A stretch of 64,000 nucleotides of DNA from Candidatus Magasanikbacteria bacterium GW2011_GWA2_56_11 (lineage in GTDB: Bacteria; Patescibacteriota; Patescibacteriia; Magasanikbacterales; UBA922): contig LCRX01000004.1 in assembly GCA_001004885.1 (NCBI GenBank), positions 11,178 to 75,177 on the forward strand. Reading direction: 5' to 3'. Positions 1-64,000 of the stretch are shown here, one piece after another (position 1 is the stretch's first letter; the number at the start of each line of letters is the position of its first letter). The position numbers and the translations under genes were made by a program. Below the pieces are notes generated by a model. The model made no database searches. It was not told the DNA's origin and saw nothing but the letters and a program-made list of their open reading frames with translations.

Positions 1-557
1 AACATGGTGATCATTCCTTGCTTTTCTTCGGCATACTTTTTTATTTCGTCGGCGCTGGCGCGGGAGTTGATAAGCGCCGTCAACTCCTTGTCTATCTCGA
101 GCACCTCGTAAATGCCGACGCGGCCTTTGTAACCGCTCGATTTGCAGCGCGAACAGCCGGCGCCGCGAAAGAAGCGGAGCGTTTCCAGGCTTTTTTCGCC
201 GGGTTCGAGCTTGATTCCGGCAGCGCCGTAAAGCGTGAGCAATTTTTTGGCGTCAAGCAGGCGGGAAAGTTCGGCGGTGGCCGATTTATCGAGAGGGTAC
301 TCCTGCTTGCAGTAGGCGCAGATTTTGCGCACCAGGCGTTGAGCAACGATAATATTGGCAGTAAAGGCAATCAGGAAGGCCGGAATATCCATGTCAGCCA
401 GCCGGGGGATGGTGGTGGGCGCGTCGTTGGTGTGCAGGGTCGAGAGCACCAAGTGCCCGGTCATGGCGGCGTGGATGGCAATTTCGGCCGTCTCTTGGTC
501 GCGGATTTCGCCGACCATGATGATGTCCGGATCCTGGCGCAAAAAGGCGCGCAGCCC
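1..557 (-). pseudogene. pilB: C-terminal part of the same PilB/GspE ATPase in a shifted frame ([20 protein letters not shown], His box [10 protein letters not shown], Cys tetrad CAYC...CSRC); runs off the window start
   Basis: Manual translation of minus-strand codons ending at 555-557. About 40 conserved codons between Walker A and the Asp box are missing, and the frame is offset by 1 nt in the C-run at 555-558. Confidence 0.6.
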
Positions 558-1584
558 CTAAAAGGGAGTAAAGAGTGGTGGTTTTGCCGCTGCCGGTGGG
601 GCCGGTAACAAGGACCATGCCGTGCGGTTTGGCGATGGCGCGCTCGACGATGGCCTTGGGACCGGGCAGAAAACCGAGTTCGTCCAAGGTGAGCGGTTTT
701 TGGCCTTCCTGCAAAACGCGCATGACGATTTTTTCGCCGTCATAGACCGGGATGATGGAAACGCGGAAGGACAGCTGTTCGTCGTGCAGTTTTATTTTGA
801 AGCGGCCGTCCTGCGGTATCATGTGCTCGTCAATTTTGAGATTGGCGAGAATTTTGAGGCGGGCGACAATGCCCTGGGCCACGCGCTCTGGCAGCTGCAT
901 GGCCTCGCGCAGGGCGCCGTCTACGCGGTAGCGCACGACAAGCGTGCTTTCCGTCGGCTCAATATGGATATCGCTCGCGCCTTCGTATATGGCGTGTTCG
1001 ATAACCGTATTGACGATGTTGACTGTCGGCGCTTCGGCGGCCAGTTTTTTGAGGTAGTCGGTGTCGCCGTGAGTAAGGCCTTCGGTAAGTTTGGTGATAA
1101 ATTTTTCGCCGGTGGTGTCGGTGTGGTAATTTTTTAGGCCCTCTTTGAGCTCGCGCGCCGCGGCCAGGTGGACTACCGGGGTGAGCCCGGTTTTGCGGCG
1201 CAGAAATTCGATGGTCTGGATGTCGGTAGGATCGGCCACGGCCACGAAAAGACCCTGGTCGTTTTTGTCGAAAGCGACAACTTGGTGGGTTTCGGCAAAT
1301 TCTCTGGGGATGGTGGTGAGGATTTCTTGCCTGATTTCTCTGTCTGACAAGCGAACCAGCGGAACGCCGAGGGCGGCCGCGGCTTTTTCGTAGAAAACGC
1401 CTTCCGGGACCAGGTTTTTGTCCACTACAACCGTCTCAAGCGGCAGACGCTCGGCGCGGGCGCTGGCAGCGGCCGACTCTATATCCGGCTCGGCCAGTTT
1501 GAATTCGGTCAGTAAAAGCGACCGCACGATATCGGTGGGAAGCATAGGAGGGGAATTGCAGGGGGTATAATAACACATCCGCAC
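394..1584 (-). CDS. pilB: Type II/IV secretion / type IV pilus assembly ATPase (PilB/GspE family), N-terminal two thirds incl. Walker A; frame breaks at ~556-560
   Basis: ORF track translation has the GspE N-domain and Walker A motif [20 protein letters not shown]. After LYSLL the frame continues as His/Arg/Pro-rich junk, which is atypical. Confidence 0.8.
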
Positions 1585-1680
1585 TAATAAAAAAACCGCC
1601 GGAAACGCGGTGTGGTGGTCCGGAACGGCGGCCGCTCCCGTCGGCGCACAGGGCGCTGGGTGCGGCCGCCGGTCCGGCGG

Positions 1681-1839
1681 TCAGAGGACCAGGTAGACGA
1701 GCAGGCCGACGAGGGCCAGGAAAGCGAAGAAGCGCATGCTGTCGTTCCAGACGACGAGCTCCTCGGCCCGGTCCGGCTCGAACGCTCTGTGCCCCAGGTC
1801 GTAGGCCTCGGACAGGGAGAGAGTCTTGCTCCTGATCAT
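1681..1839 (-). CDS. Small (52 aa) protein with C-terminal TM helix (MIRSKTLSLSEAYDLGHRAFEPDRAEELVVWNDSMRFFAFLALVGLLVYLVL)
   Basis: Below the ORF track cutoff. A perfect AAGGAG RBS lies 5 nt upstream of the ATG (rc of 1840-1853), and codon usage matches the neighbours. Confidence 0.45.
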   Translation of the reverse strand: MIRSKTLSLSEAYDLGHRAFEPDRAEELVVWNDSMRFFAFLALVGLLVYLVL

Positions 1840-1991
1840 GGGACTCCTTTTCCAGCGCCTGGGCTGGTTTAAACATATTAAGCTAGGTTTATATTTTCGT
1901 CAAATTGGCGCTTAGTTTGCAAGCGTTAAAAAAGGGCTTTGTACACACCAGTTTACATCACGTACGGCTTTCTCTATACTTTAAGATATAG

Positions 1992-2154
1992 AAAACTCAC
2001 AGCGGGTCCCCCCCCCCCCTTTTTCGCCTCAACGTATCCTTATTTTCGCGGCACCAAAACTCGCTCTTGTGGGGTAAGACATTGGTGCCGCGAAAATCAG
2101 GATACGTTTCGGCCAAAATTAGAAGATAATTGCTAATAGCTCACTATTCAGTTT
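1992..2154 (+). repeat. Copy A of the ~155-nt nested-palindrome MITE/REP-like intergenic element (diverged copy with compensatory stem changes)
   Basis: Aligns to copies at 8682-8836(-), 19255-19410, 24559-24714, 32525-32680 and 59350-59447. Termini are GAACTCACAGCG... and ...AACTCACTATTCAGTT. Confidence 0.85.
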
Positions 2155-2169
2155 AAAAATATATTGACT

Positions 2170-2700
2170 ATGGTACCAAAATTTTTGGCTTTATTAAGCT
2201 TAATAATCATAATACCGGTATTGGCGCAGGCCCAAACCACGCCCGCGGTTACGACCACGCCGACCACCACTTATGAGCTGCCCACCACGACCGCGGCGGA
2301 TAGCGGCTCATTGTCCCCGACTACCGCGCCCGGACCGGTTATAGAGGACGACGGCGCTGGTGCGACAGTCGTGCCGGTAGGAACCCTGGTAGCAAAAGAC
2401 GACCCTTTTTCCCTGGATGAATTCGGCGACATCCTTAACCTGGGCGACGCCGAACTGCCGACGATTGTGGCGCGGCTGATCCGCGTTTTTTTGAGCCTGC
2501 TCGGCCTGGTGTTTTTTCTTATGATCCTTTATAGCGGCGTGCTTTGGCTGACTGCGGGCGGGGATGACGAGAAAGTGGGCAAAGCTCGGCGCACCCTCAT
2601 AAATGCGCTCATTGGACTAGTGATCATATTCGTCGCCAACAGCCTGGTGAGATTTCTTATCGACGCCCTGACCGAGGCGACGGGCGCAAACGGCGGATAA
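2170..2700 (+). CDS. Secreted Thr/Pro-rich protein with C-terminal TrbC/VirB2-like (T4SS-pilin-type) helix-loop-helix membrane domain
   Basis: Signal peptide MVPKFLALLSLIIIIPVLAQA, then a TTPTTT-rich linker. The C-terminus LIRVFLSLLGLVFFLMILYSGVLWLTAGGDDEKVGKARRTLINALIGLVIIF is shared with 12 other proteins in this window. Confidence 0.7.
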   Translation: MVPKFLALLSLIIIIPVLAQAQTTPAVTTTPTTTYELPTTTAADSGSLSPTTAPGPVIEDDGAGATVVPVGTLVAKDDPFSLDEFGDILNLGDAELPTIVARLIRVFLSLLGLVFFLMILYSGVLWLTAGGDDEKVGKARRTLINALIGLVIIFVANSLVRFLIDALTEATGANGG

Positions 2701-2721
2701 AGCCGGTTAACCGTAATAATT

Positions 2722-3105
2722 ATGGAATCGCTTATTTTCTTTCTTGGCCGGGTTATATTCGGCGGGTACTTCGTTATCAACGCGATCAACCACTTTACAA
2801 AAACCGACCGGCTAGTCGGGTACGCTGAGTCCAAAGGCGTGCGCCGGGCGCGGGCGGCGGTGCTCGGCGCCGGACTCTTGATTCTTGGCGGCGGGCTGGG
2901 AGTGATCTTCGGCGTCTATGTGGACTTGGCGGCCCTGGCCTTGGCGTTGTTTTTGTTGCCGGTATCATACCGGATGCACGCATTTTGGCGGGAAACGGGC
3001 GAGGCGCGGATGATTGACCAGATAAATTTTAACAAGAACATGGCCCTGCTGGGGGCGGCGCTGATGATGAGCTACATCAGTGAACCCTGGCCATGGAGTC
3101 TATAG
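2722..3105 (+). CDS. DoxX-family membrane protein
   Basis: 127 aa with 4 predicted TM helices and a DoxX-like GGYFVINAINHF...LGAGLLILGG pattern. Confidence 0.55.
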   Translation: MESLIFFLGRVIFGGYFVINAINHFTKTDRLVGYAESKGVRRARAAVLGAGLLILGGGLGVIFGVYVDLAALALALFLLPVSYRMHAFWRETGEARMIDQINFNKNMALLGAALMMSYISEPWPWSL

Positions 3106-3200
3106 CTTCTTGACGTTGTTTGGTCGGCAGAGAGGTAAAAGGGCAGTTTTGATTGACGCCCAAGTCGGCCAATGTTACGATACGTCCGTTATTTTCTTCT

Positions 3201-4061
3201 ATGGCGATAATCGGGGCACACGTGTCGGCCGCGGGGGGGCTCCACAATTGTTTCGCCAATGCCGAGGCGATCGGGGCCGAATGCCTGCAGATTTTTGGCG
3301 CTTCGCCGCGGCAGTGGACGGCCAATTTGCCAAGCGCCGCGGCGGTCAAACAGTTTAAGGCGGAGGAAAAACGTTCCGGGCTCGGACCGGTGTTTTTGCA
3401 TGCCGCTTATTTGGTCAATCTCGGGTCAAGTCTTTCTGAATTGCGTTCGAAATCAGTCGCCAGCCTGGCGTCGCACCTGAAAATCGTCGAGCTCATCGGC
3501 GCCCGGGGGCTGATTTTCCATATCGGTTCGGCCGGCAAGGGGAGCCGCCGCGAGGCGATCGAGCTGGTCGCCCATGGCATGAAATCGGTGCTCGACCGGG
3601 TGCCCGGCAAGGCGCAGCTGATAATGGAGAACGGCGCCGGCGGAGGCGGGAAACTCGGCGCGACGCCGGAGGAGATCGGAGAAATTTTCCGGCTGGTGAA
3701 AAACAAGCGGGTAAAGGTCTGCCTCGACACCCAGCACGCGTTTGCCGCCGGAGTTTTGGCTTCTTACAGCCCGGAGGAGATCAGGGCGACAGTGAAGCGT
3801 TTTGATGACGCTCTCGGCTGGGAGAATGTCGTCGCTCTGCACGCCAACGATTCGCAGAGCCGGTCCGGGTCGTTCCATGACCGGCACGAGAATATCGGCG
3901 AAGGATATATCGGGTTAGGGGGATTCAGAAATTTGGCCGCCGACCCGGACATAAACGGGCGGCCGTGGATTCTCGAGGTGCCGGGGTTTGCCAATGACGG
4001 GCCGGACGCTAGAAACGTAGCGATATTGAAGAAAATTTTTGGGCAGGCGGCCGCGGTCTAA
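3201..4061 (+). CDS. nfo: Endonuclease IV (deoxyribonuclease IV, AP endonuclease)
   Basis: Motifs HAAYLVNLGS, IFHIGS, IMENGAGGG, LDTQHAFAAG, LHANDS and HENIGEGYIG match the Nfo TIM-barrel metal sites. The ORF track starts at 3153; Met17 at 3201 fits Nfo N-termini better. Confidence 0.85.
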   Translation: MAIIGAHVSAAGGLHNCFANAEAIGAECLQIFGASPRQWTANLPSAAAVKQFKAEEKRSGLGPVFLHAAYLVNLGSSLSELRSKSVASLASHLKIVELIGARGLIFHIGSAGKGSRREAIELVAHGMKSVLDRVPGKAQLIMENGAGGGGKLGATPEEIGEIFRLVKNKRVKVCLDTQHAFAAGVLASYSPEEIRATVKRFDDALGWENVVALHANDSQSRSGSFHDRHENIGEGYIGLGGFRNLAADPDINGRPWILEVPGFANDGPDARNVAILKKIFGQAAAV

Positions 4062-4125
4062 GTTTGTGTTTGACAGACGAACAGAAACATGCCAGGATAC
4101 GTGAAACTTGGTTGGGAGGCAGAGC

Positions 4126-4308
4126 ATGCGGGAGGAAGTTTCCCTTGGGCCCACGACGGCAAACGAGTATCAACGCGCCAAGGAGGCGCTGGCGCAGTGG
4201 CGCGCCGAGCATCCCGGAAGCCGTGTAACCACTGCGGAAATCGAGCGCCGGGTTCGGACCCTGCCCTCGGGCCGGGTACAGTTCAGCTTCCTGGTGGTGC
4301 AATACTAG
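4126..4308 (+). CDS. Small hypothetical protein (60 aa)
   Basis: GGGAGG SD sits 6 nt upstream of the ATG at 4126. A hairpin plus T-run terminator follows at 4388-4415. Confidence 0.4.
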   Translation: MREEVSLGPTTANEYQRAKEALAQWRAEHPGSRVTTAEIERRVRTLPSGRVQFSFLVVQY

Positions 4309-4387
4309 CCCGCCATCACCGTTTTCGCCGCCGTCCGCCCCTCCAAGGAGGCGGGGCCAGCACCATGCCCCGATACTTCTTATTATC

Positions 4388-4415
4388 GCCGCCCGACCGG
4401 GCGGATTTTTATTGG
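4388..4415 (+). terminator. Rho-independent terminator (CCGCCCGACCGGGCGG + ATTTTTATT)
   Basis: GC stem-loop followed by a T-run, downstream of the nfo/small-ORF unit. Confidence 0.5.
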
Positions 4416-4581
4416 ATAAAGTTGCCGCTGGCGGCGTCCGGAAGCAACTGGTAACTGGGGTGAGACCGGCGCGGCGTTGGTGTTTTCATGTTATACTGGC
4501 CGCAGCCAGATAAAAGTTTCCGCGGCTTTCATTCGCGCGCCGGTCTGAACCCGGTCGGTATTAATAATCGACACTCCATTT

Positions 4582-5145
4582 ATGAACGGTCTAGAAATGG
4601 GTTTGGTGGCGGTGGCGCTATCGCTGGATTCATTTGCCGTGGCGCTGTCCGCCAGCGCGGCCAGCCGGCGGGCGCCGGTTCTTCGCTTGGGACTGCTGGT
4701 TATCACTTTTGCTGCCACGCAGACCGGGCTCGCTTTTGCCGGCTGGCGATTGGGCGAGGGGATGGCTGTTTGGTTTGAACGGTTCGGGCCCTGGCTGGCG
4801 TTTGCCCTGCTGGCGGGAGTGGGGATGAAAATGATCCATGAATCGCTGACCAGCGGCCGGAAAGAGAAAAAGCCTCCGCGTGATTATTTGAAATTCACGG
4901 TGATAATTCTTCTGGCTTTGGCCACGAGCATTGACGCCTTTGCTGTTGGCATATCCTTGGCCCTGGTCGAGGCGTCGCGGGCGCTCTCACTTGTGGCCAT
5001 CGGCACGGCTACCGCGGTATTAGCCGGCGCCGGCGCCGGTTTGGGGCGGCGGTTCGGATCGGTTTTCGGCGACCGGGCGGGTGTTGCCGGGGGTTTGGTG
5101 ATTGTCGGGATCGGGGTGAAAATGCTGTTGCTTCATTTGTTTTAG
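4582..5145 (+). CDS. mntP: Manganese efflux pump MntP (DUF204 tandem repeat)
   Basis: Two DUF204 halves with LSLDSFAVALS / TSIDAFAVGISLA motifs and six TM segments. Confidence 0.8.
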   Translation: MNGLEMGLVAVALSLDSFAVALSASAASRRAPVLRLGLLVITFAATQTGLAFAGWRLGEGMAVWFERFGPWLAFALLAGVGMKMIHESLTSGRKEKKPPRDYLKFTVIILLALATSIDAFAVGISLALVEASRALSLVAIGTATAVLAGAGAGLGRRFGSVFGDRAGVAGGLVIVGIGVKMLLLHLF

Positions 5146-5454
5146 TTCCAGGACGCCGACTATACGATGCCTAAATGGTGGTGGAGGAGGGCGGCAAGGT
5201 ATTAGGCGATCTTTTTCCTCATCAGCTTTCTTTTTGGATCCCTTTTACTTCTCCTTTCCTTGGGGATGCCAGCCTTATTCTCCGCCGCGGCTTTTATGGC
5301 CGACGGGCCTTTGAACACTGTGGGATCGAAGCAGGGGAGACCGAAAGTATGCACCCTCGGTCTTTTCCGCGCTGTTTTTTTCATCCTTGTCTCTTTTCTG
5401 CCGCCCTCCACTTTTGCCTGGTAATTAACAGGCAAAAGCGGAGGGTACGAGGTT

Positions 5455-6180
5455 TTAGCCCTCGCCTAAAAATATCTCCTTGAGAATGGGATTATTTATC
5501 TGGTTGTTTTTTCCTTCATAAGCCACCTGGCCTTGTTTTAGGATATATACCCGGTCGGCAATGGACATGGCTGACCGGATGTTATGTTCCACCAACAACA
5601 CGGCTGTTGCGAAGCGGTTATTAATTTCTTTGATCTGGGCAAAAACTTCTTTGATTATTTTTGGTGCCAGTCCGATAGACGGTTCATCCAAGAGCAACAG
5701 CCGCGGCCGCGTCATTAGTCCCCGGCCGATGGCCAGTATTTGCTGCTCGCCGCCGGAGAGCCGCCGGGCTGGAGTTTTTCGATTTTCTTTCAGAATAGGG
5801 AACAGGGAGATGATGTCCGCAATTCGCTGTTTTTTTTCTTGTTTGTTTTTAAGGCTTAGGCCGCCTATTTCCAGGTTTTCTTCCACTGTCAGCCCTCCGA
5901 AGACCGCCTTGCCCTGCGGGACGTAAACTGCACCGCGCGAAAGCATCTCGTCCGGACGGGGGCGGACACGATTTTTCTGCCAGTGAACGCTCCCCCCCGA
6001 AACAGGGACCAAACCGAAGATGGCTTTCAAGACCGTGGATTTACCGGCCCCGTTCGGCCCCATGAGGGCGACTATTTCGCCGCGGTTGACATATAAATCA
6101 AGGCCGTCGATTACCCTGAGTTTTTTATAATCAACGCATAGGTCGCGCAATTGTATGAGGGAGCGGTTTCGTTTCGACAT
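5455..6180 (-). CDS. livF: Branched-chain amino acid ABC transporter ATP-binding protein LivF
   Basis: Walker A GPNGAGKST and signature LSGGEQQ. Last gene of the liv operon. Confidence 0.85.
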   Translation of the reverse strand: MSKRNRSLIQLRDLCVDYKKLRVIDGLDLYVNRGEIVALMGPNGAGKSTVLKAIFGLVPVSGGSVHWQKNRVRPRPDEMLSRGAVYVPQGKAVFGGLTVEENLEIGGLSLKNKQEKKQRIADIISLFPILKENRKTPARRLSGGEQQILAIGRGLMTRPRLLLLDEPSIGLAPKIIKEVFAQIKEINNRFATAVLLVEHNIRSAMSIADRVYILKQGQVAYEGKNNQINNPILKEIFLGEG

Positions 6181-6216
6181 AGAGATTGATCCGGAATTAT
6201 TTTTACCTCGGGGGTT

Positions 6217-6948
6217 TTAATTCCCCAAGTACGCTGCTAGTACTTCCGGGCGGCTTAAGGTCTCGCCGGGCGGCCCGCCGGCTATGAGTTTGCCCCGGTC
6301 GAGAACATAGACGACGTCGCACAGCTCGCGGATTATTTTCAGGTTATGCTCTACGAGCATCACAGTCCGTCCGTCGGCGCGCGTTTTTTTCAACAGGGCG
6401 CTCACTTTGACGATTATTTCGGGAAACAGGCCGGCAAACGGCTCATCGAGCAGGATGATGTCTGCCGGAGCCGCCAAAACACGCGTTATCTCCAATAATT
6501 TGCGCTGGCCGTATGACAGCTCCCCGGCCGGCTTATAGGCCCAGTCTGCCAGTCCGGCTGCGCGCAAAATTTCGTTCGCCCGAAGGGCGAGGTTTTTTTC
6601 TGTCCGTCTGCTCAAAGAGCGGAAAAAACTTTTTTCGGACAAAGCCAGCAGAATGTTGTCGATCGTTGTCATTTGGTTGAACAGCCGGACACCTTGGAAG
6701 GTGCGCGCGATGCCGTAGCTGGCAATCCGGTGGGGGTTGACGTCCGCGAGGGCGCGGCCTTTAACTTTTATTTTGCCTTGGTCGCTTTTGCATATTCCCG
6801 ACAACAAATTCAGCAAAGTGCTTTTGCCCGAGCCGTTGGGCCCGATTATGCCGGTGATATTTCCGGCGGGCAGGGAAAGAGTCAAATTATCCACCGCTTT
6901 GACGGCAAAAATTTTTTTGGTGAGATCTTTTGTCTCGAGCGCGGCCAT
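6217..6948 (-). CDS. livG: Branched-chain amino acid ABC transporter ATP-binding protein LivG
   Basis: Walker A GPNGSGKST and LSYGQRKLLEI signature. Confidence 0.85.
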   Translation of the reverse strand: MAALETKDLTKKIFAVKAVDNLTLSLPAGNITGIIGPNGSGKSTLLNLLSGICKSDQGKIKVKGRALADVNPHRIASYGIARTFQGVRLFNQMTTIDNILLALSEKSFFRSLSRRTEKNLALRANEILRAAGLADWAYKPAGELSYGQRKLLEITRVLAAPADIILLDEPFAGLFPEIIVKVSALLKKTRADGRTVMLVEHNLKIIRELCDVVYVLDRGKLIAGGPPGETLSRPEVLAAYLGN

Positions 6949-6949
6949 A

Positions 6950-7816
6950 CTAAATTTTATATTTACCCAAAAAACCTTGCGGCCGGAAAAACATCATCAA
7001 TATCAGCGCGGCGCCGTATATGATCTGCCGCAGATTGTCGGCCATGACCGCGGGCAGGCCCAGAAAACGCAGGCTTTCCGGCAAGGTTACCAGGATGGTG
7101 GCGCCCAGAAGCGAACCTTTGAGATCGGCCAGGCCGCCCAAAATTACCATCACTAAAATTAGTATTGATTCATTGATGTCAAACGAAGACGGGCTGACAT
7201 AGGTAACATAGGCAGCCAGTATCGAACCGGCAATAGCGGCCACGCCGCCGCTCACGGCAAGAGCAACGGTCTTAAAAAGGGTTGTGTTGTAGCCAAGCGT
7301 TGCCACGACTTCTTCATCTTCGCGTCCGGCCCGGAGTATGCGTCCGAACGGGGCGCTGGTAATATAGGCCAGTAAAGCGTAGACCAGGACGCAAATGAGA
7401 AACGCCAACAGGAAAACGGACAAGTGGCTGCGTAAAATATTATCTAAAATTGCCGGAGGGGGGATGCCGGCGATGCCGAGCGCCCCGCCGGTGATATTAT
7501 TCAAGTTGTTAAAGACGCTCGACATGATGATGACAAAACCCAAAGACGCGAGCAGGTAGTATTCGCCCTGTAAACGGTTCAAAACCAAGCCGATGACCAG
7601 AGCGCCGGCGGCGGCGATGGCGGCGCCAAAGAGCATCGAAGCGAAAAAGCCGGTATGATAATTTGCGGTCAAAATAGCGGTGGCATAGGCTCCGGTGCCG
7701 TAAAAAGCGGCGTGGGAAAGCGAATACCGTCCGCAGTACCCCACTACCAAATTTAAGCTGAGGCTGAGGATGCAGTAGATGGCGGCCATTATTCCCACGT
7801 GGGCCAGGTATTCCAT
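6950..7816 (-). CDS. livM: Branched-chain amino acid ABC permease LivM
   Basis: Polytopic permease of the BPD_transp_2 type, adjacent to livG and livH. Confidence 0.8.
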   Translation of the reverse strand: MEYLAHVGIMAAIYCILSLSLNLVVGYCGRYSLSHAAFYGTGAYATAILTANYHTGFFASMLFGAAIAAAGALVIGLVLNRLQGEYYLLASLGFVIIMSSVFNNLNNITGGALGIAGIPPPAILDNILRSHLSVFLLAFLICVLVYALLAYITSAPFGRILRAGREDEEVVATLGYNTTLFKTVALAVSGGVAAIAGSILAAYVTYVSPSSFDINESILILVMVILGGLADLKGSLLGATILVTLPESLRFLGLPAVMADNLRQIIYGAALILMMFFRPQGFLGKYKI

Positions 7817-7817
7817 A

Positions 7818-8675
7818 TTATTTCAGCGCACCTTCCGGCCGCAGCCGCAAAAAAATAATTAACAGGATAAACGTAATGGCCGGCTTCCATTCTCCGCCGA
7901 TCAGCCAGGCCCCCAGGTTTTCCGTCAGGCCCAAGACAACAGAGCCGACCAAAACGCCACCGAAACTGCCGAGCCCGCCGACGATCGCCCCGACAGTGCC
8001 TCCCATAAGCAGGTTGGTGCCCATGGCCGGCTTGAGTCCGGTGTCGAATCCGACTAAAATTCCGGCCAAACCGGCCAGTACGGAGCCGGCAAAAAAGGCC
8101 CGGCCGGCAATGGTTTCGGTTTTGATTCCCGCCGCCGCCGCCATTTCTTCGTTGTCGTTTAGCGCCCGCAGCTTTTTGCCCGCTCCGGTGAACCGGTATA
8201 CCGCGGCTAGGCCGAGAAAAATAAATCCGGACAAAACGACCATCAGGAGTTGCGGGCGCGTGACAATCGCCCCGGGCAAAATTAGACTTGATACGGTGGA
8301 ATAATTGCGGTAAAGCACCTGGAATTGGTTGGTGAAAAGCAGGGCGAGCGCCGATTGGAGCAGCACCATGAGGCCTAGGCTGGCGACCATAACAACTCCG
8401 GGCGACGAACCCCGGTGTTTCATGGGCTGAAAGATAATTTTATATGAGACTAACCCCAGCAGGCCGGCCGTTACAAGGGCTAGCCCGACTCCCACGCCGA
8501 CAGGTAAATGCCGCGTCCGGCTGAAGTACAGGACAGCGTAACCGGCGACCGTCGCCATTGAGCCGTGGGAGAAGTTAAAGAATCTGGTTGTTTTGTATTG
8601 CAAATAGAATCCCATGGCCATGAGAGCGTAGATTGAGCCCGAGATTAGGCTGTCGGCCGCTATTTGCCCTAACAT
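7818..8675 (-). CDS. livH: Branched-chain amino acid ABC permease LivH
   Basis: Polytopic BPD_transp_2 permease whose start codon immediately follows repeat copy B. Confidence 0.8.
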   Translation of the reverse strand: MLGQIAADSLISGSIYALMAMGFYLQYKTTRFFNFSHGSMATVAGYAVLYFSRTRHLPVGVGVGLALVTAGLLGLVSYKIIFQPMKHRGSSPGVVMVASLGLMVLLQSALALLFTNQFQVLYRNYSTVSSLILPGAIVTRPQLLMVVLSGFIFLGLAAVYRFTGAGKKLRALNDNEEMAAAAGIKTETIAGRAFFAGSVLAGLAGILVGFDTGLKPAMGTNLLMGGTVGAIVGGLGSFGGVLVGSVVLGLTENLGAWLIGGEWKPAITFILLIIFLRLRPEGALK

Positions 8676-8681
8676 ACAACG

Positions 8682-8836
8682 AACTGGTAGCGAGTTATCA
8701 GCAATTCTATCCTAAGTCGAGCCGAAACAGAGACTGATTTTTACGGCACCAATGTCTGAGCCTGTAAGAGCGAGTTTTGGTGCCGTGAAAATCAGTCTCT
8801 GTTTGAGGCGAAAAGGGAGAAACTCGCTGTGAGTTC
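8682..8836 (-). repeat. Copy B (reverse orientation) of the MITE/REP-like element, between livJ and livH
   Basis: The reverse complement aligns full-length to copies C and E. It is co-oriented with the minus-strand liv operon. Confidence 0.85.
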
Positions 8837-8844
8837 AACCTGAT

Positions 8845-8879
8845 TTTAGAGACAAAATATCCCGGGATGGCCGGGATAT
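8845..8879 (-). terminator. Rho-independent terminator/attenuator after livJ (ATATCCCGG-CCATC-CCGGGATAT + TTTGTCTCT on minus strand)
   Basis: Perfect 9-bp stem followed by a T-rich tract on the minus strand. Confidence 0.5.
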
Positions 8880-8887
8880 TTTGGTTC

Positions 8888-10033
8888 TTACTCCTCCGCC
8901 ACGACTATCTTCCCGTCCCTAAATTCTTTTATCATGTAGTCGGCCGTGGCCAGATCGCCGTTTTTGTCCAGAGTATAGGAGTCAGCGATGCCCTGGTAGC
9001 CGTTTAGCTTGTACAGTCCGGATTTAATTTTGTCCGGGTTGTCTCCGGCGTCCTGCATGATTTTCGCCAGTATCTTGACCGCGTCATAACCGCGCGGGGA
9101 ATAGGCGTTGACGTTTTGCCCCTGGGGGGTTTTGTTCATGTCGTCAACAAACGTCTGGGGCAGCTGCCGATTGGCGATCACGGTATATTTTACGCCGTCG
9201 GCCAGACTGCCTAATGACGCGGCGATTTTGGGATCTTCCCAGACATCGCCGCCCAAAATCGGGGCGGTTACTCCCAGCTCTTTCAACTGTTTGAGGCCGA
9301 CCATTCCGGAGTTGACCATGCCGGGAAAGTACACCAGTTCCGGATCGGCGTCTTTAATTTTTAAAATTTCCGTGCGGTAATCCCGGCCGTCCGCTTTGAC
9401 GCCTTGTTCGGCCACAATTTCTCCGCCGAGGTCCGTGAATGTTTTGCGGAAGACATCCTTTACTCCAGCACTCCATTCGCTGTCATTGTTGAACAGAATG
9501 GCGACTTTCTTTTTATTGAGTTTTTGGTAGACATACTCCGCTACGTATTTGCCCTGAAAAGAGTCGGAGGCGATGAGGCGGAAGACGTAGTCGCCGGCAT
9601 CAGTGAGCTTGGGGTTGGTCGAAGCCGGGGACAGGAGCACTTTTTTGTTGTTTTCCGCCACCGGGGCGACGCCCAGGCTTTCGGTGGAACAAAGGGTAAG
9701 AATCACCGGCGTATTATCCGTCAGGATTAATTTATTGCCGGCGTTGAGGGCAGTCTTGGTGTCGCACTGGCCGTCCTCGGTAATGATCTCCAGGCGGCGG
9801 CCGTTGATTCCGCCGGCACTATTGACCTCGGATACGGCGATATTAAGGGCCGCCTGCATGTTTTCGCCGTAGCTCGCGGCGTCTCCGGTCATAGGGCCGA
9901 CAAAGCCGATCTTGATCGGGCCAGCTGTTTTGCCGGCGGCGGTGTTTTCGCCCGAACTGTTGCCGCAGCCGGCGCCGACCAGCATGAGAATCGCTGCCAC
10001 GGCCGCGGGGATGAAGAAAAGTCGTTTCTTCAT
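8888..10033 (-). CDS. livJ: Branched-chain amino acid ABC transporter substrate-binding lipoprotein (LivJ/LivK-like, Peripla_BP_6)
   Basis: Lipoprotein signal LMLVGAGCGNSS and a type I periplasmic binding fold. First gene of the liv operon. Confidence 0.8.
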   Translation of the reverse strand: MKKRLFFIPAAVAAILMLVGAGCGNSSGENTAAGKTAGPIKIGFVGPMTGDAASYGENMQAALNIAVSEVNSAGGINGRRLEIITEDGQCDTKTALNAGNKLILTDNTPVILTLCSTESLGVAPVAENNKKVLLSPASTNPKLTDAGDYVFRLIASDSFQGKYVAEYVYQKLNKKKVAILFNNDSEWSAGVKDVFRKTFTDLGGEIVAEQGVKADGRDYRTEILKIKDADPELVYFPGMVNSGMVGLKQLKELGVTAPILGGDVWEDPKIAASLGSLADGVKYTVIANRQLPQTFVDDMNKTPQGQNVNAYSPRGYDAVKILAKIMQDAGDNPDKIKSGLYKLNGYQGIADSYTLDKNGDLATADYMIKEFRDGKIVVAEE

Positions 10034-10069
10034 AGGGGTTGAAAATTAATTCGCTAAATTAACTGAAGA

Positions 10070-10098
10070 AGTATAGGTTTAGTTTTAAAAAAAGTCAA
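10070..10098 (-). promoter_or_regulatory. Sigma70 consensus promoter for the liv operon (TTGACT-17-TATACT on minus strand)
   Basis: The rc of 10093-10098 is TTGACT, the spacer is exactly 17 nt, and the rc of 10070-10075 is TATACT, about 35 nt upstream of the livJ ATG. Confidence 0.6.
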
Positions 10099-10131
10099 CG
10101 GTTATATCGTAAGCGGCATTTAAATTTATTT

Positions 10132-10158
10132 TTGCTTATTTTTATGTAAAATAAGCAA
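10132..10158. promoter_or_regulatory. Perfect 11-bp inverted repeat TTGCTTATTTT-tatgt-AAAATAAGCAA (candidate operator) abutting the -35 of the trmB-like promoter
   Basis: Exact palindrome read directly from the sequence, in the divergent liv/trmB-like control region. Confidence 0.5.
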
Positions 10159-10162
10159 AATA

Positions 10163-10191
10163 TTGACAGAGACGCGAATCTGTGCTATAGT
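10163..10191 (+). promoter_or_regulatory. Sigma70 consensus promoter TTGACA-17-TATAGT
   Basis: TTGACA at 10163-10168, TATAGT at 10186-10191, about 60 nt upstream of the 10252 start. Confidence 0.6.
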
Positions 10192-10251
10192 CTAAAAAAT
10201 AGACATAGTGATTTTTTGGCTGAGTTAAGATAAATAATATCCACCGGCGGT

Positions 10252-10989
10252 ATGGATTTCGAGCTGCAAACAATTCAAAACCTTGGTTTAGACGAAAAAC
10301 AGGCCAAGGTTTACTTGGCCGCTCTGGAGCTGGGGCTGGCTTCGGTCTGCGAGCTGGCGGAAAAATCCGGGGTGAAAAGGACGAGTATCTATAATTTTTT
10401 GGAAGAAATGAAAGCGCGCCGTTTATTGTCCGAGGTCAAGAAAGGGGGAAAGGTTTTTTTTCAGCCGGGGAGTCCGGAGTTACTGGTGTCGCAGGCCAAG
10501 GAACAGCTCAAGAAGGTGCAGGATTCGGTTCCTTTTTTGCTGGGCTTGTATAATTTGCCGGCTAATAAGCCTAAAGTTAAATTTTTTTTGGGTATTGACG
10601 GCTTAAAAAATCTCTATGAAGAAATTTGGCAGGTGGGGGAGCCCATTTACGGTTATTCCGATTATGAAAAAATGCTGGGCGGAATGGACCAGGAGTATGT
10701 GGAGTACATGTGGGGGTTTGCCAAAAGGCGCGCGGCCCTGGGTATACCTTTTTACAGCATAACCGAGGATGGACCGTACGGCCGGCTGGCAGTGGCCAGG
10801 GACAAAGAGCAGAAACGCGTTACCAAGCTGGTCAAGGGCGGAGCGTTTGAAACCGAAGTAAATATCTACGGCAAATATGTGGCGATTGCCAGTTTTCGCC
10901 GCCCCTACGCCGGGGTGATTATCGAGGACGTGGCGATCGCCAAGACTATGAAGTCTATTTGGAAGATGCTCTGGGATAAACTCGAGTAA
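10252..10989 (+). CDS. TrmB-family transcriptional regulator (N-terminal wHTH)
   Basis: N-terminus LGLDEKQAKVYLAALELGLASVCELAEKSGVKRTSIYNFLEEM is a TrmB-type wHTH. Transcribed divergently from the liv operon. Confidence 0.65.
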   Translation: MDFELQTIQNLGLDEKQAKVYLAALELGLASVCELAEKSGVKRTSIYNFLEEMKARRLLSEVKKGGKVFFQPGSPELLVSQAKEQLKKVQDSVPFLLGLYNLPANKPKVKFFLGIDGLKNLYEEIWQVGEPIYGYSDYEKMLGGMDQEYVEYMWGFAKRRAALGIPFYSITEDGPYGRLAVARDKEQKRVTKLVKGGAFETEVNIYGKYVAIASFRRPYAGVIIEDVAIAKTMKSIWKMLWDKLE

Positions 10990-11062
10990 TATCCGGAGTC
11001 GGGGTGGGATAGAGGAAAGAAAATGGCATTCGCCGGCGTACTATATAGTATAAGCATAAATT

Positions 11063-11653
11063 ATGCTGACGGAGGCAGACGCCCGTGCCAAAAGCGACCG
11101 GGAACTTATCGCCCTCTCGGCTCGCGAGCCAGAGGTTTTTCTGTATTTGGTGCGGCGGTACGAAGACCGTCTGGCGCGGTTTGTCCGGCGGATATCGGCT
11201 GTCTCGGCCGAGGACGCCGAGGATATTTTGCAGGAAGCTTTTTTGAAAATGTACACGCATCTGCATAGCTACGATCCGCACTGGGAGTTTTCGTCGTGGG
11301 CTTACCGGATAGTCCGGCACGAGACGATCAGCGCCTTTCGCAAGCGCCAGGCCCGGCCGTGCGTTACCTTTGCCGATTTGGGCGATGAGGCGGTTTCGCG
11401 CCTGGCCTCGTTTGCGGATATGGCCGCGGAAACCGACCAGACGCTCGGCCGCGAGCGTCTGGAGCGGGCGCTCAATAAGCTGGATGTGAAGTACCGTGAG
11501 GCCGTGGTTCTAAAATTTTTGGAAGATAAAACTTACGATGAGATAGCGGATATATTAAAGCTGCCGCCCGGCACGGTGGCGACCCGGATTAACCGGGCGA
11601 AGAAAAAATTAGCCGGCATTTTGCGCCTAACCGCACCGTATGTCCGTAGCTGA
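11063..11653 (+). CDS. ECF-type RNA polymerase sigma-70 factor
   Basis: Region 2 (ILQEAFLKMYTHLHSYDP...FSSWAYRIVRH) and region 4 (YREAVVLKFLEDKTYDEIADILKLPPGTVATRINRAKKKL). Confidence 0.8.
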   Translation: MLTEADARAKSDRELIALSAREPEVFLYLVRRYEDRLARFVRRISAVSAEDAEDILQEAFLKMYTHLHSYDPHWEFSSWAYRIVRHETISAFRKRQARPCVTFADLGDEAVSRLASFADMAAETDQTLGRERLERALNKLDVKYREAVVLKFLEDKTYDEIADILKLPPGTVATRINRAKKKLAGILRLTAPYVRS

Positions 11654-12401
11654 CAGGATTGGCAAAAAAATTCACGATGAACGCCTGACGCCCTCTCCGC
11701 GTTGGCACACAGCGGCCTCTCGGGCCGCGCTCTACACGCTCGCGGCGCTGGTGCTTATTTTGGGCGCGGTGGCCATCGCGGTTACCTGGTATATTGTCGA
11801 GCATTTCGACGCCGAAATGGCGCGCTACTCCCGGCGGGGGTTCGCCGCCGAATGGCTGCTGGCGCTGCCGTATGTCTGGATCGGGCTGTTTGTCTTGATC
11901 GCTGTTTTGCTGGTCGTACAAATTCGCCATGTGGGCCGGGGCTACCGGCTCCGCCTGTCTTTTTTGGCGACGGCAGCCGTGATTATCAGCTTGGCTACCG
12001 GCGCTATTCTGCGCAGCGCCGGAGTGGGCGACGTGGTGGACAGCTCCTTGGTGGAGGCAGTGCCCGGATACCGCGCGGCCGGATCGCTCCAGGAGCGGCA
12101 CTGGCTGCGGCCCGGCGACGGTCTGTTGGCCGGCGTTGTCCATGAGCGGCTGGCGGGACAGGAGTTTGTTCTCAAAGACGTCTCCGGGCGGCAGTGGCGG
12201 GTTATTGTCGTTTCGTCCACTATGCCGCAGCGCTTTATCCCGCCGACCGGCTCGCGCGTGCGCGTCGCCGGGGAACTTTTGGACGAAGACCGTTTCCGGG
12301 CATACTTCATCCGGCCGCTCATGCCGGGCAAGCGGCGGTTTATGCACCGCCTGCTGGAGAGACCGCCCCAGGGCAACCTGCCGGCGCACCTTTCGCCGTG
12401 A
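11640..12401 (+). CDS. Putative anti-sigma factor / membrane protein co-transcribed with the ECF sigma
   Basis: Overlaps the sigma-factor gene by 14 nt, with TM helices at ~30-55, 70-95 and 105-125. Confidence 0.5.
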   Translation: MSVADRIGKKIHDERLTPSPRWHTAASRAALYTLAALVLILGAVAIAVTWYIVEHFDAEMARYSRRGFAAEWLLALPYVWIGLFVLIAVLLVVQIRHVGRGYRLRLSFLATAAVIISLATGAILRSAGVGDVVDSSLVEAVPGYRAAGSLQERHWLRPGDGLLAGVVHERLAGQEFVLKDVSGRQWRVIVVSSTMPQRFIPPTGSRVRVAGELLDEDRFRAYFIRPLMPGKRRFMHRLLERPPQGNLPAHLSP

Positions 12402-12487
12402 AAGAAACTCATGGGCGGCCGCGTAATACCCTATAGGCGCGAGTTTATCGCGCCGGAGCGGGCCCGCTCATTAATATATCTTTATCT

Positions 12488-13081
12488 ATGCCTTTGCCAA
12501 TTACAGCCCTCGCGGCCTTGGGAATGACTGGAGCCCTTATGGCCGGCGGCCCGGCGGCGGCCAGTTGGCCGAATCGCCATATGGGCGGCCTGGGTCTCGG
12601 TTCCGAGACGCACCAGGCCGTGCACCAGGCCATGGCGGCGCATGATTATGCCGCCTTTAAGACTGCCGTGGGCGACAAACTGCCTGCGGGCATGACCGAG
12701 GAGAAGTTTAACCAGCTCGCGGACAACTTAGCCGGGAGAAAAGACAAGTTTCTGGCGAAACACCCAGGGGTTAGTCTTGACGCCGAGTCTGCGGCGGCGT
12801 TTAAAACGGCCCTGGAACAGAAAGATTACGATGCCTGGAAAAAAATTGTCGGCGATAAGGCGCCATTGGGCACCCTGATTACCAAAGACAATTTTGGCTT
12901 GTTCGTTGATAGGCACAATTTGATGCGGGCCGGAAAGTTTAAGGAGGCCGAGGAACTGCGCGTCAAGCTGGGTTTACCGGAGATGAAAATGAAAAGGCTG
13001 CATTCCGGCCGAAAGATAATGAAAGGGGTGAGGGCCGAGCGGCGCGCGGATCGGACAGCGCCGGAAGCGCCGCAGAGCTAG
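12488..13081 (+). CDS. Secreted hypothetical protein with two ~35-aa internal repeats
   Basis: Signal peptide MPLPITALAALGMTGALMAGGPAAAS. The repeats are HDYAAFKTAVGDKLPAGMTEEKFNQL and KDYDAWKKIVGDKAPLGTLITKDNFGL. Confidence 0.5.
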   Translation: MPLPITALAALGMTGALMAGGPAAASWPNRHMGGLGLGSETHQAVHQAMAAHDYAAFKTAVGDKLPAGMTEEKFNQLADNLAGRKDKFLAKHPGVSLDAESAAAFKTALEQKDYDAWKKIVGDKAPLGTLITKDNFGLFVDRHNLMRAGKFKEAEELRVKLGLPEMKMKRLHSGRKIMKGVRAERRADRTAPEAPQS

Positions 13082-13105
13082 GGGAACAGCGGAAATTTTA
13101 GACGC

Positions 13106-13136
13106 AAAAACCACCATACGCTATGGTGGTTTTTGT
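13106..13136 (+). terminator. Rho-independent terminator (AAAACCACCATA-CGC-TATGGTGGTTTTT-GTT)
   Basis: Perfect 11-bp stem with a T-run. Confidence 0.6.
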
Positions 13137-13282
13137 TGGTGGCTCGTCTGGCAGGACAAATCAGACGAGGCGGACAGATTGGAACTTGGAGCGACAGAGA
13201 GCAGCGGCGGTTAGGGGATTTTCGTGAGTTAAACAGCTTTGACCCGCTGGCGGCGGAATGGTATCATGAGAGGACTTTATAT

Positions 13283-14701
13283 ATGAAAAAATCCGTTGCC
13301 GCCATTGACTTTAACCCTCAGTTCACGGTTGCTTTTGCTGCCATGGAAAAAACTCGCAAGCACATATTTTTGACCGGCCGGGCCGGCACGGGCAAGTCTA
13401 CGTTGCTCCAGCATTTTCGGCTTCATACCAAGAAGAAGATCGCGGTGCTGGCCCCGACCGGGGTCGCGGCCGTGAATGTTTCCGGACAAACTATCCACTC
13501 TTTTTTTCACTTCAAGCCGGACATCACCGTCTCGAAGGTGGAGCGCCTGCCGCCGGACGAGGCGGTGCTTTACGTCAATCTAGATACGATTGTCATTGAT
13601 GAAATCTCCATGGTTCGGGCGGATCTCCTCGACTGCGCGGACACGTTTTTAAGACTGAACGGGCCGGACAAGCGCCGGCCGTTCGGCGGCGTGCAGATGA
13701 TTTTTGTCGGCGACCTCCACCAGCTGCCGCCGGTCGTAACTGCGGACGAGGAGTCTATTTTTTCCTCGCACTACGCCAGCCCCTATTTTTTTTCGGCCCA
13801 AGTTTTTTCGGGGCCACCGCAGCAGCGGGAATTGTTTGACGATCGGCTGGATTTTTGTTTGGAACTCATTGAACTAAAAAAGATTTACCGCCAGACTGAC
13901 CGTAAGTTTATCAGCCTTCTCAACGCTATCCGCGATAACGCCGCGACTGACCAGGATATCCGTACTCTCAACAGCCGCTGCGTCGAGCATGAAGCCGTGG
14001 CGCGCGACGACCTCGCCATGTATCTCATGACGACCAACGCCATGGCCGCGGAGCGCAATGCCCGCGAACTGGCGCAGCTTAAGGGCACGGAGCATGTCTA
14101 CCCTGGCACGGTCAAAGGCGTTTTCGATTATAAGGCTCTGCCGACAGATATGACGCTCGCGGTGAAAGTCGGGGCGCAGGTTATGATGCTCACGAACGAT
14201 CCGGAGGGCCGCTGGATCAACGGCACGACCGGCACGGTCAAAAGCATCAAGCACGACGAAGAGATCAAGGCGGATCTGATTAAAATCGAACTCGCGACCG
14301 GGCGGACTGTTTCCGTCGGACCGCATACCTGGGACATGTTCGAGTTCACCTACGACCGTTCGAGCCAGATGATCACCTCGGACACGGTCGGCTCGTTCAT
14401 CCAGTATCCGTTCAAGCTGGCCTGGGCCATCACGATCCACAAGGCCCAGGGCAAGACGTTCGAGCGGGTGGTGCTCGACATCGGGCGGGGGACGTTTTCG
14501 CCCGGCCAGCTCTACGTGGCCCTGTCGCGCGTTACGAGCCTGGAGGGGCTGAAGTTGACGAAGCCGATTCAGCCGCGCCATATCTGGAACGACCGCCGGG
14601 TGGCGGAGTTTTTGCGCGCTCTCTCGGGTCGAGCCCGGCCTGCTACTTGCCTTTTGCCCGGAAAGAGGATAGACTCCACACCCGATTCAATTAATAATTA
14701 A
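13283..14701 (+). CDS. PIF1/RecD-family ATP-dependent DNA helicase (AAA_30 + PIF1-like C-terminal domains)
   Basis: Walker A FLTGRAGTGKST, motif Ia VLAPTGVAAVNV, Walker B IVIDEISMV and C-terminal WAITIHKAQGKTF. The ORF track starts at 13133; the ATG at 13283 carries a GAGAGGA RBS. Confidence 0.8.
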   Translation: MKKSVAAIDFNPQFTVAFAAMEKTRKHIFLTGRAGTGKSTLLQHFRLHTKKKIAVLAPTGVAAVNVSGQTIHSFFHFKPDITVSKVERLPPDEAVLYVNLDTIVIDEISMVRADLLDCADTFLRLNGPDKRRPFGGVQMIFVGDLHQLPPVVTADEESIFSSHYASPYFFSAQVFSGPPQQRELFDDRLDFCLELIELKKIYRQTDRKFISLLNAIRDNAATDQDIRTLNSRCVEHEAVARDDLAMYLMTTNAMAAERNARELAQLKGTEHVYPGTVKGVFDYKALPTDMTLAVKVGAQVMMLTNDPEGRWINGTTGTVKSIKHDEEIKADLIKIELATGRTVSVGPHTWDMFEFTYDRSSQMITSDTVGSFIQYPFKLAWAITIHKAQGKTFERVVLDIGRGTFSPGQLYVALSRVTSLEGLKLTKPIQPRHIWNDRRVAEFLRALSGRARPATCLLPGKRIDSTPDSINN

Positions 14702-14713
14702 TGATTGAGCAGT

Positions 14714-15208
14714 ATGGCGTTTTATAACAAAGAAAAGAGAACCGGCGCCGGCGGACCGAATAAATTCGGCGGCCGGGGCAATAAAGACCGCCAATTCGGC
14801 GGCCGGGGATTCGGCGGCCGCGACGCCGGCCGACCGGCAATGTACCAAGCGGTCTGCGACAAATGCGGCGCCGATTGCGAAGTCCCCTTTCGGCCGACCG
14901 GCAACCGGCCGGTATTTTGCCGCGCGTGTTTTGGAAAACAGGGAGCCGCCCAGGCGGATCGCCCGGCCGGCAGAAACTTCGCCGACCCGGGTTACGGCAA
15001 CAAACGAGTCCGTGAGTTTGACCCGGGCAGAAGCGCGGATAAAAGCACCCAGAATTTCAAGGAACAGTTCGACCTCCTGAACGCCAAGCTGGATAGGATT
15101 TTGGAGACGTTGGCCGCGCCGGCCCCCCGGACCGAGACGCCCGAGGAGATAGAAGAAGAGGCAGCTCCGGTGAAAGTTAAAAAAGTAAAAAAAGCCAAGA
15201 AGAAATAG
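14714..15208 (+). CDS. Stand-alone RGG/Gly-Arg-rich protein with CxxC...CxxC zinc ribbon (DEAD-box helicase C-terminal-tail-like) and Lys-rich tail
   Basis: GGRGNKDRQFGGRGFGGRDAGRP followed by CDKCGADCEVPFRPTGNRPVFCRAC, ending KVKKVKKAKKK. Confidence 0.55.
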   Translation: MAFYNKEKRTGAGGPNKFGGRGNKDRQFGGRGFGGRDAGRPAMYQAVCDKCGADCEVPFRPTGNRPVFCRACFGKQGAAQADRPAGRNFADPGYGNKRVREFDPGRSADKSTQNFKEQFDLLNAKLDRILETLAAPAPRTETPEEIEEEAAPVKVKKVKKAKKK

Positions 15209-15323
15209 CGAGTAAGCAGCCTAAAGAACTGTCCCCAAAGGACGGTTTTTTAGTACTCCGGTCGCCCCGGCCGCTGCCAAGGCCGGTAATTTGTGGTACA
15301 GTAGCGGCATAGAATTTGAACTT

Positions 15324-16694
15324 ATGCTTCGTTCTGACGACTTCCAACTTACTTTGGCTACGGGTCTGGATGCCCCGACATCCGTGGCCGCCTATCTGGC
15401 GGCGCTCAACGCGGCTCTTAGGAATAAGCCGGCCCGGGTGATCGGGGAGGTGGGCGCGATAAAAATCGCGAGCTCGGGCCACGCGTATTTTTCTCTGCGC
15501 GATGCCGACAACGACAGCGTGCTGCAGTGCGTGGTGTGGCGGTCGCGCTACGCGCTCTACGGCGTCGAGCTCCGGGACGGGATGCAGATAGTAGTTTCGG
15601 GCACGCCCGAAGTGTATGCGCCCCGCGGTTCGCTGTCGTTTATCGTGGAGAGTCTCGAACTTGTAGGGGAGGGCGCGTTGTGGAAGCGGTACCAGGAATT
15701 GAAACAGAAATTAACGCTTGAGGGAGCGTTCGCGGACGAGCGCAAACGGCCGTTGCCGGAGTACATCGAGAACGTGGGCGTCATTACTTCGGCTCAGGGC
15801 GCGGTTATCCATGATTTTTTGAACAATCTGGGCCAGTTTGGATTCAAGATTCACTTTGTCGACGCCCGGGTAGAAGGCCCGCGCGCCGCGCCGGACTTTA
15901 TCGCGGGCCTACGCGCCCTGCGCCGGCGCCCGCTCGATGCGGTCGTAATCATGCGCGGCGGCGGATCGCTCGAGTCGCTCGCCGGTTTCGATAACGAACT
16001 CCTTGTCCGCGAGATCGTCGGCTTTCCCGCGCCGGTGATTGCCGGTATCGGGCACCACAAAGACGTGCCGCTCGCGGCGCTGGCGGCCGACCGCGCCGTT
16101 TCGACCCCGACGGCCGTAACGCAGCTTCTCAACGCGCCTTATCAGCGGGCGGGACACGAGATTGCGCGCCACGAAGACGCCATCTCCGGGCGGTACCGTT
16201 CGTTCTTGGAGGGGATCGGGCAGAACTTGGATTGGAGTGAAGGTAAGATTTATGACCGCTTCGAACGAAGCCTGGAAGCGCATGGTCGCGAGTTCGAAAT
16301 TATGACCGAGCGCGGGCAGTCGCGGCTGGAAAGTATTTTCGCAGGCTACGACGAGGTCGTCCGGCGTTTGGCCTCCGGAGTCGGGCGTACGGGCAGGGCG
16401 GTGGCTGCGGCCGAACAAACCGCGGCTGGGCTGGGTGCCCGCTCCGCCGCGCTCTATGCCCGGGTCCTTGTCCGCGCCGAGGCGTATTTTTGGCAATCCG
16501 AACACCTGGTACGCGCCCACGATCCGGAGCGGCGCCTAAGGCAGGGCTACAGTATTGTCTGGAAAAATGGTAGAGTAGTGAAGAGCGCGGCCGATGTGGC
16601 GCCCGAAGATTTGATTGACATCCAAACCAATGACGGATCAATCGCCGGTAACGTCATCGGAGTTAGCCGCCGCCAGAATTTATCTCCAAAATAA
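15324..16694 (+). CDS. xseA: Exodeoxyribonuclease VII large subunit
   Basis: OB-fold N-terminus (VIGEVGAIKIASSGHAYFSLRD) and a catalytic core with IMRGGGSLESLAGFDNE and IGHHKDVP. The ORF track start at 15291 is probably 11 codons too long. Confidence 0.85.
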   Translation: MLRSDDFQLTLATGLDAPTSVAAYLAALNAALRNKPARVIGEVGAIKIASSGHAYFSLRDADNDSVLQCVVWRSRYALYGVELRDGMQIVVSGTPEVYAPRGSLSFIVESLELVGEGALWKRYQELKQKLTLEGAFADERKRPLPEYIENVGVITSAQGAVIHDFLNNLGQFGFKIHFVDARVEGPRAAPDFIAGLRALRRRPLDAVVIMRGGGSLESLAGFDNELLVREIVGFPAPVIAGIGHHKDVPLAALAADRAVSTPTAVTQLLNAPYQRAGHEIARHEDAISGRYRSFLEGIGQNLDWSEGKIYDRFERSLEAHGREFEIMTERGQSRLESIFAGYDEVVRRLASGVGRTGRAVAAAEQTAAGLGARSAALYARVLVRAEAYFWQSEHLVRAHDPERRLRQGYSIVWKNGRVVKSAADVAPEDLIDIQTNDGSIAGNVIGVSRRQNLSPK

Positions 16695-16708
16695 TTTCTC
16701 ATTTTTGT

Positions 16709-16972
16709 ATGCCGCCCAAAACTAAAGCCAAGGATTCGGTGAACTTGACCCGCACTCTGGGAAGACTCCAAGAGATAGCCGAGTGGTTTGACGCCCAGGA
16801 AGAGGTGGATATCGAGGAGGGGCTCGAGAAGGTAAAAGAAGCGGCAGTTCTGATTAAGGCGGGCAGAAGGCGCCTGACCGAGGTGAAGAACGAATTTGAA
16901 GCGGTGAAAAAAGAGATGGGAACAGAAGAAACAGCCGTGATTTCGCCAGAGGCGGAGGAGATGACGTTCTAG
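16709..16972 (+). CDS. xseB: Exodeoxyribonuclease VII small subunit
   Basis: 87-aa helical protein (LEKVKEAAVLIKAGRRRLTEVKNEFEAVKKEM) immediately after xseA. Confidence 0.75.
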   Translation: MPPKTKAKDSVNLTRTLGRLQEIAEWFDAQEEVDIEEGLEKVKEAAVLIKAGRRRLTEVKNEFEAVKKEMGTEETAVISPEAEEMTF

Positions 16973-16982
16973 CGGGACGAAC

Positions 16983-17008
16983 AAAAAAATACCATTGCCA
17001 ATGGTATT
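16983..17008 (-). terminator. Terminator hairpin ATACCATTG-GCA-ATGGTAT flanked by an A-run/T-run (serves the minus-strand gene; weak for plus)
   Basis: The rc reads ACAATACCATTGGCAATGGTATTTTTTTGT. Confidence 0.55.
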
Positions 17009-17067
17009 GTGGCCGCCGCTCCCTTAGACGGTGAGTCTTCGGGAGCGGCGTTGTTTGATGCCTACGA

Positions 17068-17409
17068 TCAGGCGGCGCGTGGCATCACTTCCTCGGAGCA
17101 TCGCCCGCAGCGCCAGACCGGCCCGCTGCGGATGGCCGTGGTGGGCCCGCATTTCGGGCAGTGCCCCTGGCCGCTGCCGCTCTCGTTGTCGATGACGGGC
17201 GGCTGTACCTGCCGCGTGAGGGGCGGGGCGCAGTTGAGGCAGACGCCGTTGGCCATGGTCGTCTGCCGCCGGCACAGGTCGCACTCCTGCATCTCGATGG
17301 TGACGTTTAAGCCTTCATGGCTCATCACCTTAAAGCCGGCGAGGGCAAGCTCGAGGCAGAACTGCTCCACTATGTGGGCGACTTCCGGGTTTAGGACAGC
17401 ATCGGACAT
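17068..17409 (-). CDS. Hypothetical zinc-ribbon protein (CDLC...CLNC...CPKC...CGRC)
   Basis: Strong AAGGAGG RBS (rc of 17411-17423). Start at Met8 of the track ORF. Confidence 0.5.
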   Translation of the reverse strand: MSDAVLNPEVAHIVEQFCLELALAGFKVMSHEGLNVTIEMQECDLCRRQTTMANGVCLNCAPPLTRQVQPPVIDNESGSGQGHCPKCGPTTAIRSGPVWRCGRCSEEVMPRAA

Positions 17410-17590
17410 CGGGACCTCCTTGTTACGCACACACTAGCGGTTTTGGGAGTTTTTTGCAAGTGGAGGCGGCCAGTTAAGGTGTATGGGTCTACGTAGAAAT
17501 CAGCCGGGCGCAGAAGCTACCTTATTTTTGGCCGTCGAAAGTGGTACAGTACCAGAGGGCAAAATGTTTGCCCTCTAATTGTACTTTAAT

Positions 17591-17776
17591 ATGTCCATGA
17601 GAAAAGTCGCCGATTGCCGCAAGATGCCGAGCGAAAAGAACTGTTCGGTAGTGATCAGCGGCACGGAAGAAGAAGTCGTACCGCTGGCGGTGCATCACGC
17701 CGTGTCCGACCACGGCCACGAGGATACGCCAGAGCTCCGGGATGAGGTCCGCCGTACTCTGGAGGACGAAGTATGA
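17591..17776 (+). CDS. DUF1059 family small protein
   Basis: MSMRKVADCRKMPSEKNCSVVISGTEEEVVPLAVHHAVSDHGHEDTPELRDEVRRTL matches the DUF1059 pattern (C..C..GETEEE..HA..H). Confidence 0.55.
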   Translation: MSMRKVADCRKMPSEKNCSVVISGTEEEVVPLAVHHAVSDHGHEDTPELRDEVRRTLEDEV

Positions 17777-17876
17777 GTGGCGCAGCCGATGGCTGGAATC
17801 TGGCTTACGGCCAGGTTCCAGTGTTTTTCCGGCTCCGTCGCCGGCACTGCCGAGCTTTGTCCGCCGGGATCGATTT

Positions 17877-18599
17877 ATGACAGCCGCATCCTCCACAAAA
17901 ACCACTGCCGGGGCCGTGCGGCGGGCGCTGAGGGCAGACGCCCAACCAGAGCGGGCGCGGACGAATGCCTGGTTTTTCAAAACCGGTAGGGGAGAGTATG
18001 GCGAACATGATAAATTTATCGGGGTGGCCAACCCGGACATGCGCCGAGTGGCGCGGGAGTACCGAGATTTGCCGCTCGAAGAGATCGAAAGTTTGCTGCA
18101 CTCGCCCTGGCACGAAGAACGCCAGACAGCGCTGTTCATCCTGACGTTGCAATTCGCCCGCGCCGGCCGGCGTACGCGCCGGGAGATTTATCGGTTTTAC
18201 CTGGCCAATACCGCCTGGATAAACAACTGGGACCTGGTGGATTGCTCGGCTTATAAAATTTTAGGTCCTTACCTGGCGGATAAGCCGGCCGCGGTGTTAA
18301 CCCGGCTCGCGCGTTCAAAAAATCTCTGGGAACGCCGCCTAGCGATTGTGGCCACGCTGGCTTTTATCGTCGAGCGGCGGTTTGAACAGACCCTAAAATT
18401 GGCCGTCATTTTGCTCCATGACGAGCACGATTTGTTGCACAAGGCCGTCGGCTGGATGCTGCGGGAGGTGGGAAAACAGGACCGCCGGGAGCTGCGGAAT
18501 TTTTTAGATACTCACGCCGGCCAAATGCCCCGGACGATGCTCCGCTACGCGATTGAAAAGTTTCCGGACAAAGAGCGTCGAAAATATCTGAGCCGGTAG
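17877..18599 (+). CDS. DNA alkylation repair protein (AlkD/AlkC-like HEAT-repeat glycosylase family)
   Basis: NAWFFKTGRGEYGEHDKFIGVANPDMRRVAREY...WDLVDCSAYKILGPYL...WMLREVGK is AlkD-like. The ORF track starts at 17742; Met46 at 17877 is the likelier start. Confidence 0.65.
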   Translation: MTAASSTKTTAGAVRRALRADAQPERARTNAWFFKTGRGEYGEHDKFIGVANPDMRRVAREYRDLPLEEIESLLHSPWHEERQTALFILTLQFARAGRRTRREIYRFYLANTAWINNWDLVDCSAYKILGPYLADKPAAVLTRLARSKNLWERRLAIVATLAFIVERRFEQTLKLAVILLHDEHDLLHKAVGWMLREVGKQDRRELRNFLDTHAGQMPRTMLRYAIEKFPDKERRKYLSR

Positions 18600-18619
18600 A
18601 CAACCCGGCAAATGTAGTT

Positions 18620-19384
18620 ATGCTCACCCCGCACGAGGCCACCAACCGGCGTATCTTCAGCCGCGTAGCGAAGCGCTATGATTCCCCGCTTGCCCGCCGG
18701 GTATATTTCGGGCGGCTCTACCGCCATCTTTTGAAAATACTTGAACGCGAGGCCGGCACTACTCTCGGCGGCGCACGCGTACTGGATGTTGCCTGCGGCA
18801 CTGGCGAGATAATAAACAACCTGGCCCGGCGCTTTTCGGGTTCTGCCTACACCGGCCTCGATATTACCCCGGCGATGCTCGAGCGGGCAAAAAAGAAAAC
18901 CGCCGGCCTGGCCAACGTATCTTTTGTCGAGGCAACCGTGGATGAATTGCCGTTTTTGGACGGTGCGTTTGACTTGGTAATCTGTTCTGAAGCCTTTCAT
19001 CACTTCTCCGATCCAGGCCGGGCTCTAAGCGAAATGCGCCGCGTACTCTCGCTCCGGGGCAGACTGTTATTGGTTGATCCGGCGTTCAACCGGCCGTGGA
19101 TAAGGCGCCTGGCCAATAAATTTTTACCGCGCCTGGAGCACGCCCACGCCGTCTACAGTACAGGGGAATTAGCCGGGTTGATGGAAAATTACGGATTTAC
19201 GGTCGAGTTTCGTTCGACATACGCCCTGAATAGCTTTATACTGGGGGCCAAAAAGAACTCACAGCGAGTTTCCCCCCTTTCGCCTCAAACAGAGACTGAT
19301 TTTCACGGCCCCAAAACTCGCTCTTACAGGCTCAGACATTGGTGCCGTAAAAATCAGTCTCTGTTTCGGCTCGACTTAGGATAG
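18620..19384 (+). CDS. Class I SAM-dependent methyltransferase (Methyltransf_11); last ~40 codons are read through repeat copy C
   Basis: SAM motif VLDVACGTGEII plus LPFLDGAFDLVICSEAFHHF. The C-terminal NSQRVSPLSPQTETDFHGPKTRSYRLRHWCRKNQ is encoded by the repeat. Confidence 0.75.
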   Translation: MLTPHEATNRRIFSRVAKRYDSPLARRVYFGRLYRHLLKILEREAGTTLGGARVLDVACGTGEIINNLARRFSGSAYTGLDITPAMLERAKKKTAGLANVSFVEATVDELPFLDGAFDLVICSEAFHHFSDPGRALSEMRRVLSLRGRLLLVDPAFNRPWIRRLANKFLPRLEHAHAVYSTGELAGLMENYGFTVEFRSTYALNSFILGAKKNSQRVSPLSPQTETDFHGPKTRSYRLRHWCRKNQSLFRLDLG

Positions 19385-19410
19385 AATTGCTAGTAACTCA
19401 CTACCAGTTC
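19255..19410 (+). repeat. Copy C of the MITE/REP-like element
   Basis: Full-length alignment to copies D, E and B. Confidence 0.85.
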
Positions 19411-19419
19411 AAAGTCTAT

Positions 19420-20499
19420 ATGACCAAGCTATACGCGTTGTTTATTTCATTGGCGCTGTTTGGCGCGACGGCTTTTGTTTTGGCGCGCCTGGACAGACCG
19501 GAAGCGACCGGGCCGCGGCCGTCGCCCGGCAAGCCGGCGCTGCTTTCGCCAGAGGAAATTTTTCCGGAGGAAAGTATCGCGGCGGAGGAAATAAAGGCCG
19601 TACCGGCAGAAAAAACATCGAATTCCATGCCGGCCCCCAACAAGCCGGTTACAGTTCCGGTCTCCAACCCTCCGGCGGCACAGCCTAAAATAGAACCCAA
19701 GTCCGCCCTTGGAGCGGAAACTAAAATCGAAGCGGAACTAAAGGCCGTGCCGCCGCCAGCCATAAAAACACCGGCCCCGGAAATTTCCGCTCCGCCGCCT
19801 TTGACGGTCGTGGCTCCGGGTACGGAAGCCGCCGGCGCGCTGACGGCTTCCGGAGTCGTCTCCTGGACCAACACGCACCGCGCTAAGGCGGGTTTGGCGT
19901 CTCTTTCGGCCAACGCGGCGCTAGCCAGGATGGCCGACGCCAAGGCGCGCGACATGATAGACAAGGGTTACTTCGCGCATGTATCCCCGGCGGGCGTGGG
20001 GATAGAGGATCTGGCCGGCCAGGCCGGTTATGCTTACCTTCTCGTGGGCGAGAACCTGGCTTTGGGTAATTTCAAAACCGATCAAGCGCTGGTGCAGGGC
20101 TGGATGGACAGCCCCGGACACCGGGCAAACATTTTGCGGGCGCAGTTTACCGAGATCGGAGTGGCGGTGATACCGGGCACGCACAAAGGTCTGCCGGTGT
20201 GGTACGCGGTGCAGGAATTCGGCAAACCGCGATCCGATTGTCCCTGGCCGGACGGAAACACGAAAGCGCAGATTGACAGTATCCAGAGTCAGGCCGAAAA
20301 ACAGGCGGGCGATATCCAAGCCAAACAAAAAGAACTTGTTTCTCTTTCAAAAAACAACATACCAGAGTACAACCGGCAGGTGGCGGCGTACAATGAACTG
20401 GTGAACGCGTATAACATCCTCGCCGCCGAACTCAAGAAATTGGTTGAGGAGTACAACTTTCAGGTTGGCGAGCTTAACGCGTGCACGCGCGGCGGTTAA
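19420..20499 (+). CDS. Membrane-anchored/secreted CAP (SCP/PR-1, YkwD-like) domain protein with Pro/Ala-rich linker and C-terminal coiled coil
   Basis: CAP motifs GWMDSPGHRANIL and FTEIGVAV after a TM/signal segment MTKLYALFISLALFGATAFVLA. The ORF track start at 19387 lies inside the repeat. Confidence 0.65.
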   Translation: MTKLYALFISLALFGATAFVLARLDRPEATGPRPSPGKPALLSPEEIFPEESIAAEEIKAVPAEKTSNSMPAPNKPVTVPVSNPPAAQPKIEPKSALGAETKIEAELKAVPPPAIKTPAPEISAPPPLTVVAPGTEAAGALTASGVVSWTNTHRAKAGLASLSANAALARMADAKARDMIDKGYFAHVSPAGVGIEDLAGQAGYAYLLVGENLALGNFKTDQALVQGWMDSPGHRANILRAQFTEIGVAVIPGTHKGLPVWYAVQEFGKPRSDCPWPDGNTKAQIDSIQSQAEKQAGDIQAKQKELVSLSKNNIPEYNRQVAAYNELVNAYNILAAELKKLVEEYNFQVGELNACTRGG

Positions 20500-20507
20500 T
20501 CCGTTAT

Positions 20508-20921
20508 ATGGCGCGCATGGCATTCATTCCCCAGTCCGAATACACGCTTCACGGCGTGCGCTCTTCCGGACCCGGCGGACAAAATGTCAACAAAGTATCG
20601 ACCAAGGTGGAATTGCGCTGGCCACTGGGAGCCTCCCGTTTTTTCACGGACGAGGAAAAGGAGCGTCTGAGGATAAAACTCAAAAATCGCCTTACTGCCC
20701 GCGATGAACTGGTAATCACCGCGGATAATACCCGCTCCCAGGCTCAAAATCGCGCTCTAGCGGTCGAGCGTCTGCATGATCTGGTGCGCGCCGCGCTCGC
20801 CGTGCCCAAAAAACGCCGGCCGACTAAACCAACCGCGGCTATGCGCGAGCGGCGGCTTCGGCAAAAAAAAATCACTAGCGAGCGCAAACGCCGGCGCCGG
20901 ACGGTTGAGCCCGGCGAGTAG
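20508..20921 (+). CDS. arfB: Alternative ribosome-rescue factor ArfB (peptidyl-tRNA hydrolase, GGQ family)
   Basis: GGQ motif SSGPGGQNVNKVSTKVELRW and a basic C-terminal tail. Confidence 0.8.
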   Translation: MARMAFIPQSEYTLHGVRSSGPGGQNVNKVSTKVELRWPLGASRFFTDEEKERLRIKLKNRLTARDELVITADNTRSQAQNRALAVERLHDLVRAALAVPKKRRPTKPTAAMRERRLRQKKITSERKRRRRTVEPGE

Positions 20922-20936
20922 CCGGCTTGTGTTTGT

Positions 20937-20968
20937 CCACAGCCCTTGCCAGCGGCCGGGCTGTTTTT
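20937..20968 (+). terminator. Rho-independent terminator (CAGCCC-ttgccagcggcc-GGGCTG + TTTTTT)
   Basis: Stem-loop plus T-run, 16 nt after the arfB stop. Confidence 0.55.
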
Positions 20969-21320
20969 TATGCTACCAGGGTAGAGTCATTTTGAGCCCG
21001 GTTTCGTTTCTATTACCCGGGCCTGGCAATCGCTGACTAAACTTTGGCTATGAGCATTACCCTAAGGTCACCTTGATTTTCGCTGGTCCGCCGCAGTAGG
21101 GCGAAGTCGGGCTTAGAATGACACTTAAACCGAACCCGGGCGTATAGGCCAGCTAGTCCGCGGCCGGCGCCCGGTTTTAATTTTCAGGTAAAAATTTTTA
21201 TCCGGACGTATTTTTTCGGCCGATAATCGGGTCCCTGGAGAATACCCGCGGTACCGTGTACAATACCGCTTATAGAGTCTCTTGGGGGTAAATTGGGACA
21301 AGAGTGGTAACCCTTTAGAT

Positions 21321-22262
21321 ATGAAAAACGCCGTATTGTACAGTCTGGTCGGGGTGGGGCTGGCATTGACCTTGGTTATTTTTTGGGCCGCCCGGGAGCG
21401 GGCGCAGAAAATCCCGGCCGTGTCTACTTTCGCCGAGTGCGCCGCCGCCGGATACCCGGTGGCGGAGAGCTATCCGCGGCAGTGCCGTACCCCGGACGGG
21501 CGGGTACTGGCAGAAGACGTGCCCGAGCTTCTAAGCGTAGTCGTGGATGCGCCGCGACCCAACGAACTTGTGGCCAGTCCGGTAACGGTTAGCGGCCAGG
21601 TTCCGGGAACATGGTTTTTTGAGGCTAATTTGCCGCTTAAGATTACCGACAGCTCCGGAAAGACGCTTGGGATCGGGTATGCCACGGCCGAGGGGGAGTG
21701 GATGACCGAAAAACTTGTCCGCTTTAGCTCCCAGGTGGCGTTCGAGTCGCCGTCCGCTGCCACTAGTACCGGTTTTGTCGTAGTTATGAAGGATAACCCG
21801 TCGGGATTGTCCGAGAACGAGGCCGAATACCGCGTGCCGGTTCGGTTTGCCCCCCGGGCGCCGGCCGGCGATACAACTTTGCGGGTTTATTTTGGCAACA
21901 GCCAGCTGCTTGGGCCTGGGCAGGACGATTGCGCGACGGTTTTTCCGGTCGAGCGCCGGGTCTCGTCTACCTTGGCCGTAGCCCGTGCCGCTGTCCAGGA
22001 GCTTTTGCAGGGGCCGACCGCGCAGGAGAAAGCTGCCGGTTATACGAGCAGTCTTAATCCTGGCGCGCAGGTGCAAAAACTAGTGATCAGCTTTGGACAG
22101 GCCTATATTGATTTCGATGAACAGCTTCAGTTTCAGGTGGGCGGTTCCTGCCGCGTAGCGGCCATCCGGGCGCAAATCCGCGAAACCCTCAAGCAATTCC
22201 CCAGCGTGGAAGACGTGGTCATCTCGATTGACGGCCGGACCGAGGATATTTTGCAGCCCTGA
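21321..22262 (+). CDS. Membrane-anchored protein with Gmad2 Ig-like and GerMN domains
   Basis: N-terminal TM segment, then ELVASPVTVSGQVPGTWFFEANLPLKITDSSGKTLG (Gmad2-like) and a GerMN-like C-terminus. Start taken at Met14 of the track ORF. Confidence 0.55.
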   Translation: MKNAVLYSLVGVGLALTLVIFWAARERAQKIPAVSTFAECAAAGYPVAESYPRQCRTPDGRVLAEDVPELLSVVVDAPRPNELVASPVTVSGQVPGTWFFEANLPLKITDSSGKTLGIGYATAEGEWMTEKLVRFSSQVAFESPSAATSTGFVVVMKDNPSGLSENEAEYRVPVRFAPRAPAGDTTLRVYFGNSQLLGPGQDDCATVFPVERRVSSTLAVARAAVQELLQGPTAQEKAAGYTSSLNPGAQVQKLVISFGQAYIDFDEQLQFQVGGSCRVAAIRAQIRETLKQFPSVEDVVISIDGRTEDILQP

Positions 22263-22418
22263 GCGCCGGTCTGTGTGGCCGCGCCGGAGCCGCCGTCAGG
22301 ATGGTTGTCCGCGTTTATCCACATCCGCTGTAAAATTTTATTATTTTGTCATCCTCACTCAGCTATATTTATTCATGGATAGACACGGTCTATCCAGTGT
22401 CCGGCCCGAGATACCTGC

Positions 22419-24560
22419 ATGCGCGATCTGCTTAAAATCCACTTTGGCTACGATGAGTTCCGTCCTTTGCAAGAGGATGTCATCAAGACCGTCCTCGGAC
22501 GCCGGGACGCGCTGGTGCTTATGCCCACGGGTGGCGGTAAATCACTTTGTTACCAGCTGCCCGCGCTACAGTTTTCTGGCATAACTCTAGTGGTCTCACC
22601 GCTCATCGCGCTCATGAAGGACCAGGTTGACGCGCTTCAGGCCAACGGCATCGCCGCGGCCTGCCTCACCAGCACGCTCGCGCCCGAAGAATTACGTGTT
22701 CGGGAACGACAGATAGCCGCCGGGGAGATAAAAATCGTGTATCTCGCCCCGGAGCGGCTGGCCATGCCAGGTTTCCGGCAATTTGTCCGCACGCTGCCCG
22801 TGGATTTTATTGCCGTGGATGAGGCGCACTGCATCTCGGAGTGGGGGCATGACTTCCGCCCGGAGTACCGCAAACTTCAGGGTCTCCGGGCGGATTTCCC
22901 CCGCTCTCCGGTCGTCGCGCTCACCGCGACCGCGACGAAGCAAGTGAGGGAGGATATAGTCCGGGAGCTGAGATTAAAGGAGCCGCGGATTTTTGTCTCC
23001 AGCTTCAACCGGCCGAACCTGACCTACCGGGTGGAACCAAAAGACAAAACTTTCGATCGGTTAGCGCGGATTTTGGATCAATATCGCGGCGAGTCGGCTC
23101 TGGTTTATTGCTTTTCGCGCCGCGACACGGAAACACTCTCCCGCGATTTGACCGCTGCCGGGTTCTCGGCCCTGCCGTATCACGCCGGTTTGGACCCGAA
23201 GACGCGCGGGGAGACGCAGGAAAAGTTTATCCGCGACGAAATTCCGCTAGTCGTCGCGACGATTGCCTTTGGCATGGGCATTGATAAACCAAACGTCCGG
23301 CTGGTGGTGCATTATCATCTGCCCAAAAGCATTGAAGGGTATTACCAGGAGACCGGCCGCGCCGGCCGCGACGGCTTGCCGAGCGAGTGCGTGCTGTTCT
23401 ACTCGCCGGCGGATTGCGAAAAGCACCGCTATTTTATCGCCGAGATCGGCGACCCGGCGGAGCGCGCGCGCTCCGAGAGAAAACTGGCGGAGATGGTGCG
23501 GTTTGCCGAGCTGACCGCATGTCGCCGCGCGTTTTTACTCCGGTATTTCGGCGAGACGGACGCTGCAAATTCCTGCGGCGCTTGCGACCGGTGTCTGACG
23601 CCGCGGGAAACATTTGACGGCACATTGGCCACGCAGAAGATACTGTCGGCTGTTATCCGAACCGGCGAACATTATGGCGCGAGTTATATTACGGACGTTT
23701 TGCGCGGTTCCCGAAGCGCGGATATTTCCGCCCGCGGGCATGACCGGCTGGGGGTTTTTGGTTTGTTTTCGGACACGAGCAAGCCGGAGTTGCGCGATTA
23801 CATGGCGCAGCTCACAGCTGCCGGCTATCTGGGCAAAGAGGCCGGCAGGTACCCGACGCTTTTTGTTACTGCCGCCGGCAAACGCTGGCTCAGGGATCGC
23901 GGAACAGTCAGCTTGACGCGCCCTTGCGAACCGGACGAGCCTGCCGCCGGCAGGCACAGCGACTTGCCCTACGAGGTCGAACTTTTTGCTTCTCTTAGGG
24001 ACTTACGTAAACATTGCGCCCAGAAAGAAAACGTGCCGCCGTTTGTAATTTTTGGCGATCGCACTCTAATCGAGATGGCTTACTACTTGCCGGACTCGCT
24101 CTCTGGCCTGCGGGCGATTACCGGCGTGGGCGAGGCAAAGCTTGAACGCTATGGGCAGATATTTTTGCGCGAGATAACTGCCTATGCCCAGGCGCGCGCC
24201 CTTGGCGCCCGGGAACGGCCGCGGCGCCACCGCCCCGAGACTGTCCGGGCCACTTCGACGTATCTGGCCACCAGGGACCTGGTCGCCCGGCAGCTGCCGC
24301 TCTCTGCCATTGCCTCAGCCAGGGAATTGGCCCCGGAAACTATCGTGGGCCATTTGGAAAAATTGTTGGCCTCCGGCGAGGCGCTCGATATAGAATACCT
24401 CAAGCCGCCGCCGGAGAGGTTTGCCGCCATCGAGGCGGCTTTCCGCCGGAGCGGGCAGCCCTGGCTAACGCCGGTGCGGCGTCTTTTGCCGGAGGAATAC
24501 AGCTACCTTGAGCTGCGATTGGCTCGGCTGTGGCTGCGTGATATACTCGATTCCGAATGA
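22419..24560 (+). CDS. recQ: ATP-dependent DNA helicase RecQ (helicase + RQC + HRDC)
   Basis: LVLMPTGGGKSLCYQLPAL, DEAHCISEWGHDFRPEY, the Zn-binding CxxC...CxxC and a C-terminal HRDC domain. Confidence 0.9.
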   Translation: MRDLLKIHFGYDEFRPLQEDVIKTVLGRRDALVLMPTGGGKSLCYQLPALQFSGITLVVSPLIALMKDQVDALQANGIAAACLTSTLAPEELRVRERQIAAGEIKIVYLAPERLAMPGFRQFVRTLPVDFIAVDEAHCISEWGHDFRPEYRKLQGLRADFPRSPVVALTATATKQVREDIVRELRLKEPRIFVSSFNRPNLTYRVEPKDKTFDRLARILDQYRGESALVYCFSRRDTETLSRDLTAAGFSALPYHAGLDPKTRGETQEKFIRDEIPLVVATIAFGMGIDKPNVRLVVHYHLPKSIEGYYQETGRAGRDGLPSECVLFYSPADCEKHRYFIAEIGDPAERARSERKLAEMVRFAELTACRRAFLLRYFGETDAANSCGACDRCLTPRETFDGTLATQKILSAVIRTGEHYGASYITDVLRGSRSADISARGHDRLGVFGLFSDTSKPELRDYMAQLTAAGYLGKEAGRYPTLFVTAAGKRWLRDRGTVSLTRPCEPDEPAAGRHSDLPYEVELFASLRDLRKHCAQKENVPPFVIFGDRTLIEMAYYLPDSLSGLRAITGVGEAKLERYGQIFLREITAYAQARALGARERPRRHRPETVRATSTYLATRDLVARQLPLSAIASARELAPETIVGHLEKLLASGEALDIEYLKPPPERFAAIEAAFRRSGQPWLTPVRRLLPEEYSYLELRLARLWLRDILDSE

Positions 24561-24714
24561 ACTCACAGCGAGTTTCTCTCCTTTCGCCTCAAACATAGAC
24601 CGATTTTCACGGCACCAAGACTCGCTCTTGTGGGCTCAGACATCGGGGCCGCGAAAATCAGTCTATGTTTCGGCTCAACTTAGGGTAGAATTGCTGATAA
24701 CTCACTATCAGTTC
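24559..24714 (+). repeat. Copy D of the MITE/REP-like element (starts at the recQ stop codon)
   Basis: Full-length alignment to the other copies. Confidence 0.85.
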
Positions 24715-24868
24715 AAAGTTAGCGCGGATTTAGAGTCCACCCGCGTTGGCCAGCTCTTTTTGGTCTTGTTTGATCGGTGTTCTTGTCGGAATAGGCAGGA
24801 TTTTGGCTTCGGGCGGCAAGCCGTTTATCGTTCGCAGTTGGTTCGTCTTACATCTTTGAATTCATTTT

Positions 24869-25738
24869 ATGCCTCCGGATAAATACTCGGCGCTCTGGAC
24901 TTCCCATACCTCCATCAGCGACTTTCTCAAATGCCCGCAGTCCTATTTCTTAAAGCATATTTACCGCCATCCGGGGACTAACCATAAGATAAAACTTATG
25001 ACTCCTTCCCTGGCGCTGGGTTCGGCGGTGCACGAGGTGCTGGAGTCGTTGTCGGTTTTGCCGCGCGAGAAGCGTTTTTCGGAGCCGATTATGGAAAAAT
25101 TTGACAGCGCCTGGGCCAAGGTAAGCGGCCGGCGCGGCGGATTCTTTGACAAGGACACGGAGTTTCGCTACGAAACGCGCGGCCGCGCGATGATGCGGCG
25201 GGTAACGGAAAACCCCGGTCCGATCGCGCGTTTGGCGGTTAAAATCCAAAAAGATTTGCCGTATTTTTGGCTGTCGGAGGAAGATAACATTATCCTTTGC
25301 GGCAAGATTGACTGGCTGGAGTACTTGCCGGAAACTGACAGTGTGCATATTATTGACTTTAAAACCGGTAAAGGCGAGGAGGATGCCGAATCGTTGCAGC
25401 TGCCGATTTATCACCTTTTGGTCCACCATTGCCAGCACCGCCGGGTGGAAAAAGCCAGCTACTGGTACCTCGAGAGAGAGGACACGCTGACGGATAAGGC
25501 GCTGCCGGATATCGCCCAAGCGCGGGAAAAGATCCTGGCCGTGGCCCGGCAGATGAAGCTGGCCCGACAGCTTGACCGGTTGCGCTGCCCCGAAGAGAGC
25601 GGCTGCCAGGCGTGTCGGCCGCTCGCGGCCGTAGTCCGCGGCGAGGCCGAGCTGGTCGGGACTGACGAGTATGGCTATGATACCTATGTTTTGGCGTATT
25701 CAGCAGCGACAGATGAGAAGGCGAGTGTTGTCTTGTAG
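24869..25738 (+). CDS. PD-(D/E)XK nuclease, Cas4/RecB-like with Cys cluster (1 N-terminal + 3 C-terminal Cys)
   Basis: FLKCPQSYFLK, nuclease core GKIDWLEYL...VHIIDFKTGK and QLPIYHLL, and C-terminal CPEESGCQAC. Confidence 0.6.
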   Translation: MPPDKYSALWTSHTSISDFLKCPQSYFLKHIYRHPGTNHKIKLMTPSLALGSAVHEVLESLSVLPREKRFSEPIMEKFDSAWAKVSGRRGGFFDKDTEFRYETRGRAMMRRVTENPGPIARLAVKIQKDLPYFWLSEEDNIILCGKIDWLEYLPETDSVHIIDFKTGKGEEDAESLQLPIYHLLVHHCQHRRVEKASYWYLEREDTLTDKALPDIAQAREKILAVARQMKLARQLDRLRCPEESGCQACRPLAAVVRGEAELVGTDEYGYDTYVLAYSAATDEKASVVL

Positions 25739-25766
25739 GCCCAGGAGTCCTGCTCGACGGCCAGGC

Positions 25767-25795
25767 TTGACAAAATAGCTCTCCGCTGTTATAGT
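25767..25795 (+). promoter_or_regulatory. Sigma70 consensus promoter TTGACA-17-TATAGT for the rpsF-ssb-rpsR operon
   Basis: TTGACA at 25767-25772 and TATAGT at 25790-25795. Confidence 0.6.
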
Positions 25796-25858
25796 AGCCA
25801 CGCCTACCCTTAGGCTTTTATTGTCTAAATCTTCAGCAGATACCCCTGACGGCAATCT

Positions 25859-26377
25859 ATGAAACACTACGAGATGCTGGCTGTGCTCCCCGGGACCCTA
25901 GCCGAGGCCGATGTCCCGCCGGTAGCGACGGTAATTAAAGAAACGCTTGAGCGCTTTGGCGGCACCGACGTGTCGCTTAACGACATGGGTAAAAGCCGTT
26001 TGGCGTATCCGATGCAGCACATCCGGTACGGCTATTTTTATTTGGTGCATTTTAGGGCCGAAGCCGACCGGCTGAAAGAAATCCAGGAGCGTGTCCGGTT
26101 GGTGAACAATGTTTTGCGTTTTGTGGTGCGTGCTTTTGATTCCGAGTCGCAGATTTTGGACACGGCCAAACTTAACCTGACTCCGGTGGCGAACGTGGTA
26201 GGCGGCTCCGAAACCGAGACGGCGCCGGCGCCGGCGCGAGAGCCGCGCCGGGAGTACCGCAGTCCGGTCAAGGAAAAGGCGGCCGAAGAAACCCGGGGGA
26301 CTGAGCCGACGGTAAGCATGGAGGACATAGAAGACAAGCTGGATCAAATTTTGGAAAAAGATCTGGAAAAAGTTTAA
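25859..26377 (+). CDS. rpsF: 30S ribosomal protein S6 (with acidic C-terminal extension)
   Basis: MKHYEMLAVL...RLAYPMQHIRYGYFYLVHF is S6-like, in the conserved rpsF-ssb-rpsR arrangement. Confidence 0.8.
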   Translation: MKHYEMLAVLPGTLAEADVPPVATVIKETLERFGGTDVSLNDMGKSRLAYPMQHIRYGYFYLVHFRAEADRLKEIQERVRLVNNVLRFVVRAFDSESQILDTAKLNLTPVANVVGGSETETAPAPAREPRREYRSPVKEKAAEETRGTEPTVSMEDIEDKLDQILEKDLEKV

Positions 26378-26543
26378 GCGTTGCTCCTAGAATCTCCAGT
26401 TTTACAATTTTCAAATGGACTCCGGCTGAGGCCACAAGAGCGCACGGCCGCGGAGATCGTCGTACCGGTATTTGGAAGTTGTCTGCCCTGGCCTCGGGCA
26501 TAAGCATTTGGAGATTGGGTGTTATCCTTAAAACTATTACAGT

Positions 26544-26984
26544 ATGGACTTGAACCGAGCTACTATCCTCGGTCGCCTGACGCGCGACCCGGAGGTGCGC
26601 ACTACCCCGTCGGGGCAGTCTGTGGCCACTCTGGCGGTGGCGACGAACCGCGTCTGGACCGACCAGACCGGCGTGCGCCAGGAGCGCAGCGAATTTCATA
26701 ATTGCGTTCTTTGGGGCCGGTTGGCAGAGATTGCCGGGCAGTACCTGGCCAAGGGCCGCCGACTGTACGTGGAGGGACGCATCGAGACGCGCGATTGGAC
26801 CGGACAGGACGGCGTTAAGCGTTACCGCACGGAAATTGTCGCTGAAAATATTATCATGCTCGACGGCCCGCGGTCCGCGCCAGGCGGCGAGGCCCAGGCA
26901 GGCGGAGCGAGCGTGCCGCCGACCCCGAACGCGCCGCGCGAGGTGGTAGAAGAAGAAATCAAAGTCGAAGACATTCCCTTTTAA
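26544..26984 (+). CDS. ssb: Single-stranded DNA-binding protein
   Basis: OB fold (TILGRLTRDPEVRTTPSGQSVATLAVATNRVW) and the C-terminal acidic tip DIPF. Confidence 0.9.
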   Translation: MDLNRATILGRLTRDPEVRTTPSGQSVATLAVATNRVWTDQTGVRQERSEFHNCVLWGRLAEIAGQYLAKGRRLYVEGRIETRDWTGQDGVKRYRTEIVAENIIMLDGPRSAPGGEAQAGGASVPPTPNAPREVVEEEIKVEDIPF

Positions 26985-27011
26985 TAATACTTAACGTCTG
27001 TCAAGTATCCT

Positions 27012-27245
27012 ATGGCCCTGGACATCAAGAAGGACAAAAAAAAAGAAAAGCGCTGCTATTTTTGTATCAACAACAAGAGCGTGATTGACTACAAAGAAGT
27101 GCAGACCTTGCGCCGTTTTGTTTCGTCCTACATGAAAATCGCCCCGCGCCGCCGGAGCGGCCTGTGCGCCTGGCATCAGCGCAAGGTATCGCGGGCGATT
27201 AAGCAGGCGCGGATAGCCGGATTGCTGTCGTTCGTTTCGAAGTAA
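27012..27245 (+). CDS. rpsR: 30S ribosomal protein S18
   Basis: CYFCINNKSVIDYKEVQTLRRFVSSYMKIAPRRRSGLCAWHQRKVSRAIKQARIAGLL. Confidence 0.9.
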   Translation: MALDIKKDKKKEKRCYFCINNKSVIDYKEVQTLRRFVSSYMKIAPRRRSGLCAWHQRKVSRAIKQARIAGLLSFVSK

Positions 27246-27265
27246 AAAACCCGCATAGGATACCA

Positions 27266-27296
27266 AAAACATCCCGACTCAATCGGGATGTTTTTC
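27266..27296 (+). terminator. Rho-independent terminator (AAAAACATCCCGA-ctcaa-TCGGGATGTTTTT-CTATTTTT)
   Basis: 13-bp stem with a T-run after rpsR. Confidence 0.65.
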
Positions 27297-27438
27297 TATT
27301 TTTATTTTTGGCGGCGCCGGGTTTACTTATCCACCTGGGATAGCTCAGCCGTATTGCGTTTTCGTGCGGGTATGTTAGCATTTAACCCAGGCAAGCCGGC
27401 TTCTGGCCGGTGGTGTTCAACTGCGATGGAGGTGTCCC

Positions 27439-27873
27439 ATGTATCGACGGGGTGTCCCGATCGCCGCGCTCGTCGCGGTGTGTCTCTTCATCTGGTACCC
27501 GATGGCGGCGTCCGCCCACACGGTGCTCGGTGGCGATGTCCACGATCACGGCATGCCGACCGACTTCCAGGCGACGAGCCTCGCCACGGCCGGGCACGAC
27601 GGTCCCGGCGCGGTGTTCGAGCAGACGGATCTCCTGCTGACGTTCCAGTCGGGGCACGACGGCGTCGGCATGTGCATGCGCGCGGCGAACCTCGACACCG
27701 GTGGCGCGAGCCTGGAGGCTCACAGCAAGATGACGGACGTTGCCTTTCCCGAGTCTGGCGGCAACCCGGACACGGTGGGCGAGGAGACCACCGCTCCCGG
27801 CGTCCCGGCCAGGACGGGCCGCAACCACTCGAGCGAGTCGTCCGGCCGGAGGGTGCACCGCGCCGTGCCCTAG
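27439..27873 (+). CDS. Secreted His-rich hypothetical protein encoded in a ~68% GC island (GC3 very high)
   Basis: GGAGGTG SD lies 5 nt upstream. Signal peptide MYRRGVPIAALVAVCLFIWYPMAASA. Codon usage is unlike its neighbours, and terminator-like structures flank the unit. Confidence 0.5.
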   Translation: MYRRGVPIAALVAVCLFIWYPMAASAHTVLGGDVHDHGMPTDFQATSLATAGHDGPGAVFEQTDLLLTFQSGHDGVGMCMRAANLDTGGASLEAHSKMTDVAFPESGGNPDTVGEETTAPGVPARTGRNHSSESSGRRVHRAVP

Positions 27874-28077
27874 GCCTAGGCGCGCTCCCGAGCGCGCCGC
27901 CACACTCTCCACTCTCGACCCCTCTACCATCCCTGCCAAGCTGGCTGCCTAGCAAAGCCACTCCGCATCACCCTGTCTCGCTAAACCGATTGACGCTACA
28001 GGGTGGAGGACCGGAGTGGTTTTTTGCGTTTATAATTCGGCCCCAATACTAATATATTTTGTGTTCCTATCGGACAA

Positions 28078-28107
28078 TTGTCCTCTGCCCGCCGGGCAGT
28101 GTATAAT
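28078..28107 (+). promoter_or_regulatory. Candidate promoter TTGTCC-18-TATAAT just upstream of the 28117 ATG (near-leaderless)
   Basis: TATAAT at 28102-28107, with the ATG 10 nt downstream. Confidence 0.35.
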
Positions 28108-28116
28108 ACCGCCGCT

Positions 28117-28590
28117 ATGTCTATATTCGAGCCAGAAAGGGAAGCCGGCCAGCGCTCGCGCGAGGCCGCGGAGATGGCCGCCGAGCAGCGCGAGTCCAAA
28201 GAGGGCGAGCCGGACGAGGAGTTGAAGGCCGCCGCGGCGATGGAGCGGGCGGATTATCTGGTGCGCGAGGTGAAAAGCAGCCAGACACAGATGCAAAATA
28301 TTATTCTGCACATGCAGCAGGTGCTCGCGGCCATCCGGGCGCTGCGCGACGAGCTGCAGCTCTCGCCCGAAGATGATCCGGCGTCGGTGTCCCAGGACCG
28401 GGCGCGGGTGGAAGCGCTCAAAAAGCGCATTGCCGCCTATACCGACGAACTGCTAAAAATGAAAGGGGAACTGATACGCGAACAGGCCGAGGTGCTGCGC
28501 GCCGGGGAGGGGCAGACAATGAGCGGCCAGATGTTAAAGCAGAAAGCAGAGGCCATGGTAGAGGAATTGTTGGCCGAAATCCAAAGTTAG
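28117..28590 (+). CDS. Coiled-coil hypothetical protein (first gene of the long plus-strand pilin cluster)
   Basis: Acidic, helical ORF. The track start at 28078 lies upstream of the candidate -10 element. Confidence 0.45.
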   Translation: MSIFEPEREAGQRSREAAEMAAEQRESKEGEPDEELKAAAAMERADYLVREVKSSQTQMQNIILHMQQVLAAIRALRDELQLSPEDDPASVSQDRARVEALKKRIAAYTDELLKMKGELIREQAEVLRAGEGQTMSGQMLKQKAEAMVEELLAEIQS

Positions 28591-28618
28591 ATAACTCAAA
28601 TTCAGCTTTAGGCCTGTC

Positions 28619-30415
28619 ATGCCAGCCGCCAGACAATCCAGACACGGCGGATTTTCTCTCCTCGAGATCGTGATCGCGCTCGGCGTGTTTGCGATTTTTG
28701 TCTTGGGCATTTACGCCGGCATTCAGACGGTTTATCGCATCGTTTACCAGGCGCGGGTGCAGATAATCGAATCGGGGATTTTGAATGAGCAGGTGGAGTT
28801 CGTCCGCAATCTGTCGTATTTCGACGTCGGCCTAGAAAATGGCAGTCCAGCCGGAGTTATGGCGCGCACGGCCACTACCACCAAAAACGGAATTGAGTTT
28901 ACCCTTACACGGACCGTACGCAGCATTGACGACCCTTACGACGGCACTATCGGCGGCACGCCGAATGACACGGCGCCGGCCGATTACAAGCTGGTGGAAA
29001 TCGCCGTCATATGCGTTTCGTGCGGCCAAAAAGCGGCCCGCACGGTAACTACCACGGTCGCGCCCAAGTACTTGGAAAACAACGCGGACAACGGCGCCCT
29101 GTTCATCCGCGTTTTCGATGCTGCGGCCGTCCCGGTGAGCGGAGCATCCGTACACCTGAGCGCGCCGGCGGCCAACCCGGCCATAGATTTGACCGACACG
29201 ACTGGCAACGACGGCATGCTTAAGCTCGTGGACCTGCCGCCCGGGGTCGGCATTTATAATATCGCGGTCAGTAAACCCGGTTACACTTCCGAACAGACCA
29301 GAGTCGAGAGCGAGAGCCTGCCCAACCCCTTCCATCCCCCGGCCTCGGTAGTGGCCCAGTCGGTGAGCGAAGTCAGCTTTACGATCGACCGGGTGTCTTC
29401 TTTTACCGCCTCTACGATGGACACGCTGTGCGATCCGATCGGAAACGTAAGAGTCGGGATAGAGGGCAGCCGGGTGATAGGCACCGAGCCGGATACGCTC
29501 AAAGTTGACACTACTTTTGTGACCGACGGGAGCGGGGCCAAGACGCTTGCCGATTATGAGTGGGACGTTTATACCTTCAGCCCGAGCGGCTATGATATCG
29601 CCGGCTCGATCCCAAGCGTGCCGCTTGACCTGCCGCCCGGCGTGGACCAGCCGGTGCAGCTGATTTTGCGGCCGAATACGGCCTACTCTCTTTTGGTTAG
29701 TGTGCGCGATAATATTACCAAACAGCCGGTTTCCCAGGCTACGGTGCACGTTACGTCCACGGCCGGCTACGACGAGAGCGCCGTAACCGGTGTCGGCTAT
29801 ATCCGCCAGACCGACTGGTCTGGCGGAAGCGGCCAGGCGGCGATGGCAGAGACTACCCGGTACTGGAGCGATGACTCGGGAGTGGATACCCTGGAATCGC
29901 CGGGCAACATCTATCTGCGGCATTTGGGCAGCGATTATGTGGGCCTCGGCAGCCTGGAGTCTTCCACCTTTGATCTGGGAGTAGCGGCCGACTATATTTC
30001 CCTTTTGTGGGAACCTTTTTCCCAGCCGGCTCCGGCCGGGGCAGCCCCGGTGCGCTGGCAAATCGCCACCGCTAGCACGACCGACCCGGAAGCCTGGGAA
30101 TACCGCGGGCCGGACGGAACCGGCGGGAGCTACTACACGCCGACCGCGACGGCCGTAAATACTGTCCATAACGGCGACCGGTACGTACGCTACCGGCTTT
30201 GGCTCTCGACCGTTTCGAGCACTTACTCGCCGCTCATTTCGGACATGACTTTGAGTTACACCAATAGCTGCACGCCGCCCGGGCAGGCGTACTTTGGCGG
30301 ACTTTCCAGCGGGACGCACACGGTGGAGGTGACCGTGCCGGGTTATCAGACCTACCGCAGCGATGTTTTGGTCGGCGGAGATACTTATTTCACTGTGGAA
30401 TTAGTGGGAGTCTAG
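28619..30415 (+). CDS. Large type IV pilin-like (minor pilin/pseudopilin) protein with class III prepilin leader and CarboxypepD_reg-like beta-sandwich domains
   Basis: Leader MPAARQSRHG followed by FSLLEIVIALGVFAI (Gly-1, Phe+1, Glu+5). Repeated GASVHLSA...GIYNIAVSKPGYTSEQ and GTHTVEVTVPGYQTY motifs. Confidence 0.7.
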   Translation: MPAARQSRHGGFSLLEIVIALGVFAIFVLGIYAGIQTVYRIVYQARVQIIESGILNEQVEFVRNLSYFDVGLENGSPAGVMARTATTTKNGIEFTLTRTVRSIDDPYDGTIGGTPNDTAPADYKLVEIAVICVSCGQKAARTVTTTVAPKYLENNADNGALFIRVFDAAAVPVSGASVHLSAPAANPAIDLTDTTGNDGMLKLVDLPPGVGIYNIAVSKPGYTSEQTRVESESLPNPFHPPASVVAQSVSEVSFTIDRVSSFTASTMDTLCDPIGNVRVGIEGSRVIGTEPDTLKVDTTFVTDGSGAKTLADYEWDVYTFSPSGYDIAGSIPSVPLDLPPGVDQPVQLILRPNTAYSLLVSVRDNITKQPVSQATVHVTSTAGYDESAVTGVGYIRQTDWSGGSGQAAMAETTRYWSDDSGVDTLESPGNIYLRHLGSDYVGLGSLESSTFDLGVAADYISLLWEPFSQPAPAGAAPVRWQIATASTTDPEAWEYRGPDGTGGSYYTPTATAVNTVHNGDRYVRYRLWLSTVSSTYSPLISDMTLSYTNSCTPPGQAYFGGLSSGTHTVEVTVPGYQTYRSDVLVGGDTYFTVELVGV

Positions 30416-30448
30416 GAGCGCCGGCGGGCAGCCGGCGGGGTAAATCGA

Positions 30449-31069
30449 GTGTTAATTAAGTTTATGCGTTTAAATCGCTCCGGTGTTACCATGGTCGAGG
30501 CGGCGGTCGCTATTGGCGTCTTTTCGCTGCTTTCCCTGGCTATCGGCTGGATAGTTATTATCAGCAGTCGAACCAACAGCACGGTGAGCGATCAGTTGCG
30601 CTCCCAGGGCGATATGCGCCGGACTTTGCGCGAGGTGGTGGATACGGTCCGCAAGGCCGAGACCTCCAGCCTGGGCGCTTACCCATTGGCGGTCGCGGGC
30701 AGTTACGAACTGGCGGTCTACGCCAATATTGACGGCGATAGCCTGAAAGAGCGGGTGCGGTTTTGGCTCGACGGCCGGACGCTTAAGCGGGGGCTGACAG
30801 AGCCGGCGGGCAATCCGCTTGGTTACTCTGGTGCCGAGAGCGTGGTAGAGTTGGCGCATGACGTAATCAACCAGGAACAAAGCACGCCGCTATTTCTCTA
30901 TTTTGACGAGTCGTATACCGGCACGCAGGCGGCCCTGGCGCAGCCGGTAAGCAGCACGGCCGTGCGGTTGATAAAAATGCAGCTTGATCTGGAGCGCGAT
31001 CCGGCGAAAAGCCCGGTGCCGCTGCATGGAGAGAGTCTGGTGCAGATAAGGAATACTAAAAACAATTAA
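30449..31069 (+). CDS. Type IV pilus minor pilin/pseudopilin-like protein (prepilin-type N-terminus)
   Basis: MRLNRSG followed by VTMVEAAVAIGVFSLLSLAIGWIVII (Glu+5). Confidence 0.6.
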   Translation: MLIKFMRLNRSGVTMVEAAVAIGVFSLLSLAIGWIVIISSRTNSTVSDQLRSQGDMRRTLREVVDTVRKAETSSLGAYPLAVAGSYELAVYANIDGDSLKERVRFWLDGRTLKRGLTEPAGNPLGYSGAESVVELAHDVINQEQSTPLFLYFDESYTGTQAALAQPVSSTAVRLIKMQLDLERDPAKSPVPLHGESLVQIRNTKNN

Positions 31070-31071
31070 TT

Positions 31072-32463
31072 ATGTCTGTGTACCCCTGTCCGCAAAAATA
31101 TTTAGTCCGCGACCGGCGCGGTTCGGCCCTCCTGTTCGTAATGATCTTTGGCGCGATCGCCTTTACCATGATTGTGATGGGGCTCTCCGGCTACGCGCTA
31201 TTCGAGCACCGGGCGGCGCGGCGGCTCGGACACCGCGACCAGGCGTTCCATGTGGCCGAAGCCGGCATTGACTATTACCGCTGGCATCTGGCGCACAGTC
31301 CGACCGATTATACCGATGGTACCGGGGAGGCGGGTCCTTATCTGCACGAGTACACCGACAAAGACGGTACGGTTCTGGGCGCGTTTTTGCTCGCGGTCAG
31401 CCCGCCCGACTCCGGTTCGACCGTGGTAACGGTGAGTTCCACCGGCTGGACACTGGCCGAGCCGACGGCCAAGCGCACTGTCCAGGTGCGGCTGGGCTAC
31501 CCGGCGCTGACGGACTACGCCATTATGGCCAACTCCAACATGCATTTCAGCTACACTACCCAGGTATCCGGCGCGGTGCAGGCCAACGGCGGCATCCGTT
31601 TCGACGGTACGTCGGATTCGTGGGTGAGGAGCTCCAAGGAGACGTACCAGTACCAGAACCAGACGCATAACGGGGTCTGGGGCGGCGGCGGTCCGAAGTC
31701 TTTTTGGCAGTATCCGGTGCCGGCGGTCGATTTTAACGGCCTCACGGCCGATCTGGCCGCGATCAAGACCCAGGCGCAGGCAGGCGGGGTTTATCTCACT
31801 TCGTCGGGAGACGAGGGCTGGCACCTGGTGTTTAAGCCTGACCGCACTTTCGACGTGTACCGCGTGGATACCCGGCGGTGCTACAACGGCGAGGGTAAAT
31901 ATATCGGCAAATGGTGGCAGGGCAACGTGTACTGTTACGATATCGACGCGGAACAATTCGTGGCGAACTACCCCCATCCGGGCAACGGATACATTTTTGT
32001 CGAAGACCATATTTGGGTGGAGGGCATAATAGCGGGCCACCTGACGGTCGGGGCGGGACGGTTTCCCTCGTCGCCGGCCAACTACCGCAACATTTACCTG
32101 CCCGGAAATATTACCTACGCCGCTGTTTCGCAGGACGTTTTGGGGCTTATCACCCAGGGGGATATCGTGATCCCGCACGACGTGCCCGAGACGATGACGG
32201 TCCAGGCAGCCCTGCTATCGCAGTACGGCAAAATTTACCGGCCGTATTATTACCAGGATGAGCGCGATTCGTTGACCATTTTCGGCTCCCAGATATCCTA
32301 CAACGGTTCGGGCTACAAGTATGTAAACGGCTGGGGGAACGTCGTGTCCGGATTTGTGAATACGAACCATATGTACGACGCCAATTTGAAATATTACCCG
32401 CCGCCGGGGTTTCCGGTGGAGAATACCTACGAGATGATTAGCTGGGAAGAAGTCGGAAGTTAG
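31072..32463 (+). CDS. PilX-like type IV pilus minor pilin / pilus assembly protein
   Basis: N-terminus RRGSALLFVMIFGAIAFTMIVMGLSGYALFEHRAA resembles the PilX_N domain. Large C-terminal region. Confidence 0.55.
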   Translation: MSVYPCPQKYLVRDRRGSALLFVMIFGAIAFTMIVMGLSGYALFEHRAARRLGHRDQAFHVAEAGIDYYRWHLAHSPTDYTDGTGEAGPYLHEYTDKDGTVLGAFLLAVSPPDSGSTVVTVSSTGWTLAEPTAKRTVQVRLGYPALTDYAIMANSNMHFSYTTQVSGAVQANGGIRFDGTSDSWVRSSKETYQYQNQTHNGVWGGGGPKSFWQYPVPAVDFNGLTADLAAIKTQAQAGGVYLTSSGDEGWHLVFKPDRTFDVYRVDTRRCYNGEGKYIGKWWQGNVYCYDIDAEQFVANYPHPGNGYIFVEDHIWVEGIIAGHLTVGAGRFPSSPANYRNIYLPGNITYAAVSQDVLGLITQGDIVIPHDVPETMTVQAALLSQYGKIYRPYYYQDERDSLTIFGSQISYNGSGYKYVNGWGNVVSGFVNTNHMYDANLKYYPPPGFPVENTYEMISWEEVGS

Positions 32464-32524
32464 AAACCGGGATAAGAGCCGGGCTTTTTCCCGCCGGTGT
32501 TCTCTGGTATAATACTTTCAGCTA

Positions 32525-32680
32525 GAACTCACAGCGAGTTTCCCCCTTTTCGCCTCAAACATAGACTGATTTTCACGGCGCCAAAACTCGCTCTTGTGGG
32601 CTCAGACATTGGTGCCGCGAAAATCAGTCTCTGTTTCGGCTCGACTTAGGAGAGAATTGCTAACAACTCACTATCAGTTC
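32525..32680 (+). repeat. Copy E of the MITE/REP-like element (reference copy)
   Basis: GAACTCACAGCGAGTTT...CGCCTCAAACATAGACTGATTTTCACGGCGCCAA...TTGGTGCCGCGAAAATCAGTCTCTGTTTCGG...AACTCACTATCAGTTC. Confidence 0.85.
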
Positions 32681-32698
32681 TTATTCCATCGCACCTGT

Positions 32699-33571
32699 AT
32701 GCCGACACCAAAAGTGAAGAAAGGAGTCATAACCGTCGCCGGACTCGGCACCAGATTTTTGCCGGCCACCAAGGCCATGCCCAAGGAAATGCTCCCGGTT
32801 TTGGACAAGCCGGTGGTGCAGTACATAGTGGAGGAAATGGCCCAAAGCGGGATTACCGAAATTATTTTTGTTACCAGCTCCCAAAAACGCCCGATCGAGG
32901 ATCATTTCGACCGCGACGGCGATTTTGAGCGCTACCTAAAGGAAAAGGGCAAATCAGACCGGATTCAGCCCCTGGTCGAGCTGTCCGAGCGGGTGCGGTT
33001 TTTTTATACCCGCCAGAGCGCCCCTTTGGGCAACGGCCACGCGCTTTTGTGCGCCCGGGAATTCATCGGCAGCGAGCCGTTCGCTTTCTCGGACGGCGAC
33101 AGTATTATTGACTCCAAAACTCCGGTTACGAAACAGCTGCTCAAGGTATTCTACCGGGTGCGTTCGTCCGTCATTGGGGTGCAGCGCATTGACGATCGCG
33201 CGGCCATGACCAAATACGGGAACGTGTACGGCAAGCGCACGCGCGAGCCGCGCACTTACCGGGTGAGCGAGTTTCGGGAAAAACCTCCGGTCGAGGCAAC
33301 CTCCCCGGAAGGGCTGATAGTCGGCGGTATGCGGTATATATTCACCAAAGACATCTGGCCCATCCTAGAGGGACAGTCCCGGGGCAAAGACAATGAAATT
33401 TGGGTGGCGGATGCGGCCAATGCCCTGGCCAAACGCCGGTCATTTTACGCCTACGAGTACGAGGGCATCTATTTTGACACGGGCGACAAAGTGGCGCTCC
33501 TGAAAACGGCGCTGCACTTTGCTTTCAAGGATCCGGCTATTGCCCTCGAAATCAAAAAATTAGTGCAGTAG
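32699..33571 (+). CDS. galU: UTP--glucose-1-phosphate uridylyltransferase
   Basis: GVITVAGLGTRFLPATKAMPKEMLPV and VQYIVEEM are GalU motifs. The track ORF start at 32594 is inside the repeat; the ATG at 32699 is used. Confidence 0.85.
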   Translation: MPTPKVKKGVITVAGLGTRFLPATKAMPKEMLPVLDKPVVQYIVEEMAQSGITEIIFVTSSQKRPIEDHFDRDGDFERYLKEKGKSDRIQPLVELSERVRFFYTRQSAPLGNGHALLCAREFIGSEPFAFSDGDSIIDSKTPVTKQLLKVFYRVRSSVIGVQRIDDRAAMTKYGNVYGKRTREPRTYRVSEFREKPPVEATSPEGLIVGGMRYIFTKDIWPILEGQSRGKDNEIWVADAANALAKRRSFYAYEYEGIYFDTGDKVALLKTALHFAFKDPAIALEIKKLVQ

Positions 33572-33589
33572 TTATCCCTAACCCGACCT

Positions 33590-34480
33590 ATGCCTACTAT
33601 TTTGAGAATTCAACTCCGTTTGGCGTGTGCCGGGTTAGCTATCCTGTTTTTGTTTTTTGCCGCCTCACCAACGCTGGCCCTTGACGCATCGGCCTGCGCG
33701 CAGCTTTATGGCCAATCATATTCTGGCTGCGTTCTTCTTGAAAAGGGGGCTTTTGCAGACGCCTGTCAGAATGCCCAAGGACCGTTCAAGGCCAAACTGG
33801 AGCAAACTTTGTCAAGCGGCGCGGCGCAAACCGGATCGGCCTGCACCCAGACGTTTTTGCTCATGTATAATAATTCCCAGGGAGACTTCGCGGCTGATAC
33901 CGATATCGAAAAATGCGTCGCCGAACTGGTAAACTGCGCCGAGTTGTTTTTGCAATGCCAGGGCAATACCGGCCAGGTGGACATGAACGATTTGGAAAGC
34001 CAGTGCAATTATTTTCTGGCGGGCGGCACCAAAAATTGGTCGCAGTTTAAGGGGCAAGACTTATGCAGCGCGGCTATAAAATCCGAGGGAGTCTGGGGAG
34101 AGAAGTGCGCCAAATATACCGGCGACCTGGAGAAGACCAAGGCCGAAGAAGGGTTGACGCCCCCAGCCGGCAAAGACCAGCAGGCTGAGTACGCTGCCGC
34201 TCTGGCGGAACTTCAGGCCAACGCCGCCGGGCTGAACCAGCTCAAAACCAAGGACATACGTTTGCTTATCGGCGGCCTGATAGCGAAGGCGCTCGGCGTC
34301 GTGGGCAGCATCGCGTTGTTGATGTTCGTGTATGGTGGTATACTGTGGATGACCGCGGCCGGCTCGAGCGAAAAAACCGAGAAAGGGCGCCAGATTTTGG
34401 TCTGGAGCGCTCTGGGGGTAATAGTGATTTTTTCGAGCTACGCTCTCTTGGATATAGTCTTCGAGGTGTTCCGTCCATAG
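33590..34480 (+). CDS. Secreted Cys-rich protein with C-terminal TrbC/VirB2-like pilin-type membrane domain
   Basis: Signal peptide and ~14 Cys in the N-domain. C-terminus LIGGLIAKALGVVGSIALLMFVYGGILWMTAAGSSEKTEKGRQILVWSALGVIVIFSSYALL. Confidence 0.65.
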   Translation: MPTILRIQLRLACAGLAILFLFFAASPTLALDASACAQLYGQSYSGCVLLEKGAFADACQNAQGPFKAKLEQTLSSGAAQTGSACTQTFLLMYNNSQGDFAADTDIEKCVAELVNCAELFLQCQGNTGQVDMNDLESQCNYFLAGGTKNWSQFKGQDLCSAAIKSEGVWGEKCAKYTGDLEKTKAEEGLTPPAGKDQQAEYAAALAELQANAAGLNQLKTKDIRLLIGGLIAKALGVVGSIALLMFVYGGILWMTAAGSSEKTEKGRQILVWSALGVIVIFSSYALLDIVFEVFRP

Positions 34481-34528
34481 CCAGCCTCGGCCGCGCGCGC
34501 ACGCGCCCGGGAAGAAAATTATTGCCGT

Positions 34529-35944
34529 ATGGTTTTGTCTTTGACAGGTTTAGAGGCGCCGCGGGGCGGGAAGACTCGCCGTTGGGTATCCCTCGCCGTG
34601 CTTGGCCTGTTTTTTGTTACCCTGGGTTTCGGTTGCAAGGGTCTTTCCCAACAAGAGAGGGCGGCGGTCAAACCGGTAACTCTCAACTACTGGACCGTGT
34701 TCAACGATACCGAGGAACTCAAACGGCTGGCGTCCGAGTACCGCCAGCTCCGGCCTTATGTCAAGGTCAACATCCGCCAGGTCCGCTACGAGGAGTTCGA
34801 CCGCCTGTTTCTAAACGCGCTCGCCGACGATGTCGCTCCGGACGTGGTTTCTCTGCACGCGCGCTGGATTAAAAAATACCAAAATCGCCTCGCCGAAATG
34901 CCGGCCAGCGTTTCCACGGCCCGCCTGATAGTGAAGGGCGGCCTGACCAAAGAAACCCAGGTAGTAGTCGACACTACTCCCATGCCCGGCATCGGCGACA
35001 TTAAGCGCGATTATGTCGGCGCGGTGGCCAATGACGTAATTATTGGCGAGGCTGTCTACGGACTGCCGATCGCTCTCGACACGCTGGCCATTTATTACAA
35101 CAAGGACCTTTTGGACAAGGCCAACATCGCCGAACCGCCGGCCACCTGGGACGAATTTTTGGAGGCGGTGAAAAAAACCACCAAATTCGGCCCGGACGGC
35201 AAGATCGTCCAGTCTGGCGCCGCCCTCGGTACGGCCAACAACATTGACAACGCTTTCGATATCCTGTCGGTTCTCATGATGCAAAACGGGGTCAAAATGG
35301 CCGCCAAAGGATCGGTGCAGTTCGCGAGCGGTCTCGACAAGGCGGGCGAGACGCATCCCTCGCTCCAGGCTCTGCGTTTTTACACCGATTTTGCGCGCCC
35401 GACCAAGGAATCATATTCCTGGAACGAAACCATGGAGCCGGCTCTCGATGCTTTCGTGCGCGGCAAGGCCGTGTTTTACTTTGGGTTCGCCTACGACAGT
35501 TCCCGTATCACCAGCCGCGCGCCCGAGCTGAATCTGGAGGTTATCCCGCTGCCCCAGCTGAACCCGTCCGCGCCGGTGAACGTCGCCAATTACTGGGTAG
35601 AGGCGGTAGTAAAAAAATCCAAGCACCAGAACGAAGCCTGGGATTTCATCCGGTTTATGACCGCGCCGGATCAGGCCAAGCGGTACGCCCTCTCTACCGG
35701 CCGGCCGTCTGCGTACCGGACGCAGATCAAAGAATTGGCGGACAATCCCCGCCTCGGTCCGTTCGTGAGCCAGACGCTGATAGCGGAAAACTGGTACCAC
35801 GGAGAGGATATTACGCAAGCGGAAAAAGCTTTTGACGATTTAATCACCGCCACCCTGCGGCCTTACGCCGACAAGGACGACCCGACCAAACGCGATGCCG
35901 GGTTTATCGCTACTGCGGCGCAGATGGCGCAGCAGACTTTTTAG
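34529..35944 (+). CDS. ABC transporter substrate-binding lipoprotein, family 1 (sugar/oligosaccharide type)
   Basis: Lipobox LGFGC and a type-2 periplasmic binding fold typical of SBP_bac_1 (~470 aa). Confidence 0.7.
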   Translation: MVLSLTGLEAPRGGKTRRWVSLAVLGLFFVTLGFGCKGLSQQERAAVKPVTLNYWTVFNDTEELKRLASEYRQLRPYVKVNIRQVRYEEFDRLFLNALADDVAPDVVSLHARWIKKYQNRLAEMPASVSTARLIVKGGLTKETQVVVDTTPMPGIGDIKRDYVGAVANDVIIGEAVYGLPIALDTLAIYYNKDLLDKANIAEPPATWDEFLEAVKKTTKFGPDGKIVQSGAALGTANNIDNAFDILSVLMMQNGVKMAAKGSVQFASGLDKAGETHPSLQALRFYTDFARPTKESYSWNETMEPALDAFVRGKAVFYFGFAYDSSRITSRAPELNLEVIPLPQLNPSAPVNVANYWVEAVVKKSKHQNEAWDFIRFMTAPDQAKRYALSTGRPSAYRTQIKELADNPRLGPFVSQTLIAENWYHGEDITQAEKAFDDLITATLRPYADKDDPTKRDAGFIATAAQMAQQTF

Positions 35945-35947
35945 GGT

Positions 35948-37453
35948 ATGCGGAAATTAAACTGGCAAAAGGCGAGTGTTTGTCTTTTAGGCATATTCTT
36001 TTTGCTGTTTCTATTTTGCCCGCTGCCGACCGGGGCGGAACTTAATAAAGGAGTTAGCTATAAAGCAGTAAACGAGTGCCCTGATCCTGGCACAGGCAAA
36101 AAAATTGCTTTGTTCGTACTGGCTTTGAATCGACCACCGGCTGATTCACCGCCTCCACCTGAGGAGTACTGCGTCCCCGTTACTGACACCCAAAATACGG
36201 TCTCCTTTCAGGATTTGGTTAGTGCCGGTGTTTTCACAGACGATTGGGCAGGAGAAACATATACTTTTTCCGTTTCTGATGGCGCGGGCTGTAATTTAGA
36301 TCCGAAGATTGTCTATTGGAAAGAGGGCGCGCTGAAAGATTTGCCTCAGGCTAAATGGCCAGAACTTTCTCCGGAGATGCCGCTTTCTGGGGCGCAGTTC
36401 GTGGTGAGTGGTAAGGTCGATTATAAATGCATTGTGATGGCAGGGTCGGAACCGGAGTTACAAGACAAAAAAGATTTGAATATTATTTACTTTGTCACCG
36501 ATCCGAAATATGGACCGGAGATGGAGAAGGGGTGGGCGACTCTTGTCCCCAAGGGATTTTATGGGGACTTAGCGTACGACCAAGACGCCATTGATTGGGA
36601 AGGCGCAACAGAGATAAAGGTGGATTTTGGCGCAGTAAAGGAAATCACTGTGTTTGCCGAAGAGGACGGAGCGGGCACCAGTGGGGAGGTAAAAATAGAA
36701 TGCCTTGACTGTAACAAGGACTGGTCCGGGTTTAAGACAGAAAAAATCGAGGGCGGCGAAACAAAGGCAGTTATCAAGGTAGACACCGGCGCCTATTATG
36801 AAAAAATGGGAGTGGAGCTGCCGGCAAAATTTACCGTTAAGCTCAAAGGGACGGTGGGGAGCAAAAAAGGGCCTAGGTACAGCTTCTTTGAGTTTTCCAT
36901 CACCATCAACAAATTCAACTGCGCGGAAAAGAAAACCGGGAGCGACTGCAACAAAAACACGCAGTGTTTCTTTTTTGAAAATATTTGTCAGAGCAAGTAC
37001 GACAAGAATATCTGCAAACAGCTGCCGCAGACCCTGTGCGCCCCGGCGCCGGGCGGCAGCAAGGTTTGCACCTGGAACGAGGCCACCAAGCAGTGTCTCG
37101 AGCCGGTCGCGACGAGCATCGCCGAGAGCTACGGCGTGCCGGACGGCTACAAAGGCCCGCTGCCGCCCTGCGCCTTCTCCGGGACGTGCGACAATATCAA
37201 TATCCTCCTGAATTTGTTTATTGCCCAGGGCAAAGGCATTTTCGGCCTCATCGGCGTGGTGGCGCTCGGCGCTTTCGTTTACGGCGGTTTTATGATGATT
37301 TTCTCTCTCGGCAGCTCCGAGAGGGTAGAGACAGGGAGAAAGGCGATGACCGCGGCCGTAGTCGGGCTCATCATATCCTTTAGCGCTTATATCCTGGTGG
37401 ATTTTGTTCTCGACGCCCTCAAAGTGAGCGATTCATTCAAGGTCATAAAATAA
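35948..37453 (+). CDS. Large secreted Cys-rich protein (501 aa) with C-terminal TrbC/VirB2-like pilin-type domain
   Basis: Signal peptide and a Cys-rich ectodomain. C-terminus IFGLIGVVALGAFVYGGFMMIFSLGSSERVETGRKAMTAAVVGLIISFSAYILVDF. Confidence 0.65.
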   Translation: MRKLNWQKASVCLLGIFFLLFLFCPLPTGAELNKGVSYKAVNECPDPGTGKKIALFVLALNRPPADSPPPPEEYCVPVTDTQNTVSFQDLVSAGVFTDDWAGETYTFSVSDGAGCNLDPKIVYWKEGALKDLPQAKWPELSPEMPLSGAQFVVSGKVDYKCIVMAGSEPELQDKKDLNIIYFVTDPKYGPEMEKGWATLVPKGFYGDLAYDQDAIDWEGATEIKVDFGAVKEITVFAEEDGAGTSGEVKIECLDCNKDWSGFKTEKIEGGETKAVIKVDTGAYYEKMGVELPAKFTVKLKGTVGSKKGPRYSFFEFSITINKFNCAEKKTGSDCNKNTQCFFFENICQSKYDKNICKQLPQTLCAPAPGGSKVCTWNEATKQCLEPVATSIAESYGVPDGYKGPLPPCAFSGTCDNINILLNLFIAQGKGIFGLIGVVALGAFVYGGFMMIFSLGSSERVETGRKAMTAAVVGLIISFSAYILVDFVLDALKVSDSFKVIK

Positions 37454-37462
37454 CCTGCCGCT

Positions 37463-38167
37463 ATGCGCTCTGCCCGCTGGTTTGGCCTCATGGCCGCGTT
37501 CGCGATTTTTGGCGCCGGTTTGGCGTCCACGACTACAGCCCTGGCCGTCGCCTCTCCGAGCAAAGTGCCGCTCATAAATCCGATCGGCGGCACGGTGGCC
37601 AAACCGGAAGGCCAGACCAGCATCCCGAAAATTATCGGGGGCATGATTAAAACCGTTCTCGGGATAATGGGCTCTTTGGCTTTCATTGCTTTTATCTACG
37701 GCGGGTTTGCCTGGCTCACGGCCGCCGGCAACGCCGACCGGGTGCAAAAAGGAACGCAGGCAATGGTATGGGCGGCGATAGGCGTATTTATTGTTTTTTC
37801 GAGTTATGCTATACTCAGTCTAGTTTTTGAGGGACTGGGGATAGAAGACCAGGCGCCGCCGGGTACGACCGTTTGGTGCATCGACAATGCCAACAGCGTG
37901 TGTGCCGAATTTTTGGCGGACGAGTGTCCCGGCTCCCCGTACGTTACCGAACAGGAGTGCCAGACAGTGCTGGAAAATTACCTGGACGCCCCCCCGCCGG
38001 TTGATTTGGAAGGCTGTTTCTGCACCATCGACTCGGTGGCGCAGCAAAAAGTAAGCGGCAGCCCGCTCTATGACGACCCGACAAAATGCGCGGCCGCGAG
38101 CGATACGACCGACCCGGCCCTCGGCCACCTGACCGAATGCGGCTGGATCGGCGGGGCATTTGAATAA
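37463..38167 (+). CDS. Protein with N-terminal TrbC/VirB2-like pilin-type domain and C-terminal Cys-rich domain
   Basis: Signal peptide, then IIGGMIKTVLGIMGSLAFIAFIYGGFAWLTAAGNADRVQKGTQAMVWAAIGVFIVFSSYAIL, followed by a tail containing 9 Cys. Confidence 0.65.
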   Translation: MRSARWFGLMAAFAIFGAGLASTTTALAVASPSKVPLINPIGGTVAKPEGQTSIPKIIGGMIKTVLGIMGSLAFIAFIYGGFAWLTAAGNADRVQKGTQAMVWAAIGVFIVFSSYAILSLVFEGLGIEDQAPPGTTVWCIDNANSVCAEFLADECPGSPYVTEQECQTVLENYLDAPPPVDLEGCFCTIDSVAQQKVSGSPLYDDPTKCAAASDTTDPALGHLTECGWIGGAFE

Positions 38168-38216
38168 AAGAGTAAAGCTATGGAATTTATCTACATAATA
38201 GAAGGGAGGTGATATC

Positions 38217-38723
38217 ATGTCTACGTTAACAAAATTGGCGAAGCACCGGTCGGTTATCGCGGCCGTGTCAGTTTTCGCCCTCGCTGTGGCCCTTTTGCCG
38301 GGTACAGTGTCCGCCAAAGCCGTGGGAGAAACTTGTGTCAAAGATTTGGAGTGCGACGCCGGACTCACCTGCCAGAGCGGTAAATGCGGCAAGGATGTCT
38401 TTGGGTTAAACCCGATCGACGAAGAAGTCGGCAACACCCTCGGCAATGAGGACCTGCGCAGCACCATCGGTCGTTTGATCAACGTGGCGCTCAGCTTGCT
38501 CGGTATCATCGCCGTCGTCATCATTCTCGCCGGTGGCTTCAAGTGGATGACCGCCGGAGGCAATGAAGACAAAGTGGGAGAGGCCCGCAAGATGATCTTT
38601 TCGGGTATTATCGGCCTGGCCATCATATTGTCGGCTTGGGCGATTGCCTTGTTCGTCTTGAATCAGCTTAACAAGGCGACGAACCCGGACGCGTCTGAGG
38701 ATATCTCCGATATTATCGACTAG
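38217..38723 (+). CDS. TrbC/VirB2-like pilin-type protein with small Cys-knot N-domain; first gene of the 9-gene tandem array (candidate major subunit)
   Basis: GAAGGGAGGTG RBS. Signal peptide, CVKDLECDAGLTCQSGKCG, then RLINVALSLLGIIAVVIILAGGFKWMTAGGNEDKVGEARKMIFSGIIGLAIILSAWAIALF. Confidence 0.7.
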   Translation: MSTLTKLAKHRSVIAAVSVFALAVALLPGTVSAKAVGETCVKDLECDAGLTCQSGKCGKDVFGLNPIDEEVGNTLGNEDLRSTIGRLINVALSLLGIIAVVIILAGGFKWMTAGGNEDKVGEARKMIFSGIIGLAIILSAWAIALFVLNQLNKATNPDASEDISDIID

Positions 38724-38730
38724 TTTCCGC

Positions 38731-38765
38731 GGGCAGGGGGTCGCCCCCTGCCCTTGCTCTTTATT
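38731..38765 (+). terminator. Strong GC hairpin GGGCAGGGGG-tcg-CCCCCTGCCC + T-rich tract (terminator/attenuator after first pilin-type gene)
   Basis: Perfect 10-bp stem read from the sequence. Confidence 0.55.
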
Positions 38766-38778
38766 CCCGGTTTGACGG

Positions 38779-38806
38779 GTGATACCTGGCCGGGGCCAGG
38801 TATCAC
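38779..38806 (+). promoter_or_regulatory. Second perfect 11-bp hairpin GTGATACCTGG-ccgggg-CCAGGTATCAC upstream of the next pilin-type gene
   Basis: Read from the sequence, followed by a T-rich region. Confidence 0.45.
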
Positions 38807-38829
38807 GTGTTAAATTCTTTTACTTTTCT

Positions 38830-39267
38830 ATGACTTCGCGCCGCCTTTTCCAGGCCCTGTCCCTGGGTATTATGGCCTGGGCCTCTTTGGTCCAGGTTAC
38901 GTTCGCCGATCCGCCGGCACCCCAGCCGCCATGCGGCATTGACCCCAACGACCCGCTGGCGCTCGACTGCGCCGCGGCCAGCGGACTGGTAGCCACCGAT
39001 CCGCGCCTCATAGCCGCGCGGATTATCAACGTAATTCTGGGCGTTCTAGGCACGGTGGCGACCCTGCTTATCTTCTACGCCGGCTTTCTCTGGATGACGG
39101 CCGCGGGCAACGAAGACCAGGTAACCAAGGCCAAAAGCATTATGTTCAGCGCAGTGGTGGGGTTGGTAATTATTTTGAGCGCCTTCGGCATCTCGACTTT
39201 CATCGTGCGCTACATTTACGAGGCCTCGTCCGGCGCGGGCTACGGTTCGGGCCCGGTCATTCCCTAA
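38830..39267 (+). CDS. TrbC/VirB2-like pilin-type protein
   Basis: Signal peptide MTSRRLFQALSLGIMAWASLVQVTFA and DPRLIAARIINVILGVLGTVATLLIFYAGFLWMTAAGNEDQVTKAKSIMFSAVVGLVIILSAF. The track ORF start at 38779 lies in the hairpin. Confidence 0.7.
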   Translation: MTSRRLFQALSLGIMAWASLVQVTFADPPAPQPPCGIDPNDPLALDCAAASGLVATDPRLIAARIINVILGVLGTVATLLIFYAGFLWMTAAGNEDQVTKAKSIMFSAVVGLVIILSAFGISTFIVRYIYEASSGAGYGSGPVIP

Positions 39268-39293
39268 ACCAACTCTCTTACTTTTAGGCTGTT

Positions 39294-40118
39294 ATGGCAA
39301 ACTTCCGCTCAAAAAGAATCCTGATTGCCGGCTTTGTCGCGGCCGCGGCCTGCTTCTTTTCTTTTTCCGCGGCCCTGGCCCAGTATGGCCTGGCCGAGAC
39401 CGCGAAAAGCGCGGGAATTCCCACCAACAAGAGCATTCCGGTGATACTGGGCGACGCCATCGGCACCGGACTCTCCATGATTTCCGTGGTTTTCTTCGCG
39501 CTCATGCTCTACGCCGGCATCCGCTGGATGATCGCGCGCGGCAATGATGAAGACGCCAAAAAGGCGCAGGATACCATTATTGCCGCGGTTATTGGCATTG
39601 TGATAGTGATTGCCGCCTACGCGCTGACCAATTTTGTTTTTACGAGCGTGGGAATTAGCACCGCCGGCGGGGCGGCGGCGCCCAAGGCTCCGGGCGGGGG
39701 GGCAGCACCGGCAGTACCGGTTGTGCCGGGCGGGGGAGGCGCGCCTGGAGGTTGGCCCGATCCGGTACCCGAACCAGAAATCCCGCCAGGCCCAGGACAA
39801 CCCCCAGGTCCGGGTGCTCCGCAACCACCTGGTGGTTCTAGCGGGGCCTGTGTGCCGAAAAACAATGATGCTTCTTGTCAGAGTCAATTTGAACAACAAT
39901 GGGCAGGTTACAAGGGGGCAGGTGGAACCGCTACGGATGACAACGCCAAGAAAGTTGCCTGTGTCGGAGATGACACAAACGGCTGCACATGGGACATCGC
40001 AGCACAAAAGTGTGTATTGTCCGGGGCTGCCGAACAATGTACAGCTCTTAATGAAGAGCCGGACACCGAGGAAGCGAAGGCGTCTTGTGGAGCAAGTTTT
40101 TACTGTAAGTGGCAGTAA
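39294..40118 (+). CDS. TrbC/VirB2-like pilin-type protein with Gly/Pro-rich linker and C-terminal 8-Cys domain
   Basis: Pilin-type domain LMLYAGIRWMIARGNDEDAKKAQDTIIAAVIGIVIVIAAYAL, then PGGGGAPGGWPDPVPEPEIPPGPGQPPGPGAPQPPG, then a Cys-rich tail. Confidence 0.7.
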   Translation: MANFRSKRILIAGFVAAAACFFSFSAALAQYGLAETAKSAGIPTNKSIPVILGDAIGTGLSMISVVFFALMLYAGIRWMIARGNDEDAKKAQDTIIAAVIGIVIVIAAYALTNFVFTSVGISTAGGAAAPKAPGGGAAPAVPVVPGGGGAPGGWPDPVPEPEIPPGPGQPPGPGAPQPPGGSSGACVPKNNDASCQSQFEQQWAGYKGAGGTATDDNAKKVACVGDDTNGCTWDIAAQKCVLSGAAEQCTALNEEPDTEEAKASCGASFYCKWQ

Positions 40119-40160
40119 AAACAGGGTTCGTTCTGTCAGAAGGTGGATTAACAGTACCGC

Positions 40161-40844
40161 ATGAGCATAAAACCTTTTACACTTAGTTTGCTGGTGCTGG
40201 CCCTAACTCTGGCGCCGGCGTATACGGCGCAGGCCAAGAAAACCCTGGGCGATACGCCGACTGCCCTCAACAGCGCGGTGGCCCCGACCGGCATTGAAAA
40301 AACCGATGTATTGTCCATTAGCGGCAAAGTAGTGAAAGGGGCGCTCGGGATGGTGGGGCTGGTTTTCTTCGTTCTCATGGTCTATGCCGGCATCCGCTGG
40401 ATGACGGCCCGGGGCGACGAGGACGCGGCCAGCAAGTCGCGCGACACGATGATAGCGGCAGTAATCGGACTGATAATAATCGTGGCCTCGTATGCAATTA
40501 CCAGTTTTGTTACCGACCGTATTGTACTGATGCAAACGGCAGTGGATGTTGACGGCTCCGGCCTGAGCGGCGACATGCTGGGAAACGAACCACTGGCCTG
40601 CTGCATCGTGCCGGCCACCGCTAACCCGAACAGTCCGTATACGGCGAGCCTGCGCACCGAGGCCGAGTGCGCCAGTTTGTCCGAGGGCGGGGTGCAGGGA
40701 GCGGACTGGGAAATTTATCATATTCCCAACAATAATTTTACCGTTTGCGAAGCGATCAATAATTGCTGGAATAATCCCAACGGCAGCCAGAGCACTTTTT
40801 TTGCTGAGTGCCTATCCAAGGCAGGCGTAAAGAGCGAACCTTAA
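40161..40844 (+). CDS. TrbC/VirB2-like pilin-type protein with C-terminal Cys-rich domain
   Basis: LVFFVLMVYAGIRWMTARGDEDAASKSRDTMIAAVIGLIIIVASYAI followed by a tail containing 7 Cys. Confidence 0.7.
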   Translation: MSIKPFTLSLLVLALTLAPAYTAQAKKTLGDTPTALNSAVAPTGIEKTDVLSISGKVVKGALGMVGLVFFVLMVYAGIRWMTARGDEDAASKSRDTMIAAVIGLIIIVASYAITSFVTDRIVLMQTAVDVDGSGLSGDMLGNEPLACCIVPATANPNSPYTASLRTEAECASLSEGGVQGADWEIYHIPNNNFTVCEAINNCWNNPNGSQSTFFAECLSKAGVKSEP

Positions 40845-40848
40845 ACCT

Positions 40849-41214
40849 ATGAAGTACTTATATTCTTTTCTACTGGCTGTTCTCGGCCTGGCACCGGGCA
40901 TATTATCGGCCGCCGGTATCCAGAGTTCCGGGCCTAATTTGTCCACGGTAGCCAAAAAAGCCGAGTTTTCGGAAAACGTACTCCTGCCGGAAATAGTCGG
41001 CACGGTTATTAACGCCGTGCTTAGTTTGGTCGGGCTAATTTTTTTGGTCCTCATGGTCTATGCCGGCATACTGTGGATGACGGCTAGGGGCGACGAAAGC
41101 AAGGTGGAGAAAGCGAAAACCATTATCGAGGCTTCGCTTATCGGGCTGTTCATTACGGTCAGCGCCTATGCCATCACCGTATTTCTTACCGGCCGCTTTG
41201 AAACCGCACCCTAA
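40849..41214 (+). CDS. TrbC/VirB2-like pilin-type protein (minimal, 121 aa)
   Basis: Signal peptide plus LIFLVLMVYAGILWMTARGDESKVEKAKTIIEASLIGLFITVSAYAI. Confidence 0.7.
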   Translation: MKYLYSFLLAVLGLAPGILSAAGIQSSGPNLSTVAKKAEFSENVLLPEIVGTVINAVLSLVGLIFLVLMVYAGILWMTARGDESKVEKAKTIIEASLIGLFITVSAYAITVFLTGRFETAP

Positions 41215-41224
41215 TTTATTTTTT

Positions 41225-41677
41225 ATGACCGCTCTCGCCCAAAAGTTTGCCCCCTTCCTGCTGATATTCATTCTCGGACATTTTTTGGCGGCCCCGGCCC
41301 TGGCCCTGAACCTGGGCGGTGGGGACACCGGTAGCACCTGGCAGGCCGCGGACAAGGCCGGGTACGACAAAGCCGGAGAGACGACACTGGCCGAGACGGC
41401 GGGTAAGATAATAAAAATTGTGCTTTCGGTGGTGGGCGTAATATTTACCGCCCTCATGGTTTATGCCGGCATACTGTGGATGACGGCTAGGGGCGACGAA
41501 AGCAAGGTGGAGAAAGCGAAAGATATTATTGAGGCCTCGATAATCGGGCTCGTGATTGCTCTGGCTTCGTACGGACTGACGAGTTTTGTGGTGAATAACG
41601 TGCTCGATCAGACGGCGCCGTCGCCGGCCGCGCCGGAGCCGGTTCCCGAATCTGGTGCAGGGGGTGCTGGCGAGTAG
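41225..41677 (+). CDS. TrbC/VirB2-like pilin-type protein with short Ala/Pro-rich tail
   Basis: VIFTALMVYAGILWMTARGDESKVEKAKDIIEASIIGLVIALASYGL. The track ORF starts at 41168; Met20 is used. Confidence 0.7.
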   Translation: MTALAQKFAPFLLIFILGHFLAAPALALNLGGGDTGSTWQAADKAGYDKAGETTLAETAGKIIKIVLSVVGVIFTALMVYAGILWMTARGDESKVEKAKDIIEASIIGLVIALASYGLTSFVVNNVLDQTAPSPAAPEPVPESGAGGAGE

Positions 41678-41726
41678 TAGTTTTTTGTCCGGCATTTAAC
41701 GGTCGTCCTCCTCTAAGGATATACTT

Positions 41727-42155
41727 ATGCCCTTCTGGTACAAAATAAACGTGATGGTGCTCCTGGGGGCTTTTACCCTCACAGCCTCTCCGGCAGCCGC
41801 GGCTCCGAAATTCCTGGGTGATATAGACAAGCAACTGAACGCCGGAGCCGGGACTGCCGGCCTGGCCGCCAAGAATGTCGCCCCGGCCGATCCGCGCCTA
41901 GTGGCCGCCAGCTTTATCCAGACGATACTCAAGGTGCTAGGCGTGGTTTTCGTCGTCCTTATTGTTACGGGCGGTTTCCGTCTGGTCAAAGCCAACGGCG
42001 ACGAGAGTAAGATTGAAGAGGGCACGAAGACCGTCCAGATGGCGGTCATCGGGCTTTTGGTAGTTTTGTTTGCCTACAGCATCGCCTGGTTTGTCGGCAC
42101 CCAGATCCAAAAAGCTATTAATAACGCCGCGCAGGCGACCTCTGCCGGCAGCTGA
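41727..42155 (+). CDS. TrbC/VirB2-like pilin-type protein
   Basis: DPRLVAASFIQTILKVLGVVFVVLIVTGGFRLVKANGDESKIEEGTKTVQMAVIGLLVVLFAYSIAWF. Confidence 0.7.
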   Translation: MPFWYKINVMVLLGAFTLTASPAAAAPKFLGDIDKQLNAGAGTAGLAAKNVAPADPRLVAASFIQTILKVLGVVFVVLIVTGGFRLVKANGDESKIEEGTKTVQMAVIGLLVVLFAYSIAWFVGTQIQKAINNAAQATSAGS

Positions 42156-42158
42156 CCT

Positions 42159-42668
42159 ATGAGACAGTTCGCAGTCGCCACTGTTTTTTTAGCCGCCTTT
42201 GCCGCTTTGGCCGCGGTTAGTTTGTCGCCCGGCAGGGCCGGCGCGCAGTCTTTGGCCGACGAAATTAACAAGCAGAGCGGCGCTTTTGCCGGAACGCAAG
42301 GCGCCAATTTAAAGAATGCCGATCCGCGCCTGCTCATGGCCCAGATAATTAAAATCTTTCTGACCCTTATCGGGACACTTTTTCTCGCCTACACCACCTA
42401 TGGCGGTTTCCTTGTTTTTACCGCGGCCGGCGACGCGGACAGGATCGAACACGCCAAAAAGATTATCTTCTACGGCAGTATCGGGGTGTTGATCGTCTTG
42501 ACTGCCTACAGCATCGCCTGGTTTATCTGGCAAATGTGGCTTGACGCGCAAAATCAAAATCCGTTTGGCAGCTTTTTCGAGTGGGGCGTGCAGCCGGACA
42601 CCAGCCAGTTTTACATCAAAGATCCGCTTTACGGACCGACAGTGCCAAAAGAGCTGGGCCCTCTCTAG
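42159..42668 (+). CDS. TrbC/VirB2-like pilin-type protein (last of tandem array)
   Basis: DPRLLMAQIIKIFLTLIGTLFLAYTTYGGFLVFTAAGDADRIEHAKKIIFYGSIGVLIVLTAYSIAWF. Confidence 0.7.
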   Translation: MRQFAVATVFLAAFAALAAVSLSPGRAGAQSLADEINKQSGAFAGTQGANLKNADPRLLMAQIIKIFLTLIGTLFLAYTTYGGFLVFTAAGDADRIEHAKKIIFYGSIGVLIVLTAYSIAWFIWQMWLDAQNQNPFGSFFEWGVQPDTSQFYIKDPLYGPTVPKELGPL

Positions 42669-43780
42669 AGCGACGAAAGAATCGTACGCAAAATACACCG
42701 CGCCGCCGGTGTATTTTTTGTTTCCGGCGCTGGCTTGGTCTGTGGCCGGTCAAGGCAGTCCTTTACCCGCTCGATGATTTCCGGCACGGAATTGGCCGCG
42801 GCTCCGCCGCCGGTGGCGGCCAGAAAACGGGCATTGCCTTCTTCCTGGCCGGGAATGGGACTAACGGCGATGAGAGGCCGGCCGAGCACCTCGCACTCGG
42901 CCATGGTCAGCCCGCCGGGTTTGCTAATGACGGCGGCGGCCAGGCGCAGGTAATCATCCAGCCGGTCGGTCCACCCCAGAACGCCGAACGTAATGTGCGG
43001 GGGGGCGGCCAGACGGCACAGTTCACGGTAAAGTCCGCGGTTTTGGCCGGCGACAGCGATAACTGTTAAGGGGCGGGAAATAGAGAACAACGCGGACACG
43101 ATACGCTGCGTGTCTATGAGTCCTTGGCCGCCGGATAAGACCAAAAGCATTGGCCGGCCGGGCGGAATCTCGCACGAGCGGTAAAGCGCCGCCGGCTCGC
43201 GCTGTTCATAAAAGCGGGGGTGGACCGGTATTCCGCTCACCATGACCCTGTCGGACGCTATTTTAGTTTCGCGTATCACCGCGAGGCGCAGCTCTGCTGT
43301 CGGGACAAAGTAAAAACTGGCGCCGGGGGCGGACCAGTATTGATGGAAGCTGTAATCGGTAACCACAACCGAGAACGGTACGGGCGAAAAAAAACGTTCA
43401 GGCGGCCTGGCCAGAGCCTGGGCCGCGATGCCGTTCGTGCAGATGATATGGTCGGGCCCAAAGCGGGTGATAGCCTGGTACAGGCGGCGGGCGGCCAGTG
43501 GTTTGAGCGGGGCGGTAAGGAGGCTGAAAATTTCGTGCGCCGGCCGGTAGTTGGTCGTCTGGTAAAACATTTTCCAGGCGAAAGGCAGATAACGCGCCAA
43601 AAGGTGGAAAGAAGAGATGAATCCGGTTCCGAGCCCTAAATCCAGGTAGCGGGAAATTTCTATATGCTTGATGACTGCCTCCGGGCACTCCTGCCTGGCA
43701 GCGGCCGCTATAGCCTCGGCCGCCCGGACATGACCGGAGCCGGCCGCGAGAGAAAGCAGGAGGAGGCGGTGGCGGGCCAT
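42665..43780 (-). CDS. Glycosyltransferase family 28 (MGDG synthase / UgtP / MurG-like)
   Basis: N-terminus LLLSLAAGSGHVRAAEAIAAA is the GT28 glycolipid-synthase type, with a C-terminal GT-B half (KPGGLTMAECEVLGRPLI). Confidence 0.65.
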   Translation of the reverse strand: MARHRLLLLSLAAGSGHVRAAEAIAAAARQECPEAVIKHIEISRYLDLGLGTGFISSFHLLARYLPFAWKMFYQTTNYRPAHEIFSLLTAPLKPLAARRLYQAITRFGPDHIICTNGIAAQALARPPERFFSPVPFSVVVTDYSFHQYWSAPGASFYFVPTAELRLAVIRETKIASDRVMVSGIPVHPRFYEQREPAALYRSCEIPPGRPMLLVLSGGQGLIDTQRIVSALFSISRPLTVIAVAGQNRGLYRELCRLAAPPHITFGVLGWTDRLDDYLRLAAAVISKPGGLTMAECEVLGRPLIAVSPIPGQEEGNARFLAATGGGAAANSVPEIIERVKDCLDRPQTKPAPETKNTPAARCILRTILSSL

Positions 43781-43791
43781 GGCGCGTTTGG

Positions 43792-46098
43792 TTATAAGAG
43801 ATTAGTCTGCAGGTGATAGTACGGCGGACGGTGGCGGTAGCGCTTGATGGCCATTTCGATGATAGCTTCGAGGAAGTCGCCGTAGTCCATGCCGACAAGC
43901 TGGGCTACGGACGGGACGCAGTCGCCAATATCTATCGAGGGGTTGGGGTTGAGCTCCAGCACATAGGGGTTGTCATCCGCGTCGACGCGCAGCTCGACGC
44001 GGCCATAGTCGTGGCAGTCGAGAATAGTGTAGGTGTCAAGAGCGATCTCGGTAATGAGAGATTCGAGTTTTTTGGCGATATTTTTGGGCGGTTTTTGGGT
44101 AATTACTTTGTTGTCATACACCGGGTCAAGCGACCATTTGGCATTGTAGGGGAAAATGTGCCAGTAGCCTTCGGGCAGGTCCTTGAAGATACTGCGCGAC
44201 AGGGGCAGCACCTGCAGGTCGTGGCGCTCGCTGCCGAGAATGGAGACGTCGTACTCGTCGCCTTCGATGTATTCCTCCACCAGGGCCGGGCTGCCTACTT
44301 CGACGATAATCCTTTCCAACTGTTTTTGCAGCTCCCGGCGGTTGGTAACCACCGAATCGTTCGTAATGCCGATCGAGTTATCGGTGTTGGCCGGTTTGAT
44401 AATGAGCGGGTAACGCAAGTCTTCGCTGATTTTGTCCTCCATGGTGTAGGCGTAGTCCCATTTGGGAGTGGGGATGTTGTGGTAGGACAGCAGTTTTTTG
44501 ACCCGGATTTTGTCTATACACAGCGAGAGCGTGAACGGGTTGGAGTTCAGGTCGTCAATCACTTCGGGGAAGCGGTTGAAATTGAAGATACTTACCCGGT
44601 AGCCGCGCTCGCGCAGGGTCCGTTCGATGTTTAACGCCCGGTTCATCAGGTCGCTTTCTTCGCTTTTCGCTTCGCCATTGTAGACGTTGGCCGCTATCCC
44701 CAAGTGCAGGCGGCGTTTGTCGGATTTGGCCAGCCGGCGCAGCCGTTCAATGCGGCTGTTCGCCTTGGTGAGAGGATTGGAACTGATGAGGGCCGACGAG
44801 AAGCGGTTTTTGCGCGAGGTTTTGCCGAGCGACGAGTAACTTTTGAAAGGCGCTACCTCAATGTGCACGCGCTCTTCAACCTCGGCGAGCGCGGCCTCGG
44901 CCTCGGCGTAGGACTGGCCTTGGATGAGCACCCAGCCGATGTCCTCGAAGCCCTCGGGCGGGACGAGCACGGTATCGCCGACTTCCTTGGCCAGGAAATA
45001 ATCAACCACGGAGGGGTGTTTTTTTATCTCGTCAAAACCGCTGATCTGCGTGATCAGGCCGGAGCTTTTGGGAATGAAGTACTTGGCGACGATATGTTTT
45101 TTCGGTTCTTTGGCTTGGTCCGCGACATTGAGTCCGAGCGCGATTTCGGCGCCGGCTTTGATGAGATCGACGCCGTAAATTTCCTGGATCGATTTGTGCG
45201 TGTAATCGCCGCCCAGCCGCGAGGCCGCCTCGATCACTTTCGGCCCGTCTTTAGTCAGTTTGATTTCCACCTGCGCCAGGCTGTTTTGGACTTTGAGCAC
45301 GATAAGGGCCGCTTTGGCCGCTTCAGTCAGGGCCGCGAGCTCTCCCTCGTCGATGCGCGGTGGCGCGTAGTCGCCGGTTTCAAGAAAGAACGGCAGATTC
45401 ATCGCTGTTTTTTCGTGAACCCCGACAATGTGCGGGACGCCGTGTTGGACGTAACCTTCGAGGCTGAATTCGTGTCCCTCAATGAATTCCTGGTATAAAA
45501 AGAGCTTTTTATTGTACTTGTACACCGGATCGTAGTCCGGGTTACAGTTTTTCATCAAGTACTCGTAACCCTCTTCGGCTTCGTGGCGGTCGGAAACGTA
45601 GACTACGAATTGGCTGTCCGAACCGAGCAGCGGCTTGAGCACGGCCGGGAATTTGATCCGGCGCATGGCCGCCGTCAGGTCTTGGCGGTTCTTGATCAGC
45701 TCCTGGGAAATATACGGTTCGCCGCAGGCCCGCAGTACTTCCTGCATGTGGAATTTGTTGCGCGTATTCACGGCCGCCTCGGGCGAGTTGCCGATCCATT
45801 TAAACTCGGCGCATAGCTTGGCCAGAAGGGGAATGTCGTCTTCCCAGAAAGTAACCGCGCCGTCGATGGCGAGCGCTCCGCGTGAAGAGAGATAGGTTCT
45901 AACCGCCTCGACAGACTCGGTGTGGCTGTAGGTGTCGGCCGGTATCCACTGGTCTACGTACGGGTTGGCCCAGGGTTTTTCGCGGCCGAGCACCACCAGG
46001 TTGAGTCCGAGTTTTTTCAATTTTTGGAGGATAAATTTTTTTTTGATTGACCCGGTATTTACCACGAGCAAATTTTTTTTAGCCAGTCTGGTGGTCAT
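43792..46098 (-). CDS. Fusion of two ATP-grasp ligase domains (N-terminal carboxylate-amine ligase-type + C-terminal D-Ala-D-Ala ligase-like)
   Basis: N-domain NTRNKFHMQEVL...FPAVLKPLLGSDSQFVVYV...LYQEFIEGHEFSLEGYV. C-domain YIEGDEYDVSILG...DCHDYGRVELRVDADDNPYVLELNPNPS. The track ORF uses GTG at 46116; ATG at 46098 is used here. Confidence 0.65.
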   Translation of the reverse strand: MTTRLAKKNLLVVNTGSIKKKFILQKLKKLGLNLVVLGREKPWANPYVDQWIPADTYSHTESVEAVRTYLSSRGALAIDGAVTFWEDDIPLLAKLCAEFKWIGNSPEAAVNTRNKFHMQEVLRACGEPYISQELIKNRQDLTAAMRRIKFPAVLKPLLGSDSQFVVYVSDRHEAEEGYEYLMKNCNPDYDPVYKYNKKLFLYQEFIEGHEFSLEGYVQHGVPHIVGVHEKTAMNLPFFLETGDYAPPRIDEGELAALTEAAKAALIVLKVQNSLAQVEIKLTKDGPKVIEAASRLGGDYTHKSIQEIYGVDLIKAGAEIALGLNVADQAKEPKKHIVAKYFIPKSSGLITQISGFDEIKKHPSVVDYFLAKEVGDTVLVPPEGFEDIGWVLIQGQSYAEAEAALAEVEERVHIEVAPFKSYSSLGKTSRKNRFSSALISSNPLTKANSRIERLRRLAKSDKRRLHLGIAANVYNGEAKSEESDLMNRALNIERTLRERGYRVSIFNFNRFPEVIDDLNSNPFTLSLCIDKIRVKKLLSYHNIPTPKWDYAYTMEDKISEDLRYPLIIKPANTDNSIGITNDSVVTNRRELQKQLERIIVEVGSPALVEEYIEGDEYDVSILGSERHDLQVLPLSRSIFKDLPEGYWHIFPYNAKWSLDPVYDNKVITQKPPKNIAKKLESLITEIALDTYTILDCHDYGRVELRVDADDNPYVLELNPNPSIDIGDCVPSVAQLVGMDYGDFLEAIIEMAIKRYRHRPPYYHLQTNLL

Positions 46099-46545
46099 AA
46101 AATAAAAAAACAACACGCCTAATTAGTGTTGATTAGTTGGCCAGGATGAAAATTGTCTGCCGTACCGGCAGCTGCCGGCTCGTCGGTGTTATCGACCATA
46201 GGCGCGGGATGCCCGCCGGGGGAACTATACCGCATTTTTAGCCGCGGCGCAAGGGCCGGAAAATCGCCCCGCACAGGGGGGAAGTAGCGGGCGCTCGCCA
46301 AATGTACGCACTAAAATGGCGAGCGCCCGCGGCCAGAAATCGCCAGCGGTTCGGCACCGTGTAGCCGAATTCCCTGGGTAAGCAGGGCGGGGCGGAATGC
46401 CCCCAGGAGGAGCGGGGCATCCCCCCGGCGTTTAACTGGCATTAAGTACCATACTGGCGGGCGCGGGCGGCGTCAACCTTGGGGATAAAACCATGGACCC
46501 GCTTTATTCCGCTGAGATAACAGCCGTTATCAGCGCGGTCAGCCC

Positions 46546-48366
46546 TCATTCGCAGTAGTAGGCGAATAGTGTCCGGACTCGATTTTTGATCGGATCTTTT
46601 TCGCTGGTCGGTTTGTCCGGATCAAGCTTCATTGCTCCGGCCACATCAATTATCTTTATTTCCTGGGTGCGCTTGTCGACCACCAGCTCGACGTCGCCCG
46701 GCCAGACGGATAAGCGTTTGAGGGTTCGGATTAGGTGTTTGGCCCAGCGCCGGCGTTGCCCGGGCGGGCTGTTTTTGATGGCTTCGGGATCAAAGTCAAC
46801 CCGTTCCATGACAATGATCGGCAGCCGGCTTGATCTGCCGGAGGAGGGATTATTATTCTCTTCGGCCTCACCGCTCTGGGGGAGATAGCCAAGCAATTTG
46901 GGCGCGATGTCGGCCTGAGACAGCAGAGCGAGCATTTCAGCCTCTTTTTTGAAATATTTTTGGTCGGAGTCGCCAAGATGAAAGTCGGCCGGATCGTCGG
47001 CTCGGGTGGCTTCTCCCCGCCTCGGGCTGGCTACTTTGTAAAGCACGTCCGGCTGTTCTTCGCGATAGAAGATGCAGGCCGTGCTGCCGTTGCTTGCGAA
47101 TACTTTAAAGTTAACGCCGGGATAAGCCTCGGAGAGCGCCTGCAGAGTAACCTTTTTTTTGTATTGCAGTGACTGAAAAAAATCCGTCGAGGCGATGGAT
47201 TCGTGTCCGGGCAGACCGCTTAACCCTTGATCCTCAAAATACGCGCCGATGTCGGCGTAATCTTCCGGCCGAAGGCCGTATTCCCGCGCGCGCGTGCTCA
47301 GGTTGCTCTTTTTAATCGCGCGCAGTCTTTTGGCTATGAGTTCCAGCGCGGAAAACAGCGCCATTCCTTTATCTTCTTCATTGTCGGTCCGTAGCCCGAC
47401 CTCATACATCGGTTCCAGGCCTGCTTCCGGTCTGACAAACATCACGTTTTTTTCCGGCCGGGCGCCAGGGGACAAGAGTATGCCGGTTCGCCGGAGAGCA
47501 TCCGGACGGGGAAAATTGGCCAGAAAAGCCAGGGCATCGTCGTAGTGGCTGGATTTTATCATGTCCGCCAGGGAAGCGAGCATGTCGGCGAGAAGCCGCT
47601 CTTTTTCCGCCGGGGATTCGGGGACAAACTCGCCGGGTTCGGATTGTAAAAATGCTTCTCCATGCAGACGTCTGGCCGTCCGCAGCACATCGCCGAGAGT
47701 GGCATTGGCATAGCCTACGCAGTGGCGATTCGGGAACAGGCCGGGCTGAGACAGCGCGACGGCCTGAACCGGTATTTTGTCCGGGTGCACTCCATGTTGG
47801 GCCGCGGCATACAGGCGTTGCCGGCCGTATTGGTAAGCTTCGATCCGTCCGTCGGGGTTGAGGGCTATGTCGATGGGTACTCCGGTCTCCGCCTCTTCTC
47901 GCAGGTCCGCCTCGAGGAAGGCTTTCCGCCGGGCATTCTTATTAAAAGAATACCAACGAACGCCGGAGCGGCGTAGCAGCTCGCCGTTTTGTTTTTTGAG
48001 CATTTCCGGTCGGCTTTGTCCGCCGAACACGATTATTTGATCGCGGATTAACTGCGATAGCGAGGGGAGAGGGGAAGGCTCGTTTTCTTTGGAGCGCGTT
48101 TTTTTGTCGGCGGACGGTGTAGCGGGCAGGTTCTCGATTTCTCTTCTGGCGGCCGCGAGATCCGGTTCATCGTCTAATGCGTTTTTAACAAACGGACTGC
48201 CGTCTCCTAATTCCGGTTTTGGGAAAACAATTTCGCCGCCGCCAGTCTCTCCTGTTCCGTCTTCTCTGCGGGTTTGTTTACCCTCCGCGCATTCCTGACA
48301 AACGGCCGGATGAAGGCCGTGAGGGCAGGACGGGGACTCAATTGTCGTGGGTTTCCCCAGGGACAT
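46546..48366 (-). CDS. Multidomain hypothetical: N-terminal Cys motif, ParB/Srx-like nuclease-type domain, C-terminal kinase-like domain
   Basis: CPHGLHPAVCQEC, then DIALNPDGRIEAYQYGRQRLYAAAQHG...IPVQAV (ParB-like), and a C-terminal LPIIVMERVD...IKIIDVAGA reminiscent of the APH/protein-kinase fold. Confidence 0.45.
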   Translation of the reverse strand: MSLGKPTTIESPSCPHGLHPAVCQECAEGKQTRREDGTGETGGGEIVFPKPELGDGSPFVKNALDDEPDLAAARREIENLPATPSADKKTRSKENEPSPLPSLSQLIRDQIIVFGGQSRPEMLKKQNGELLRRSGVRWYSFNKNARRKAFLEADLREEAETGVPIDIALNPDGRIEAYQYGRQRLYAAAQHGVHPDKIPVQAVALSQPGLFPNRHCVGYANATLGDVLRTARRLHGEAFLQSEPGEFVPESPAEKERLLADMLASLADMIKSSHYDDALAFLANFPRPDALRRTGILLSPGARPEKNVMFVRPEAGLEPMYEVGLRTDNEEDKGMALFSALELIAKRLRAIKKSNLSTRAREYGLRPEDYADIGAYFEDQGLSGLPGHESIASTDFFQSLQYKKKVTLQALSEAYPGVNFKVFASNGSTACIFYREEQPDVLYKVASPRRGEATRADDPADFHLGDSDQKYFKKEAEMLALLSQADIAPKLLGYLPQSGEAEENNNPSSGRSSRLPIIVMERVDFDPEAIKNSPPGQRRRWAKHLIRTLKRLSVWPGDVELVVDKRTQEIKIIDVAGAMKLDPDKPTSEKDPIKNRVRTLFAYYCE

Positions 48367-48399
48367 ACGCCAAAGTTTGGTTGTTTAATTGCCTTCAGG

Positions 48400-48816
48400 T
48401 TAGGGGTCGAGACGGGCGATCAGCCACCCGGCCGCGATCGCGCCCAAGAAGCCGCTGCCGGTCCAGGACAGGACCATCGGGAGCGAGACTTGAAAACTGC
48501 TGTAGGTGATGAACATTCCCGGCAGCAGGGAGACCGCGGCGTATACGGAAGCGAAGGTTAGGCCACGACGGAAAGAGCTTGTTCCGGCGAATAGGGATTT
48601 GGTTTTGGCCCAGACCCAGGAGAAAATTACGCCCAAAAGAAGCGGATAAAGAAAGTAGAGCATCATGAGCGGATCGGACCAGGGGCGGAAAATCGCCTGG
48701 TTCTCGTATTCGGTCTTGAGGCTGGGAGCGAGCAGGTTAAAAAGCGGGGTTAAGACGGTGCCGACGGCCAGGAGCAAAAGTCCGGCCAGGAGGCCGCGAG
48801 AAAAAATCTTGCCCAT
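48400..48816 (-). CDS. Hypothetical 4-TM membrane protein
   Basis: 138-aa hydrophobic ORF with consistent codon usage. Confidence 0.45.
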   Translation of the reverse strand: MGKIFSRGLLAGLLLLAVGTVLTPLFNLLAPSLKTEYENQAIFRPWSDPLMMLYFLYPLLLGVIFSWVWAKTKSLFAGTSSFRRGLTFASVYAAVSLLPGMFITYSSFQVSLPMVLSWTGSGFLGAIAAGWLIARLDP

Positions 48817-49029
48817 AATTTATTGTTTTAGCCCCGCCGGCGGACGCCGGTTGGGCGGGAATAAAAGATAAAATTTGTCTGTTCAAACCTGTCAGGACTT
48901 ATTTTATCATCTTCTACGGATAGCGGCTAGCCGGCGCGGCGGGCAGAATTTTGCTGGCCGTTCATCAATTTTGACAGAGACAGGATATGGACTTCCTGGT
49001 GAATTTAATCTCAAGAAGGGGAGCACGAA

Positions 49030-50097
49030 TCATAAATTGGCGGTCCATTTTCCGGAAAAATCCCGGAAGCCGGAGTCGTCGAAATCCCACGCTCCGGCTT
49101 CGGGTACCGGAATTTTTCCGAGCGCGCCCTCTTTCTCAATGGTGAATTTTACCGTGGCGGCCAGTCCTGAGAGGCGGGGGCGGAGTTCCGACCAGATGTT
49201 GAGAGCGTCTTTGGTTGGCACGGTAAAATGCTTTGCCCAGTAGACAGGGTCGTTTTGGAACAGGTAATACGGACGGATGCCCTCGATGGCGAGACGGTTG
49301 AACAGTTCCTGGAGCACTTCCACTTGGTCGTTTACCCCTTGGAGCAAAACCGTCTGGGACAGGATCACGGCCGAACTTTCACGGCGCAGGCGGTAGAGAA
49401 CCGCGAGCGTCGCCGGCGCGAGTTCGGCCGGGTGGTTGACGTGGAGCAAAATATACGGATTTTTTATCCGTCCGATGTAAGCGTAATGCCAGTCGCGCAC
49501 GAGAGACGGATTTTGCACCGGCAGCCGCGTGCCGAAACGGACAATATCCAGATGGCCCCGGGCCTGCAAATCCGCGAGCCCGCTGACTATTTTCGTAAAA
49601 TACGCTTCTGGCGCGAAAAGGGGATCGCCGCCCGACACGATGATCTCGTTGAGCTCCGGGTGTTCTTTGATAAAGGTAAAAACAGTTTCGAGTTCGCGGT
49701 CGGAAAGGAACGCGGAGCGCCGGATGGCGGCTTTCGCCCCCGGATCATCTTTTGCCGCTCCGATCTCCCGGCCGCGGAAGCAAAACCGGCAGTAGCTCGC
49801 GCAGTGGCGCGCGACTGTCCAGAGTCCCCGGCCGTAGTAATCTACCGTCCCGTCCGGTTTGAACCGCCCCCGGTATTTGTATACCAGGCCGGGCGCCGCC
49901 TCGTTCCGGTCTTCGTCAAACGGGTCGCTTGGGCCAATCCCGGCGTGTTTTTTCTCGGCCTCAGGCTGGGCGATAAACTGCCGGCCGATCGGCCCCTCGG
50001 CCCCGCCGGTTTTTTCGATCAAACGCAACAAGTGCGGAGAGACAATCTCCGGGAGGGCTCCTTCGGGGTTGGCGACGGCAGCGCCGCGGGGGTGCAT
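49030..50097 (-). CDS. KamA-family radical SAM enzyme (lysine 2,3-aminomutase / EpmB-like)
   Basis: CASYCRFC radical SAM cluster motif, plus the KamA-type IVSGGDPL and YLFQNDPV motifs. Confidence 0.75.
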   Translation of the reverse strand: MHPRGAAVANPEGALPEIVSPHLLRLIEKTGGAEGPIGRQFIAQPEAEKKHAGIGPSDPFDEDRNEAAPGLVYKYRGRFKPDGTVDYYGRGLWTVARHCASYCRFCFRGREIGAAKDDPGAKAAIRRSAFLSDRELETVFTFIKEHPELNEIIVSGGDPLFAPEAYFTKIVSGLADLQARGHLDIVRFGTRLPVQNPSLVRDWHYAYIGRIKNPYILLHVNHPAELAPATLAVLYRLRRESSAVILSQTVLLQGVNDQVEVLQELFNRLAIEGIRPYYLFQNDPVYWAKHFTVPTKDALNIWSELRPRLSGLAATVKFTIEKEGALGKIPVPEAGAWDFDDSGFRDFSGKWTANL

Positions 50098-50319
50098 AGG
50101 TCGGTTGAGAATAGGCGCGATGATAGTATCACGAATACGGCGAGGGGTCTATTATTCGTTCTTACTCCATTTCCCGACCGCTGTTCGGAACATCGTGTGC
50201 GCGCCTGCCCGCCGATCCTCGATTGGCAGCCATCAAAAGACCTAGAGTTATGGTGTCTTTTGGTTCGAAGACTTAAAAATTTTTCTTTTTGGGAGGAGGG
50301 CTTAAATGTAAGAAAAGGT

Positions 50320-52119
50320 CTAGACCGACAGGCTCTTTTCTCGGAGTAGCAGACTGCGGAAGTTCCCTTCCCGTTCGGATAGCCCTTTGAATGTACCCTC
50401 TTGAATGACCTGCCCATTATCAAAAACAAGTATCCGACCGCAGCCTTGCAGCGTGCTTAGACGATGGGCGATGACGATTACCGTACTATCCTGGCCAAGA
50501 CTTTCAATTGCCTGTTGTACGAATGCCTCGCTCTGGTTATCGAGGGCGGCTGTTGCCTCATCGAGTATAACTAGAGGGGCACCTTTCAAAAATACCCGGG
50601 CCAGCACCAGTCGTTGTTGTTCGCCGCCGGACAAGTTGCGGCCCTGCTCGGCGATCATTGCGTCCAGCCCACCCGGTAGAGCGCGCACGCGAGTTTCCAT
50701 ATGGGCACTTTGAAGCGCCTGCCATAGGGTTGTAGCAGGTACGTTCGTGAGGGCAGTGCCGTATTCTACATTCTGCCGTACCGTCCCGTGGAGTATAAAT
50801 GGCCGCTGGGGGACATACGCGACCAACTTAGACAACGCCAGCTTATCGAGGTTTTTAATTTCTTGTCCGAAGACGCGTACGCTACCGGTGTAGGTAGGTA
50901 TGAGACCAAGCAGAACCTTAACAAACGTACTTTTCCCCGAGCCGCTAACACCAGCAATGCCAATTTTCTCTCCCCGTTTAATAGCCACCGTTAAATTAAC
51001 GAGCGCCGGGTGGCGGTTTTCGGTTTCGTCGAGGGTATCGGTATAATTCACTGACAGTTGATTTGTTTCAATCAGTGGCGCAGGTGCTTTGGTCTTGGGG
51101 CATCCACTACCGGCTAGACCGGGATCGGTAGGCAGCTGACGTAGGTTTACGAGCTCACGTACTTTCAGTATGGCTTCAAAGCCTTCGTCAACAATGCGAT
51201 GTAACTCACGCAGCGGGGCAGCCACCGCCGTGTAGAGCATGGCAAAAGTGAGCACGTCGCCTTTTGAAACTAATCCTCGAGAGGCGTACCAGGCGCCAAG
51301 CGCGACCACGATTACGTAGCCCGCGCCTTCCGCCAGTTGTTTTACGGCGTCGAACGACATCATAAAGCGGTGGTGGCGAAATTCTTTGGCGCGCAGAGAT
51401 TCTGCTAATTCCCCAGCCGCTGTGGTTTCATATTCCCGCATGCCGCTCGCGCGCACGTAGTCGATTCCTAGAAGGAGTTCCGTTACCTTTGCCCCGATGC
51501 CTTCCTTGGCGGAAAAGAGCTCTAAACGGATGCCTTTTTGGGAGACAATCTGCAAAAGCGTTACCAGGGCTCCGAATATACCTGCGCCTACCATAACCAA
51601 GGCCATGACCCAGTTGCGGGTGAAGGCTAAATAGATGGCAATCCCGGCCGTGATGATGGCCGGGAAGAAGTCCAAAAATAACAGTTTCAGGAGTCGCACC
51701 ACACCTTCTATACTTCGGTGGATCCGGACGTTGATGGCGCCTACCCGTTCGCGCATGAGTCGAGACAGGTCGAGCGACAGTATATGTCCAATAACGCCGA
51801 CGAATTCGTCCCGCTCGACCCGGGTAGCAGTATTCTCGACAATATATTTTCGGATCCAGACAGCCACTTCACGGCCGATCACGGATAAGAGAATGAACCA
51901 GAGAACTGGCGCCACGTCGGCAAAGGCCGTGGCCGAACTCTCAACCACCCGGTCCAAAATTTGACCCAAAAGAATCGCTGGCAGGTTCGCGAGCCAACCA
52001 GCGGCAAGCATGAGGAGAAAGGCCATTGAGAAGGCGATCAGACGCATTCGCCCCAGGCGGGATATAAGGTAGCCTAAGGCTCCGGGGATGAGAGTCTTTT
52101 TATTCGTAATTTTGGGCAT
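50320..52119 (-). CDS. ABC transporter, fused permease/ATPase (type I exporter, MsbA/Lipid A-like)
   Basis: 6-TM N-domain, Walker A GVSGSGKST, signature LSGGEQQRLVLARVF and Walker B LILDEATAALD. Confidence 0.8.
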   Translation of the reverse strand: MPKITNKKTLIPGALGYLISRLGRMRLIAFSMAFLLMLAAGWLANLPAILLGQILDRVVESSATAFADVAPVLWFILLSVIGREVAVWIRKYIVENTATRVERDEFVGVIGHILSLDLSRLMRERVGAINVRIHRSIEGVVRLLKLLFLDFFPAIITAGIAIYLAFTRNWVMALVMVGAGIFGALVTLLQIVSQKGIRLELFSAKEGIGAKVTELLLGIDYVRASGMREYETTAAGELAESLRAKEFRHHRFMMSFDAVKQLAEGAGYVIVVALGAWYASRGLVSKGDVLTFAMLYTAVAAPLRELHRIVDEGFEAILKVRELVNLRQLPTDPGLAGSGCPKTKAPAPLIETNQLSVNYTDTLDETENRHPALVNLTVAIKRGEKIGIAGVSGSGKSTFVKVLLGLIPTYTGSVRVFGQEIKNLDKLALSKLVAYVPQRPFILHGTVRQNVEYGTALTNVPATTLWQALQSAHMETRVRALPGGLDAMIAEQGRNLSGGEQQRLVLARVFLKGAPLVILDEATAALDNQSEAFVQQAIESLGQDSTVIVIAHRLSTLQGCGRILVFDNGQVIQEGTFKGLSEREGNFRSLLLREKSLSV

Positions 52120-52291
52120 AAGTTATTAGTTAAGAGCATTCTATCACTCTCTGGGGTAGTGAGCCAGCAGCTAGGTTGGTTTACTATTGAAATTCACACC
52201 GGTATAAAGTACGATGGTCATGACACCGCATTAAGACAGTTTTCATTAGAATTTAGGATGGGTGGTGTGGTCTATCTAGGAGGAAAAGGAC

Positions 52292-52588
52292 ATGCCGCAG
52301 AAAGCACGAGAATTGAGGATGGCCGACCGGCTTTTGTTGGCCGCGTTAGTTTTCCTTGTGTCCGGCGTTGCCTTCGAGCTGCTCGCACGACAGCTCGACC
52401 CTGGCGCCTTTTGGTCTGACGCCTTCTGGCCCATGAACGGCGATCCGAGGGAGCTCTACCCGATGGTCGCGGAGCTGGTCTTCATGGGGACCAGCATCGG
52501 GGCCACTGCCTTGGCGATCGTCTACAGCGCACTGTACTGGTTCAGGCGTCGGCAGCGTCGGCATCATCTCAAGCTCGTCCAGAGCTGA
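52292..52588 (+). CDS. Small membrane protein encoded in GC-rich DNA (high GC3)
   Basis: AGGAGG SD lies 9 nt upstream, with two TM helices. Confidence 0.45.
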   Translation: MPQKARELRMADRLLLAALVFLVSGVAFELLARQLDPGAFWSDAFWPMNGDPRELYPMVAELVFMGTSIGATALAIVYSALYWFRRRQRRHHLKLVQS

Positions 52589-52745
52589 CGGCGCGCGGCG
52601 GGGTACGGAGGGACCGCGCCGCATAGCATCACCCCTCCATCTTAGATTCCAATGGATTAGAGTTTGAGCGAGGTAAAACGAGTGATGTTTAGTTTGAAAT
52701 AAAATAAGAGCTAAAAAAGGCTCTTATTTTAGACAAAATCCATTT

Positions 52746-52821
52746 TGGGGTGGCTAATGGGAATCGAACCCATGCTAAAGGTTCCACAAACCTCTGTGCT
52801 AACCATTACACCATAGCCACC
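52746..52821 (-). tRNA. tRNA-His (anticodon GTG) with genomically encoded G-1 and CCA
   Basis: The rc folds as G-1, acceptor GTGGCTA/TAGCCAC, D-arm GTGT..GCAC, anticodon stem GAGGT / loop TTGTGGA / ACCTT, T-arm ATGGG-TTCGATT-CCCAT, discriminator C, then CCA. Confidence 0.85.
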
Positions 52822-53138
52822 CCACAAGGGACTTTGTTTTTAGATTGTAAAATCAACGATTTTTATCCGCCGCCAAACCGCGACAATGCGTGGTGGTAAG
52901 TCTGGGGCCATCTGCAATCAAACCCGTACTGCGAGTAACGTAAACTCGCGTGATAACCATTTTAGTAAATGGCGCCTTTATTGCGTTACGCAGTATAAAA
53001 AAAAAAGTCCTTTTTGTCAATAACAGACGGTCCCATGTCAGCGGTCCCGTTAGCTCGTCAGTCGTTTCCTTCTCAAGAGAAGAAAGCAGCAGTCCGAGGG
53101 TGCAGTCGAGGGTAGAGCTGCACCGGAAAAGAGCGTGG

Positions 53139-54482
53139 CTAGGCAGCCTTGGCCGGCTTGTCAGTAACGGCCCGGAGCTTGGGCTTCGGCTTGGCGTGCC
53201 AGATGCTCGAGGCGAACAGAAGGCCGAGGCCCGCGGCTGGCAAGAGGACCAGGGGCCAGTAGAACCAGTTGGCCGGATCCTTGGCGGCCTCCCCGGTGGG
53301 GACGATCCACCCGATCACGAGCGACTGCAACCCCGTGCCGAGGTAGACCATGCCGTCCACGATGCCGACCGCGGCGCCGGTGTTCTTGGCGCCGGCGAAG
53401 TCGGCCGTGGCCGTGCCCGAGAAGATCCCGTGCACGCCGATCACGCTCATCGAGATGGCCATGACGGCGATGCCGGCGAACCACCAGTTTAGGTCCAGGC
53501 TCAGGCCCATGACGGCGGTGGCCAAGAGCATGAGGCAGTAGAGAATGGTGGCCATGGGCGCGCGGCGCGACTGGAAGAAGCGGTCCGACATCCAGCCGGT
53601 GAAGATGCCGCCCAGGAGTCCGGCGATGAGGAGGGCGAGACCCCAGTTGTCGCTCACCCAGAACTCCTTCTTGAAGCCGACCTCCTTGGCAAACATCGGG
53701 TACCAGTGCATGACGCCGTTGCGGAGGATGCCGCTCATGAGCTCGACGACGCAGACGATCCGGAGCACTGGGTGCCTGATGATTTTACCGAAGATCTGCC
53801 GTGTCGTCTCTTTGTGGTCGCTTACTCCCAGGTGGTCCTCGCCGGTGTCAAAGTCGCGGAAGCCGGCCTCGCCTGGCGTGTTGCGCAGCCAAGCGAACAT
53901 GAGGAGCCAGAAGACGCCAAGCAGGATCGAGGGGATGAAGAAGATCATCCAGTCCTCGTTCCAGCCGCTTTGGCCGAGCCCGAAAGCCGTGCCGAAAGCG
54001 CTGGCCCAGAAGCCGAGGTCGGCCTTGGGCGTGGCCCGTGATGCTTCGACGATGGCGAAGCCCCAGTCGAAGGCGAAGTAGACGCCGAGAGCGATGAGGA
54101 CGCCGAAGATCGTCGAGAAGGTGCCGCGCTCGCTGACGTGGAACCAGGGCGCCTTGGTGGTGACGATCGCCACCGCGCCGAAGCTCTGGAAGTACATGTT
54201 GACGGCGTAGAGCACGAGGAACGTGCTGAACACGGACACGTTCCATTGCCAGTAGTTTATCCCGTAGAGGACGAGGCCCATGAGGAGATTGGCGCCGATG
54301 GCGCCAGCGACGCCGATGAGCATCGTGCGCCGCCCGCCCCAGCGGTCCGTGAGCGGGCCGTTGAGCAGGAAGGAGAGCCCGTAGACCCAGGCGCCGACAC
54401 CGAAGATCGTGCCGAACTGCGCCTTGGTCATGAGGCTGTCGCCGAGGGCGCCCTGAGCGACGGTGAGGTTGTAGCGCCCCAT
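53139..54482 (-). CDS. MFS organophosphate:phosphate antiporter (GlpT/UhpT family), very high GC3 (putatively horizontally acquired)
   Basis: Clear similarity to E. coli GlpT across the protein (GWMSDRFFQSRRAP vs GWMSDKVFRGNRGA; HWYPMFAKEVGFKK vs DWSPTYLKEVKH), with the MFS motif GPLTDRWGGRR. Confidence 0.75.
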   Translation of the reverse strand: MGRYNLTVAQGALGDSLMTKAQFGTIFGVGAWVYGLSFLLNGPLTDRWGGRRTMLIGVAGAIGANLLMGLVLYGINYWQWNVSVFSTFLVLYAVNMYFQSFGAVAIVTTKAPWFHVSERGTFSTIFGVLIALGVYFAFDWGFAIVEASRATPKADLGFWASAFGTAFGLGQSGWNEDWMIFFIPSILLGVFWLLMFAWLRNTPGEAGFRDFDTGEDHLGVSDHKETTRQIFGKIIRHPVLRIVCVVELMSGILRNGVMHWYPMFAKEVGFKKEFWVSDNWGLALLIAGLLGGIFTGWMSDRFFQSRRAPMATILYCLMLLATAVMGLSLDLNWWFAGIAVMAISMSVIGVHGIFSGTATADFAGAKNTGAAVGIVDGMVYLGTGLQSLVIGWIVPTGEAAKDPANWFYWPLVLLPAAGLGLLFASSIWHAKPKPKLRAVTDKPAKAA

Positions 54483-54651
54483 GTAGAGGAGCGCGTAAGC
54501 CAGACCCGAGCGGCAGCCAGTTTATGGCGCGCCGTTGACGGTAGGCCAAGGAATGCTTGATTTCTCCCATTCGGTCCTCCACCCGGCGTTGATGCCGGTC
54601 CGCGCTAACTTAACAGCTAAAATGGCGAATTGTCAATGGGCCGATCGCGGT

Positions 54652-54686
54652 TGAAATAAAAACCCCCGGCAGATACCTGCCGGGGG
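54652..54686 (-). terminator. Rho-independent terminator (CCCCCGGCAG-gtat-CTGCCGGGGG + TTTTTATTT on minus strand)
   Basis: 10-bp GC stem with a T-run downstream of the SPFH gene. Confidence 0.65.
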
Positions 54687-54711
54687 TAAGGCGTTTTGGG
54701 TTGGCGGCAGA

Positions 54712-55446
54712 CTACTTCTTCATGCCTTCAAAAGCCCGCAACACCTCAAGCGGTATCGCGAAGATAACCGTATTTGACTGGTCAGAGCTCAGGTCGCTAA
54801 TCGTGCTCAAAGTGCGCAAGTGGAGCGCGCCCGGAGAGGAGGAGAGCATGTCGGCCGCTTTGGCGATATTCTCGGCCGCGATGAGCTCGCCGCTCGCCTT
54901 GATGATCACCGACCGTTTTTCGCGCTCGGCCTCGGCTTGTTTGGCGATCACGCGTTGCATGTCGTCCGGGAGGGTAACGTCTTTGAGTTCGACGCTTTCC
55001 ACCTTGATGCCCCATGGATCGGTAGCCTTGTCGACGATGGTCTTGATTTTTTCCGCCGCCGCCTCGCGGTTGGCGAGGAGTTCATCGAGTTCGAGTTCGC
55101 CGACGACGTTGCGCATGGTGGTCTGGGCCAGCTGGCTGACCGCGTACCAGAAGTTTTCTACTTCGAGTATAGCCTTGTCCGCGTCCGAAACGCGGTAGTA
55201 GATGACAGCGTTGATCTTGGCCGAGATGTTGTCCTTGGTAATGGCCTCTTGGAACGGCACGTCCACGGCCTTGGTGCGCATGTCGACCCGCGTCATGCTT
55301 TGGAATACCGGAACAACGATGCGCCAGCCCGGATCGACTACTCGGACGAACTTGCCCAACTGAAATTTGACCCCGCGCTGGTACTGGTTGACCTGGCGGA
55401 TGCTCACGAGGAGCACGATCACTATGAAGGCGACGATATAGCCCAT
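54712..55446 (-). CDS. SPFH/Band 7 (stomatin/prohibitin-like) membrane protein
   Basis: N-terminal TM segment followed by an SPFH domain (YQRGVKFQLGKFVRVVDPGWRIVVP...). Confidence 0.8.
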   Translation of the reverse strand: MGYIVAFIVIVLLVSIRQVNQYQRGVKFQLGKFVRVVDPGWRIVVPVFQSMTRVDMRTKAVDVPFQEAITKDNISAKINAVIYYRVSDADKAILEVENFWYAVSQLAQTTMRNVVGELELDELLANREAAAEKIKTIVDKATDPWGIKVESVELKDVTLPDDMQRVIAKQAEAEREKRSVIIKASGELIAAENIAKAADMLSSSPGALHLRTLSTISDLSSDQSNTVIFAIPLEVLRAFEGMKK

Positions 55447-55462
55447 AGGTTTAGAGTAAAAA

Positions 55463-56200
55463 TTACTTAGACAAAATTTGCAAGGAGCGGTCCCAATTTA
55501 TTTCGTAATATCCGGCTTCGCTTTTCGTCGATCCGTCGGACGTTAGCAAGTACTGGCCGACAGACACGAACACAAACCGATCAGGATTATTTTCGTTCAT
55601 GAGGAAATAGCTGATGCCGTTGGACTCGCTGTACGGCGGCGAACACTTCTCGCTATTGGCCCAGCCAGGTTCTTCTGGGTCGGCCGGGGGCGGATAGGAG
55701 ATGGCGGCGGCAGTGTAGCCCGGCCGCTGATCCAGCTTTATACTATCTGACTGTCTCACAAAGCAATCCTTGGGGTCAAGTCCTTTTAGGAACCGCGCGG
55801 CCACGGCGGCGGCGAGGGTCATTTGGGGATCTTTATCGAAAATCTCAACCCACTGGCCGTCGGCCGGAGCTTGGCTGGCCAGGTGGACATATATCTTGTT
55901 GCCGGTTTCAGTTAGTTTGACCTCTTCCGACGAGTCTGAGATCGGATTGTAGGTGAAGCCGACGCCCAGAGGGCCGGAGACGTACACTCTGGTTCCCGGC
56001 TCTTTGCGACCAAGATCAAAGATAGCGGAATAGTCCGGCGCGTCCGCGATCGGTTCGGTTTTTTCTGTCGGGGCACTCGCTTCGGGGGCGGGGGCGTTGG
56101 TTTCCCCGGCGTCAGATTTTTTAAATCCGGTCCGGTAACCGATGACTCCGGCAAGAACAACGAGAACCGCCGCTGCCGCCAAAGCTGTTTTGTGGTTCAT
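55463..56200 (-). CDS. Membrane-anchored hypothetical protein
   Basis: N-terminal TM segment and a Pro/Ala-rich linker. No recognisable domain. Confidence 0.45.
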   Translation of the reverse strand: MNHKTALAAAAVLVVLAGVIGYRTGFKKSDAGETNAPAPEASAPTEKTEPIADAPDYSAIFDLGRKEPGTRVYVSGPLGVGFTYNPISDSSEEVKLTETGNKIYVHLASQAPADGQWVEIFDKDPQMTLAAAVAARFLKGLDPKDCFVRQSDSIKLDQRPGYTAAAISYPPPADPEEPGWANSEKCSPPYSESNGISYFLMNENNPDRFVFVSVGQYLLTSDGSTKSEAGYYEINWDRSLQILSK

Positions 56201-56227
56201 ACGCTGGTTGTTAGCTCGGTGAATACG

Positions 56228-56299
56228 TGTCCCGACCAGGAGTCGAACCTGGGTTTAGAGCTTAGAAGGCTCCCGTTCTATCCATTGAACTATCGGGAC
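56228..56299 (-). tRNA. tRNA-Arg (anticodon TCT)
   Basis: The rc folds with acceptor GTCCCGA/TCGGGAC, D-arm GTTC..GAAC, anticodon stem GGAGC / loop CTTCTAA / GCTCT, T-arm CCAGG-TTCGACT-CCTGG, discriminator A. Confidence 0.85.
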
Positions 56300-56355
56300 G
56301 TGGCGGCCGTTTAGGCCCGGCGTCCCGGAAATTTTCCCATTTTTAAGGCTTTTTG

Positions 56356-57351
56356 TCAATCTGAACCCCGCTTTTTGCCGTGGAATTTTTTGTGTATGTT
56401 GCGCAGCTCCCGGTCGGTAATGTGGGTATAAATCTGAGTAGTGGTGATGGAGGTGTGGCCGAGCATAGCCTGCACGCTGCGGATGTCGGCGCCGTTTTGC
56501 AATAGATCCGTGGCGTAGGAGTGGCGCATTGTGTGCGGGGTAACGGGCTTGGTAATGCCGGCCGCCTTGGCGTACCGTTGCACCAGGCGCTGGACCGAGC
56601 GGGGAGTAAGGGGAACCTCATCGGCCTCCAGGCCTTTTTTGGTTGCCTTGACGCGCTTGCCGGTGCGCTTGTCGTGCGAGACGAACAGAAAGGGATTGAG
56701 GTCCGGCCGGATATCCAGATATTTTTTCAGCCAGTACTTGGCCTGGGCGGACAAAAATACCACGCGCGTTTTGCGCCCCTTTCCGGTAACCGTAAATTCA
56801 TCCTTTTTTAGGTTGACATCGCTTTTTTTGAGTCCGACCAGCTCGGATACGCGCAGGCCGGTGGAAAAAAGCAGCTCGAGGGCGGCCTTGTCGCGGTATT
56901 TGATCAGGTTGCCGCCGGTATTATTTCCGGCCGCGCCCTGGCGGATAGCCGCCATTTGCGCGAGCGGCGCCTCCAGTAGGCGCGAGAGGTCGCTGCCGTC
57001 AAGAAAGGATACCTGCCGGTCCGGCATTTTCATGAGTTCGATTTTTTCCGGCGTCAGCGAGGCGATGTCGCGTTTGGCGAGGTACTTTAAAAATGACCTC
57101 AGAGCGATAAGGTGATAATTTTGCGTATTCTTTTTGAGCGGGTCGCCGTGCACGTCAATGAGGCGGTTGAGCCAGAGCCGGTACTCGCGCACCTTGTCGG
57201 TTGTTACGGCCTCCGGTTTTTTGTCGCCGAACCATTCGATGAAACGTCCCAGATAGAAGTCGTAATTGCGCACGGTCTGAAGGCTGCGGTTTTTTTCGAT
57301 TTCCAAATATTCCAGAAATTCGCGCAGGTAACGCGAGAGCAGGTAAGACAT
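56356..57351 (-). CDS. xerC: Tyrosine site-specific recombinase XerC/XerD family
   Basis: N-terminal SAM-like domain (LREFLEYLEIEKNRSLQTVRNYDFYLGRF) and a catalytic C-terminus HTMRHSYATDLLQNGADIRSVQAMLGHTSITTTQIYTH. Confidence 0.8.
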   Translation of the reverse strand: MSYLLSRYLREFLEYLEIEKNRSLQTVRNYDFYLGRFIEWFGDKKPEAVTTDKVREYRLWLNRLIDVHGDPLKKNTQNYHLIALRSFLKYLAKRDIASLTPEKIELMKMPDRQVSFLDGSDLSRLLEAPLAQMAAIRQGAAGNNTGGNLIKYRDKAALELLFSTGLRVSELVGLKKSDVNLKKDEFTVTGKGRKTRVVFLSAQAKYWLKKYLDIRPDLNPFLFVSHDKRTGKRVKATKKGLEADEVPLTPRSVQRLVQRYAKAAGITKPVTPHTMRHSYATDLLQNGADIRSVQAMLGHTSITTTQIYTHITDRELRNIHKKFHGKKRGSD

Positions 57352-57451
57352 ACGCGAGTATTGTACGACACAATTGACGACCGGTCAATTTTGGACTACA
57401 GTCTAGAACCCACTCCCAAAATTTCGCTCTGCCGATGCCTGCGGCGTAGGT

Positions 57452-57817
57452 ATGATTTATTTGGTGGGTTATACCGCTTGCCCGCCCAAGCCGCAAATAG
57501 ACAAGGTGGCGCTGGGCGCGGAAAAGTGGGTCAGCTGGAGACGGTACCAAAGCCTAAAGCGGCTGGTTCGGGAATTAAAAAAGCGGGGAGTAAAGATCGT
57601 GGCGCTCGAAAAAACCGACCGCAGCATAGATATCGGCCGGGCGCAATTCACGCCGCCTTTGGCGCTCATTGTCGGCAACGAAGTGGACGGCGTACCGGAG
57701 GCGATACTTAAAGAATGCGACCAGGTAGTCCATGTACCCATGTACGGCCGCAAGGAGAGCCTGAACGTCAGCGTGGCGGCCGGGATAGCTCTCTACGTGG
57801 TTAAATCCAAAATTTAA
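57452..57817 (+). CDS. SpoU/TrmL-like SPOUT RNA 2'-O-methyltransferase, N-terminally short (121 aa; SAM-binding N-motif apparently missing)
   Basis: LALIVGNEVDGVPEAILKECDQVVHVPMYGRKESLNVSVAAGIALY matches the TrmL C-terminal half. An in-frame stop at 57404-57406 prevents a longer N-terminus. Confidence 0.55.
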   Translation: MIYLVGYTACPPKPQIDKVALGAEKWVSWRRYQSLKRLVRELKKRGVKIVALEKTDRSIDIGRAQFTPPLALIVGNEVDGVPEAILKECDQVVHVPMYGRKESLNVSVAAGIALYVVKSKI

Positions 57818-57894
57818 ATTTGGCCGGTTTTTCTCCGGCCGGAGCGTATTTTTAGACTCTCGGGGCTCCCCATGCTATACTTTGTCTACGAGCT

Positions 57895-58599
57895 ATGCCC
57901 GCCGCGACCCCCCCCATCAACCATACCGTTTCCATCTTCGAGCGTCTGTACGCCAACTTGCCGCCCCTGGTACCCCAGGCGGTAGTTGAAGATATGGGGC
58001 GCGCGCTCGAGCAGGTAAAAGCCGACCAGGAGCTCTCGACCGAGGAGCTCGAAGACGTCATGATCGCCTTTGGCAAAAAAGTCTGGCCGTACATCCAGGC
58101 GTTTGAAGAATTTTACCAGGTTTACGAGAATCAGCTCGGCGAAAAACTGCTGCGGCAGCGCTCCTCGCCGGCGCTTCAGCGTTCGTACCAGCTGTTTAAA
58201 GAAATGGGCGGAACCTGGCGCGATCTCTATGCCGGATCCATGGCACACGTGTTCGGCCATGAAGAACGCACGGAACTTGGGCAGGTATTGGTGGACATTA
58301 AGTGCGATATCCGCGCCTTTGCTTTTCAGGCCGTAACAGCGACCGATCGCGCTGCCTATGAAACGCGGATTCGCGAGTTCGCGCGCATCGCCGACGATAT
58401 CTCCGACCGGCTCACCGCTCTTGAGGGACTGGCCGCCGCCGAGCAGGAACATCCCAGTCTGGCGGCCGAAATTCGGGCCCAGGTTCGGGCCTTTGAGTAC
58501 GGTTTGGCCTTTCTCGGCCCCAAAGTAGACTACCAGGCCGTCTGTTCGGCGCCGGAGCACTTCCAAGGACGCCGTCTGGAGTTAAAAATCCGGGTTTAA
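57895..58599 (+). CDS. Hypothetical helical protein (paralog 1 of a tandem pair)
   Basis: 234 aa. Shares the motif WPY[IF]QA.EEF...Y and overall architecture with the next gene. Confidence 0.5.
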   Translation: MPAATPPINHTVSIFERLYANLPPLVPQAVVEDMGRALEQVKADQELSTEELEDVMIAFGKKVWPYIQAFEEFYQVYENQLGEKLLRQRSSPALQRSYQLFKEMGGTWRDLYAGSMAHVFGHEERTELGQVLVDIKCDIRAFAFQAVTATDRAAYETRIREFARIADDISDRLTALEGLAAAEQEHPSLAAEIRAQVRAFEYGLAFLGPKVDYQAVCSAPEHFQGRRLELKIRV

Positions 58600-58612
58600 C
58601 CGGCTGGCGGAG

Positions 58613-59317
58613 TTGTCTTTGATTGTAAATTTTATGGTTACGGCCACTCTTCAATTATTCCGTCTATTGCTTGACCGCCACCCTGTCGGTTTGGCGCCAG
58701 AGGCAGTCGAGCGCGGAGAGGCCGCTTACGCCGCTGCGCTGGCCTCTCAGTCGCGGTCGGACTCCGGCATCGAAAAAAGTCTGATAGAGTACGGCCTGGC
58801 CGCTTGGCCCTACTTTCAGGCGCAGGAGGAGTTTAGGAACCGCTATGGCCAGGACAGGGAACGCGTATTGCTCTACGAGCTTTTGCCCGTGGATTTGCGA
58901 GAAAAATGGCGGCATTTCGAGGCCAAGGGCGGCAGTCTTCACGATTACCGGCATGGCAACATTGTCGAGCAGTTTTTTTCGCCCGAGGAGGACGTGCAGA
59001 TAGAAAACGCCTTGGTGGAAGCCGGGCTCCGGGTTCGGGATTATTGCCGCGAGCTGGCCTTGGGAGAGAAACAGGCCGAGTACGAAGAGCGCGTAAAGAT
59101 ATATCAGGCCGAGGAGACGGCCATACAGGAGTTAATCGCGCAGTTGCGCGGTCTATGCGACGAGAGCGGCAAATGGAGCGCGGAGATTGCGGACGAGGCG
59201 CTCGCGCTCGAACGCGGATTCGCCGAACTGGAGGAGAGACCTACCTTACGCCGGGCGCAAGAAAAAATTGAGTACTACCGGAGTCATTTGCAGACTTTCA
59301 GCGCCAGCAGCGACTAA
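58613..59317 (+). CDS. Hypothetical helical protein (paralog 2 of a tandem pair)
   Basis: 234 aa, with GLAAWPYFQAQEEFRNRYGQ vs GKKVWPYIQAFEEFYQVYEN in the previous gene. Confidence 0.5.
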   Translation: MSLIVNFMVTATLQLFRLLLDRHPVGLAPEAVERGEAAYAAALASQSRSDSGIEKSLIEYGLAAWPYFQAQEEFRNRYGQDRERVLLYELLPVDLREKWRHFEAKGGSLHDYRHGNIVEQFFSPEEDVQIENALVEAGLRVRDYCRELALGEKQAEYEERVKIYQAEETAIQELIAQLRGLCDESGKWSAEIADEALALERGFAELEERPTLRRAQEKIEYYRSHLQTFSASSD

Positions 59318-59349
59318 AAGAACACAAAAAAATTGAAATTAATACAATT

Positions 59350-59447
59350 GAACTCACAGTGAGTTCCCCCCTTTCGCCTCAAACATAGACTGGTTTTCAC
59401 GGCCCCAAAACTCGCTCTTACAGGCTCAGACATTGGTGCCGTAAAAA
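59350..59447 (+). repeat. Copy F of the MITE/REP-like element, 3'-truncated
   Basis: The first ~98 nt align to the other copies. Homology is lost after GTAAAAAT. Confidence 0.75.
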
Positions 59448-60404
59448 TGGGGTGATCTTGGGGTGCCGGGCTATCATTCGGCGCACGTCTTTTTCGGTGA
59501 GGAGGCCGGTTTGCGCCCCCCACTGTTGGATAACGCCGCCGGCATTGGCTGTGCCCCACTGCATGGCTTCGGGGAGGGAAGACCCAGACATGTAGGCGCG
59601 CAGAAAACCGCTGGCGTAGGCGTCGCCGGCACCGGTTTTGGAAACCACCTTAACAGGGTAGCTGGGCAGGAAATAAAGGTCGTCTCCTTGGGAGGCGAAT
59701 GAGCCGCGGACGCTGTCGGTAACGACAACAGTTTTGGGTCCGAGACGGCGCACCGCGGCGCACAGGGCGCGCATAGTCCTTTTTTCGCCGGCGAGACGCT
59801 CCGCTTCTTGTTTGTTAACAATCAGAAGATCGGTCAGAGGCAGAATTTTGGCGAATTCCTCCCGGCCTTTTTTGAGCTGGTATGATCCCGGATTCACGGC
59901 CAGCTTGAGCGTGCGGTGCCGCTTTAGATACGCGGCGAGCCGTGCCTGGAGGCGTTCGAAAGATTCGCCGAGCGATGTGTAGTACAGCCACCGCGCTGCC
60001 GGCAGAGCCGGCAGGCGATAACGGCGGGCGGCATGATAGGCCAGAATGGTACGTTCTCCGCGGTAGCTCAGGACAATCGAGTAACGCGTGGTCGCGCGCG
60101 GCTGCAAAGAGACGAGGCCGGTGTCAACCCCGGCCTCTTGCAGAGCGTCGTGTATGGCGTAGCCGTTCAAGTCGTCGCCAAGCTGGGTTACAATCGCGGC
60201 GGCCAGGCCCAGCCGGCTCGCTCCGGCCGCCACATTGGCCGCGTTGCCGCCGACCGATTGCGCGGTTTCTTTGATGGGGATTTTTTCCGCGTAGTCCAAA
60301 CAGAGCTGGCAGTGTTCGCGGCGCACGTCGCACTGGAGCGTGGCGTCGTCCACGATGAGGAAAGTGTCCAAGGTGGCGTCGCCAATGGTGATAAGGTCGA
60401 ACAT
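59418..60404 (-). CDS. PfkB-family carbohydrate kinase (ribokinase-like)
   Basis: C-terminal TGAGDAYASGFL motif and N-terminal GG motif SVGGNAANVA. The last ~10 codons overlap repeat copy F. Confidence 0.75.
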   Translation of the reverse strand: MFDLITIGDATLDTFLIVDDATLQCDVRREHCQLCLDYAEKIPIKETAQSVGGNAANVAAGASRLGLAAAIVTQLGDDLNGYAIHDALQEAGVDTGLVSLQPRATTRYSIVLSYRGERTILAYHAARRYRLPALPAARWLYYTSLGESFERLQARLAAYLKRHRTLKLAVNPGSYQLKKGREEFAKILPLTDLLIVNKQEAERLAGEKRTMRALCAAVRRLGPKTVVVTDSVRGSFASQGDDLYFLPSYPVKVVSKTGAGDAYASGFLRAYMSGSSLPEAMQWGTANAGGVIQQWGAQTGLLTEKDVRRMIARHPKITPFLRHQCLSL

Positions 60405-60406
60405 AA

Positions 60407-60715
60407 TCAGCGAAGCTTTTTGTAGCGTTTTAAATCTTCGGGACTGTGCTTGTGCAAGCCAAACATTATTTCCGCGAATTCGATGAGCGAGGCCAGGCCC
60501 AGCCCGGCCATGGCGATCATAAATATTTTGTCGCCGGTAAACAGGGCATAGACAAACAGGCAGGCGGCGCCGATAAATTTGACCAGATCCTGGCGCCGTT
60601 CCTGCTCGAGAAACACTCCGTAAGTTATCATGATGGCGCCCGCGGCGGCGGCAACGTAGACTAAGGTTTCGGCCAGGGTTACGGGCAGGCGGGGCAGTAT
60701 GGATTGCAGAAGCAT
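60407..60715 (-). CDS. Small 3-TM membrane protein (paralog pair member)
   Basis: 102 aa. Shares a Y.A..TGD.IF...ASLIEF-type pattern with the adjacent 82-aa ORF. Confidence 0.45.
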   Translation of the reverse strand: MLLQSILPRLPVTLAETLVYVAAAAGAIMITYGVFLEQERRQDLVKFIGAACLFVYALFTGDKIFMIAMAGLGLASLIEFAEIMFGLHKHSPEDLKRYKKLR

Positions 60716-60746
60716 AAGTTCGAAATGAGGCTAAAATTTAGGCAAT

Positions 60747-60995
60747 TCAAGTTCGTGGTTTGCGAACCAGCTCGTAAATACTGGCCGAGGTAAAGATAAC
60801 TTGCAGCGGAATGAAAATAGGATCCCGAAGATAGGCGCTGTAAGCCAGGAGGCACAGGCCGCCGGCCAAAAAAAGCGTGTTTTGCCGGCGGTGATTTTTG
60901 TTTACCACCCCCCCCGAAATGAGGATAAGACCCAGGGCCGCGAGGCCGCGGAAAAATATAAGAGGCATACAGGTACGATCTAAGTATAGCAGCAA
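60747..60995 (-). CDS. Small membrane protein (paralog pair member)
   Basis: 82 aa, with AYSAYLRDPIFIPLQVIFTSASIYEL. Confidence 0.4.
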   Translation of the reverse strand: MLLYLDRTCMPLIFFRGLAALGLILISGGVVNKNHRRQNTLFLAGGLCLLAYSAYLRDPIFIPLQVIFTSASIYELVRKPRT

Positions 60996-60998
60996 CCA

Positions 60999-62390
60999 AT
61001 GGGTTTGTCAGCCCGACTTTGGTATACTTTCTTCCGTATGAGAAAAGATTTTGCCTGGCGCCTGGGGGCGGCCCTATTGGGGGTATTTTTCTTCGCGGTC
61101 TACTGGTGGAATGCGTGGCACTACAACGTGTGGTCGAGCTACGATGGCGGCGGGCACATTGATTACATTTTTGATCTGGCCGCCGGACAGGGGCTGCCCC
61201 GGCCAAAGAGTAATTATCTGGCCTGGCACGAGCCGGCATATTACGCCGCCAACGCCGTTTTGGTGCGCGTCCTCCAGCCGCTCGGCCTGTCGCGAGAGGC
61301 GCTGTACAAGATTTTGCAGCTGGAGAGTGCCGTCTTTGCGTGGGCGATAGCCGCGGCGGCCGGTGTCCTGGCTTGGCAGACAACCCGCCGGCGCTCCCTA
61401 GCGTTCTTCGTGGCGGTATTTACCGGGTCGCTTTTTGTGGTTTCGGCGTCCGGACGCTATATTACGAACGAAACGCTGTTCCAGGCCCTGGCGCTGTGGT
61501 GGTTGGCGTGGTTTATGCAGTGGCGTATGTGGGACACCTCTGCCTGGAGCGCCAGGCGGTGGTCGGCCCTGGCGCTCGGGCTTTCGGCGATACTATGGGT
61601 CAAGCTTTCGGGCTTTATCCTATTGGCCGCGCTCTTGATTTTCCTCGGGATTATCGCCTGGCGCGAGCGCCAGTGGCGGCCGCTCTTTGTCGGCGCAGCC
61701 GTGGCCGGGTGCGTGCTTTTGAGCTATGTTCCCTGGATGATCCATAAGCAGCGCCTGTACGGGCAAGCTTTGACGATAAACAACTACGAAGTCGCCGTCC
61801 GTCCGGGACAAGGGGCCGGTCTGCCGGCGCGATTTTTCCTCACTTGGGATACCGAAATTTGGCAACATCCGTTCTGGACTGCGGGCCGCGGCTCGTTTTG
61901 GAGCCTGCTCACGGCCAGCGCTCTTGGCGACTACGATAACATTTTCCAGAATTACGCTGTCCATGGACGCCAGGTTAATTTTGTTACTGCCAACGGCCGG
62001 ACTATGGCCGTGCAGACGGCAGCGCTGACCCTGGCGCTCTATTGGTGGTCGGTGCCTTTGCTGGCGTACCTGGCGGCCGGTTTTTTGGTCTCTTTTTGGC
62101 GGCTGCTGCGGGGACAGCTCAGCGCGGCGGCGTCTTTTTTGTTGGTAACGGCGGCCGGTTTTCTCACCGCGCTTATATATAACGTTTACCGTTATCCGTA
62201 CCTGGAGCGCGGTACGCTGAAAGCGATTTTCATCGTTTCTTTTTTTCCGCTGGCGGCTATTCTCGCCGGCGCCAGTTTGCCGCCGGCTGGGGAGCGCCCC
62301 CACCGTCGTCTGCGGTTTATCGCCGTTTTGGTATATTTTATTTTTTGGCTAGGGTTTAGCCTGAGTATTGTCATCTTGCCGGCGTTGTAA
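60999..62390 (+). CDS. Polytopic membrane protein, GT-C-type glycosyltransferase-like (PMT/ArnT/DUF2029-like)
   Basis: 463 aa with ~11 TM helices and Trp/Tyr-rich loops typical of GT-C enzymes. Confidence 0.5.
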   Translation: MGLSARLWYTFFRMRKDFAWRLGAALLGVFFFAVYWWNAWHYNVWSSYDGGGHIDYIFDLAAGQGLPRPKSNYLAWHEPAYYAANAVLVRVLQPLGLSREALYKILQLESAVFAWAIAAAAGVLAWQTTRRRSLAFFVAVFTGSLFVVSASGRYITNETLFQALALWWLAWFMQWRMWDTSAWSARRWSALALGLSAILWVKLSGFILLAALLIFLGIIAWRERQWRPLFVGAAVAGCVLLSYVPWMIHKQRLYGQALTINNYEVAVRPGQGAGLPARFFLTWDTEIWQHPFWTAGRGSFWSLLTASALGDYDNIFQNYAVHGRQVNFVTANGRTMAVQTAALTLALYWWSVPLLAYLAAGFLVSFWRLLRGQLSAAASFLLVTAAGFLTALIYNVYRYPYLERGTLKAIFIVSFFPLAAILAGASLPPAGERPHRRLRFIAVLVYFIFWLGFSLSIVILPAL

Positions 62391-63974
62391 CAGATAAAGC
62401 CGGCGGTTGGGGTTCCACCCGGGCACCGACTCGGCGCGTAAAACAGTATACGACTCGAGGGGAGACGCGCTGACTACGTACTCCTCCGTATTGTTAACAA
62501 TCAAATACCGTATCCACCACGGCGAACCGACCGGCCCCTTTTTCCTTCCTGAGGCCTGGGCTTCCCAGTAACTATGCCAGCCGTCCCATTCATAGCCGCC
62601 GTCGATCATCGCCGCCGGAGTGCCGGCAGATAGCACCGAATCGGCCAGGCGCCACCGGGTTTCATTCCACGCTAAATAGAAGGCGGTCTGGCTGAGGCTA
62701 AAGACGGCATAGAGCGCCAGCACCGCTCCCAAGGCAACATAGCCCAGAGGCCGGAATTGTTGTTCGCGCAGGCGATAGAGGACAAGCGCGGCAAGCAAGC
62801 TAAGTAAGGGCAGAAGGTAACGGTCAAAGCTTTGGAAAAGTAAGATCGGGGCCGATAGCAGCGCCAGAGACAGCCAGACGAAACGCAGTGCCGGCGGCGT
62901 TGCCCGCCGCGCGGAGAGAAATTGGACCAGCCAGCCAGCGCCCAGGGCGCCGGCGGCTGTGAGCGTTAAGCGGGCGAAATCGGTAAACAGCGGCACGAAG
63001 TCGCCGCGCAGGACACCCGCCATCGGTCCCAGGCCGAAGGCGTGAATCATATTGGGCGCGTAAGGAAAAAGCCGCTCGGTTCTAATAAATATCATCACTG
63101 CCAGAGCCAACATGACAGTACCCGCCGCCAAGGCGGGCAGTTTTTTGTCGCGAGGCCGGGCCGTGATCGCCCCCAAAATTAGCGGCAGAAAGAACAACCC
63201 GGAGTATATGAGCAGATACCAGATCCACCAGGCGCCATGGGAGAGGGCCGGGCGTATTCCGGAAATAAAGTGCAGGGAGCCTCCGGCGGGCAACAGATTT
63301 TTGGCGGCCAACCAGAGATAGACGGCTGCCCAGATCGCGAGCGGCAAGCCGAAGCCGAAGAGAATTTGGCGTCGGCTAAAGCGGTTTTGGTACCACAGCA
63401 GGGCCGCGATGCCGGCGGCGGCCAAGATCATCAGGTTGGTTTGCCGCGTGTAAAAACCCAGGACCGCGGCCAAACTGCCAACGCACAGCCAGCGGGCGCC
63501 GTCTCCGCTAAATGCGCGGTGGTAGGCGAACAGGCTGCCGGTAAGCAGGCAGAGCGCCGGGATGTCGGTCATGTAAGTGAAGGAAAGATTATACGCAATG
63601 GGGTTTAGCCAGACCAGCAGAGCGCCGATGAAAGCCAAGTCCTGGCGGCGGGTAACGCGGTGTAAAAAATAGTATGTCAGCAGAATAAGCGCCAGAGTGA
63701 AAGCCAGCGTTGTCAAGCGCAGGAGGGTAAAAGAAAAACCGCCGATTTTGGCGGCGAGCGCGCCGAGGAGTATGAGCCAGTGAAGCGTCGGCCCGGTAAA
63801 AGGGTTCATTTTGAGCTCGCCGGTTTCCACCCAGTGTCTAATCATTTCCGCGTGCACCCAGTCGTCGTTGAGAGCGAATTCGCCCGCCGGGGAGACGAAA
63901 AAAAATTGTACCGCGAAGAGTACAATTAAGAGTAAAGGGTAAGGGCGGTTGGCTGGCCGCATATTTATGGGCAA
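62349..63974 (-). CDS. Polytopic membrane GT-C-type glycosyltransferase (family 39/83-like, ArnT/PMT)
   Basis: 541 aa. The first loop carries ALNDDWVHAE (acidic DD/DE motif of GT-C). Convergently overlaps the previous gene by 42 nt. Confidence 0.55.
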   Translation of the reverse strand: MPINMRPANRPYPLLLIVLFAVQFFFVSPAGEFALNDDWVHAEMIRHWVETGELKMNPFTGPTLHWLILLGALAAKIGGFSFTLLRLTTLAFTLALILLTYYFLHRVTRRQDLAFIGALLVWLNPIAYNLSFTYMTDIPALCLLTGSLFAYHRAFSGDGARWLCVGSLAAVLGFYTRQTNLMILAAAGIAALLWYQNRFSRRQILFGFGLPLAIWAAVYLWLAAKNLLPAGGSLHFISGIRPALSHGAWWIWYLLIYSGLFFLPLILGAITARPRDKKLPALAAGTVMLALAVMIFIRTERLFPYAPNMIHAFGLGPMAGVLRGDFVPLFTDFARLTLTAAGALGAGWLVQFLSARRATPPALRFVWLSLALLSAPILLFQSFDRYLLPLLSLLAALVLYRLREQQFRPLGYVALGAVLALYAVFSLSQTAFYLAWNETRWRLADSVLSAGTPAAMIDGGYEWDGWHSYWEAQASGRKKGPVGSPWWIRYLIVNNTEEYVVSASPLESYTVLRAESVPGWNPNRRLYLLQRRQDDNTQAKP

Positions 63975-64000
63975 TATTACCGCTTGGCGGTTTTGGTAGG

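Follow-up and report, generated by a model that had tools for sequence, protein, structure and literature searches.

A nested-palindromic element of 154–162 bp, repeated in the genome of a Candidatus Magasanikbacteria bacterium (an uncultured member of the Candidate Phyla Radiation (CPR) from Rifle groundwater), probably represents a MITE family that is kept at, or directed to, the 5′ ends of transcription units and is co-transcribed there as a hairpin leader. An earlier note on this DNA had read the consistent orientation of the copies as a sign of RNA function rather than MITE insertion. The first half of that reading is supported in part, in that orientation is nonrandom and follows transcription; the second does not, as target-site duplications and empty sites indicate that MITE insertion is also true.

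Searching the window (the whole 64,000-nucleotide stretch analysed) by nhmmer with a profile built from its five full copies gave exactly six sense matches (Table 1), with no seventh match at E < 1, and a covariance-model search with filters off added no copies in the window. All six copies listed in the earlier note were recovered, although the starts of A and B had to be corrected to 1993 and 8681. Copy F had been described as 3′-truncated, but the truncation is confined to this assembly: the element is full length (8249–8402 in L083/L084) in two other assemblies of the locus, which have 100% identical flanks and relative to which the window is 103 nt short at F. Beyond the window, 12 further loci in aquifer metagenomes carry the element at 85–96% identity within unrelated flanks, and we found no orthology between window and metagenome loci apart from the element itself. 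Mean column identity among copies is 78–84%. The presence of copies in at least five independent assemblies indicates that the family is not an assembly artefact. A protein search with the six translated frames returned only the methyltransferase of the window and one more local contig, both host genes running into the element, which points to a narrow distribution; its known carriers so far are a single Candidatus Magasanikbacteria population and a single distant relative. All copies may belong to one population, in which case many shared features would be inherited rather than independent. Apparent matches from two viral-contig pattern scans proved to be chance when checked by nhmmer, as did the metagenome match L009.

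Table 1. Copies of the element in the window, with their flanking signals and genes (TSD, target-site duplication).
Feature	Position	Strand	Description
Copy A	1993..2154	+	nhmmer; most diverged copy, poly-C expansion, four compensatory pair changes in central stem
Copy A −10 box	1975–1980		TATACT
Copy A TSD	1990–1992 and 2155–2157		AGA/AAA
Copy A neighbours			T4SS-pilin-like gene downstream, ATG 2170; upstream gene divergent
Copy B	8681..8836	−	nhmmer; inverted, as are the liv genes
Copy B neighbours			livJ-like gene (8888–10033) and terminator-like hairpin on one side; livH-like permease, ATG 8675, on the other
Copy B TSD	8837–8839 and 8678–8680		GTT, perfect
Copy B promoter	8843–8848		sole −10-like box, TAAAAT, only 6 nt off, an atypical spacing
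Copy C	19255..19410	+	nhmmer; methyltransferase gene on one side, CAP-domain gene (ATG 19420) on the other
Copy C −10 box	19237–19242		TATACT
Copy C TSD	19252–19254 and 19411–19413		AAA, perfect
Copy C overlap			130 nt of element read by methyltransferase ORF
Copy D	24559..24714	+	nhmmer; first bases within recQ stop codon (flank T plus element GA)
Copy D promoter	24539–24547		−10 box TGATATACT, inside recQ 3′ end
Copy D TSD	24556–24558 and 24715–24717		AAT/AAA
Copy D downstream	24869 (start)		PDDEXK_1 nuclease gene, 154 nt beyond element
Copy E	32525..32680	+	full 156-nt element, GAACT...AGTTC; nhmmer E 2.5e-55; fold −57.8 kcal/mol, z −6.4
Copy E central hairpin	32557..32636	+	28-bp stem, 24-nt apical loop; covariance model R1, 101.9 bits
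Copy E promoter	32505..32513	+	extended −10 box TGGTATAAT, ends 11 nt 5′ of element
Copy E TSD	32522..32524 and 32681–32683	+	left CTA, partner TTA; 2/3 match
galU (UTP-glucose-1-phosphate uridylyltransferase)	32699..33571	+	Pfam NTP_transferase, orthologues; ATG 18 nt past copy E, without Shine-Dalgarno site
Copy F	59350..59448 (nhmmer to ~59450, model positions 1–103)	+	first 99–103 nt only in window
Copy F context			3′ of the stop of a + strand gene (58613–59317), 5′ of bidirectional terminator; faces convergent PfkB kinase gene

The anatomy of the element agrees with what had been described from the letters alone. Its 16-nt imperfect terminal inverted repeats, GAACTCACAGCGAGTT and AACTCACTATCAGTTC, agree at 13 of their 16 positions and are kept in all copies. 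They enclose a hairpin with a central stem of ~28 bp, whose loop approximates the 5′ end read in reverse complement (AAACTCGCT versus AGCGAGTTT); in copy E the terminal motif recurs a third time within the apical loop, as AACTCGCT. Beyond the closing CAGTTC of the element the sequence varies, and stops in all six frames leave the element without coding capacity. We considered whether a 3′ AGGAG...TTG supplies a ribosome-binding site and start codon, and rejected the idea because only about one third of copies, the level expected by chance, have the motif in frame with the true ATG. Gene callers had picked this AGGAG...TTG as the start for galU and the CAP gene. Sequestration of start codons by the hairpin followed no consistent pattern.

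Target-site duplications, a check proposed in the earlier note, were found: 9 of the 16 full copies are flanked by perfect 3-bp duplications and a further 5 of 16 by duplications matching at two of three positions, with 0–3 perfect in shifted registers. These duplications indicate that the copies are truly transposon-derived MITEs and, together with empty sites in relatives, that they are genuine transposon insertions. On three other contigs (40–48% G+C), galU orthologues at 79–81% identity lack the element and keep TGATATACT, TGGTATAAT or TTGATATACT at 8, 20 and 33 nt 5′ of the ATG. A syntenic recQ–PDDEXK relative has a spacer of 31 nt, against 309 nt in the window. The empty-site relatives, at 60–81% amino-acid identity, are too diverged for an exact empty target. 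The family thus combines the traits of a MITE: repeated units shorter than 300 bp, terminal inverted repeats, a duplication of fixed length, no coding content, and filled as well as empty sites. The target is A/T-rich; neither a fixed motif (TA or other) nor a conserved left-flank oligonucleotide was found in the flanks. No transposase was detected among 30 scanned ORFs or in annotated tables, and no autonomous parent in the window, ~250 kb of related loci, or plasmid, phage and viral collections. A known IS-derived MITE with an identifiable parent transposase, raised earlier as a competing identity, therefore did not emerge from these searches. A tyrosine recombinase was seen beside a tRNA, unrelated to the element; no recombinase gene associated with it was otherwise seen.

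The position of the element tracks that of the predicted promoter. Shine-Dalgarno sites are almost absent at gene starts in this host, and promoters carry extended −10 boxes, with eight occurrences of TGnTATAMT in the window against 0.98 expected. At 14 of 18 loci a TAnnnT hexamer ends 10–13 nt 5′ of the element, against a background rate of 2.5% of positions (P ~ 1e-19); the mirror-image search of the 3′ flank gave 1/17. This spacing places the insertion at ~+2 to +6 relative to the predicted transcript start. The reconstructed leaders, 15–30 nt long, offered many alternative positions. The usual layout comprises an upstream terminator, the native extended −10 box, 10–13 nt, the element, 1–25 nt and the start codon. 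Copy B and L003 depart from it with other promoter spacings, and L011b has a box at 13 nt, TATAAC, that fails the TAnnnT pattern. Four leader-type copies (D, L010, L007 and L011a) lie far from the start codon (93–238 nt), and copy F, in a 3′-UTR position, is the sole exception to the leader rule, its orientation still being sense. The suggestion of an intra-operon attenuator or REP-like 3′ hairpin therefore mostly fails, as the element sits at the extreme 5′ end of the transcription unit. An intrinsic terminator or attenuator was rejected on separate grounds, namely the lack of a U-tract after the hairpin and of a terminator-like site in 32300–32800. The boxes are presumably active promoters and the element presumably transcribed.

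Orientation is equally constrained. Wherever the downstream region is readable (15 copies), the element points without exception the same way as the gene that follows, so that the placement and polarity noted earlier are far from random, and this tracking of transcription suggests a constraint on the transcribed strand. Replication was rejected as the cause of orientation, as copy B is inverted although GC skew is uniform across the window, and L011 has two copies of opposite orientation 2 kb apart. Six loci have a divergent gene upstream, which leaves a promoter in the spacer as the sole possible source of transcription through the element. Leader position and fixed orientation together imply that the element is co-transcribed, with the same strand in each mRNA. 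For the neighbouring genes, Pfam confirms the earlier calls of a livJ-like binding protein and livH-like permease, methyltransferase and CAP, RecQ and PDDEXK_1, and GalU, but the "pilX-like" gene 5′ of galU has no Pfam match.

The central hairpin bears signs of maintenance. Double-sided changes occur at 10 pairs of the central stem, against 2.9 in shuffles (0/500 reach 10) and 1–3 in slid controls. L035 has an A-U to G-C change, and L014 a matched 2-nt insertion in both stem arms. Compensatory changes in a palindrome can equally stem from DNA-level processes. Counts of G-U against A-C mismatches did not clearly favour either strand as the functional one, the outcome varying with the strand structure chosen: on common pairs the tally was 7 versus 13 when cells were counted and 10 versus 19 for variable pairs, the latter difference not being significant. 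A variable CGCG in the stem is better read as a hot spot for transitions than as covariation.

These observations suggest the following route. A non-autonomous DNA transposon, a nested palindrome of ~155 bp, inserted with 3-bp duplication of an A/T-rich target, and nearly all copies that survive lie 7–10 nt 3′ of the −10 hexamer, at ~+2 to +6 and 5′ of the start codon. As host mRNA leaders would have been very short or absent before insertion, a near-leaderless mRNA would become one with ~5 unpaired bases followed by a long hairpin of ~50 base pairs. Any effect on mRNA fate would most likely be post-transcriptional, the 5′-terminal hairpin shielding the transcript from 5′-end-dependent decay, serving in RNase III processing, or both; such a role would account for the constrained position and orientation. 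The placement itself could reflect either target choice or selection.

Several features of the family would also be expected of a purely selfish MITE whose transposase, encoded elsewhere or lost, prefers distorted A/T-rich DNA just 3′ of the −10 box, such as the downstream edge of the RNA-polymerase open complex, with copies that are antisense or placed elsewhere purged from a very compact genome. We consider this explanation somewhat unlikely. Target-site duplications and an A/T-rich target are what it predicts, the tight 7–10-nt spacing is hard to reach by selection alone, the genes downstream are heterogeneous, and the high identity between copies suggests recent spread. Antisense RNA folds 5–17 kcal/mol better than sense in 16/16 copies (z-scores of −8.6 and −6.4, respectively, for copy E), which counts against a hairpin selected for stability, where the reverse is expected, and the antisense strand has more ATG triplets in 15/16. 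The more perfect antisense duplex and additional upstream AUGs are possible reasons for a purge. However, a symmetric transposase would be orientation-neutral, so that one insertion in two would have to be lethal or lost by purging; 3′ intergenic regions ought to accept both orientations, and the sole copy in such a region, F, is sense; and the compensatory changes indicate that the hairpin is maintained.

A bolder extension, which we regard as doubtful, would make the family a promoter-homing transposon whose transposase reads the RNA-polymerase open complex or −10 box and inserts at ~+3 to +5. The cassette would then be an exapted 5′-UTR module, its apical loop, common with a gut Firmicute hairpin, being read by a trans-acting factor and placing unrelated genes under common post-transcriptional control in a Shine-Dalgarno-less, near-leaderless CPR host.

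The loop is the most conserved part of the element and nearly invariant across copies, as would befit a portable cis-regulatory leader in which the hairpin, above all its 24–30-nt apical loop, is bound by one trans factor (protein, small RNA or ligand), transposition distributing the module over a co-regulated gene set. Strict leader position and sense strand are compatible with such a module, and a Coprococcus MAG has a long hairpin, itself different, that is capped by a 30-nt loop in common with the element (48 bits, E 4e-9). That hairpin, however, lies between convergent genes rather than in a leader. By inspection, many of the genes downstream have envelope or surface roles (GalU, two epimerases, a glycosyltransferase, a sugar transferase, pilin-like and CAP proteins, transporters), yet the set also holds a nuclease and PEP synthase, and this functional mixture suggests no obvious regulon. 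No Rfam family was matched even at permissive thresholds: Rfam 15 at gathering score yields only two tRNAs in the window, and at E ≤ 10 the element matches only generic miRNA-hairpin models, at 20–23 bits against cut-offs of 70–100. Neither the element nor the Coprococcus hairpin had a BLAST match among plasmids, phages or E. coli genomes. In one copy (L011) the central hairpin is flipped, implying that loop orientation is dispensable for retention, and we judge a shared regulator of this kind improbable. Most improbable is an action at the DNA level with RNA irrelevant, through a cruciform or template-strand fold at the unwound promoter that acts as a protein-binding or topological element or a single-strand recombinase substrate: the better fold of the strand complementary to the mRNA in all copies, compensatory changes that suit DNA hairpins equally and the recombination across arms evident in the flipped L011 hairpin would agree with it, but single-strand (HUH/IS200-type) transposition makes no 3-bp duplications, orientation tracks transcription and not replication (B and the two L011 copies), and no associated recombinase gene was seen save the unrelated one by the tRNA.

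A MITE family held at transcription-unit 5′ ends as a co-transcribed hairpin leader would be unusual. MITEs are common, but we know of no bacterial family locked to one promoter-relative position and orientation. Transcription-start-directed integration occurs in some eukaryotic retroelements; if the lock reflects target choice, the family would be a bacterial counterpart, and if it reflects selection, it would provide an unusually clean natural experiment on how 5′-terminal hairpins affect mRNA. CPR bacteria cannot be cultured alone, and to our knowledge essentially no study has addressed how they use promoters, translate without leaders or Shine-Dalgarno sites, or degrade RNA. The element bears on CPR gene expression in that it would mark about one transcription start per 10–30 kb, testable in existing metatranscriptomes.

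Among known repeats, REP/BIME sequences, mobilised by RAYT transposases, are small palindromes that abound between genes; they are transcribed and can stabilise mRNA. Single REPs span 20–40 nt, lie mainly 3′ of genes, produce no target duplication and need a Y1 HUH transposase. The 155-nt unit, 3-bp duplication and 5′ location of the present family set it apart from these RAYT-dependent elements. PATEs insert on the 3′ side of a set tetra- or pentanucleotide, make no duplication and carry subterminal hairpins in place of terminal inverted repeats; membership in this IS200/IS605-derived class was rejected, as the family has a duplication and no fixed left-flank oligonucleotide.

The Correia/NEMIS (CREE) elements of Neisseria are palindromic, non-autonomous MITEs, 107 or ~155 bp in length, that have terminal inverted repeats, make target-site duplications, are often co-transcribed with their neighbours and form RNA hairpins proposed as RNase III substrates modulating adjacent mRNAs (PMC2229807). 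The present family resembles them in palindromic non-autonomous MITE size, terminal repeats and duplications. Correia elements, however, have TA termini and a TA duplication, 24–26-bp repeats, an IHF site and outward promoters of their own, whereas the present family has a variable, A/T-rich 3-bp duplication, GAAC/GTTC termini, no internal promoter, a fixed distance of 10–13 nt to the host −10 box, strict sense orientation and a CPR host. The two have no known likeness in sequence, and with duplication and termini differing we rejected membership. ERIC/IRU elements of enterobacteria are imperfect palindromes of ~127 bp in transcribed intergenic regions, with an orientation-dependent effect on flanking-mRNA stability (PMC2229807). 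They differ in occurring in both orientations, mostly between or after genes, with TA termini, 7-bp repeats and no anchoring to transcription starts. YPAL/RU-2 elements of Yersinia are 168-bp palindromic mobile repeats that are not A/T-rich, lack TA termini and make duplications down to 3 bp (PMC2229807). Their duplications range from 3 to 26 bp, their targets are dyad symmetries such as terminators, and their inverted repeats are internal, in contrast to those described here. We know of no promoter-proximal rule for YPAL.

A functional parallel may be the 5′ stem-loop stabilisers, exemplified by the E. coli ompA leader and the B. subtilis aprE and ermC leaders. As Emory, Bouvet and Belasco are said to have reported in 1992, and later studies after them, a hairpin only a few unpaired nucleotides from the 5′ end protects against 5′-end-dependent attack by RNase E/J. 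Like these leaders, the transcripts predicted here would begin with ~5 unpaired nucleotides followed by a hairpin. The ompA, aprE and ermC hairpins are short, non-mobile and confined to single genes, whereas the family described here is a mobile 155-nt cassette with a putative stabilising effect.

The repeats of the window are copies of a MITE that leaves 3-bp target duplications and sits between native promoter boxes, which it follows at a short and constant spacing, and start codons, strictly in the sense direction and with its hairpin maintained. Alignment of the six stretches named in an earlier note bore out a shared unit of ~155 nt (78% mean column identity), and a profile built from the five full copies matched exactly those six window sites and no others at E<1. 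An unfiltered covariance-model search with the central hairpin found no further window copies. The same copies recur in five or more independent assemblies of the organism, which excludes an assembly artefact. One description needed revision: the copy at 59350 (copy F), taken to be 3′-truncated, has its whole length of 154 nt in two further assemblies, where the flanks agree with the window at 100% identity. It is the window that is short by 103 nt at this point, and similar pieces of ~110 nt are absent at two more places; these three losses, seen against other assemblies of the same genome with flanks 99.98–100% identical, are each about as long as a sequencing read and represent either gaps in the assembly or deletions in the strain. 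The half copies in the window and in metagenome contig L013 end at the same internal base (after CCGTAAAAAT), being 100% identical over 99 nt and then running into unrelated sequence. The element is intact in contig L012, which has the upstream flank of L013, and in L083, which has the flanks of the window; the breaks may have arisen where the assembler joined sequences at the palindrome.

Positions of element copies and other features (window coordinates unless a contig is named)
Feature	Position	Strand	Remark
Copy A	1993-2154	+	ahead of T4SS-pilin-like gene
Copy B	8681-8836	-	ahead of livH-like permease gene
Copy C	19255-19410	+	ahead of CAP-domain gene
Copy D	24559-24714	+	ahead of PDDEXK_1 nuclease gene
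Copy E	32525-32680	+	ahead of galU
Copy F	59350-59448	+	half copy in this assembly
Half copy	L013 2943-3044
Copy with flipped hairpin	L011 8983-9137	-
CGCG sites, both central-stem arms	32573-32577 / 32616-32620		element positions ~49-53, ~92-96
Missing 111 nt	~555		breaks PilB/T2SSE gene: 396 aa ORF vs 577 aa in other assemblies
Missing 117 nt	57422		takes away start of SpoU methylase gene
Missing 103 nt	59448		copy F
Methyltransferase ORF	18620-19384		43-aa C-terminal tail borrowed from copy C
PfkB kinase gene	59418-60404	-	ends in element-derived codons in this assembly
Called start of galU	32657		TTG within element, AGGAG ahead
Called start of CAP gene	19387		TTG within element, AGGAG ahead
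TGnTATAMT to ATG, element-free gene	57873 to 57895
TGnTATAMT to ATG, element-free gene	60983 to 60968	-
T4SS_pilin array	37463-42668		at least 7 paralogous small genes, TrbC/VirB2-like domain
Scattered T4SS_pilin genes	2170-2700, 33590-34480, 35948-37453		such genes lie directly 3′ of galU in related genomes
Tyrosine recombinase gene	56228-57351	-	Phage_integrase domains; adjoins tRNA gene; no link to repeat family; could be Xer-type or island integrase
Second palindromic family	L007 3093-3200; L004 79-167, 2578-2634, 2833-2871, 4096-4223		several copies
Coprococcus sp. hairpin	JBNMJG010000031.1 (L001) 319-388	-

A pattern scan of metagenome contigs returned 12 real loci (L002–L008 and L010–L014, with L004 equivalent to L007, and L012 and L013 forming one locus), and a protein search with translated element frames added L035, giving 18 independent loci in total. 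That protein search retrieved no organism beyond the host, and the element had no match in plasmid, phage, E. coli or viral collections. Proteins identical to those of the window occur in metagenomes of groundwater from the Rifle aquifer (project PRJNA268031). NCBI names the methyltransferase that extends into copy C as a protein of Candidatus Magasanikbacteria, which makes the host a member of the Candidate Phyla Radiation (CPR). The metagenome loci share both aquifer samples and G+C content with the window, and their flanks match it neither as DNA nor in translation; they may lie elsewhere in this genome or in that of a close relative. Among 5.8 billion proteins searched, the RecQ nearest to the window's is only 60% identical, placing the host in a lineage without a close sequenced relative. 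The literature searched makes no mention of repeats in Magasanikbacteria, and the element constitutes a real, previously undescribed MITE family.

With the element's ends set at GAACT...AGTTC, the left and right flanking triplets are identical in 9/16 full copies (GTT, AAA, ATT, AAT, CAC, ATG, AAT, ACT and TTA), and two of the three bases agree in another five; sliding the register by 1–3 bases gave 0, 0, 0, 3, 3 and 0 perfect triplets. Duplication of the target site over a constant length, here 3 bp, is what a DDE-type transposase leaves behind on inserting by cut-and-paste or copy-in. Target sequences are rich in A/T, with no strict consensus. Relatives supply element-free counterparts: a syntenic recQ–PDDEXK–S6–SSB–S18 block has a 31-nt spacer versus 309 nt in the window, and three galU orthologues (79–81% identity) are without the element. 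Stop codons interrupt every frame, and no transposase domain was found in 30 window ORFs or in the annotated neighbourhoods of the copies, so the element is non-autonomous. The earlier note, whose observation is confirmed, had argued for RNA function rather than random MITE insertion. This interpretation is partly supported: placement and orientation are far from random, and the copies are transposon insertions as well.

Anchoring the flanks on the element's first base revealed a -10-like hexamer ending 10–13 nt upstream in 14/18 loci (TATAAT, TATACT, TATTAT and similar, often with TG or GG just before). Over the window as a whole, 2.5% of positions pass this test (binomial P ~1e-19), and its mirror image on the 3′ flank is positive in 1/17. 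The interval between box and element varies among copies despite 85–96% identity of the element itself, indicating that the box belongs to the host and not to the mobile unit. Comparison of galU confirms this ownership: element-free orthologues have TGATATACT, TGGTATAAT or TTGATATACT at 8, 20 and 33 nt before the ATG, and the window gene has TGGTATAAT, 8 nt, the duplicated triplet, the element, 15 nt and the ATG. Leaders reconstructed by removing the element and one duplication copy mostly span 15–30 nt from box to ATG (in L008 the start codon itself is the duplicated triplet), and the insertion point lies 7–10 nt after the hexamer whatever their length. Given a start 7 nt after the box, insertion would fall at roughly +2 to +6 of the predicted transcript. 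The ATG lies 1–25 nt downstream of the element in 11 loci and 93–238 nt downstream in four (D, L010, L007 and L011a). Exceptions to the spacing are copy B, with TAAAAT just 6 nt away; L003, inserted into a TATAAT-like sequence; L011b, whose sole box, TATAAC at 13 nt, fails the TAnnnT criterion; and copy F, which sits between a stop codon and a bidirectional terminator, opposite a convergent kinase gene, and therefore in a 3′ UTR.

The extended -10 motif TGnTATAMT is eight-fold enriched in the window (8 versus 0.98 expected; 0/100 shuffles reach 8), and before element-free genes it lies 13–14 nt from the ATG, which implies very short leaders. Several window genes have 8–14 nt between -10 box and ATG and thus mRNAs with no leader or almost none. 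Shine–Dalgarno motifs are absent before window gene starts. For most copies the suggestion of an intra-operon attenuator does not fit: the preceding gene is divergent in six loci, which places the element at the start of a transcription unit and not in an operon interior; a terminator-like hairpin of the preceding gene often lies upstream of the box (E, B, L003, L005 and L007); and the element has no U-tract, which also rules out an intrinsic terminator.

Co-orientation with the downstream gene, reported before for the window, extends to 15/15 full copies with a readable downstream region (2^-15 = 3e-5), and copy F runs in the same direction as the gene whose 3′ UTR holds it. Copy B is inverted along with the liv genes, though the window's cumulative GC skew rises monotonically, and two opposite copies 2 kb apart in L011 each agree with their own gene; orientation thus follows transcription, and control by replication is ruled out. 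Because near-symmetric ends should allow insertion either way, the bias most probably reflects selection on the transcribed strand.

The first description holds for the terminal inverted repeats, the central stem of ~28 bp and the loop, which resembles the 5′ end in reverse complement; this resemblance gives three AACTCRCT motifs per unit (one inverted, at the 5′ end, and two direct, in the loop and at the 3′ end). Against shuffled sequence the fold reaches z = -6.4 in sense and -8.6 in antisense, and 96% of cells are paired in a 48-pair consensus structure of 15 distinct copies. Pairs changed on both sides number 10 versus 2.9 in column shuffles (0/500 reach 10) and 1–3 when the partner is slid by 1–3 columns; five of the ten lie in the central stem, and three derive from the flipped loop of L011b and are to be discounted. 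Copy A carries four compensated pairs (GTATCCT/AGGATAC replacing ATAGACT/AGTCTAT), L035 an A-U to G-C change and L014 a matched 2-nt insertion in both arms. These compensatory changes argue that the hairpin is maintained. In the flipped L011 copy, the central hairpin with its loop runs opposite to the outer arms, and the model's 96-bit match falls on the opposite strand; this indicates recombination across the inverted arms. The CGCG sites vary by transitions only, often uncompensated (CACG, TACG, CGTA and CGTG), and have the appearance of a mutational hot spot, possibly through deamination at a methylated site.

The predicted antisense RNA folds 5–17 kcal/mol better than the sense RNA in 16/16 copies, C·A mismatches of the sense strand being G·U pairs in antisense; the excess amounts to 19 versus 10 when variable pairs are counted as independent, which is not significant, and to 13 versus 7 cells when the count is confined to pairs shared by the two predicted structures. 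Upstream ATGs number 0–1 in the retained orientation versus 1–3 in the other. We hypothesize that an mRNA tolerates the element only in the orientation whose duplex is weaker and interrupted.

Read from these sequences, the -10 boxes would fire and the element would be the first thing transcribed, the mRNA opening with about five unpaired bases and then an interrupted hairpin of ~50 bp. Such closeness of a hairpin to the 5′ end is known to block 5′-end-dependent decay by RNase E or J. Long duplexes are also natural substrates of RNase III, a role proposed for Correia elements (PMC2229807). Such a block, RNase III cleavage or both would make position and orientation matter, which is the simplest explanation for the uniformity of the surviving copies in a genome that sheds DNA of no use. 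We consider it reasonably probable that the MITE is co-transcribed as a 5′ leader hairpin under RNA-level constraint, and a function in the host is plausible. A purely selfish MITE with a promoter-proximal target preference is a possible but appreciably weaker account. The 7–10-nt spacing could reflect either target choice, for example of DNA that is bent and partly melted where the open complex ends downstream, or retention of only those insertions that put the hairpin at the 5′ end. A regulon leader bound by a factor is improbable, and a DNA-level role, with which the compensatory changes agree as well as they do with RNA, is more improbable still.

The sole match among 185,579 species genomes lies in a Coprococcus sp. 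MAG, where a different palindrome of ~180 nt between two convergent genes bears an almost identical 30-nt loop, CAAAACTCGCTCTTACGGGCTCAGACATTG, at its tip. Model R1, the covariance model of the central hairpin and loop, scores this hairpin at 48 bits (E 4e-9 in a 156-kb search, 1.7e-11 for the locus alone). The 19 specified bases alone would be expected to match at random about four times; agreement extends, however, to 10/12 neighbouring positions that were left unspecified, and the loop caps a long hairpin, which makes chance unlikely. Plasmid, phage and E. coli collections gave no match to the Coprococcus hairpin. The two hairpins may be remote relatives within a single superfamily of hairpin elements, or else the loop is a functional module. 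Another palindromic repeat family, unrelated to the element and with the core ...CATACTTAGGCATTCC...GCCTAAGTATG..., occurs in the L007 contig, which also bears a copy of the element.

Known Rfam families are ruled out, as the element lacks the defining features of every one of them. REP/BIME and IS200-type palindromes make no target duplication and are excluded by the one found here. The closest likeness is to Correia/NEMIS, ERIC/IRU and YPAL, systems characterized by similar size, palindromic RNA, co-transcription and orientation-dependent effects. The element is nevertheless a member of none of them, differing in its termini, in its variable 3-bp duplication versus TA and in its sequence, which is not known to resemble that of Correia. 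Unlike the MITEs known so far, it is tied to the transcription start and keeps a single orientation, which makes it more than just another MITE family.

Follow-up and report, generated by a model that had tools for sequence, protein, structure and literature searches.

Tandem arrays of 2–11 VirB2-like pilin genes have been described in Patescibacteria (Wang et al. 2023, Cell, PMC10633639; Quinonero-Coronel et al. 2025, Microb Genom, PMC12102498), and such arrays are essential in Southlakia epibionticum (PMC10633639; PMC12102498). A homologous array from TM7x has also been read as encoding effectors, by analogy with pertussis toxin (McLean et al. 2020). The locus considered here lies in a 64,000-nt stretch of DNA (the window) from Candidatus Magasanikbacteria GW2011_GWA2_56_11 (GCA_001004885.1), an ultrasmall groundwater bacterium of the Patescibacteria (CPR) with a genome of 1.25 Mb. 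A preliminary description had presented its hairpin proteins as a functionally uncharacterised novelty. Such arrays were, in fact, already published, and this very genome belongs to the 2025 dataset, in which it is listed as VirB4-positive (PMC12102498); the genome-wide search for VirB4 that the description had called for is thereby answered, with VirB4 lying elsewhere than the array.

In the window array we see the Magasanikbacteria version of the 'VirB2-like pilin array' known from Patescibacteria, an operon-like same-strand block encoding 11 distinct PF18895 proteins. It shares with the published arrays its Pfam family, tandem divergent paralogues with signal peptides, the lack of a relaxase and a monoderm-type VirB4 in the genome. 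In contrast to them, the Magasanikbacteria array stands outside the type IV secretion system (T4SS) cluster, in a block of minor-pilin, galU, solute-binding-protein and glycosyltransferase genes. What goes beyond the published arrays is a fixed order of paralogue classes, the conserved block, the expression signals of class 04 and the outward Cys-rich domains; a full-text search of the array literature found no mention of Cys-rich or Ig-like grafts, of a fixed class order, or of a single class with major-subunit signals.

Results

A six-frame search with a profile built from the ~80-aa two-helix module recovered exactly 12 ORFs in the window, and since the next-best match had E > 1, the set lies far beyond chance; thirteen genes had been claimed before, although the accompanying listing also gave 12. 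Eleven of the 12 proteins exceed the gathering score of Pfam PF18895 (T4SS_pilin, 26.6 bits), the twelfth, from the gene at 42159, reaching 24.5 bits, and the HMM check proposed in the preliminary description thus places the module in this family. The shared loop motif noted there likewise holds, in the form Y-[GA]-G-F-x-W-M-T-[AS]-x-G-N-x-E-x-V-x-K-A, and three module glycines are at least 99% invariant (n = 765). The cytoplasmic loop is the most conserved region in all classes, and paralogue modules within a genome share a median identity of 36.7%. All module genes in the window lie on the plus strand. Ten of them (35948–42668) follow one another head to tail with gaps of 3–106 nt, the 106-nt gap containing a stem-loop; the tight, one-strand tandem described earlier stands, but with ten genes rather than nine and with these gaps in place of 0–50 nt.

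Every module protein begins with a hydrophobic segment ending at an AxA-like site, which would be cleaved upon export through the Sec pathway. Two strongly hydrophobic helices follow the signal peptide in all members, which are therefore integral membrane proteins, and in the AF2 model of class 08 the hairpin is predicted with pLDDT above 90. The two helices would form a membrane hairpin of TM1, a charged loop (W-M-T-A-x-G-N-x-E-x-V-x-K-A) on the cytoplasmic side, and TM2, an arrangement that would leave both the N- and C-termini outside. Cysteine parity is consistent with this topology: the C-terminal extensions carry an even number of cysteines in 211 cases and an odd number in 1, the N-terminal ectodomains of the window have even counts once the signal peptide is removed, and the modules themselves are almost Cys-free (none in 651 of 765). 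The earlier placement of the ectodomains as extracytoplasmic is thereby supported.

A weak but consistent relationship links the module to TrbC/VirB2. Pfam TrbC (PF04956) was matched below threshold by two window proteins (E 0.007 and 0.07) and by 5 of 10 orthologues (E 4e-4 to 0.04), with scores of at most 20.9 bits against a cutoff of 27.9, while hhalign against an alignment of eight real VirB2/TrbC sequences gave collinear matches with P of 1.6e-4 to 4e-4. Of the VirB2/TrbC-type hairpin claimed before, T4SS_pilin membership and the collinear alignment stand, but TrbC itself is reached only below threshold. Like the pilins of diderm conjugation systems (VirB2 of Agrobacterium, TrbC of RP4, TraA of F; PF04956), the window proteins have a signal peptide, two hydrophobic helices, a short polar loop and both ends predicted outside, and the collinear profile-profile match runs over G-x-x-W-M-x-x-G ... 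G-I-x-I-x-F-x-A. Unlike them, they have a loop that is 7 residues longer and of mixed charge, come as 11 paralogues rather than one, bear large ectodomains, lack adjacent VirB1/B3/B4 in a monoderm host, and give no indication of cyclisation or acetylation.

The best NCBIfam match for 12/12 proteins is NF045849 (E 3e-8 to 0.014), the Mbov_0395 family pilin-like conjugal transfer protein of Mycoplasma ICEs. This match covers nearly the whole 80-position model and comes from another monoderm conjugation system, yet all window scores fall below the 40-bit cutoff, and the Mbov_0395 protein is single-copy in a mobile element. No sequence match was found between the module proteins and solved pilins, and the hairpin fold is generic, being similar also to ATP-synthase c subunits. 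Some family members join 2–17 hairpins in a single polypeptide that lacks internal signal peptides, and such chains might point to a bundle embedded in the membrane instead of an extruded pilus. The prepilin leader G|FxxxE occurs in 0/12 module proteins, which carry AxA-type signal peptides instead.

The fusions noted in the preliminary description, namely N-terminal Cys-rich ectodomains, C-terminal Cys-rich extensions, a Gly/Pro linker and a Thr/Pro stretch, are all present. Class 01 (33590–34480; 296 aa, PF18895 31.7 bits, reciprocal best hits) has a signal peptide, a ~185-aa ectodomain with 10 Cys and a C-terminal hairpin. In class 02 (35948–37453; 501 aa, 28.1 bits), the signal peptide is followed by a ~390-aa ectodomain with 16 Cys and then by the hairpin, which is preceded in the alignment by a conserved juxtamembrane motif, YKGPLPPCAFSGxC. 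Its AF2 model reaches pLDDT 70–84 only in residues 211–330 and the hairpin; residues ~211–330 are modelled as an Ig-like beta-sandwich for which Foldseek returned Ig/Siglec-like adhesin domains (E about 2e-5). Ectodomains of 200–400 aa on a hairpin subunit may pack poorly in a VirB2-type helical filament.

Class 03 (37463–38167; 234 aa) reverses this layout, with signal peptide, hairpin and a 103-aa C-terminal extension containing 8 Cys, and its orthologues range from 174 to 569 aa. Class 06 (39294–40118; 274 aa) has a signal peptide, a hairpin and a C-terminal extension of 149 aa, made up of a Gly/Pro-rich linker and an 8-Cys domain; its orthologues have up to 46 Cys. The NCBI label 'chitin-binding protein' for class 06 is supported by no domain search result. 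Class 07 (40161–40844; 227 aa) carries signal peptide, hairpin and a 100-aa C-terminal domain with 6 Cys, a number found likewise in 3/3 of the first orthologues.

The remaining classes are shorter. Class 04 (38217–38723; 168 aa, 38.2 bits) consists of signal peptide, a 4-Cys mini-domain and hairpin, the mini-domain being absent in the related loci L011 and L012. Class 05 (38830–39267; 145 aa, 37.8 bits) is short and has 2 Cys ahead of the hairpin, and class 08 (40849–41214; 121 aa, 33.9 bits) is the minimal form, with signal peptide, short helix and hairpin (AF2 pLDDT 81.5, helices at 46–77 and 83–119). Class 09 (41225–41677; 150 aa, 39.5 bits) and class 10 (41727–42155; 142 aa, 29.2 bits) are also short, the latter with a divergent loop, LVKANGDES, and an orthology less well resolved than that of the other classes. 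The last gene of the array, class 11 (42159–42668; 169 aa), encodes a 36-aa C-terminal tail and matches the module profile with E 9e-26 (PF18895 24.5 bits). A terminator-like hairpin with a T-run (42690–42717, plus strand) separates it from the convergent glycosyltransferase gene, and class 11 genes across species have a 3' hairpin of median dG -11.7. The solo family member (2170–2700; 176 aa, 50.5 bits), whose N-terminal part includes a stretch rich in Thr and Pro, is 31 kb distant from the array. It adjoins pilB/pilC, an adjacency not conserved in its nearest homologues.

The array belongs to a block that runs on one strand from three type IV pilus minor-pilin genes through galU and a sugar-binding lipoprotein gene to the pilins, with a glycosyltransferase gene thereafter. 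The block is conserved across about 80 species while the flanks outside it differ, and the link to minor-pilin genes drawn earlier is thus upheld. The first gene (MP598; 28619–30415, plus strand), which keeps its place in 49 related loci, encodes a modular type IV (pre)pilin-like protein of 598 aa with the leader G|FSLLE, a CarboxypepD_reg-like beta-sandwich and a PEGA domain; it matches Pfam N_methyl at 23.8 bits (cutoff 21.2), TIGR02532 at 18.6 (cutoff 16.3), and CarboxypepD_reg and PEGA. It is followed by the syntenic genes for a prepilin-type minor pilin-like protein of 206 aa (MP206; 30449–31069, plus), with leader RSG|VTMVE and a sub-threshold N_methyl match of 16.3 bits that is weak in the orthologues too, and for a GspK/PilX-like minor pilin candidate of 463 aa (MP463; 31072–32463, plus). 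The latter has an N-terminal hydrophobic helix and a faint NCBIfam GspK match (E 0.061) but no Glu at position +5; of the three prepilin leaders reported upstream along with galU, two and galU itself stand, and the third, at 31072, does not.

The syntenic GalU-like UTP-glucose-1-phosphate uridylyltransferase (32699–33571, plus; Pfam NTP_transferase) scores 268 bits against TIGR01099 (E 1e-79), which falls short of the equivalog cutoff (326.8), and its gene ends 18 nt before class 01. Between classes 01 and 02, a carbohydrate-type solute-binding protein of 471 aa (34529–35944, plus) has a lipobox-like LGFGC, a Pfam SBP_bac_1 match (E 6e-29) and weak NCBIfam matches to GanS, NgcE and MalE. This gene occurs in 80 of 83 loci, and no ABC permease or ATPase gene lies beside it in the window. 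Convergent with the array and abutting it is a gene for a UgtP/YpfP-like (diglucosyl-diacylglycerol synthase-like, GT28) glycosyltransferase (42665–43780, minus; NCBIfam PRK13609 E 1e-42, Pfam MGDG_synth); other species have either a UgtP/YpfP-like gene or a co-directional GT2 at this position.

VirB4, VirD4 and VirB6 gave zero Pfam matches in the window and in 10 kb beyond either end, which confirms and extends the earlier statement for the 64 kb, and no relaxase, coupling protein or VirB4 was found within 10 kb of the array in 80 species. The array lies away from any VirB4, and is never near one in the order Magasanikbacterales; its block is chromosomal, with housekeeping flanks. The view that this is not a classical conjugative element is thereby borne out.

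The classes are position-by-position reciprocal best hits in three other genomes, and in a neighbour-joining tree the modules cluster by array position rather than by genome. In 52 of 53 related species the classes follow one another in ascending order, the 765 modules share a single strand without exception, and lineage-specific duplications are few. The comparison of paralogue counts suggested previously gives a median array size of 11 (range 9–14). Ectodomain length and sequence differ strongly between species, yet each position keeps its own architecture. The array is therefore not the expanded, polymorphic family that had been proposed. Its roughly 11 paralogue classes form an ancient set in which order is fixed and orthology is one-to-one, and variation is confined to the grafted domains.

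One class stands apart in its expression signals. The class 04 gene is preceded by the Shine-Dalgarno sequence GGGAGGTGA, and a strong Shine-Dalgarno is present in 84% of class 04 genes as against 0–13% in the other classes. Directly 3' of it lies a GC-rich stem-loop of 10 pairs (38731–38753, plus; dG about -24 kcal/mol), read as an attenuator, terminator or mRNA-stabilising hairpin. Across species, this hairpin holds its position while its sequence differs; its median dG is -19.7, compared with -3.5 to -6.5 for most other classes, and it is the strongest of the array in 40 of 60 loci. The class 04 module also has the highest cross-species identity, 66.7% versus 42–59%. From these signals, class 04 is predicted to be the major subunit, and a single class so marked argues for the logic of a filament with major and minor subunits. 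In loci such as pap, fim and type IV pilA, a stem-loop stands behind the single highly expressed subunit gene, and many accessory subunit genes of low expression are arranged in fixed order. The major/minor layout is alike here, but the protein families and assembly pathways differ, and the class 04 hairpin often has no U-tract.

Discussion

To our minds there is about an even chance that the array encodes a single heteromeric surface structure whose minor subunits are modular and adhesin-like, and whose polymerisation we infer. The 11 classes would then be components of a pilus, or of a short stalk or conduit, with class 04 as the abundant repeating subunit and the ten others as low-copy, position-specific subunits; to our knowledge, no filament of PF18895 proteins has ever been seen. 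Assembly would be carried out by a chromosomal, relaxase-less Patescibacteria T4SS whose VirB4 is encoded elsewhere in the 1.25-Mb genome. Classes 01, 02, 03, 06 and 07 would be 'modular pilins', with disulfide-rich or Ig-like modules grafted on the outward N- or C-terminus. In the modular type IV pilins (Raynaud et al. 2021, PNAS, PMC8179133), a small polymerisation module similarly bears a grafted adhesive module, probably at low copy or at the tip, and MP598 (28619–30415) may be of the Magasanikbacteria type pictured there. However, the pilin module of the window is a helical hairpin with a Sec signal peptide rather than a prepilin alpha1-N helix with a globular head, the graft may be at either end, and the hairpin proteins fall outside the IPR012902-defined class.

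The hairpin might instead remain membrane-bound, whether as a two-helix anchor or packed side by side into a ring or bundle, and display the Cys-rich domains on the cell surface; this is essentially the 'display system' of the preliminary description. The large ectodomains on 5 of 11 classes, the lateral membrane packing that chains of 2–17 hairpins without internal signal peptides would suit, the absence of a type IV secretion ATPase nearby and the generic, c-subunit-like fold all favour such an anchor. Yet 6 of 11 classes have nearly nothing to display (121–169 aa and no more than a stretch of 2 or 4 Cys), and class 04, the most conserved and predicted to be the best expressed, has only a mini-domain that L011 and L012 lack altogether. 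Conservation that peaks in the cytoplasmic loop is more in keeping with a shared assembly machine than with passive anchoring, and the homology signals lead to conjugation pilin-like proteins. The class 04 signals argue for filament logic; we regard display from a membrane-resident anchor, in place of a pilus, as rather unlikely. Service to the type IV pilus machinery rather than a T4SS, for example as a membrane platform or sheath for a pilus tipped by the block-encoded minor pilins, would suit the conserved one-strand run from MP598, MP206 and MP463 through galU to the pilins amid differing flanks, the distance from VirB4 throughout the order, and the solo copy beside pilB/pilC. That last adjacency is not conserved, however, AxA-type signal peptides take the place of prepilin leaders in all 12 proteins, homologous arrays in Saccharibacteria lie inside a VirB4/VirB6 cluster, and pilin genes are found near virB4 in 1,135 assemblies, which makes this partnership improbable.

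By analogy with Bartonella and Anaplasma, the paralogues have also been proposed to be a variation repertoire (PMC12102498), that is, alternative major pilins for antigenic variation or host-strain matching. Their divergence within a genome (median module identity 36.7%) and the strong differences in ectodomains between species are in keeping with this, but repertoires under diversifying selection normally turn over fast, whereas this array is stable, with one-to-one orthology, an order fixed in 52/53 species, a retained architecture at each position, few lineage-specific duplications and high-expression signals in only one class. We consider its chances slight. Signal peptides and tandem arrangement would also be expected if the array encoded secreted effectors or toxin subunits, or belonged to a conventional conjugative element, and Sec-secreted substrates were indeed proposed by McLean et al. 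(2020). Two strongly hydrophobic helices make every member an integral membrane protein, however, and the chromosomal setting with housekeeping flanks, together with the lack of VirB4, a relaxase or a coupling protein within 10 kb of the array across 80 species, renders either version very improbable indeed.

Taken as one heteromeric surface structure, the array would be co-inherited, and probably co-expressed, with the three minor pilins, GalU, the sugar-binding lipoprotein and the glycosyltransferase. The grafted modules of its modular pilins would bind the host cell surface, and the pilin array and its block partners together look like a host-contact module.

Membership and identity of the hairpin family

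The window belongs to a Patescibacteria (CPR) genome bin recovered from Rifle aquifer groundwater, on a scaffold of 160 kb. A profile of the shared module, a membrane hairpin of about 80 residues, was run on all six reading frames of the window and matched exactly 12 ORFs (E 2e-37 to 2e-14), with no further match below E = 1; the family thus has 12 members there, and not the 13 counted in the preliminary description. Eleven lie between 33590 and 42668, and one, the solo copy, lies at 2170-2700 (+). The motif originally read from the loop was recovered in 765 modules from related loci, whose consensus is Y-[GA]-G-F-x-W-M-T-[AS]-x-G-N-x-E-x-V-x-K-A ... I-G-L-x-I ... [AS]-Y-A-I, and in which three glycines are at least 99% invariant.

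When each ORF was searched with Pfam PF18895 (T4SS_pilin; gathering threshold 26.6 bits), a check that had been proposed from the outset, 11 of the 12 proteins scored above the threshold (28.1-50.5 bits), while the product of the gene at 42159 fell under it at 24.5 bits. Judged from these profiles, the hairpin proteins of the window are members of PF18895. All 12 carry a putative signal peptide, recognized as a hydrophobic N-terminal segment ending in an AxA-like site, together with a two-helix hydrophobic hairpin identified from hydropathy, and AF2 models the module hairpin at pLDDT above 90. A prepilin leader of the G|FxxxE type (IPR012902 / PF07963) is absent from all 12 hairpin proteins; upstream of the array, the product of the 28619 gene passes the threshold for such a leader, and that of the 30449 gene has the motif with a sub-threshold score.

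Arrays of such genes are not new. Tandem arrays of PF18895-type pilins have been published (PMC10633639, PMC12102498), among them a run of predicted pilins within the type IV secretion cluster that is essential in Southlakia epibionticum (Wang et al. 2023, PMC10633639). Quinonero-Coronel et al. 2025 (PMC12102498), who applied PF18895 and PF04956 to 3,035 Patescibacteria genomes, counted 441 arrays, which hold 2-11 pilin genes and have a mean identity of about 25%, and proposed that pilin variation serves host adaptation. An array was there defined as at least two pilin genes, in tandem or with one non-pilin gene between them; the eleven genes studied here, with a single solute-binding-protein gene interposed between the first and the second, form one by that definition. 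An earlier paper took these arrays, in TM7x, for sets of effectors secreted by Sec. The statement that the system is uncharacterized consequently holds for its function, but not for the family or its tandem arrays, which were already in print. The array is real and its kind is known, with a specific organization for which no description was found in the literature searched.

Relation to VirB2 and TrbC

The second proposed search, with the TrbC/VirB2 model PF04956, did not reach the gathering threshold of 27.9 bits, the best window protein scoring 17.0 bits and the best orthologue 20.9 bits. Sub-threshold matches to this model do recur, in two window proteins (E 0.007 and 0.07) and in five of ten orthologues (E 4e-4 to 0.04). 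Profile alignment of the module by hhalign with eight authentic VirB2/TrbC genes, taken from annotated plasmids, gave probabilities of 35-51% (P 1.6e-4 to 4e-4), to which the composition bias of transmembrane helices may contribute; the alignment is collinear across the first transmembrane helix, the loop and the second helix. The best NCBIfam match for all 12 proteins is NF045849, a Mycoplasma ICE pilin-like conjugal protein, but at 15-33 bits these matches lie under the cutoff of 40 bits. In fold searches, the modelled hairpin was indistinguishable from any other helical hairpin, and a search of the module profile against the sequences of solved structures returned nothing relevant and matched no solved pilin. 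Kinship of the window family to VirB2 is plausible but not proven.

A fixed order of eleven classes

Homologues of the 501-residue protein encoded at 35948 led to three further Magasanikbacteria contigs, which share the gene order of the array and differ in their flanks. There the eleven paralogues have their reciprocal best hits at the same array position, at 31-65% identity, and the module tree clusters by array position, not by genome. Scanning one genome per species gave 80 further loci; those with informative titles are from Magasanikbacteria or unclassified Patescibacteria, and about 30 are filed under the placeholder 'uncultured Gammaproteobacteria'. All 765 modules from these related loci lie on one strand. 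The genes can be referred to as classes 01 to 11, which in the window begin at 33590, 35948, 37463, 38217, 38830, 39294, 40161, 40849, 41225, 41727 and 42159. In 52 of 53 main-clade loci the classes ascend through class 09, classes 10 and 11 being less well resolved, and a clade further removed shows SBP-02-01-03-04 instead, in which SBP denotes a solute-binding protein. Complete arrays hold a median of 11 genes (range 9-14).

The architecture of the proteins is also kept position by position across species: the ectodomain is N-terminal in classes 01 and 02, a C-terminal cysteine-rich domain marks classes 06 and 07 (median 8 and 6 cysteines, maximum 52), and classes 04, 05 and 08-11 are short forms. 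The grafted domains themselves differ strongly between species in length and sequence, as illustrated by class 03, which measures 174, 234, 559 or 569 residues depending on the species. On this comparative sequence evidence, the module is the old, stable part and the graft the only variable one, a pattern that speaks against the variation repertoire proposed for the paralogues in print.

Class 04 as the candidate major subunit

One position of the array stands apart in its expression signals. Upstream of the class 04 gene (38217-38723), the window reads GGGAGGTGA, and a GC-rich stem-loop of 10 pairs lies 3' of the gene at 38731-38753. Across species, a strong Shine-Dalgarno sequence precedes 84% of class 04 genes (median -12.3 kcal/mol), as against 0-13% elsewhere. 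The hairpin 3' of class 04 has a cross-species median of -19.7 kcal/mol, compared with -3.5 to -5.8 kcal/mol for classes 01-03 and 06-10, -6.5 for class 05 and -11.7 for the last gene, and it is the strongest of the array in 40 of 60 loci. Its sequence varies among species, and Rfam and tRNA scans found no known RNA inside the array.

Class 04 modules are likewise the most conserved, with a median identity of 66.7% as against 42-59% for the other classes; between classes of one genome, the median module identity is 36.7%. In classical pilus operons, one repeating subunit is abundant and the accessory subunits are low-copy. By analogy with these operons, the ribosome-binding signal, the hairpin and the conservation together would mark class 04 as the abundant, bulk subunit, and the remaining classes as low-copy accessory subunits.

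Ectodomains and membrane topology

The fusions of the module to other domains are as first described. N-terminal ectodomains of about 185 residues with 10 cysteines and about 390 residues with 16 cysteines are encoded at 33590 and 35948, respectively, and a four-cysteine mini-domain at 38217, while C-terminal extensions occur in the products of the genes at 37463 (8 cysteines), 39294 (a Gly/Pro linker and 8 cysteines) and 40161 (6 cysteines). Cysteine is almost absent from the modules themselves. Among cysteine-containing C-terminal extensions of at least 30 residues, the count is even in 211 and odd in one, and the N-terminal ectodomains of the window have even counts after removal of the signal peptide. 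Cysteine-poor modules combined with even-cysteine extensions indicate that both ends of the protein lie outside the cell and are disulfide-bonded, and that the charged, conserved loop lies inside, which is the membrane topology of VirB2. In solved conjugative pili the termini are on the outer surface, and domains grafted there could therefore be displayed on a filament.

Pfam matched no known domain in the ectodomains of the window proteins and ten orthologues; weak EB and PSI matches (E 0.004 and 0.07) were not accepted, and the NCBI label 'chitin-binding protein' for the product of the 39294 gene received no support from the Pfam domain search. In the AF2 model of the 501-residue class 02 protein, built from a 12-sequence alignment with a mean pLDDT of only 55, the sole confidently modelled part of the ectodomain is a predicted Ig-like sandwich at about residues 211-330, which resembles Ig-like domains, among them the Siglec-like ones of streptococcal adhesins. 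The ectodomain classes may bind host surfaces.

Conserved neighbourhood

The conserved block opens with three type IV pilus minor-pilin-like genes, at 28619, 30449 and 31072, followed by galU, class 01, a carbohydrate-type binding lipoprotein and classes 02-11. The first gene encodes a modular pilin itself, with a CarboxypepD_reg-like domain; in Raynaud et al. 2021 (PMC8179133), the modular type IV pilin architectures are headed by a Magasanikbacteria protein, which may be of the same type. The complete four-gene head is visible in 49 loci, and in 17 of the 19 in which the upstream sequence suffices. In 80 of 83 loci the lipoprotein gene (34529-35944, + in the window) separates class 01 from class 02; it is an orphan, with no adjoining ABC permease or ATPase. 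In about ten species, small genes of the 23S_rRNA_IVP family, encoding four-helix-bundle proteins, are variably inserted between galU, class 01 and the lipoprotein gene (loci L011-L013, L022, L025, L027, L042, L055, L059, L061 and L066); none is in the window.

At the 3' end, a co-directional GT2 glycosyltransferase follows directly behind the last pilin in 16 loci, at 4-53 nt, and a convergent UgtP-like GT28 takes its place in 15 loci and in the window. The window gene (42665-43780, -) encodes a diglucosyl-diacylglycerol-synthase-like protein; at this position, in loci L030-L101 as well, a glycosyltransferase adjoins the array without exception. With galU at the 5' side and a glycosyltransferase at the 3' end, a UDP-glucose-dependent glycosylation or glycolipid supply may be tied to the pilins. 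Beyond the block, the flanks hold unrelated housekeeping genes that differ among species.

Just downstream in the window, at 43792-46116 (-), lies the gene for a 774-residue double ATP-grasp protein with L-amino-acid-ligase- and D-Ala-D-Ala-ligase-like halves, which is split in two in some assemblies, suggesting strain variation or a frameshift. A further secreted cysteine-rich protein is encoded at 19387-20499 (+), and its family is widespread and nearly CPR-specific (Meheust et al. 2018). The solo copy adjoins divergent pilB (T2SSE) and pilC (T2SSF) genes, located at 1-1584 (-) and in the 10 kb before the window start (L008 18489-21146); a functional tie to these was rejected because the nearest homologues of the solo copy have other neighbours. 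After a tRNA-Arg gene (56227-56299) come a tyrosine-recombinase gene (56356-57351, -) and two ORFs of 234 residues, one of which (58613-59317) has a weak NikA-like mobilization match (E 5.5e-5). The region 56227-59317 may be what is left of a small integrated element; alternatively, the recombinase may be no more than XerC/D.

Filament, membrane assembly or conjugative element

No gene annotated as VirB4, VirD4 or VirB6 occurs in the window or in the 10 kb past either end, in agreement with what had been stated for the 64 kb. A conventional conjugative element was rejected, since neither VirB4 nor a coupling protein, VirB6 or a relaxase is found in that span; in 80 species, no such machinery gene, VirB4-like ATPases included, was found among ORFs of at least 550 residues up to 10 kb from the array. 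For the genome as a whole (GCA_001004885.1; class ABY1, 1.25 Mb), Table S1 of PMC12102498 gives 'Presence of VirB4: Yes'.

The identity of the array, its conserved order, its expression signals, the topology of its proteins and its neighbourhood are established by these comparisons, and we infer that the eleven classes co-assemble and that a distant type IV secretion system carries out the assembly. The main rival explanation, which is kept alive, is that the hairpins stay in the membrane as an anchor or as an assembly that is not extruded. In its favour are relatives with 2-17 hairpins fused into a single polypeptide, an arrangement seen in many of the best-scoring family members outside the window, such as P0032 (269 residues, 2 modules), P0021 (820 residues, 8 modules) and P0031 (1,775 residues, 17 modules). 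P0021 has no internal signal peptides and therefore looks like a true concatenated 'poly-pilin' and not a read-through gene call; polypeptides of this kind also bear on the question of lateral hairpin packing. On the basis of synteny, a functional tie of the array to the type IV pilus is possible.

Taken together as a filament, the observations would describe a surface filament or stalk of Magasanikbacteria, built from eleven VirB2-type hairpin subunits as a fixed parts list with one major subunit. Several of these would be 'modular conjugative-type pilins' presenting disulfide-rich or Ig-like adhesin modules, and the whole would be coupled, genetically and functionally, to the minor pilins of the type IV pilus tip, as well as to glycosylation or a glycolipid supply that depends on UDP-glucose, through galU at one end and a glycosyltransferase at the other. 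This composite proposal is tentative, and we regard it as unlikely.

VirB2-like pilins are essential in the single Patescibacteria species tested, and according to a 2025 review those of Patescibacteria are the only VirB2-type pilins of a monoderm system. What had been a vague 'array of divergent pilins' is recast here as testable statements. The parts list is now defined, with about 11 conserved classes; class 04 is the candidate major subunit to be sought in proteomes and cryo-EM maps; classes 01, 02, 03, 06 and 07 carry candidate host-binding modules; and the pilins may act together with the products of a conserved neighbourhood, namely type IV pilus minor pilins, GalU, a sugar-binding protein and a glycosyltransferase. 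Patescibacteria, which account for a large part of bacterial diversity, live attached to other microbes. If the proposed filament or stalk is real, it would be a composite host-contact organelle without a described counterpart.

Follow-up and report, generated by a model that had tools for sequence, protein, structure and literature searches.

The window analysed here, 64,000 nucleotides from the tiny groundwater bacterium Candidatus Magasanikbacteria bacterium GW2011_GWA2_56_11, contains a gene for an OPA-like MFS transporter whose horizontal acquisition is strongly supported. As the full best explanation, we consider it probable that one insertion event brought a single-gene cassette into the short spacer separating the terminator of Band_7 from the promoter of tRNA-His, within the conserved core string Xer–tRNA-Arg–Band_7–tRNA-His (Table 1). 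This cassette of approximately 1.6 kb (window ~53050–54660) would have brought along a −35 hexamer, a Shine-Dalgarno sequence, the transporter gene and a 3′ hairpin element. The recipient would have been the ancestor of a small Candidatus Magasanikbacteria subclade, and the donor a bacterium of high GC content from outside it, perhaps a further CPR lineage that had itself been supplied by non-CPR groundwater bacteria. After insertion, the gene would have been inherited vertically under purifying selection; in the deposited sequence of this genome, a one-base insertion breaks the frame at the cost of half of TM1. Gene gain in a streamlined CPR genome is illustrated here particularly cleanly: with the unoccupied site preserved in dozens of relatives, the place of insertion is known to within a few tens of bases. 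As HGT the case is sound but ordinary, and it leaves current concepts unchanged.

Table 1. Features of the transporter locus, with positions in the window
Feature	Position	Strand	Remarks
98-aa ORFan, KKW42736.1	52292..52588	+	own AGGAGG site, downstream GC hairpin, two predicted hydrophobic helices
tRNA-His(GTG), functional	52746..52820	-	sequence type like L102/L002; replaces the decayed copy
decayed tRNA-His pseudogene	52900..52978	-	directly downstream of the conserved promoter
sigma-70-type promoter TTGACA-17-TATACT	52992..53020	-	ancestral tRNA-His promoter, right insertion boundary; 11/12 consensus matches
conserved non-coding element	53053..53123	-	just 3′ of the transporter stop; common to all three carrier Magasanikbacteria lineages
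OPA-like MFS transporter, full gene	53139..54570	-	476 aa without the extra base at 54505-54507; foreign GC3-rich cassette
transporter ORF as deposited	53139..54482	-	447 aa, KKW42737.1, GenBank label "Glycerol-3-phosphate transporter"; start is internal Met30
frameshift site	54505..54507	-	coding strand GGG vs GG in 99.7%-identical L001 (pairwise alignments)
cassette 5′ region	54571..54660	-	-35 TTGACA at 54636-54631 perfect, -10 weak; Shine-Dalgarno GGAGGA at 54580-54575
Band_7 intrinsic terminator	54662..54687	-	left insertion boundary; 11-bp stem, 9 GC pairs, then T run
SPFH/Band_7, resident core gene	54712..55446	-	flanks the insertion; PF01145 E=3e-41
hypothetical gene, 245 aa	55463..56200	-	between tRNA-Arg and Band_7; second lineage-specific addition to the core string
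tRNA-Arg(TCT)	56227..56299	-	part of the conserved core string
Xer-type tyrosine recombinase	56356..57351	-	Phage_integrase E=4e-43

Foreign composition and empty sites

The transporter gene has a GC content of 65.0% (0.650) and a GC3 of 0.922. The 50 other window ORFs of at least 150 aa have a mean GC3 of 0.672 (SD 0.048, maximum 0.788), which places the transporter at z = +5.2, and the GC content changes in sharp steps at both ends of the gene. An earlier note on this DNA had described the transporter and a 98-aa ORF beyond tRNA-His as one foreign island of 66–68% GC with third positions almost entirely G/C. The outlying GC3 of the transporter was confirmed by comparing the ORFs of the window one by one, but GC contents are lower than described (61.3% in the small ORF), and the composition of the latter is weakly borne out, with a GC3 of 0.778 or +2.2 SD for 98 codons. 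The DNA around tRNA-His is AT-rich as described (GC 0.38–0.49 per 100 bp). The small ORF has no Pfam or NCBIfam family, its database matches consist of its own cluster of ≥90% identity, and it is confined to this species, being absent from two other lineages which carry the transporter (L002 and L074). As an ORFan on the opposite side of tRNA-His, 3′ of the replacement tRNA, it is a feature separate from the transporter cassette and not part of the same island.

The locus was compared with 80 metagenome loci holding Band_7 orthologues of 70–90% identity. None of them (0/80) contains the transporter, and in 41 the site is empty, with tRNA-His located 61–357 bp past Band_7. Carriers are restricted to three Magasanikbacteria lineages (the window species with L001, L002 with L008, and L074), all with the gene at the same spot, and in CPR bacteria generally the distribution of the transporter is patchy. 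In a neighbour-joining tree of 180 homologues, a check which the earlier note had proposed, the three carrier proteins (68–77% amino acid identity) are monophyletic in 99/100 bootstraps, and the CPR copies are nested within a large non-CPR family (Elusimicrobiota, Deltaproteobacteria, Myxococcota and others). The nearest relatives outside Magasanikbacteria, at about 65% identity at best, belong to Uhrbacteria, Elusimicrobiota, Deltaproteobacteria and Myxococcota; further named relatives are from Planctomycetota, Acidobacteriota and Bdellovibrionia. Members of the transporter family occur in no fewer than 582 of the roughly 185,000 species genomes, among them Elusimicrobiota, Myxococcota and predatory Bdellovibrionia. 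The hallmarks of a xenologue, i.e., patchy distribution, an empty site and a gene tree in conflict with taxonomy, were all found, in agreement with the horizontal acquisition that had been suggested from the composition.

A native gene whose high GC3 is due to gene-specific codon selection, e.g., for high expression, is hardly credible. It is true that the CPR copies have a GC3 of about 0.8 whatever the GC content of the host, and that the adjacent non-coding DNA is not GC-rich. However, a native origin is refuted by the empty sites, none of the 80 related loci having a copy. Further, the CPR copies are nested in a non-CPR family, no other window gene exceeds a GC3 of 0.79, including those for SSB, a secretion ATPase and an ABC transporter, and conserved residues show no excess of G/C-ending codons (Akashi-type test, see below). 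Codon selection acting after the transfer is possible.

Sharp GC steps flanking a single gene, in a MAG of approximately 11x coverage, are also what a mis-assembled contaminant fragment would produce. We see practically no chance of such a chimeric contig, since the junctions recur in independent assemblies from ENA, JGI, NCBI and Logan. The same junctions, a few SNPs apart, are present in an independent MEGAHIT assembly (L001, 65 kb), and an identical, intact protein of 476 aa is found on a JGI contig. In addition, two NCBI genomes and four Logan assemblies belonging to a different species show the orthologous arrangement, as does a third species.

Boundaries of the cassette and the neighbouring tRNA genes

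The cassette separates the Band_7 terminator from the TTGACA-17-TATACT promoter in the window, L002 and L074, whereas the two lie next to each other in the empty sites. Hairpins equivalent to the terminator are also located 3′ of Band_7 in empty-site loci, and TTGACA-N17-TATACT/TATAGT lies between terminator and tRNA-His in the empty-site loci L091, L098, L102 and L109, the motif being present in L074 and L002 as well. Reading the sequence inside the cassette places the Shine-Dalgarno GGAGGA 4 nt before the ATG at 54570. A consensus promoter scan gave no call in the 5′ region of the cassette, where the −10 is weak. The conserved element 3′ of the transporter is composed of a hairpin (GTGCAG..CTGCAC), the sequence CCYTCGGAC, an AT-rich hairpin (TTTCTTC..GAAGGAAA) and GACG. 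It is conserved despite saturated 4-fold sites in the gene; covariation is uninformative with three independent sequences. Rfam searches of 52.1–54.8 kb at E ≤ 1 and of the whole window at gathering threshold returned the two tRNAs only, and thus no family for this element or for a 157-bp repeat.

The tRNA-His pseudogene is identical to the tRNA-His of L074 and L109 in the D-arm, anticodon stem and 5′ T-arm, but its anticodon loop is changed from GTGGC to ACGTT and its 3′ end is degraded; it is missed by both ARAGORN and Rfam. On the other side of Band_7, the 245-aa hypothetical gene is without a Pfam or NCBIfam match, and a tblastn search of the 80 Band_7 loci gave no match either.

The earlier note had proposed a foreign island next to tRNA-His, with a XerC-type recombinase nearby and an actinobacterial-type donor, conceivably the host; as a rival explanation, this would be a recent island integrated at tRNA-His by that recombinase. 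A high GC3 beside a tRNA gene, a tyrosine recombinase about 1.8 kb away, a rearranged tRNA-His locus with a decayed and a replacement copy, and other cargo in the same Band_7/tRNA-His gap of loci L127 and L128 are all compatible with this explanation. Nevertheless, we regard it as highly unlikely. The cassette sits on the 5′ side of the tRNA gene, bounded by the terminator of Band_7 and the promoter of tRNA-His, and there are no tRNA-derived direct repeats. Searches for att sites (direct and inverted repeats, 51.9–55.6 kb) gave chance matches of 8–11 nt only, as did, without anything beyond chance matches, searches for copies of the tRNA-His 3′ end in the whole window (≤3 mismatches) and blastn-short of tRNA-His and the pseudogene against 49–56.5 kb. 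A Xer gene is indeed present near tRNA-Arg, scoring 235 and 229 bits with the XerD and XerC models, both below their cut-offs, and 226.5 with the XerA-type model NF040815 (cut-off 220). Its association with an island, however, does not hold: the complete string of Xer, tRNA-Arg, Band_7 and tRNA-His was found in 24 transporter-less loci, and the recombinase belongs to the conserved core rather than being the integrase of an island. Neither in nor beside the cassette was any integrase, transposase, repeat or att site detected that would indicate a transfer mechanism. The age of the insertion and the best matches of the protein, both discussed below, also speak against a recent actinobacterial island.

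Age, donor and codon composition

Among the three carriers, 4-fold sites are at or near saturation. Since synonymous sites are saturated, the insertion is old, and a recent transfer is contradicted by a gene common to three such divergent lineages. Taken together with the amino acid identity retained among the proteins, the saturation implies a dN/dS well below 1. The suggested actinobacterial donor found no support, as the named top matches and the 80 best genome loci include no actinobacterial sequence. With an identity of only about 65% at best outside Magasanikbacteria, no donor can be named.

A host-marker tree (Band_7 and Xer, 35 loci, 545 columns) is star-like and contains no group of the three carriers that leaves out the empty-site lineages; L091 has the closest Band_7 and Xer to both the window and L002, yet is without the transporter. 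With a tree of this shape, one gain followed by losses and lateral spread among Magasanikbacteria are both possible. Three independent acquisitions at one insertion-prone spot, or such lateral spread, would explain the missing amelioration, the GC3 of the carriers still being 0.78–0.91 vs 0.32–0.67 in resident genes, and would agree with the scattered carriers, the empty site of L091 and the different cargo of L127 and L128. On the other hand, each of the three proteins has its closest relatives in the other two (99/100), the specific 3′ non-coding element and the boundaries are common to all of them, and the relative distances between the proteins mirror those of Band_7. The flanks, with approximately 73% nucleotide identity, are probably too dissimilar for homologous replacement between carriers. 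We therefore regard independent acquisition or spread as unlikely and retain a single insertion.

The codon composition of the gene does not follow that of its CPR hosts. In non-CPR lineages the GC3 of the transporter follows the genome over a range of 0.28–0.95. In the CPR copies it is near 0.8 (0.77–0.91) at resident GC3 values of 0.32 to 0.69; it is above that of the flanking genes in all of them, and clearly so in the four genomes with a resident GC3 <0.6 (e.g., 0.78 vs 0.32 in L074). These values are based on tblastn-defined coordinates and called genes; an ORF-based comparison is noisy in high-GC genomes due to wrong-strand ORFs. With neutral amelioration over the time span implied by the saturated sites, a far lower GC3 would be expected. 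Since the GC3 in CPR remains near 0.8, the 4-fold sites have turned over and the adjacent non-coding DNA is AT-rich, the foreign codon composition might be actively maintained by a gene-specific fixation bias toward G/C-ending codons, a reading which we put forward tentatively and hold to be rather unlikely. The bias could be caused by selection on synonymous sites, related to translation or membrane insertion, or to mRNA properties. An Akashi-type test of G/C-ending codons at conserved vs variable residues in four CPR copies gave odds ratios of 0.96–2.0 (p ≥ 0.11). An antisense overlapping gene as a cause of the high GC3 was discarded, the antisense ORFs of the window being broken up and lacking conservation. 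If maintenance is real, the transporter would be a transferred gene resisting amelioration, in a membrane-protein gene of ultra-small bacteria, and foreign GC3 persisting over saturating divergence would bear on the trust placed in compositional "amelioration clocks".

The encoded protein and comparison with known systems

The ORF 53139–54482, which the earlier note had taken as the whole gene, is 29 N-terminal residues short. On the plus strand, the window has CCC at 54505–54507 where L001 has CC, i.e., one extra base. L001 and P0001 encode the intact 476-aa protein, whose start in L001 corresponds to window position 54570. The frameshift costs the window ORF residues 1–29 and with them the N-terminal half of TM1 (model helix 8–45), including the family-invariant residues R13, R14, N17, W18, G22, A24, Y25, A26 and Y29. 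Judging from these losses, the window allele may be inactive. Either the gene has recently become a pseudogene, or the extra base is a consensus error of the ~11x assembly. Recent inactivation in this strain is a serious possibility, falling a little short of even: the extra base is present in the deposited contig, of which GenBank annotates the 447-aa remnant only, three of the five substitutions relative to L001 are clustered non-synonymous changes, and a −1 frameshift of separate origin interrupts the same gene in another Magasanikbacteria assembly, L074 (corrected before tree building, as the uncorrected translation has four stops). Further, loss-of-function glpT alleles under selection are known from other bacteria (PMC11850910, PMC3417576). 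For an error speak the intact transporter in two other assemblies of the same species, the low coverage of both frameshifted assemblies (11x according to the genome name, 3.4x according to the L074 contig title) and the remainder of the gene, which is without decay.

The protein is a member of MFS (Pfam MFS_1, E=1.6e-22, 80.4 bits, cut-off 33.4). An AlphaFold model of the intact allele (pLDDT 81, pTM 0.84) has the helices of the 12-TM MFS fold, and its best fold matches in PDB are GlpT (1pw4), SLC37A4 (G6PT) and SLC37A2. GlpT is also the sole PDB match by sequence (E=2.6e-17), the alignment with E. coli GlpT comprising two stretches (residues 10–155 and 196–423) at ~21% identity, as the homology stated in the earlier note would have it. 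R32 and R283 of the 476-aa protein correspond to GlpT R45 (TM1) and R269 (TM7) and are invariant in 14 diverse homologues, so that the arginine pair of OPA transporters is present; the equivalents of GlpT Y38, Y42 and Y76 are invariant in the transporter family as well. The roles of these five GlpT residues have been described (PMC4598623). In contrast, the accessory GlpT residues for binding and gating, K46, K80, Y270 and D274, are replaced by Y33, F67, N284 and H288, and H165 probably by I159, a less certain position obtained by ungapped extension of the alignment. The OPA family-level model TIGR00881 (2A0104) reaches 120.7 bits at a cut-off of 407.75, and the GlpT equivalog models TIGR00712 and NF008433 82.6 (cut-off 632.55) and 76.6 (cut-off 748), respectively; UhpC (64, cut-off 564) and PgtP also match weakly, both far below their cut-offs. 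The former label "GlpT/UhpT-type" is therefore appropriate for family and fold but not at the level of orthologues. The transporter is a member of an uncharacterised OPA-like MFS subfamily, and the name "glycerol-3-phosphate transporter", which has been propagated over this large subfamily, is unjustified; its correction is a practical result of this analysis.

Because of the fold and the retained arginine pair equivalent to GlpT R45/R269, we predict an alternating-access exchanger, which would take up an anionic phosphate ester, most probably in exchange for inorganic phosphate. Since the accessory GlpT residues are replaced and the OPA-type models score far below cut-off, phosphate antiport is to be read as an analogy only. 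Scavenging of phosphorylated metabolites via the putative antiporter, as suggested before, is plausible, and if such metabolites are imported, this would be one route for some Magasanikbacteria around missing biosynthesis. In other phyla, a HAD-type phosphatase is located directly upstream of the transporter in 14 of 72 loci and adjacent to it in 15, and a PLD-like protein is found near it in six of these loci.

Magasanikbacteria or Patescibacteria were not linked with the transporter in any paper found. A survey of HGT in aquifer CPR reports individually transferred genes and islands, mostly exchanged between CPR but with diverse groundwater donors (Gios et al., 2025; PMC12455944). The transporter case fits this picture, and L074 (nzgw355) bears the "nzgw" isolate prefix of genomes named there; the survey is without mention of the transporter, Magasanikbacteria or tRNA sites. 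With tRNA-linked genomic islands, the window locus shares foreign DNA of atypical composition by a tRNA gene, presence/absence polymorphism among relatives and cargo varying by lineage. Unlike these islands, the cassette is a single gene located 5′ of the tRNA, next to its promoter, not inserted at its 3′ end, and it bears neither an att duplication nor an integrase of its own.

As regards the protein, the likeness to E. coli GlpT (TC 2.A.1.4.3) consists in the 12-helix MFS architecture and the central phosphate-binding residues; a difference is an extra extended loop region of ~30 residues (roughly 176–208) with a short helix. SLC37A4 and SLC37A2 match nearly as well as GlpT (TM-score 0.6–0.8). 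Compared with UhpT/UhpC, PgtP and SLC37, the transporter family stands apart as a large clade with members in Elusimicrobiota, Deltaproteobacteria, Myxococcota, Bdellovibrionia and other groups, of which, to our knowledge, no member has been characterised so far. UhpC/Hpt of Chlamydia and Hpt of Listeria are OPA transporters by which dependent bacteria take phosphorylated intermediates from another cell. The parallel with them is conceptual: the Chlamydia and Listeria proteins are close relatives of UhpT with demonstrated substrates, acting in an intracellular setting, whereas such a role of the window transporter is putative.

Insertion between Band_7 and tRNA-His

Searching metagenomes for the neighbouring SPFH/Band_7 protein gave 80 loci at 70–90% identity. 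tRNA-His follows Band_7 after only 61–357 bp in 41 of them, the complete string Xer – tRNA-Arg(TCT) – Band_7 – tRNA-His(GTG) is present in 24, and the transporter occurs in none of the 80. Empty sites have the terminator hairpin of Band_7, a conserved promoter (TTGACA-N17-TATACT) directly behind it, and then the tRNA. In the window, about 1.6 kb separates this same terminator from this same promoter, which pins down the insertion. The additional stretch contains a perfect −35 hexamer, GGAGGA, the transporter gene and the 3′ hairpin element. Since the full string exists without the transporter, the recombinase belongs to the resident core genes and is not an island integrase. Further, no att-like repeats were found. 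We reject a recent tRNA-integrase island and conclude that the transporter was acquired horizontally long ago, as a single gene placed in a conserved core string.

The tRNA-His side has a history of its own. A decayed tRNA-His retains a D-arm, anticodon stem and 5′ T-arm nearly identical to the tRNA-His of loci L074 and L109, but neither its anticodon loop nor its 3′ end is intact any more. The functional gene, about 80 bp beyond the decayed copy, has a different type of sequence, which means that the tRNA gene was replaced in the window lineage; a GC-rich ORFan lies just past its 3′ end. Decayed copy, other-type tRNA-His and ORFan together indicate that the locus was rearranged a second time, in the window lineage only, an event separate from transporter insertion.

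In two other related loci from metagenomes (L127, 5615-6895, and L128, 854-2242, both minus strand), the same Band_7/tRNA-His gap holds an unrelated gene for a secreted, Glu/Arg/Asp-rich protein of 426–462 aa with a predicted coiled-coil. Thus, the spacer tolerates insertions and recurs as an insertion site. None of the 80 related Band_7 loci has the gene for the 245-aa hypothetical protein; this gene therefore represents another lineage-specific insertion into the core string, and at that position, locus L002 has three other genes.

Features of the transporter locus, related loci and repeats (window coordinates unless a locus is named)
Feature	Position	Strand	Remark
MFS ORF in deposited sequence	53139-54482	-	447 aa; Pfam MFS_1, E=1.6e-22; KKW42737.1 "Glycerol-3-phosphate transporter" (exact look-up)
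Transporter, true gene extent	53139-54570	-	476 aa in intact relatives
Small ORF (ORFan)	52292-52588	+	KKW42736.1 (exact look-up), hypothetical, 98 codons
tRNA-His(GTG), functional	52746-52820	-	
tRNA-Arg(TCT)	56227-56299	-	
Xer-type tyrosine recombinase	56356-57351	-	
Band_7 terminator hairpin	54687-54662	-	same as in empty sites
TTGACA-N17-TATACT promoter of tRNA-His	53020-52992	-	kept in empty sites
Decayed tRNA-His	about 52978-52900	-	directly after conserved promoter
Conserved 3′ non-coding element	53053-53123; L002 11455-11530; L074 9445-9520	- (window)	two hairpins + CCYTCGGAC
245-aa hypothetical gene	55463-56200	-	between tRNA-Arg and Band_7
HAD-IIIB-like phosphatase before transporter	L083 6894-7658		and 14 other non-CPR loci
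PLD-like protein near transporter	L029 10614-12089		and 5 others; some Elusimicrobiota
~157-bp repeat copies	1994-2159, 8681-8838, 19254-19412, 24558-24716, 32524-32680, 59348-59448		
Paralogous segment pairs	39487-39638 vs 40360-40511; 40351-40420 vs 41027-41096; 41027-41147 vs 41430-41550		

Composition, age and origin

By exact look-up, the transporter ORF and the small ORF are both proteins of Candidatus Magasanikbacteria bacterium GW2011_GWA2_56_11. The window has a GC content of 56.7%. With a GC of 0.650 and a GC3 of 0.922, the deposited transporter ORF lies 5.2 SD outside the 50 other window ORFs of at least 150 aa (GC3 0.672±0.048, maximum 0.788), and its description as compositionally deviant in the earlier note was essentially right. 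Placing the small ORF in the same GC-rich class was overstated (GC 0.613; GC3 0.778, only +2.2 SD), and the ~66–68% GC claimed for the two is slightly too high. A 142-aa ORF (17009-17437, plus strand) reaches a GC3 of 0.825, but with an atypical GC2 > GC1; it matches no Pfam family and is probably spurious or in the wrong frame, not a second foreign gene.

Besides the window and its close relative L001, the transporter was found at this spot in only two further lineages, namely L002/L008 (Ca. Magasanikbacteria GCA_016193335.1; local GC 46%, 77% amino-acid identity) and L074 (Magasanikiibacteriota nzgw355; local GC 42%, 68% identity). The three carrier proteins are monophyletic in 99/100 NJ bootstraps of 180 homologues, with pairwise distances that run parallel to those of Band_7. 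Four-fold sites have reached saturation or come close to it (observed identity 0.36–0.49 versus 0.34–0.45 in composition-matched permutations), which, at 68–77% protein identity, points to long vertical descent under purifying selection and contradicts a recent island. Despite saturated synonymous sites, about 70 nt of non-coding DNA past the stop codon are conserved across the three lineages; this element has no Rfam match and may act as a terminator or serve RNA stability or regulation. We prefer a single gain with later losses, though this is not proven, because the Band_7+Xer tree is too star-like to tell if the carriers are a single host clade.

Among 185,579 species genomes scanned, at least 582 had a transporter homologue. 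The best 80 of these comprise two Magasanikbacteria, one Uhrbacteria (65%) and one further member of the Patescibacteria, besides many non-CPR genomes, among them Elusimicrobiota (61–64%), Deltaproteobacteria, Myxococcota, Planctomycetota, Acidobacteriota, Latescibacterota and Bdellovibrionia (about 48%). Neither these 80 nor the named top protein matches include Actinobacteria, so the suggested actinobacterial-type donor is not indicated. The Magasanik clade and Uhrbacteria-like sequences group in 37/60 bootstraps, inside a mixed non-CPR radiation; this position and the empty sites at 41 of the 80 Band_7 loci bear out horizontal acquisition. In non-CPR bacteria, transporter GC3 tracks the genome, from 0.28 in a 37%-GC Elusimicrobium to 0.95 in a 70%-GC Elusimicrobia, whereas it exceeds that of the flanks in every CPR copy. 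This supports transfer into CPR from a GC-rich genome, but not the identity of the donor.

All seven CPR copies have a transporter GC3 of 0.77–0.91 against a resident GC3 of 0.32–0.69, and in the Magasanik copies high GC3 stands alongside saturated synonymous sites. According to a rough two-state estimate of ours, the L074 copy should probably have fallen to about 0.55 or lower through neutral amelioration; it is at 0.78. Flanking non-coding DNA is AT-rich, as around tRNA-His in the window, which argues against regional mutational bias. An Akashi-type test for codon selection on the transporter was negative.

In Ca. Uhrbacteria GCA_016187515.1 (L088, 5912-11476), the homologue lies within a GC3-rich block some 5.5 kb long (0.71–0.82 versus 0.43–0.57 around), together with a PNP_UDP_1 nucleoside phosphorylase and a PGM_PMM phosphomutase. 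This block may be a co-transferred module for sugar or pentose phosphate handling.

Frameshift and variation in the window

The independent ENA assembly L001 (65 kb) is collinear with the window at 99.7% identity over about 20 kb and encodes the intact 476-aa protein, as does a JGI contig. In the window, one extra base on the coding strand (GGG instead of GG at 54505-54507) shifts the reading frame. The annotated ORF consequently starts at internal Met30 and lacks 29 N-terminal residues, nine of them invariant in the family; the lost stretch is the first half of TM1. The window allele could be a real pseudogene, and selection for glpT loss is known in other bacteria (PMC11850910, PMC3417576). 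However, the extra base is at least as likely to be a consensus error, in a bin covered about 11x. The orthologous gene of L074 carries an independent −1 frameshift at ~8456 (ATCTTCGG to ATCTCGG; assembly coverage 3.4x), so that two of three carrier-lineage assemblies, both of low coverage, have one-base frameshifts.

Four of the five transporter substitutions between window and L001 fall within 20 bp (54248-54267) and alter three residues (I/V, N/S, Q/E) in the loop after TM3; the cluster could stem from a small patch of recombination or mark a variable loop. Elsewhere in the window, a dispersed repeat of ~157 bp occurs in six copies of 74–96% identity, mostly intergenic and with an internal inverted repeat. 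The last copy is truncated, its L001 counterpart being 103 bp longer. The repeat matches no Rfam family; a MITE-like element and a structured RNA are both possible. Several small tandem genes close to a T4SS-pilin-like ORF (38779-39267) are linked by paralogous segments of 72–87% identity, which suggests a tandemly duplicated family.

Relation to known organophosphate transporters

The transporter belongs to an uncharacterised, OPA-like subfamily. HAD-type phosphatases lie immediately upstream in 14 of 72 loci of other phyla and adjacent in 15; 6 loci have a PLD-like protein in the vicinity. These neighbours weakly favour an organophosphate substrate and hint at a role of the subfamily in handling phosphate esters that stem from lipid head groups or nucleotides.

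GlpT is the only sequence match in PDB (E=2.6e-17, about 21% identity). The structure model, which is confident (pLDDT 81, pTM 0.84), best matches GlpT, SLC37A4/G6PT and SLC37A2, closely followed by the other anion MFS transporters DgoT and OxlT. The equivalents of GlpT R45, R269, Y38, Y42 and Y76 do not vary across the family, whereas K46, K80, Y270, D274 and probably H165, whose roles in GlpT have been described (PMC4598623), are replaced. Further, the protein scores far below every cut-off of the curated GlpT, PgtP and UhpC models. The GlpT/UhpT-type assignment of the earlier note thus applies to family and fold only. From sequence and modelled fold, we conclude that the protein is probably an OPA-like exchanger, sharing the mechanism of GlpT in outline without being its orthologue.
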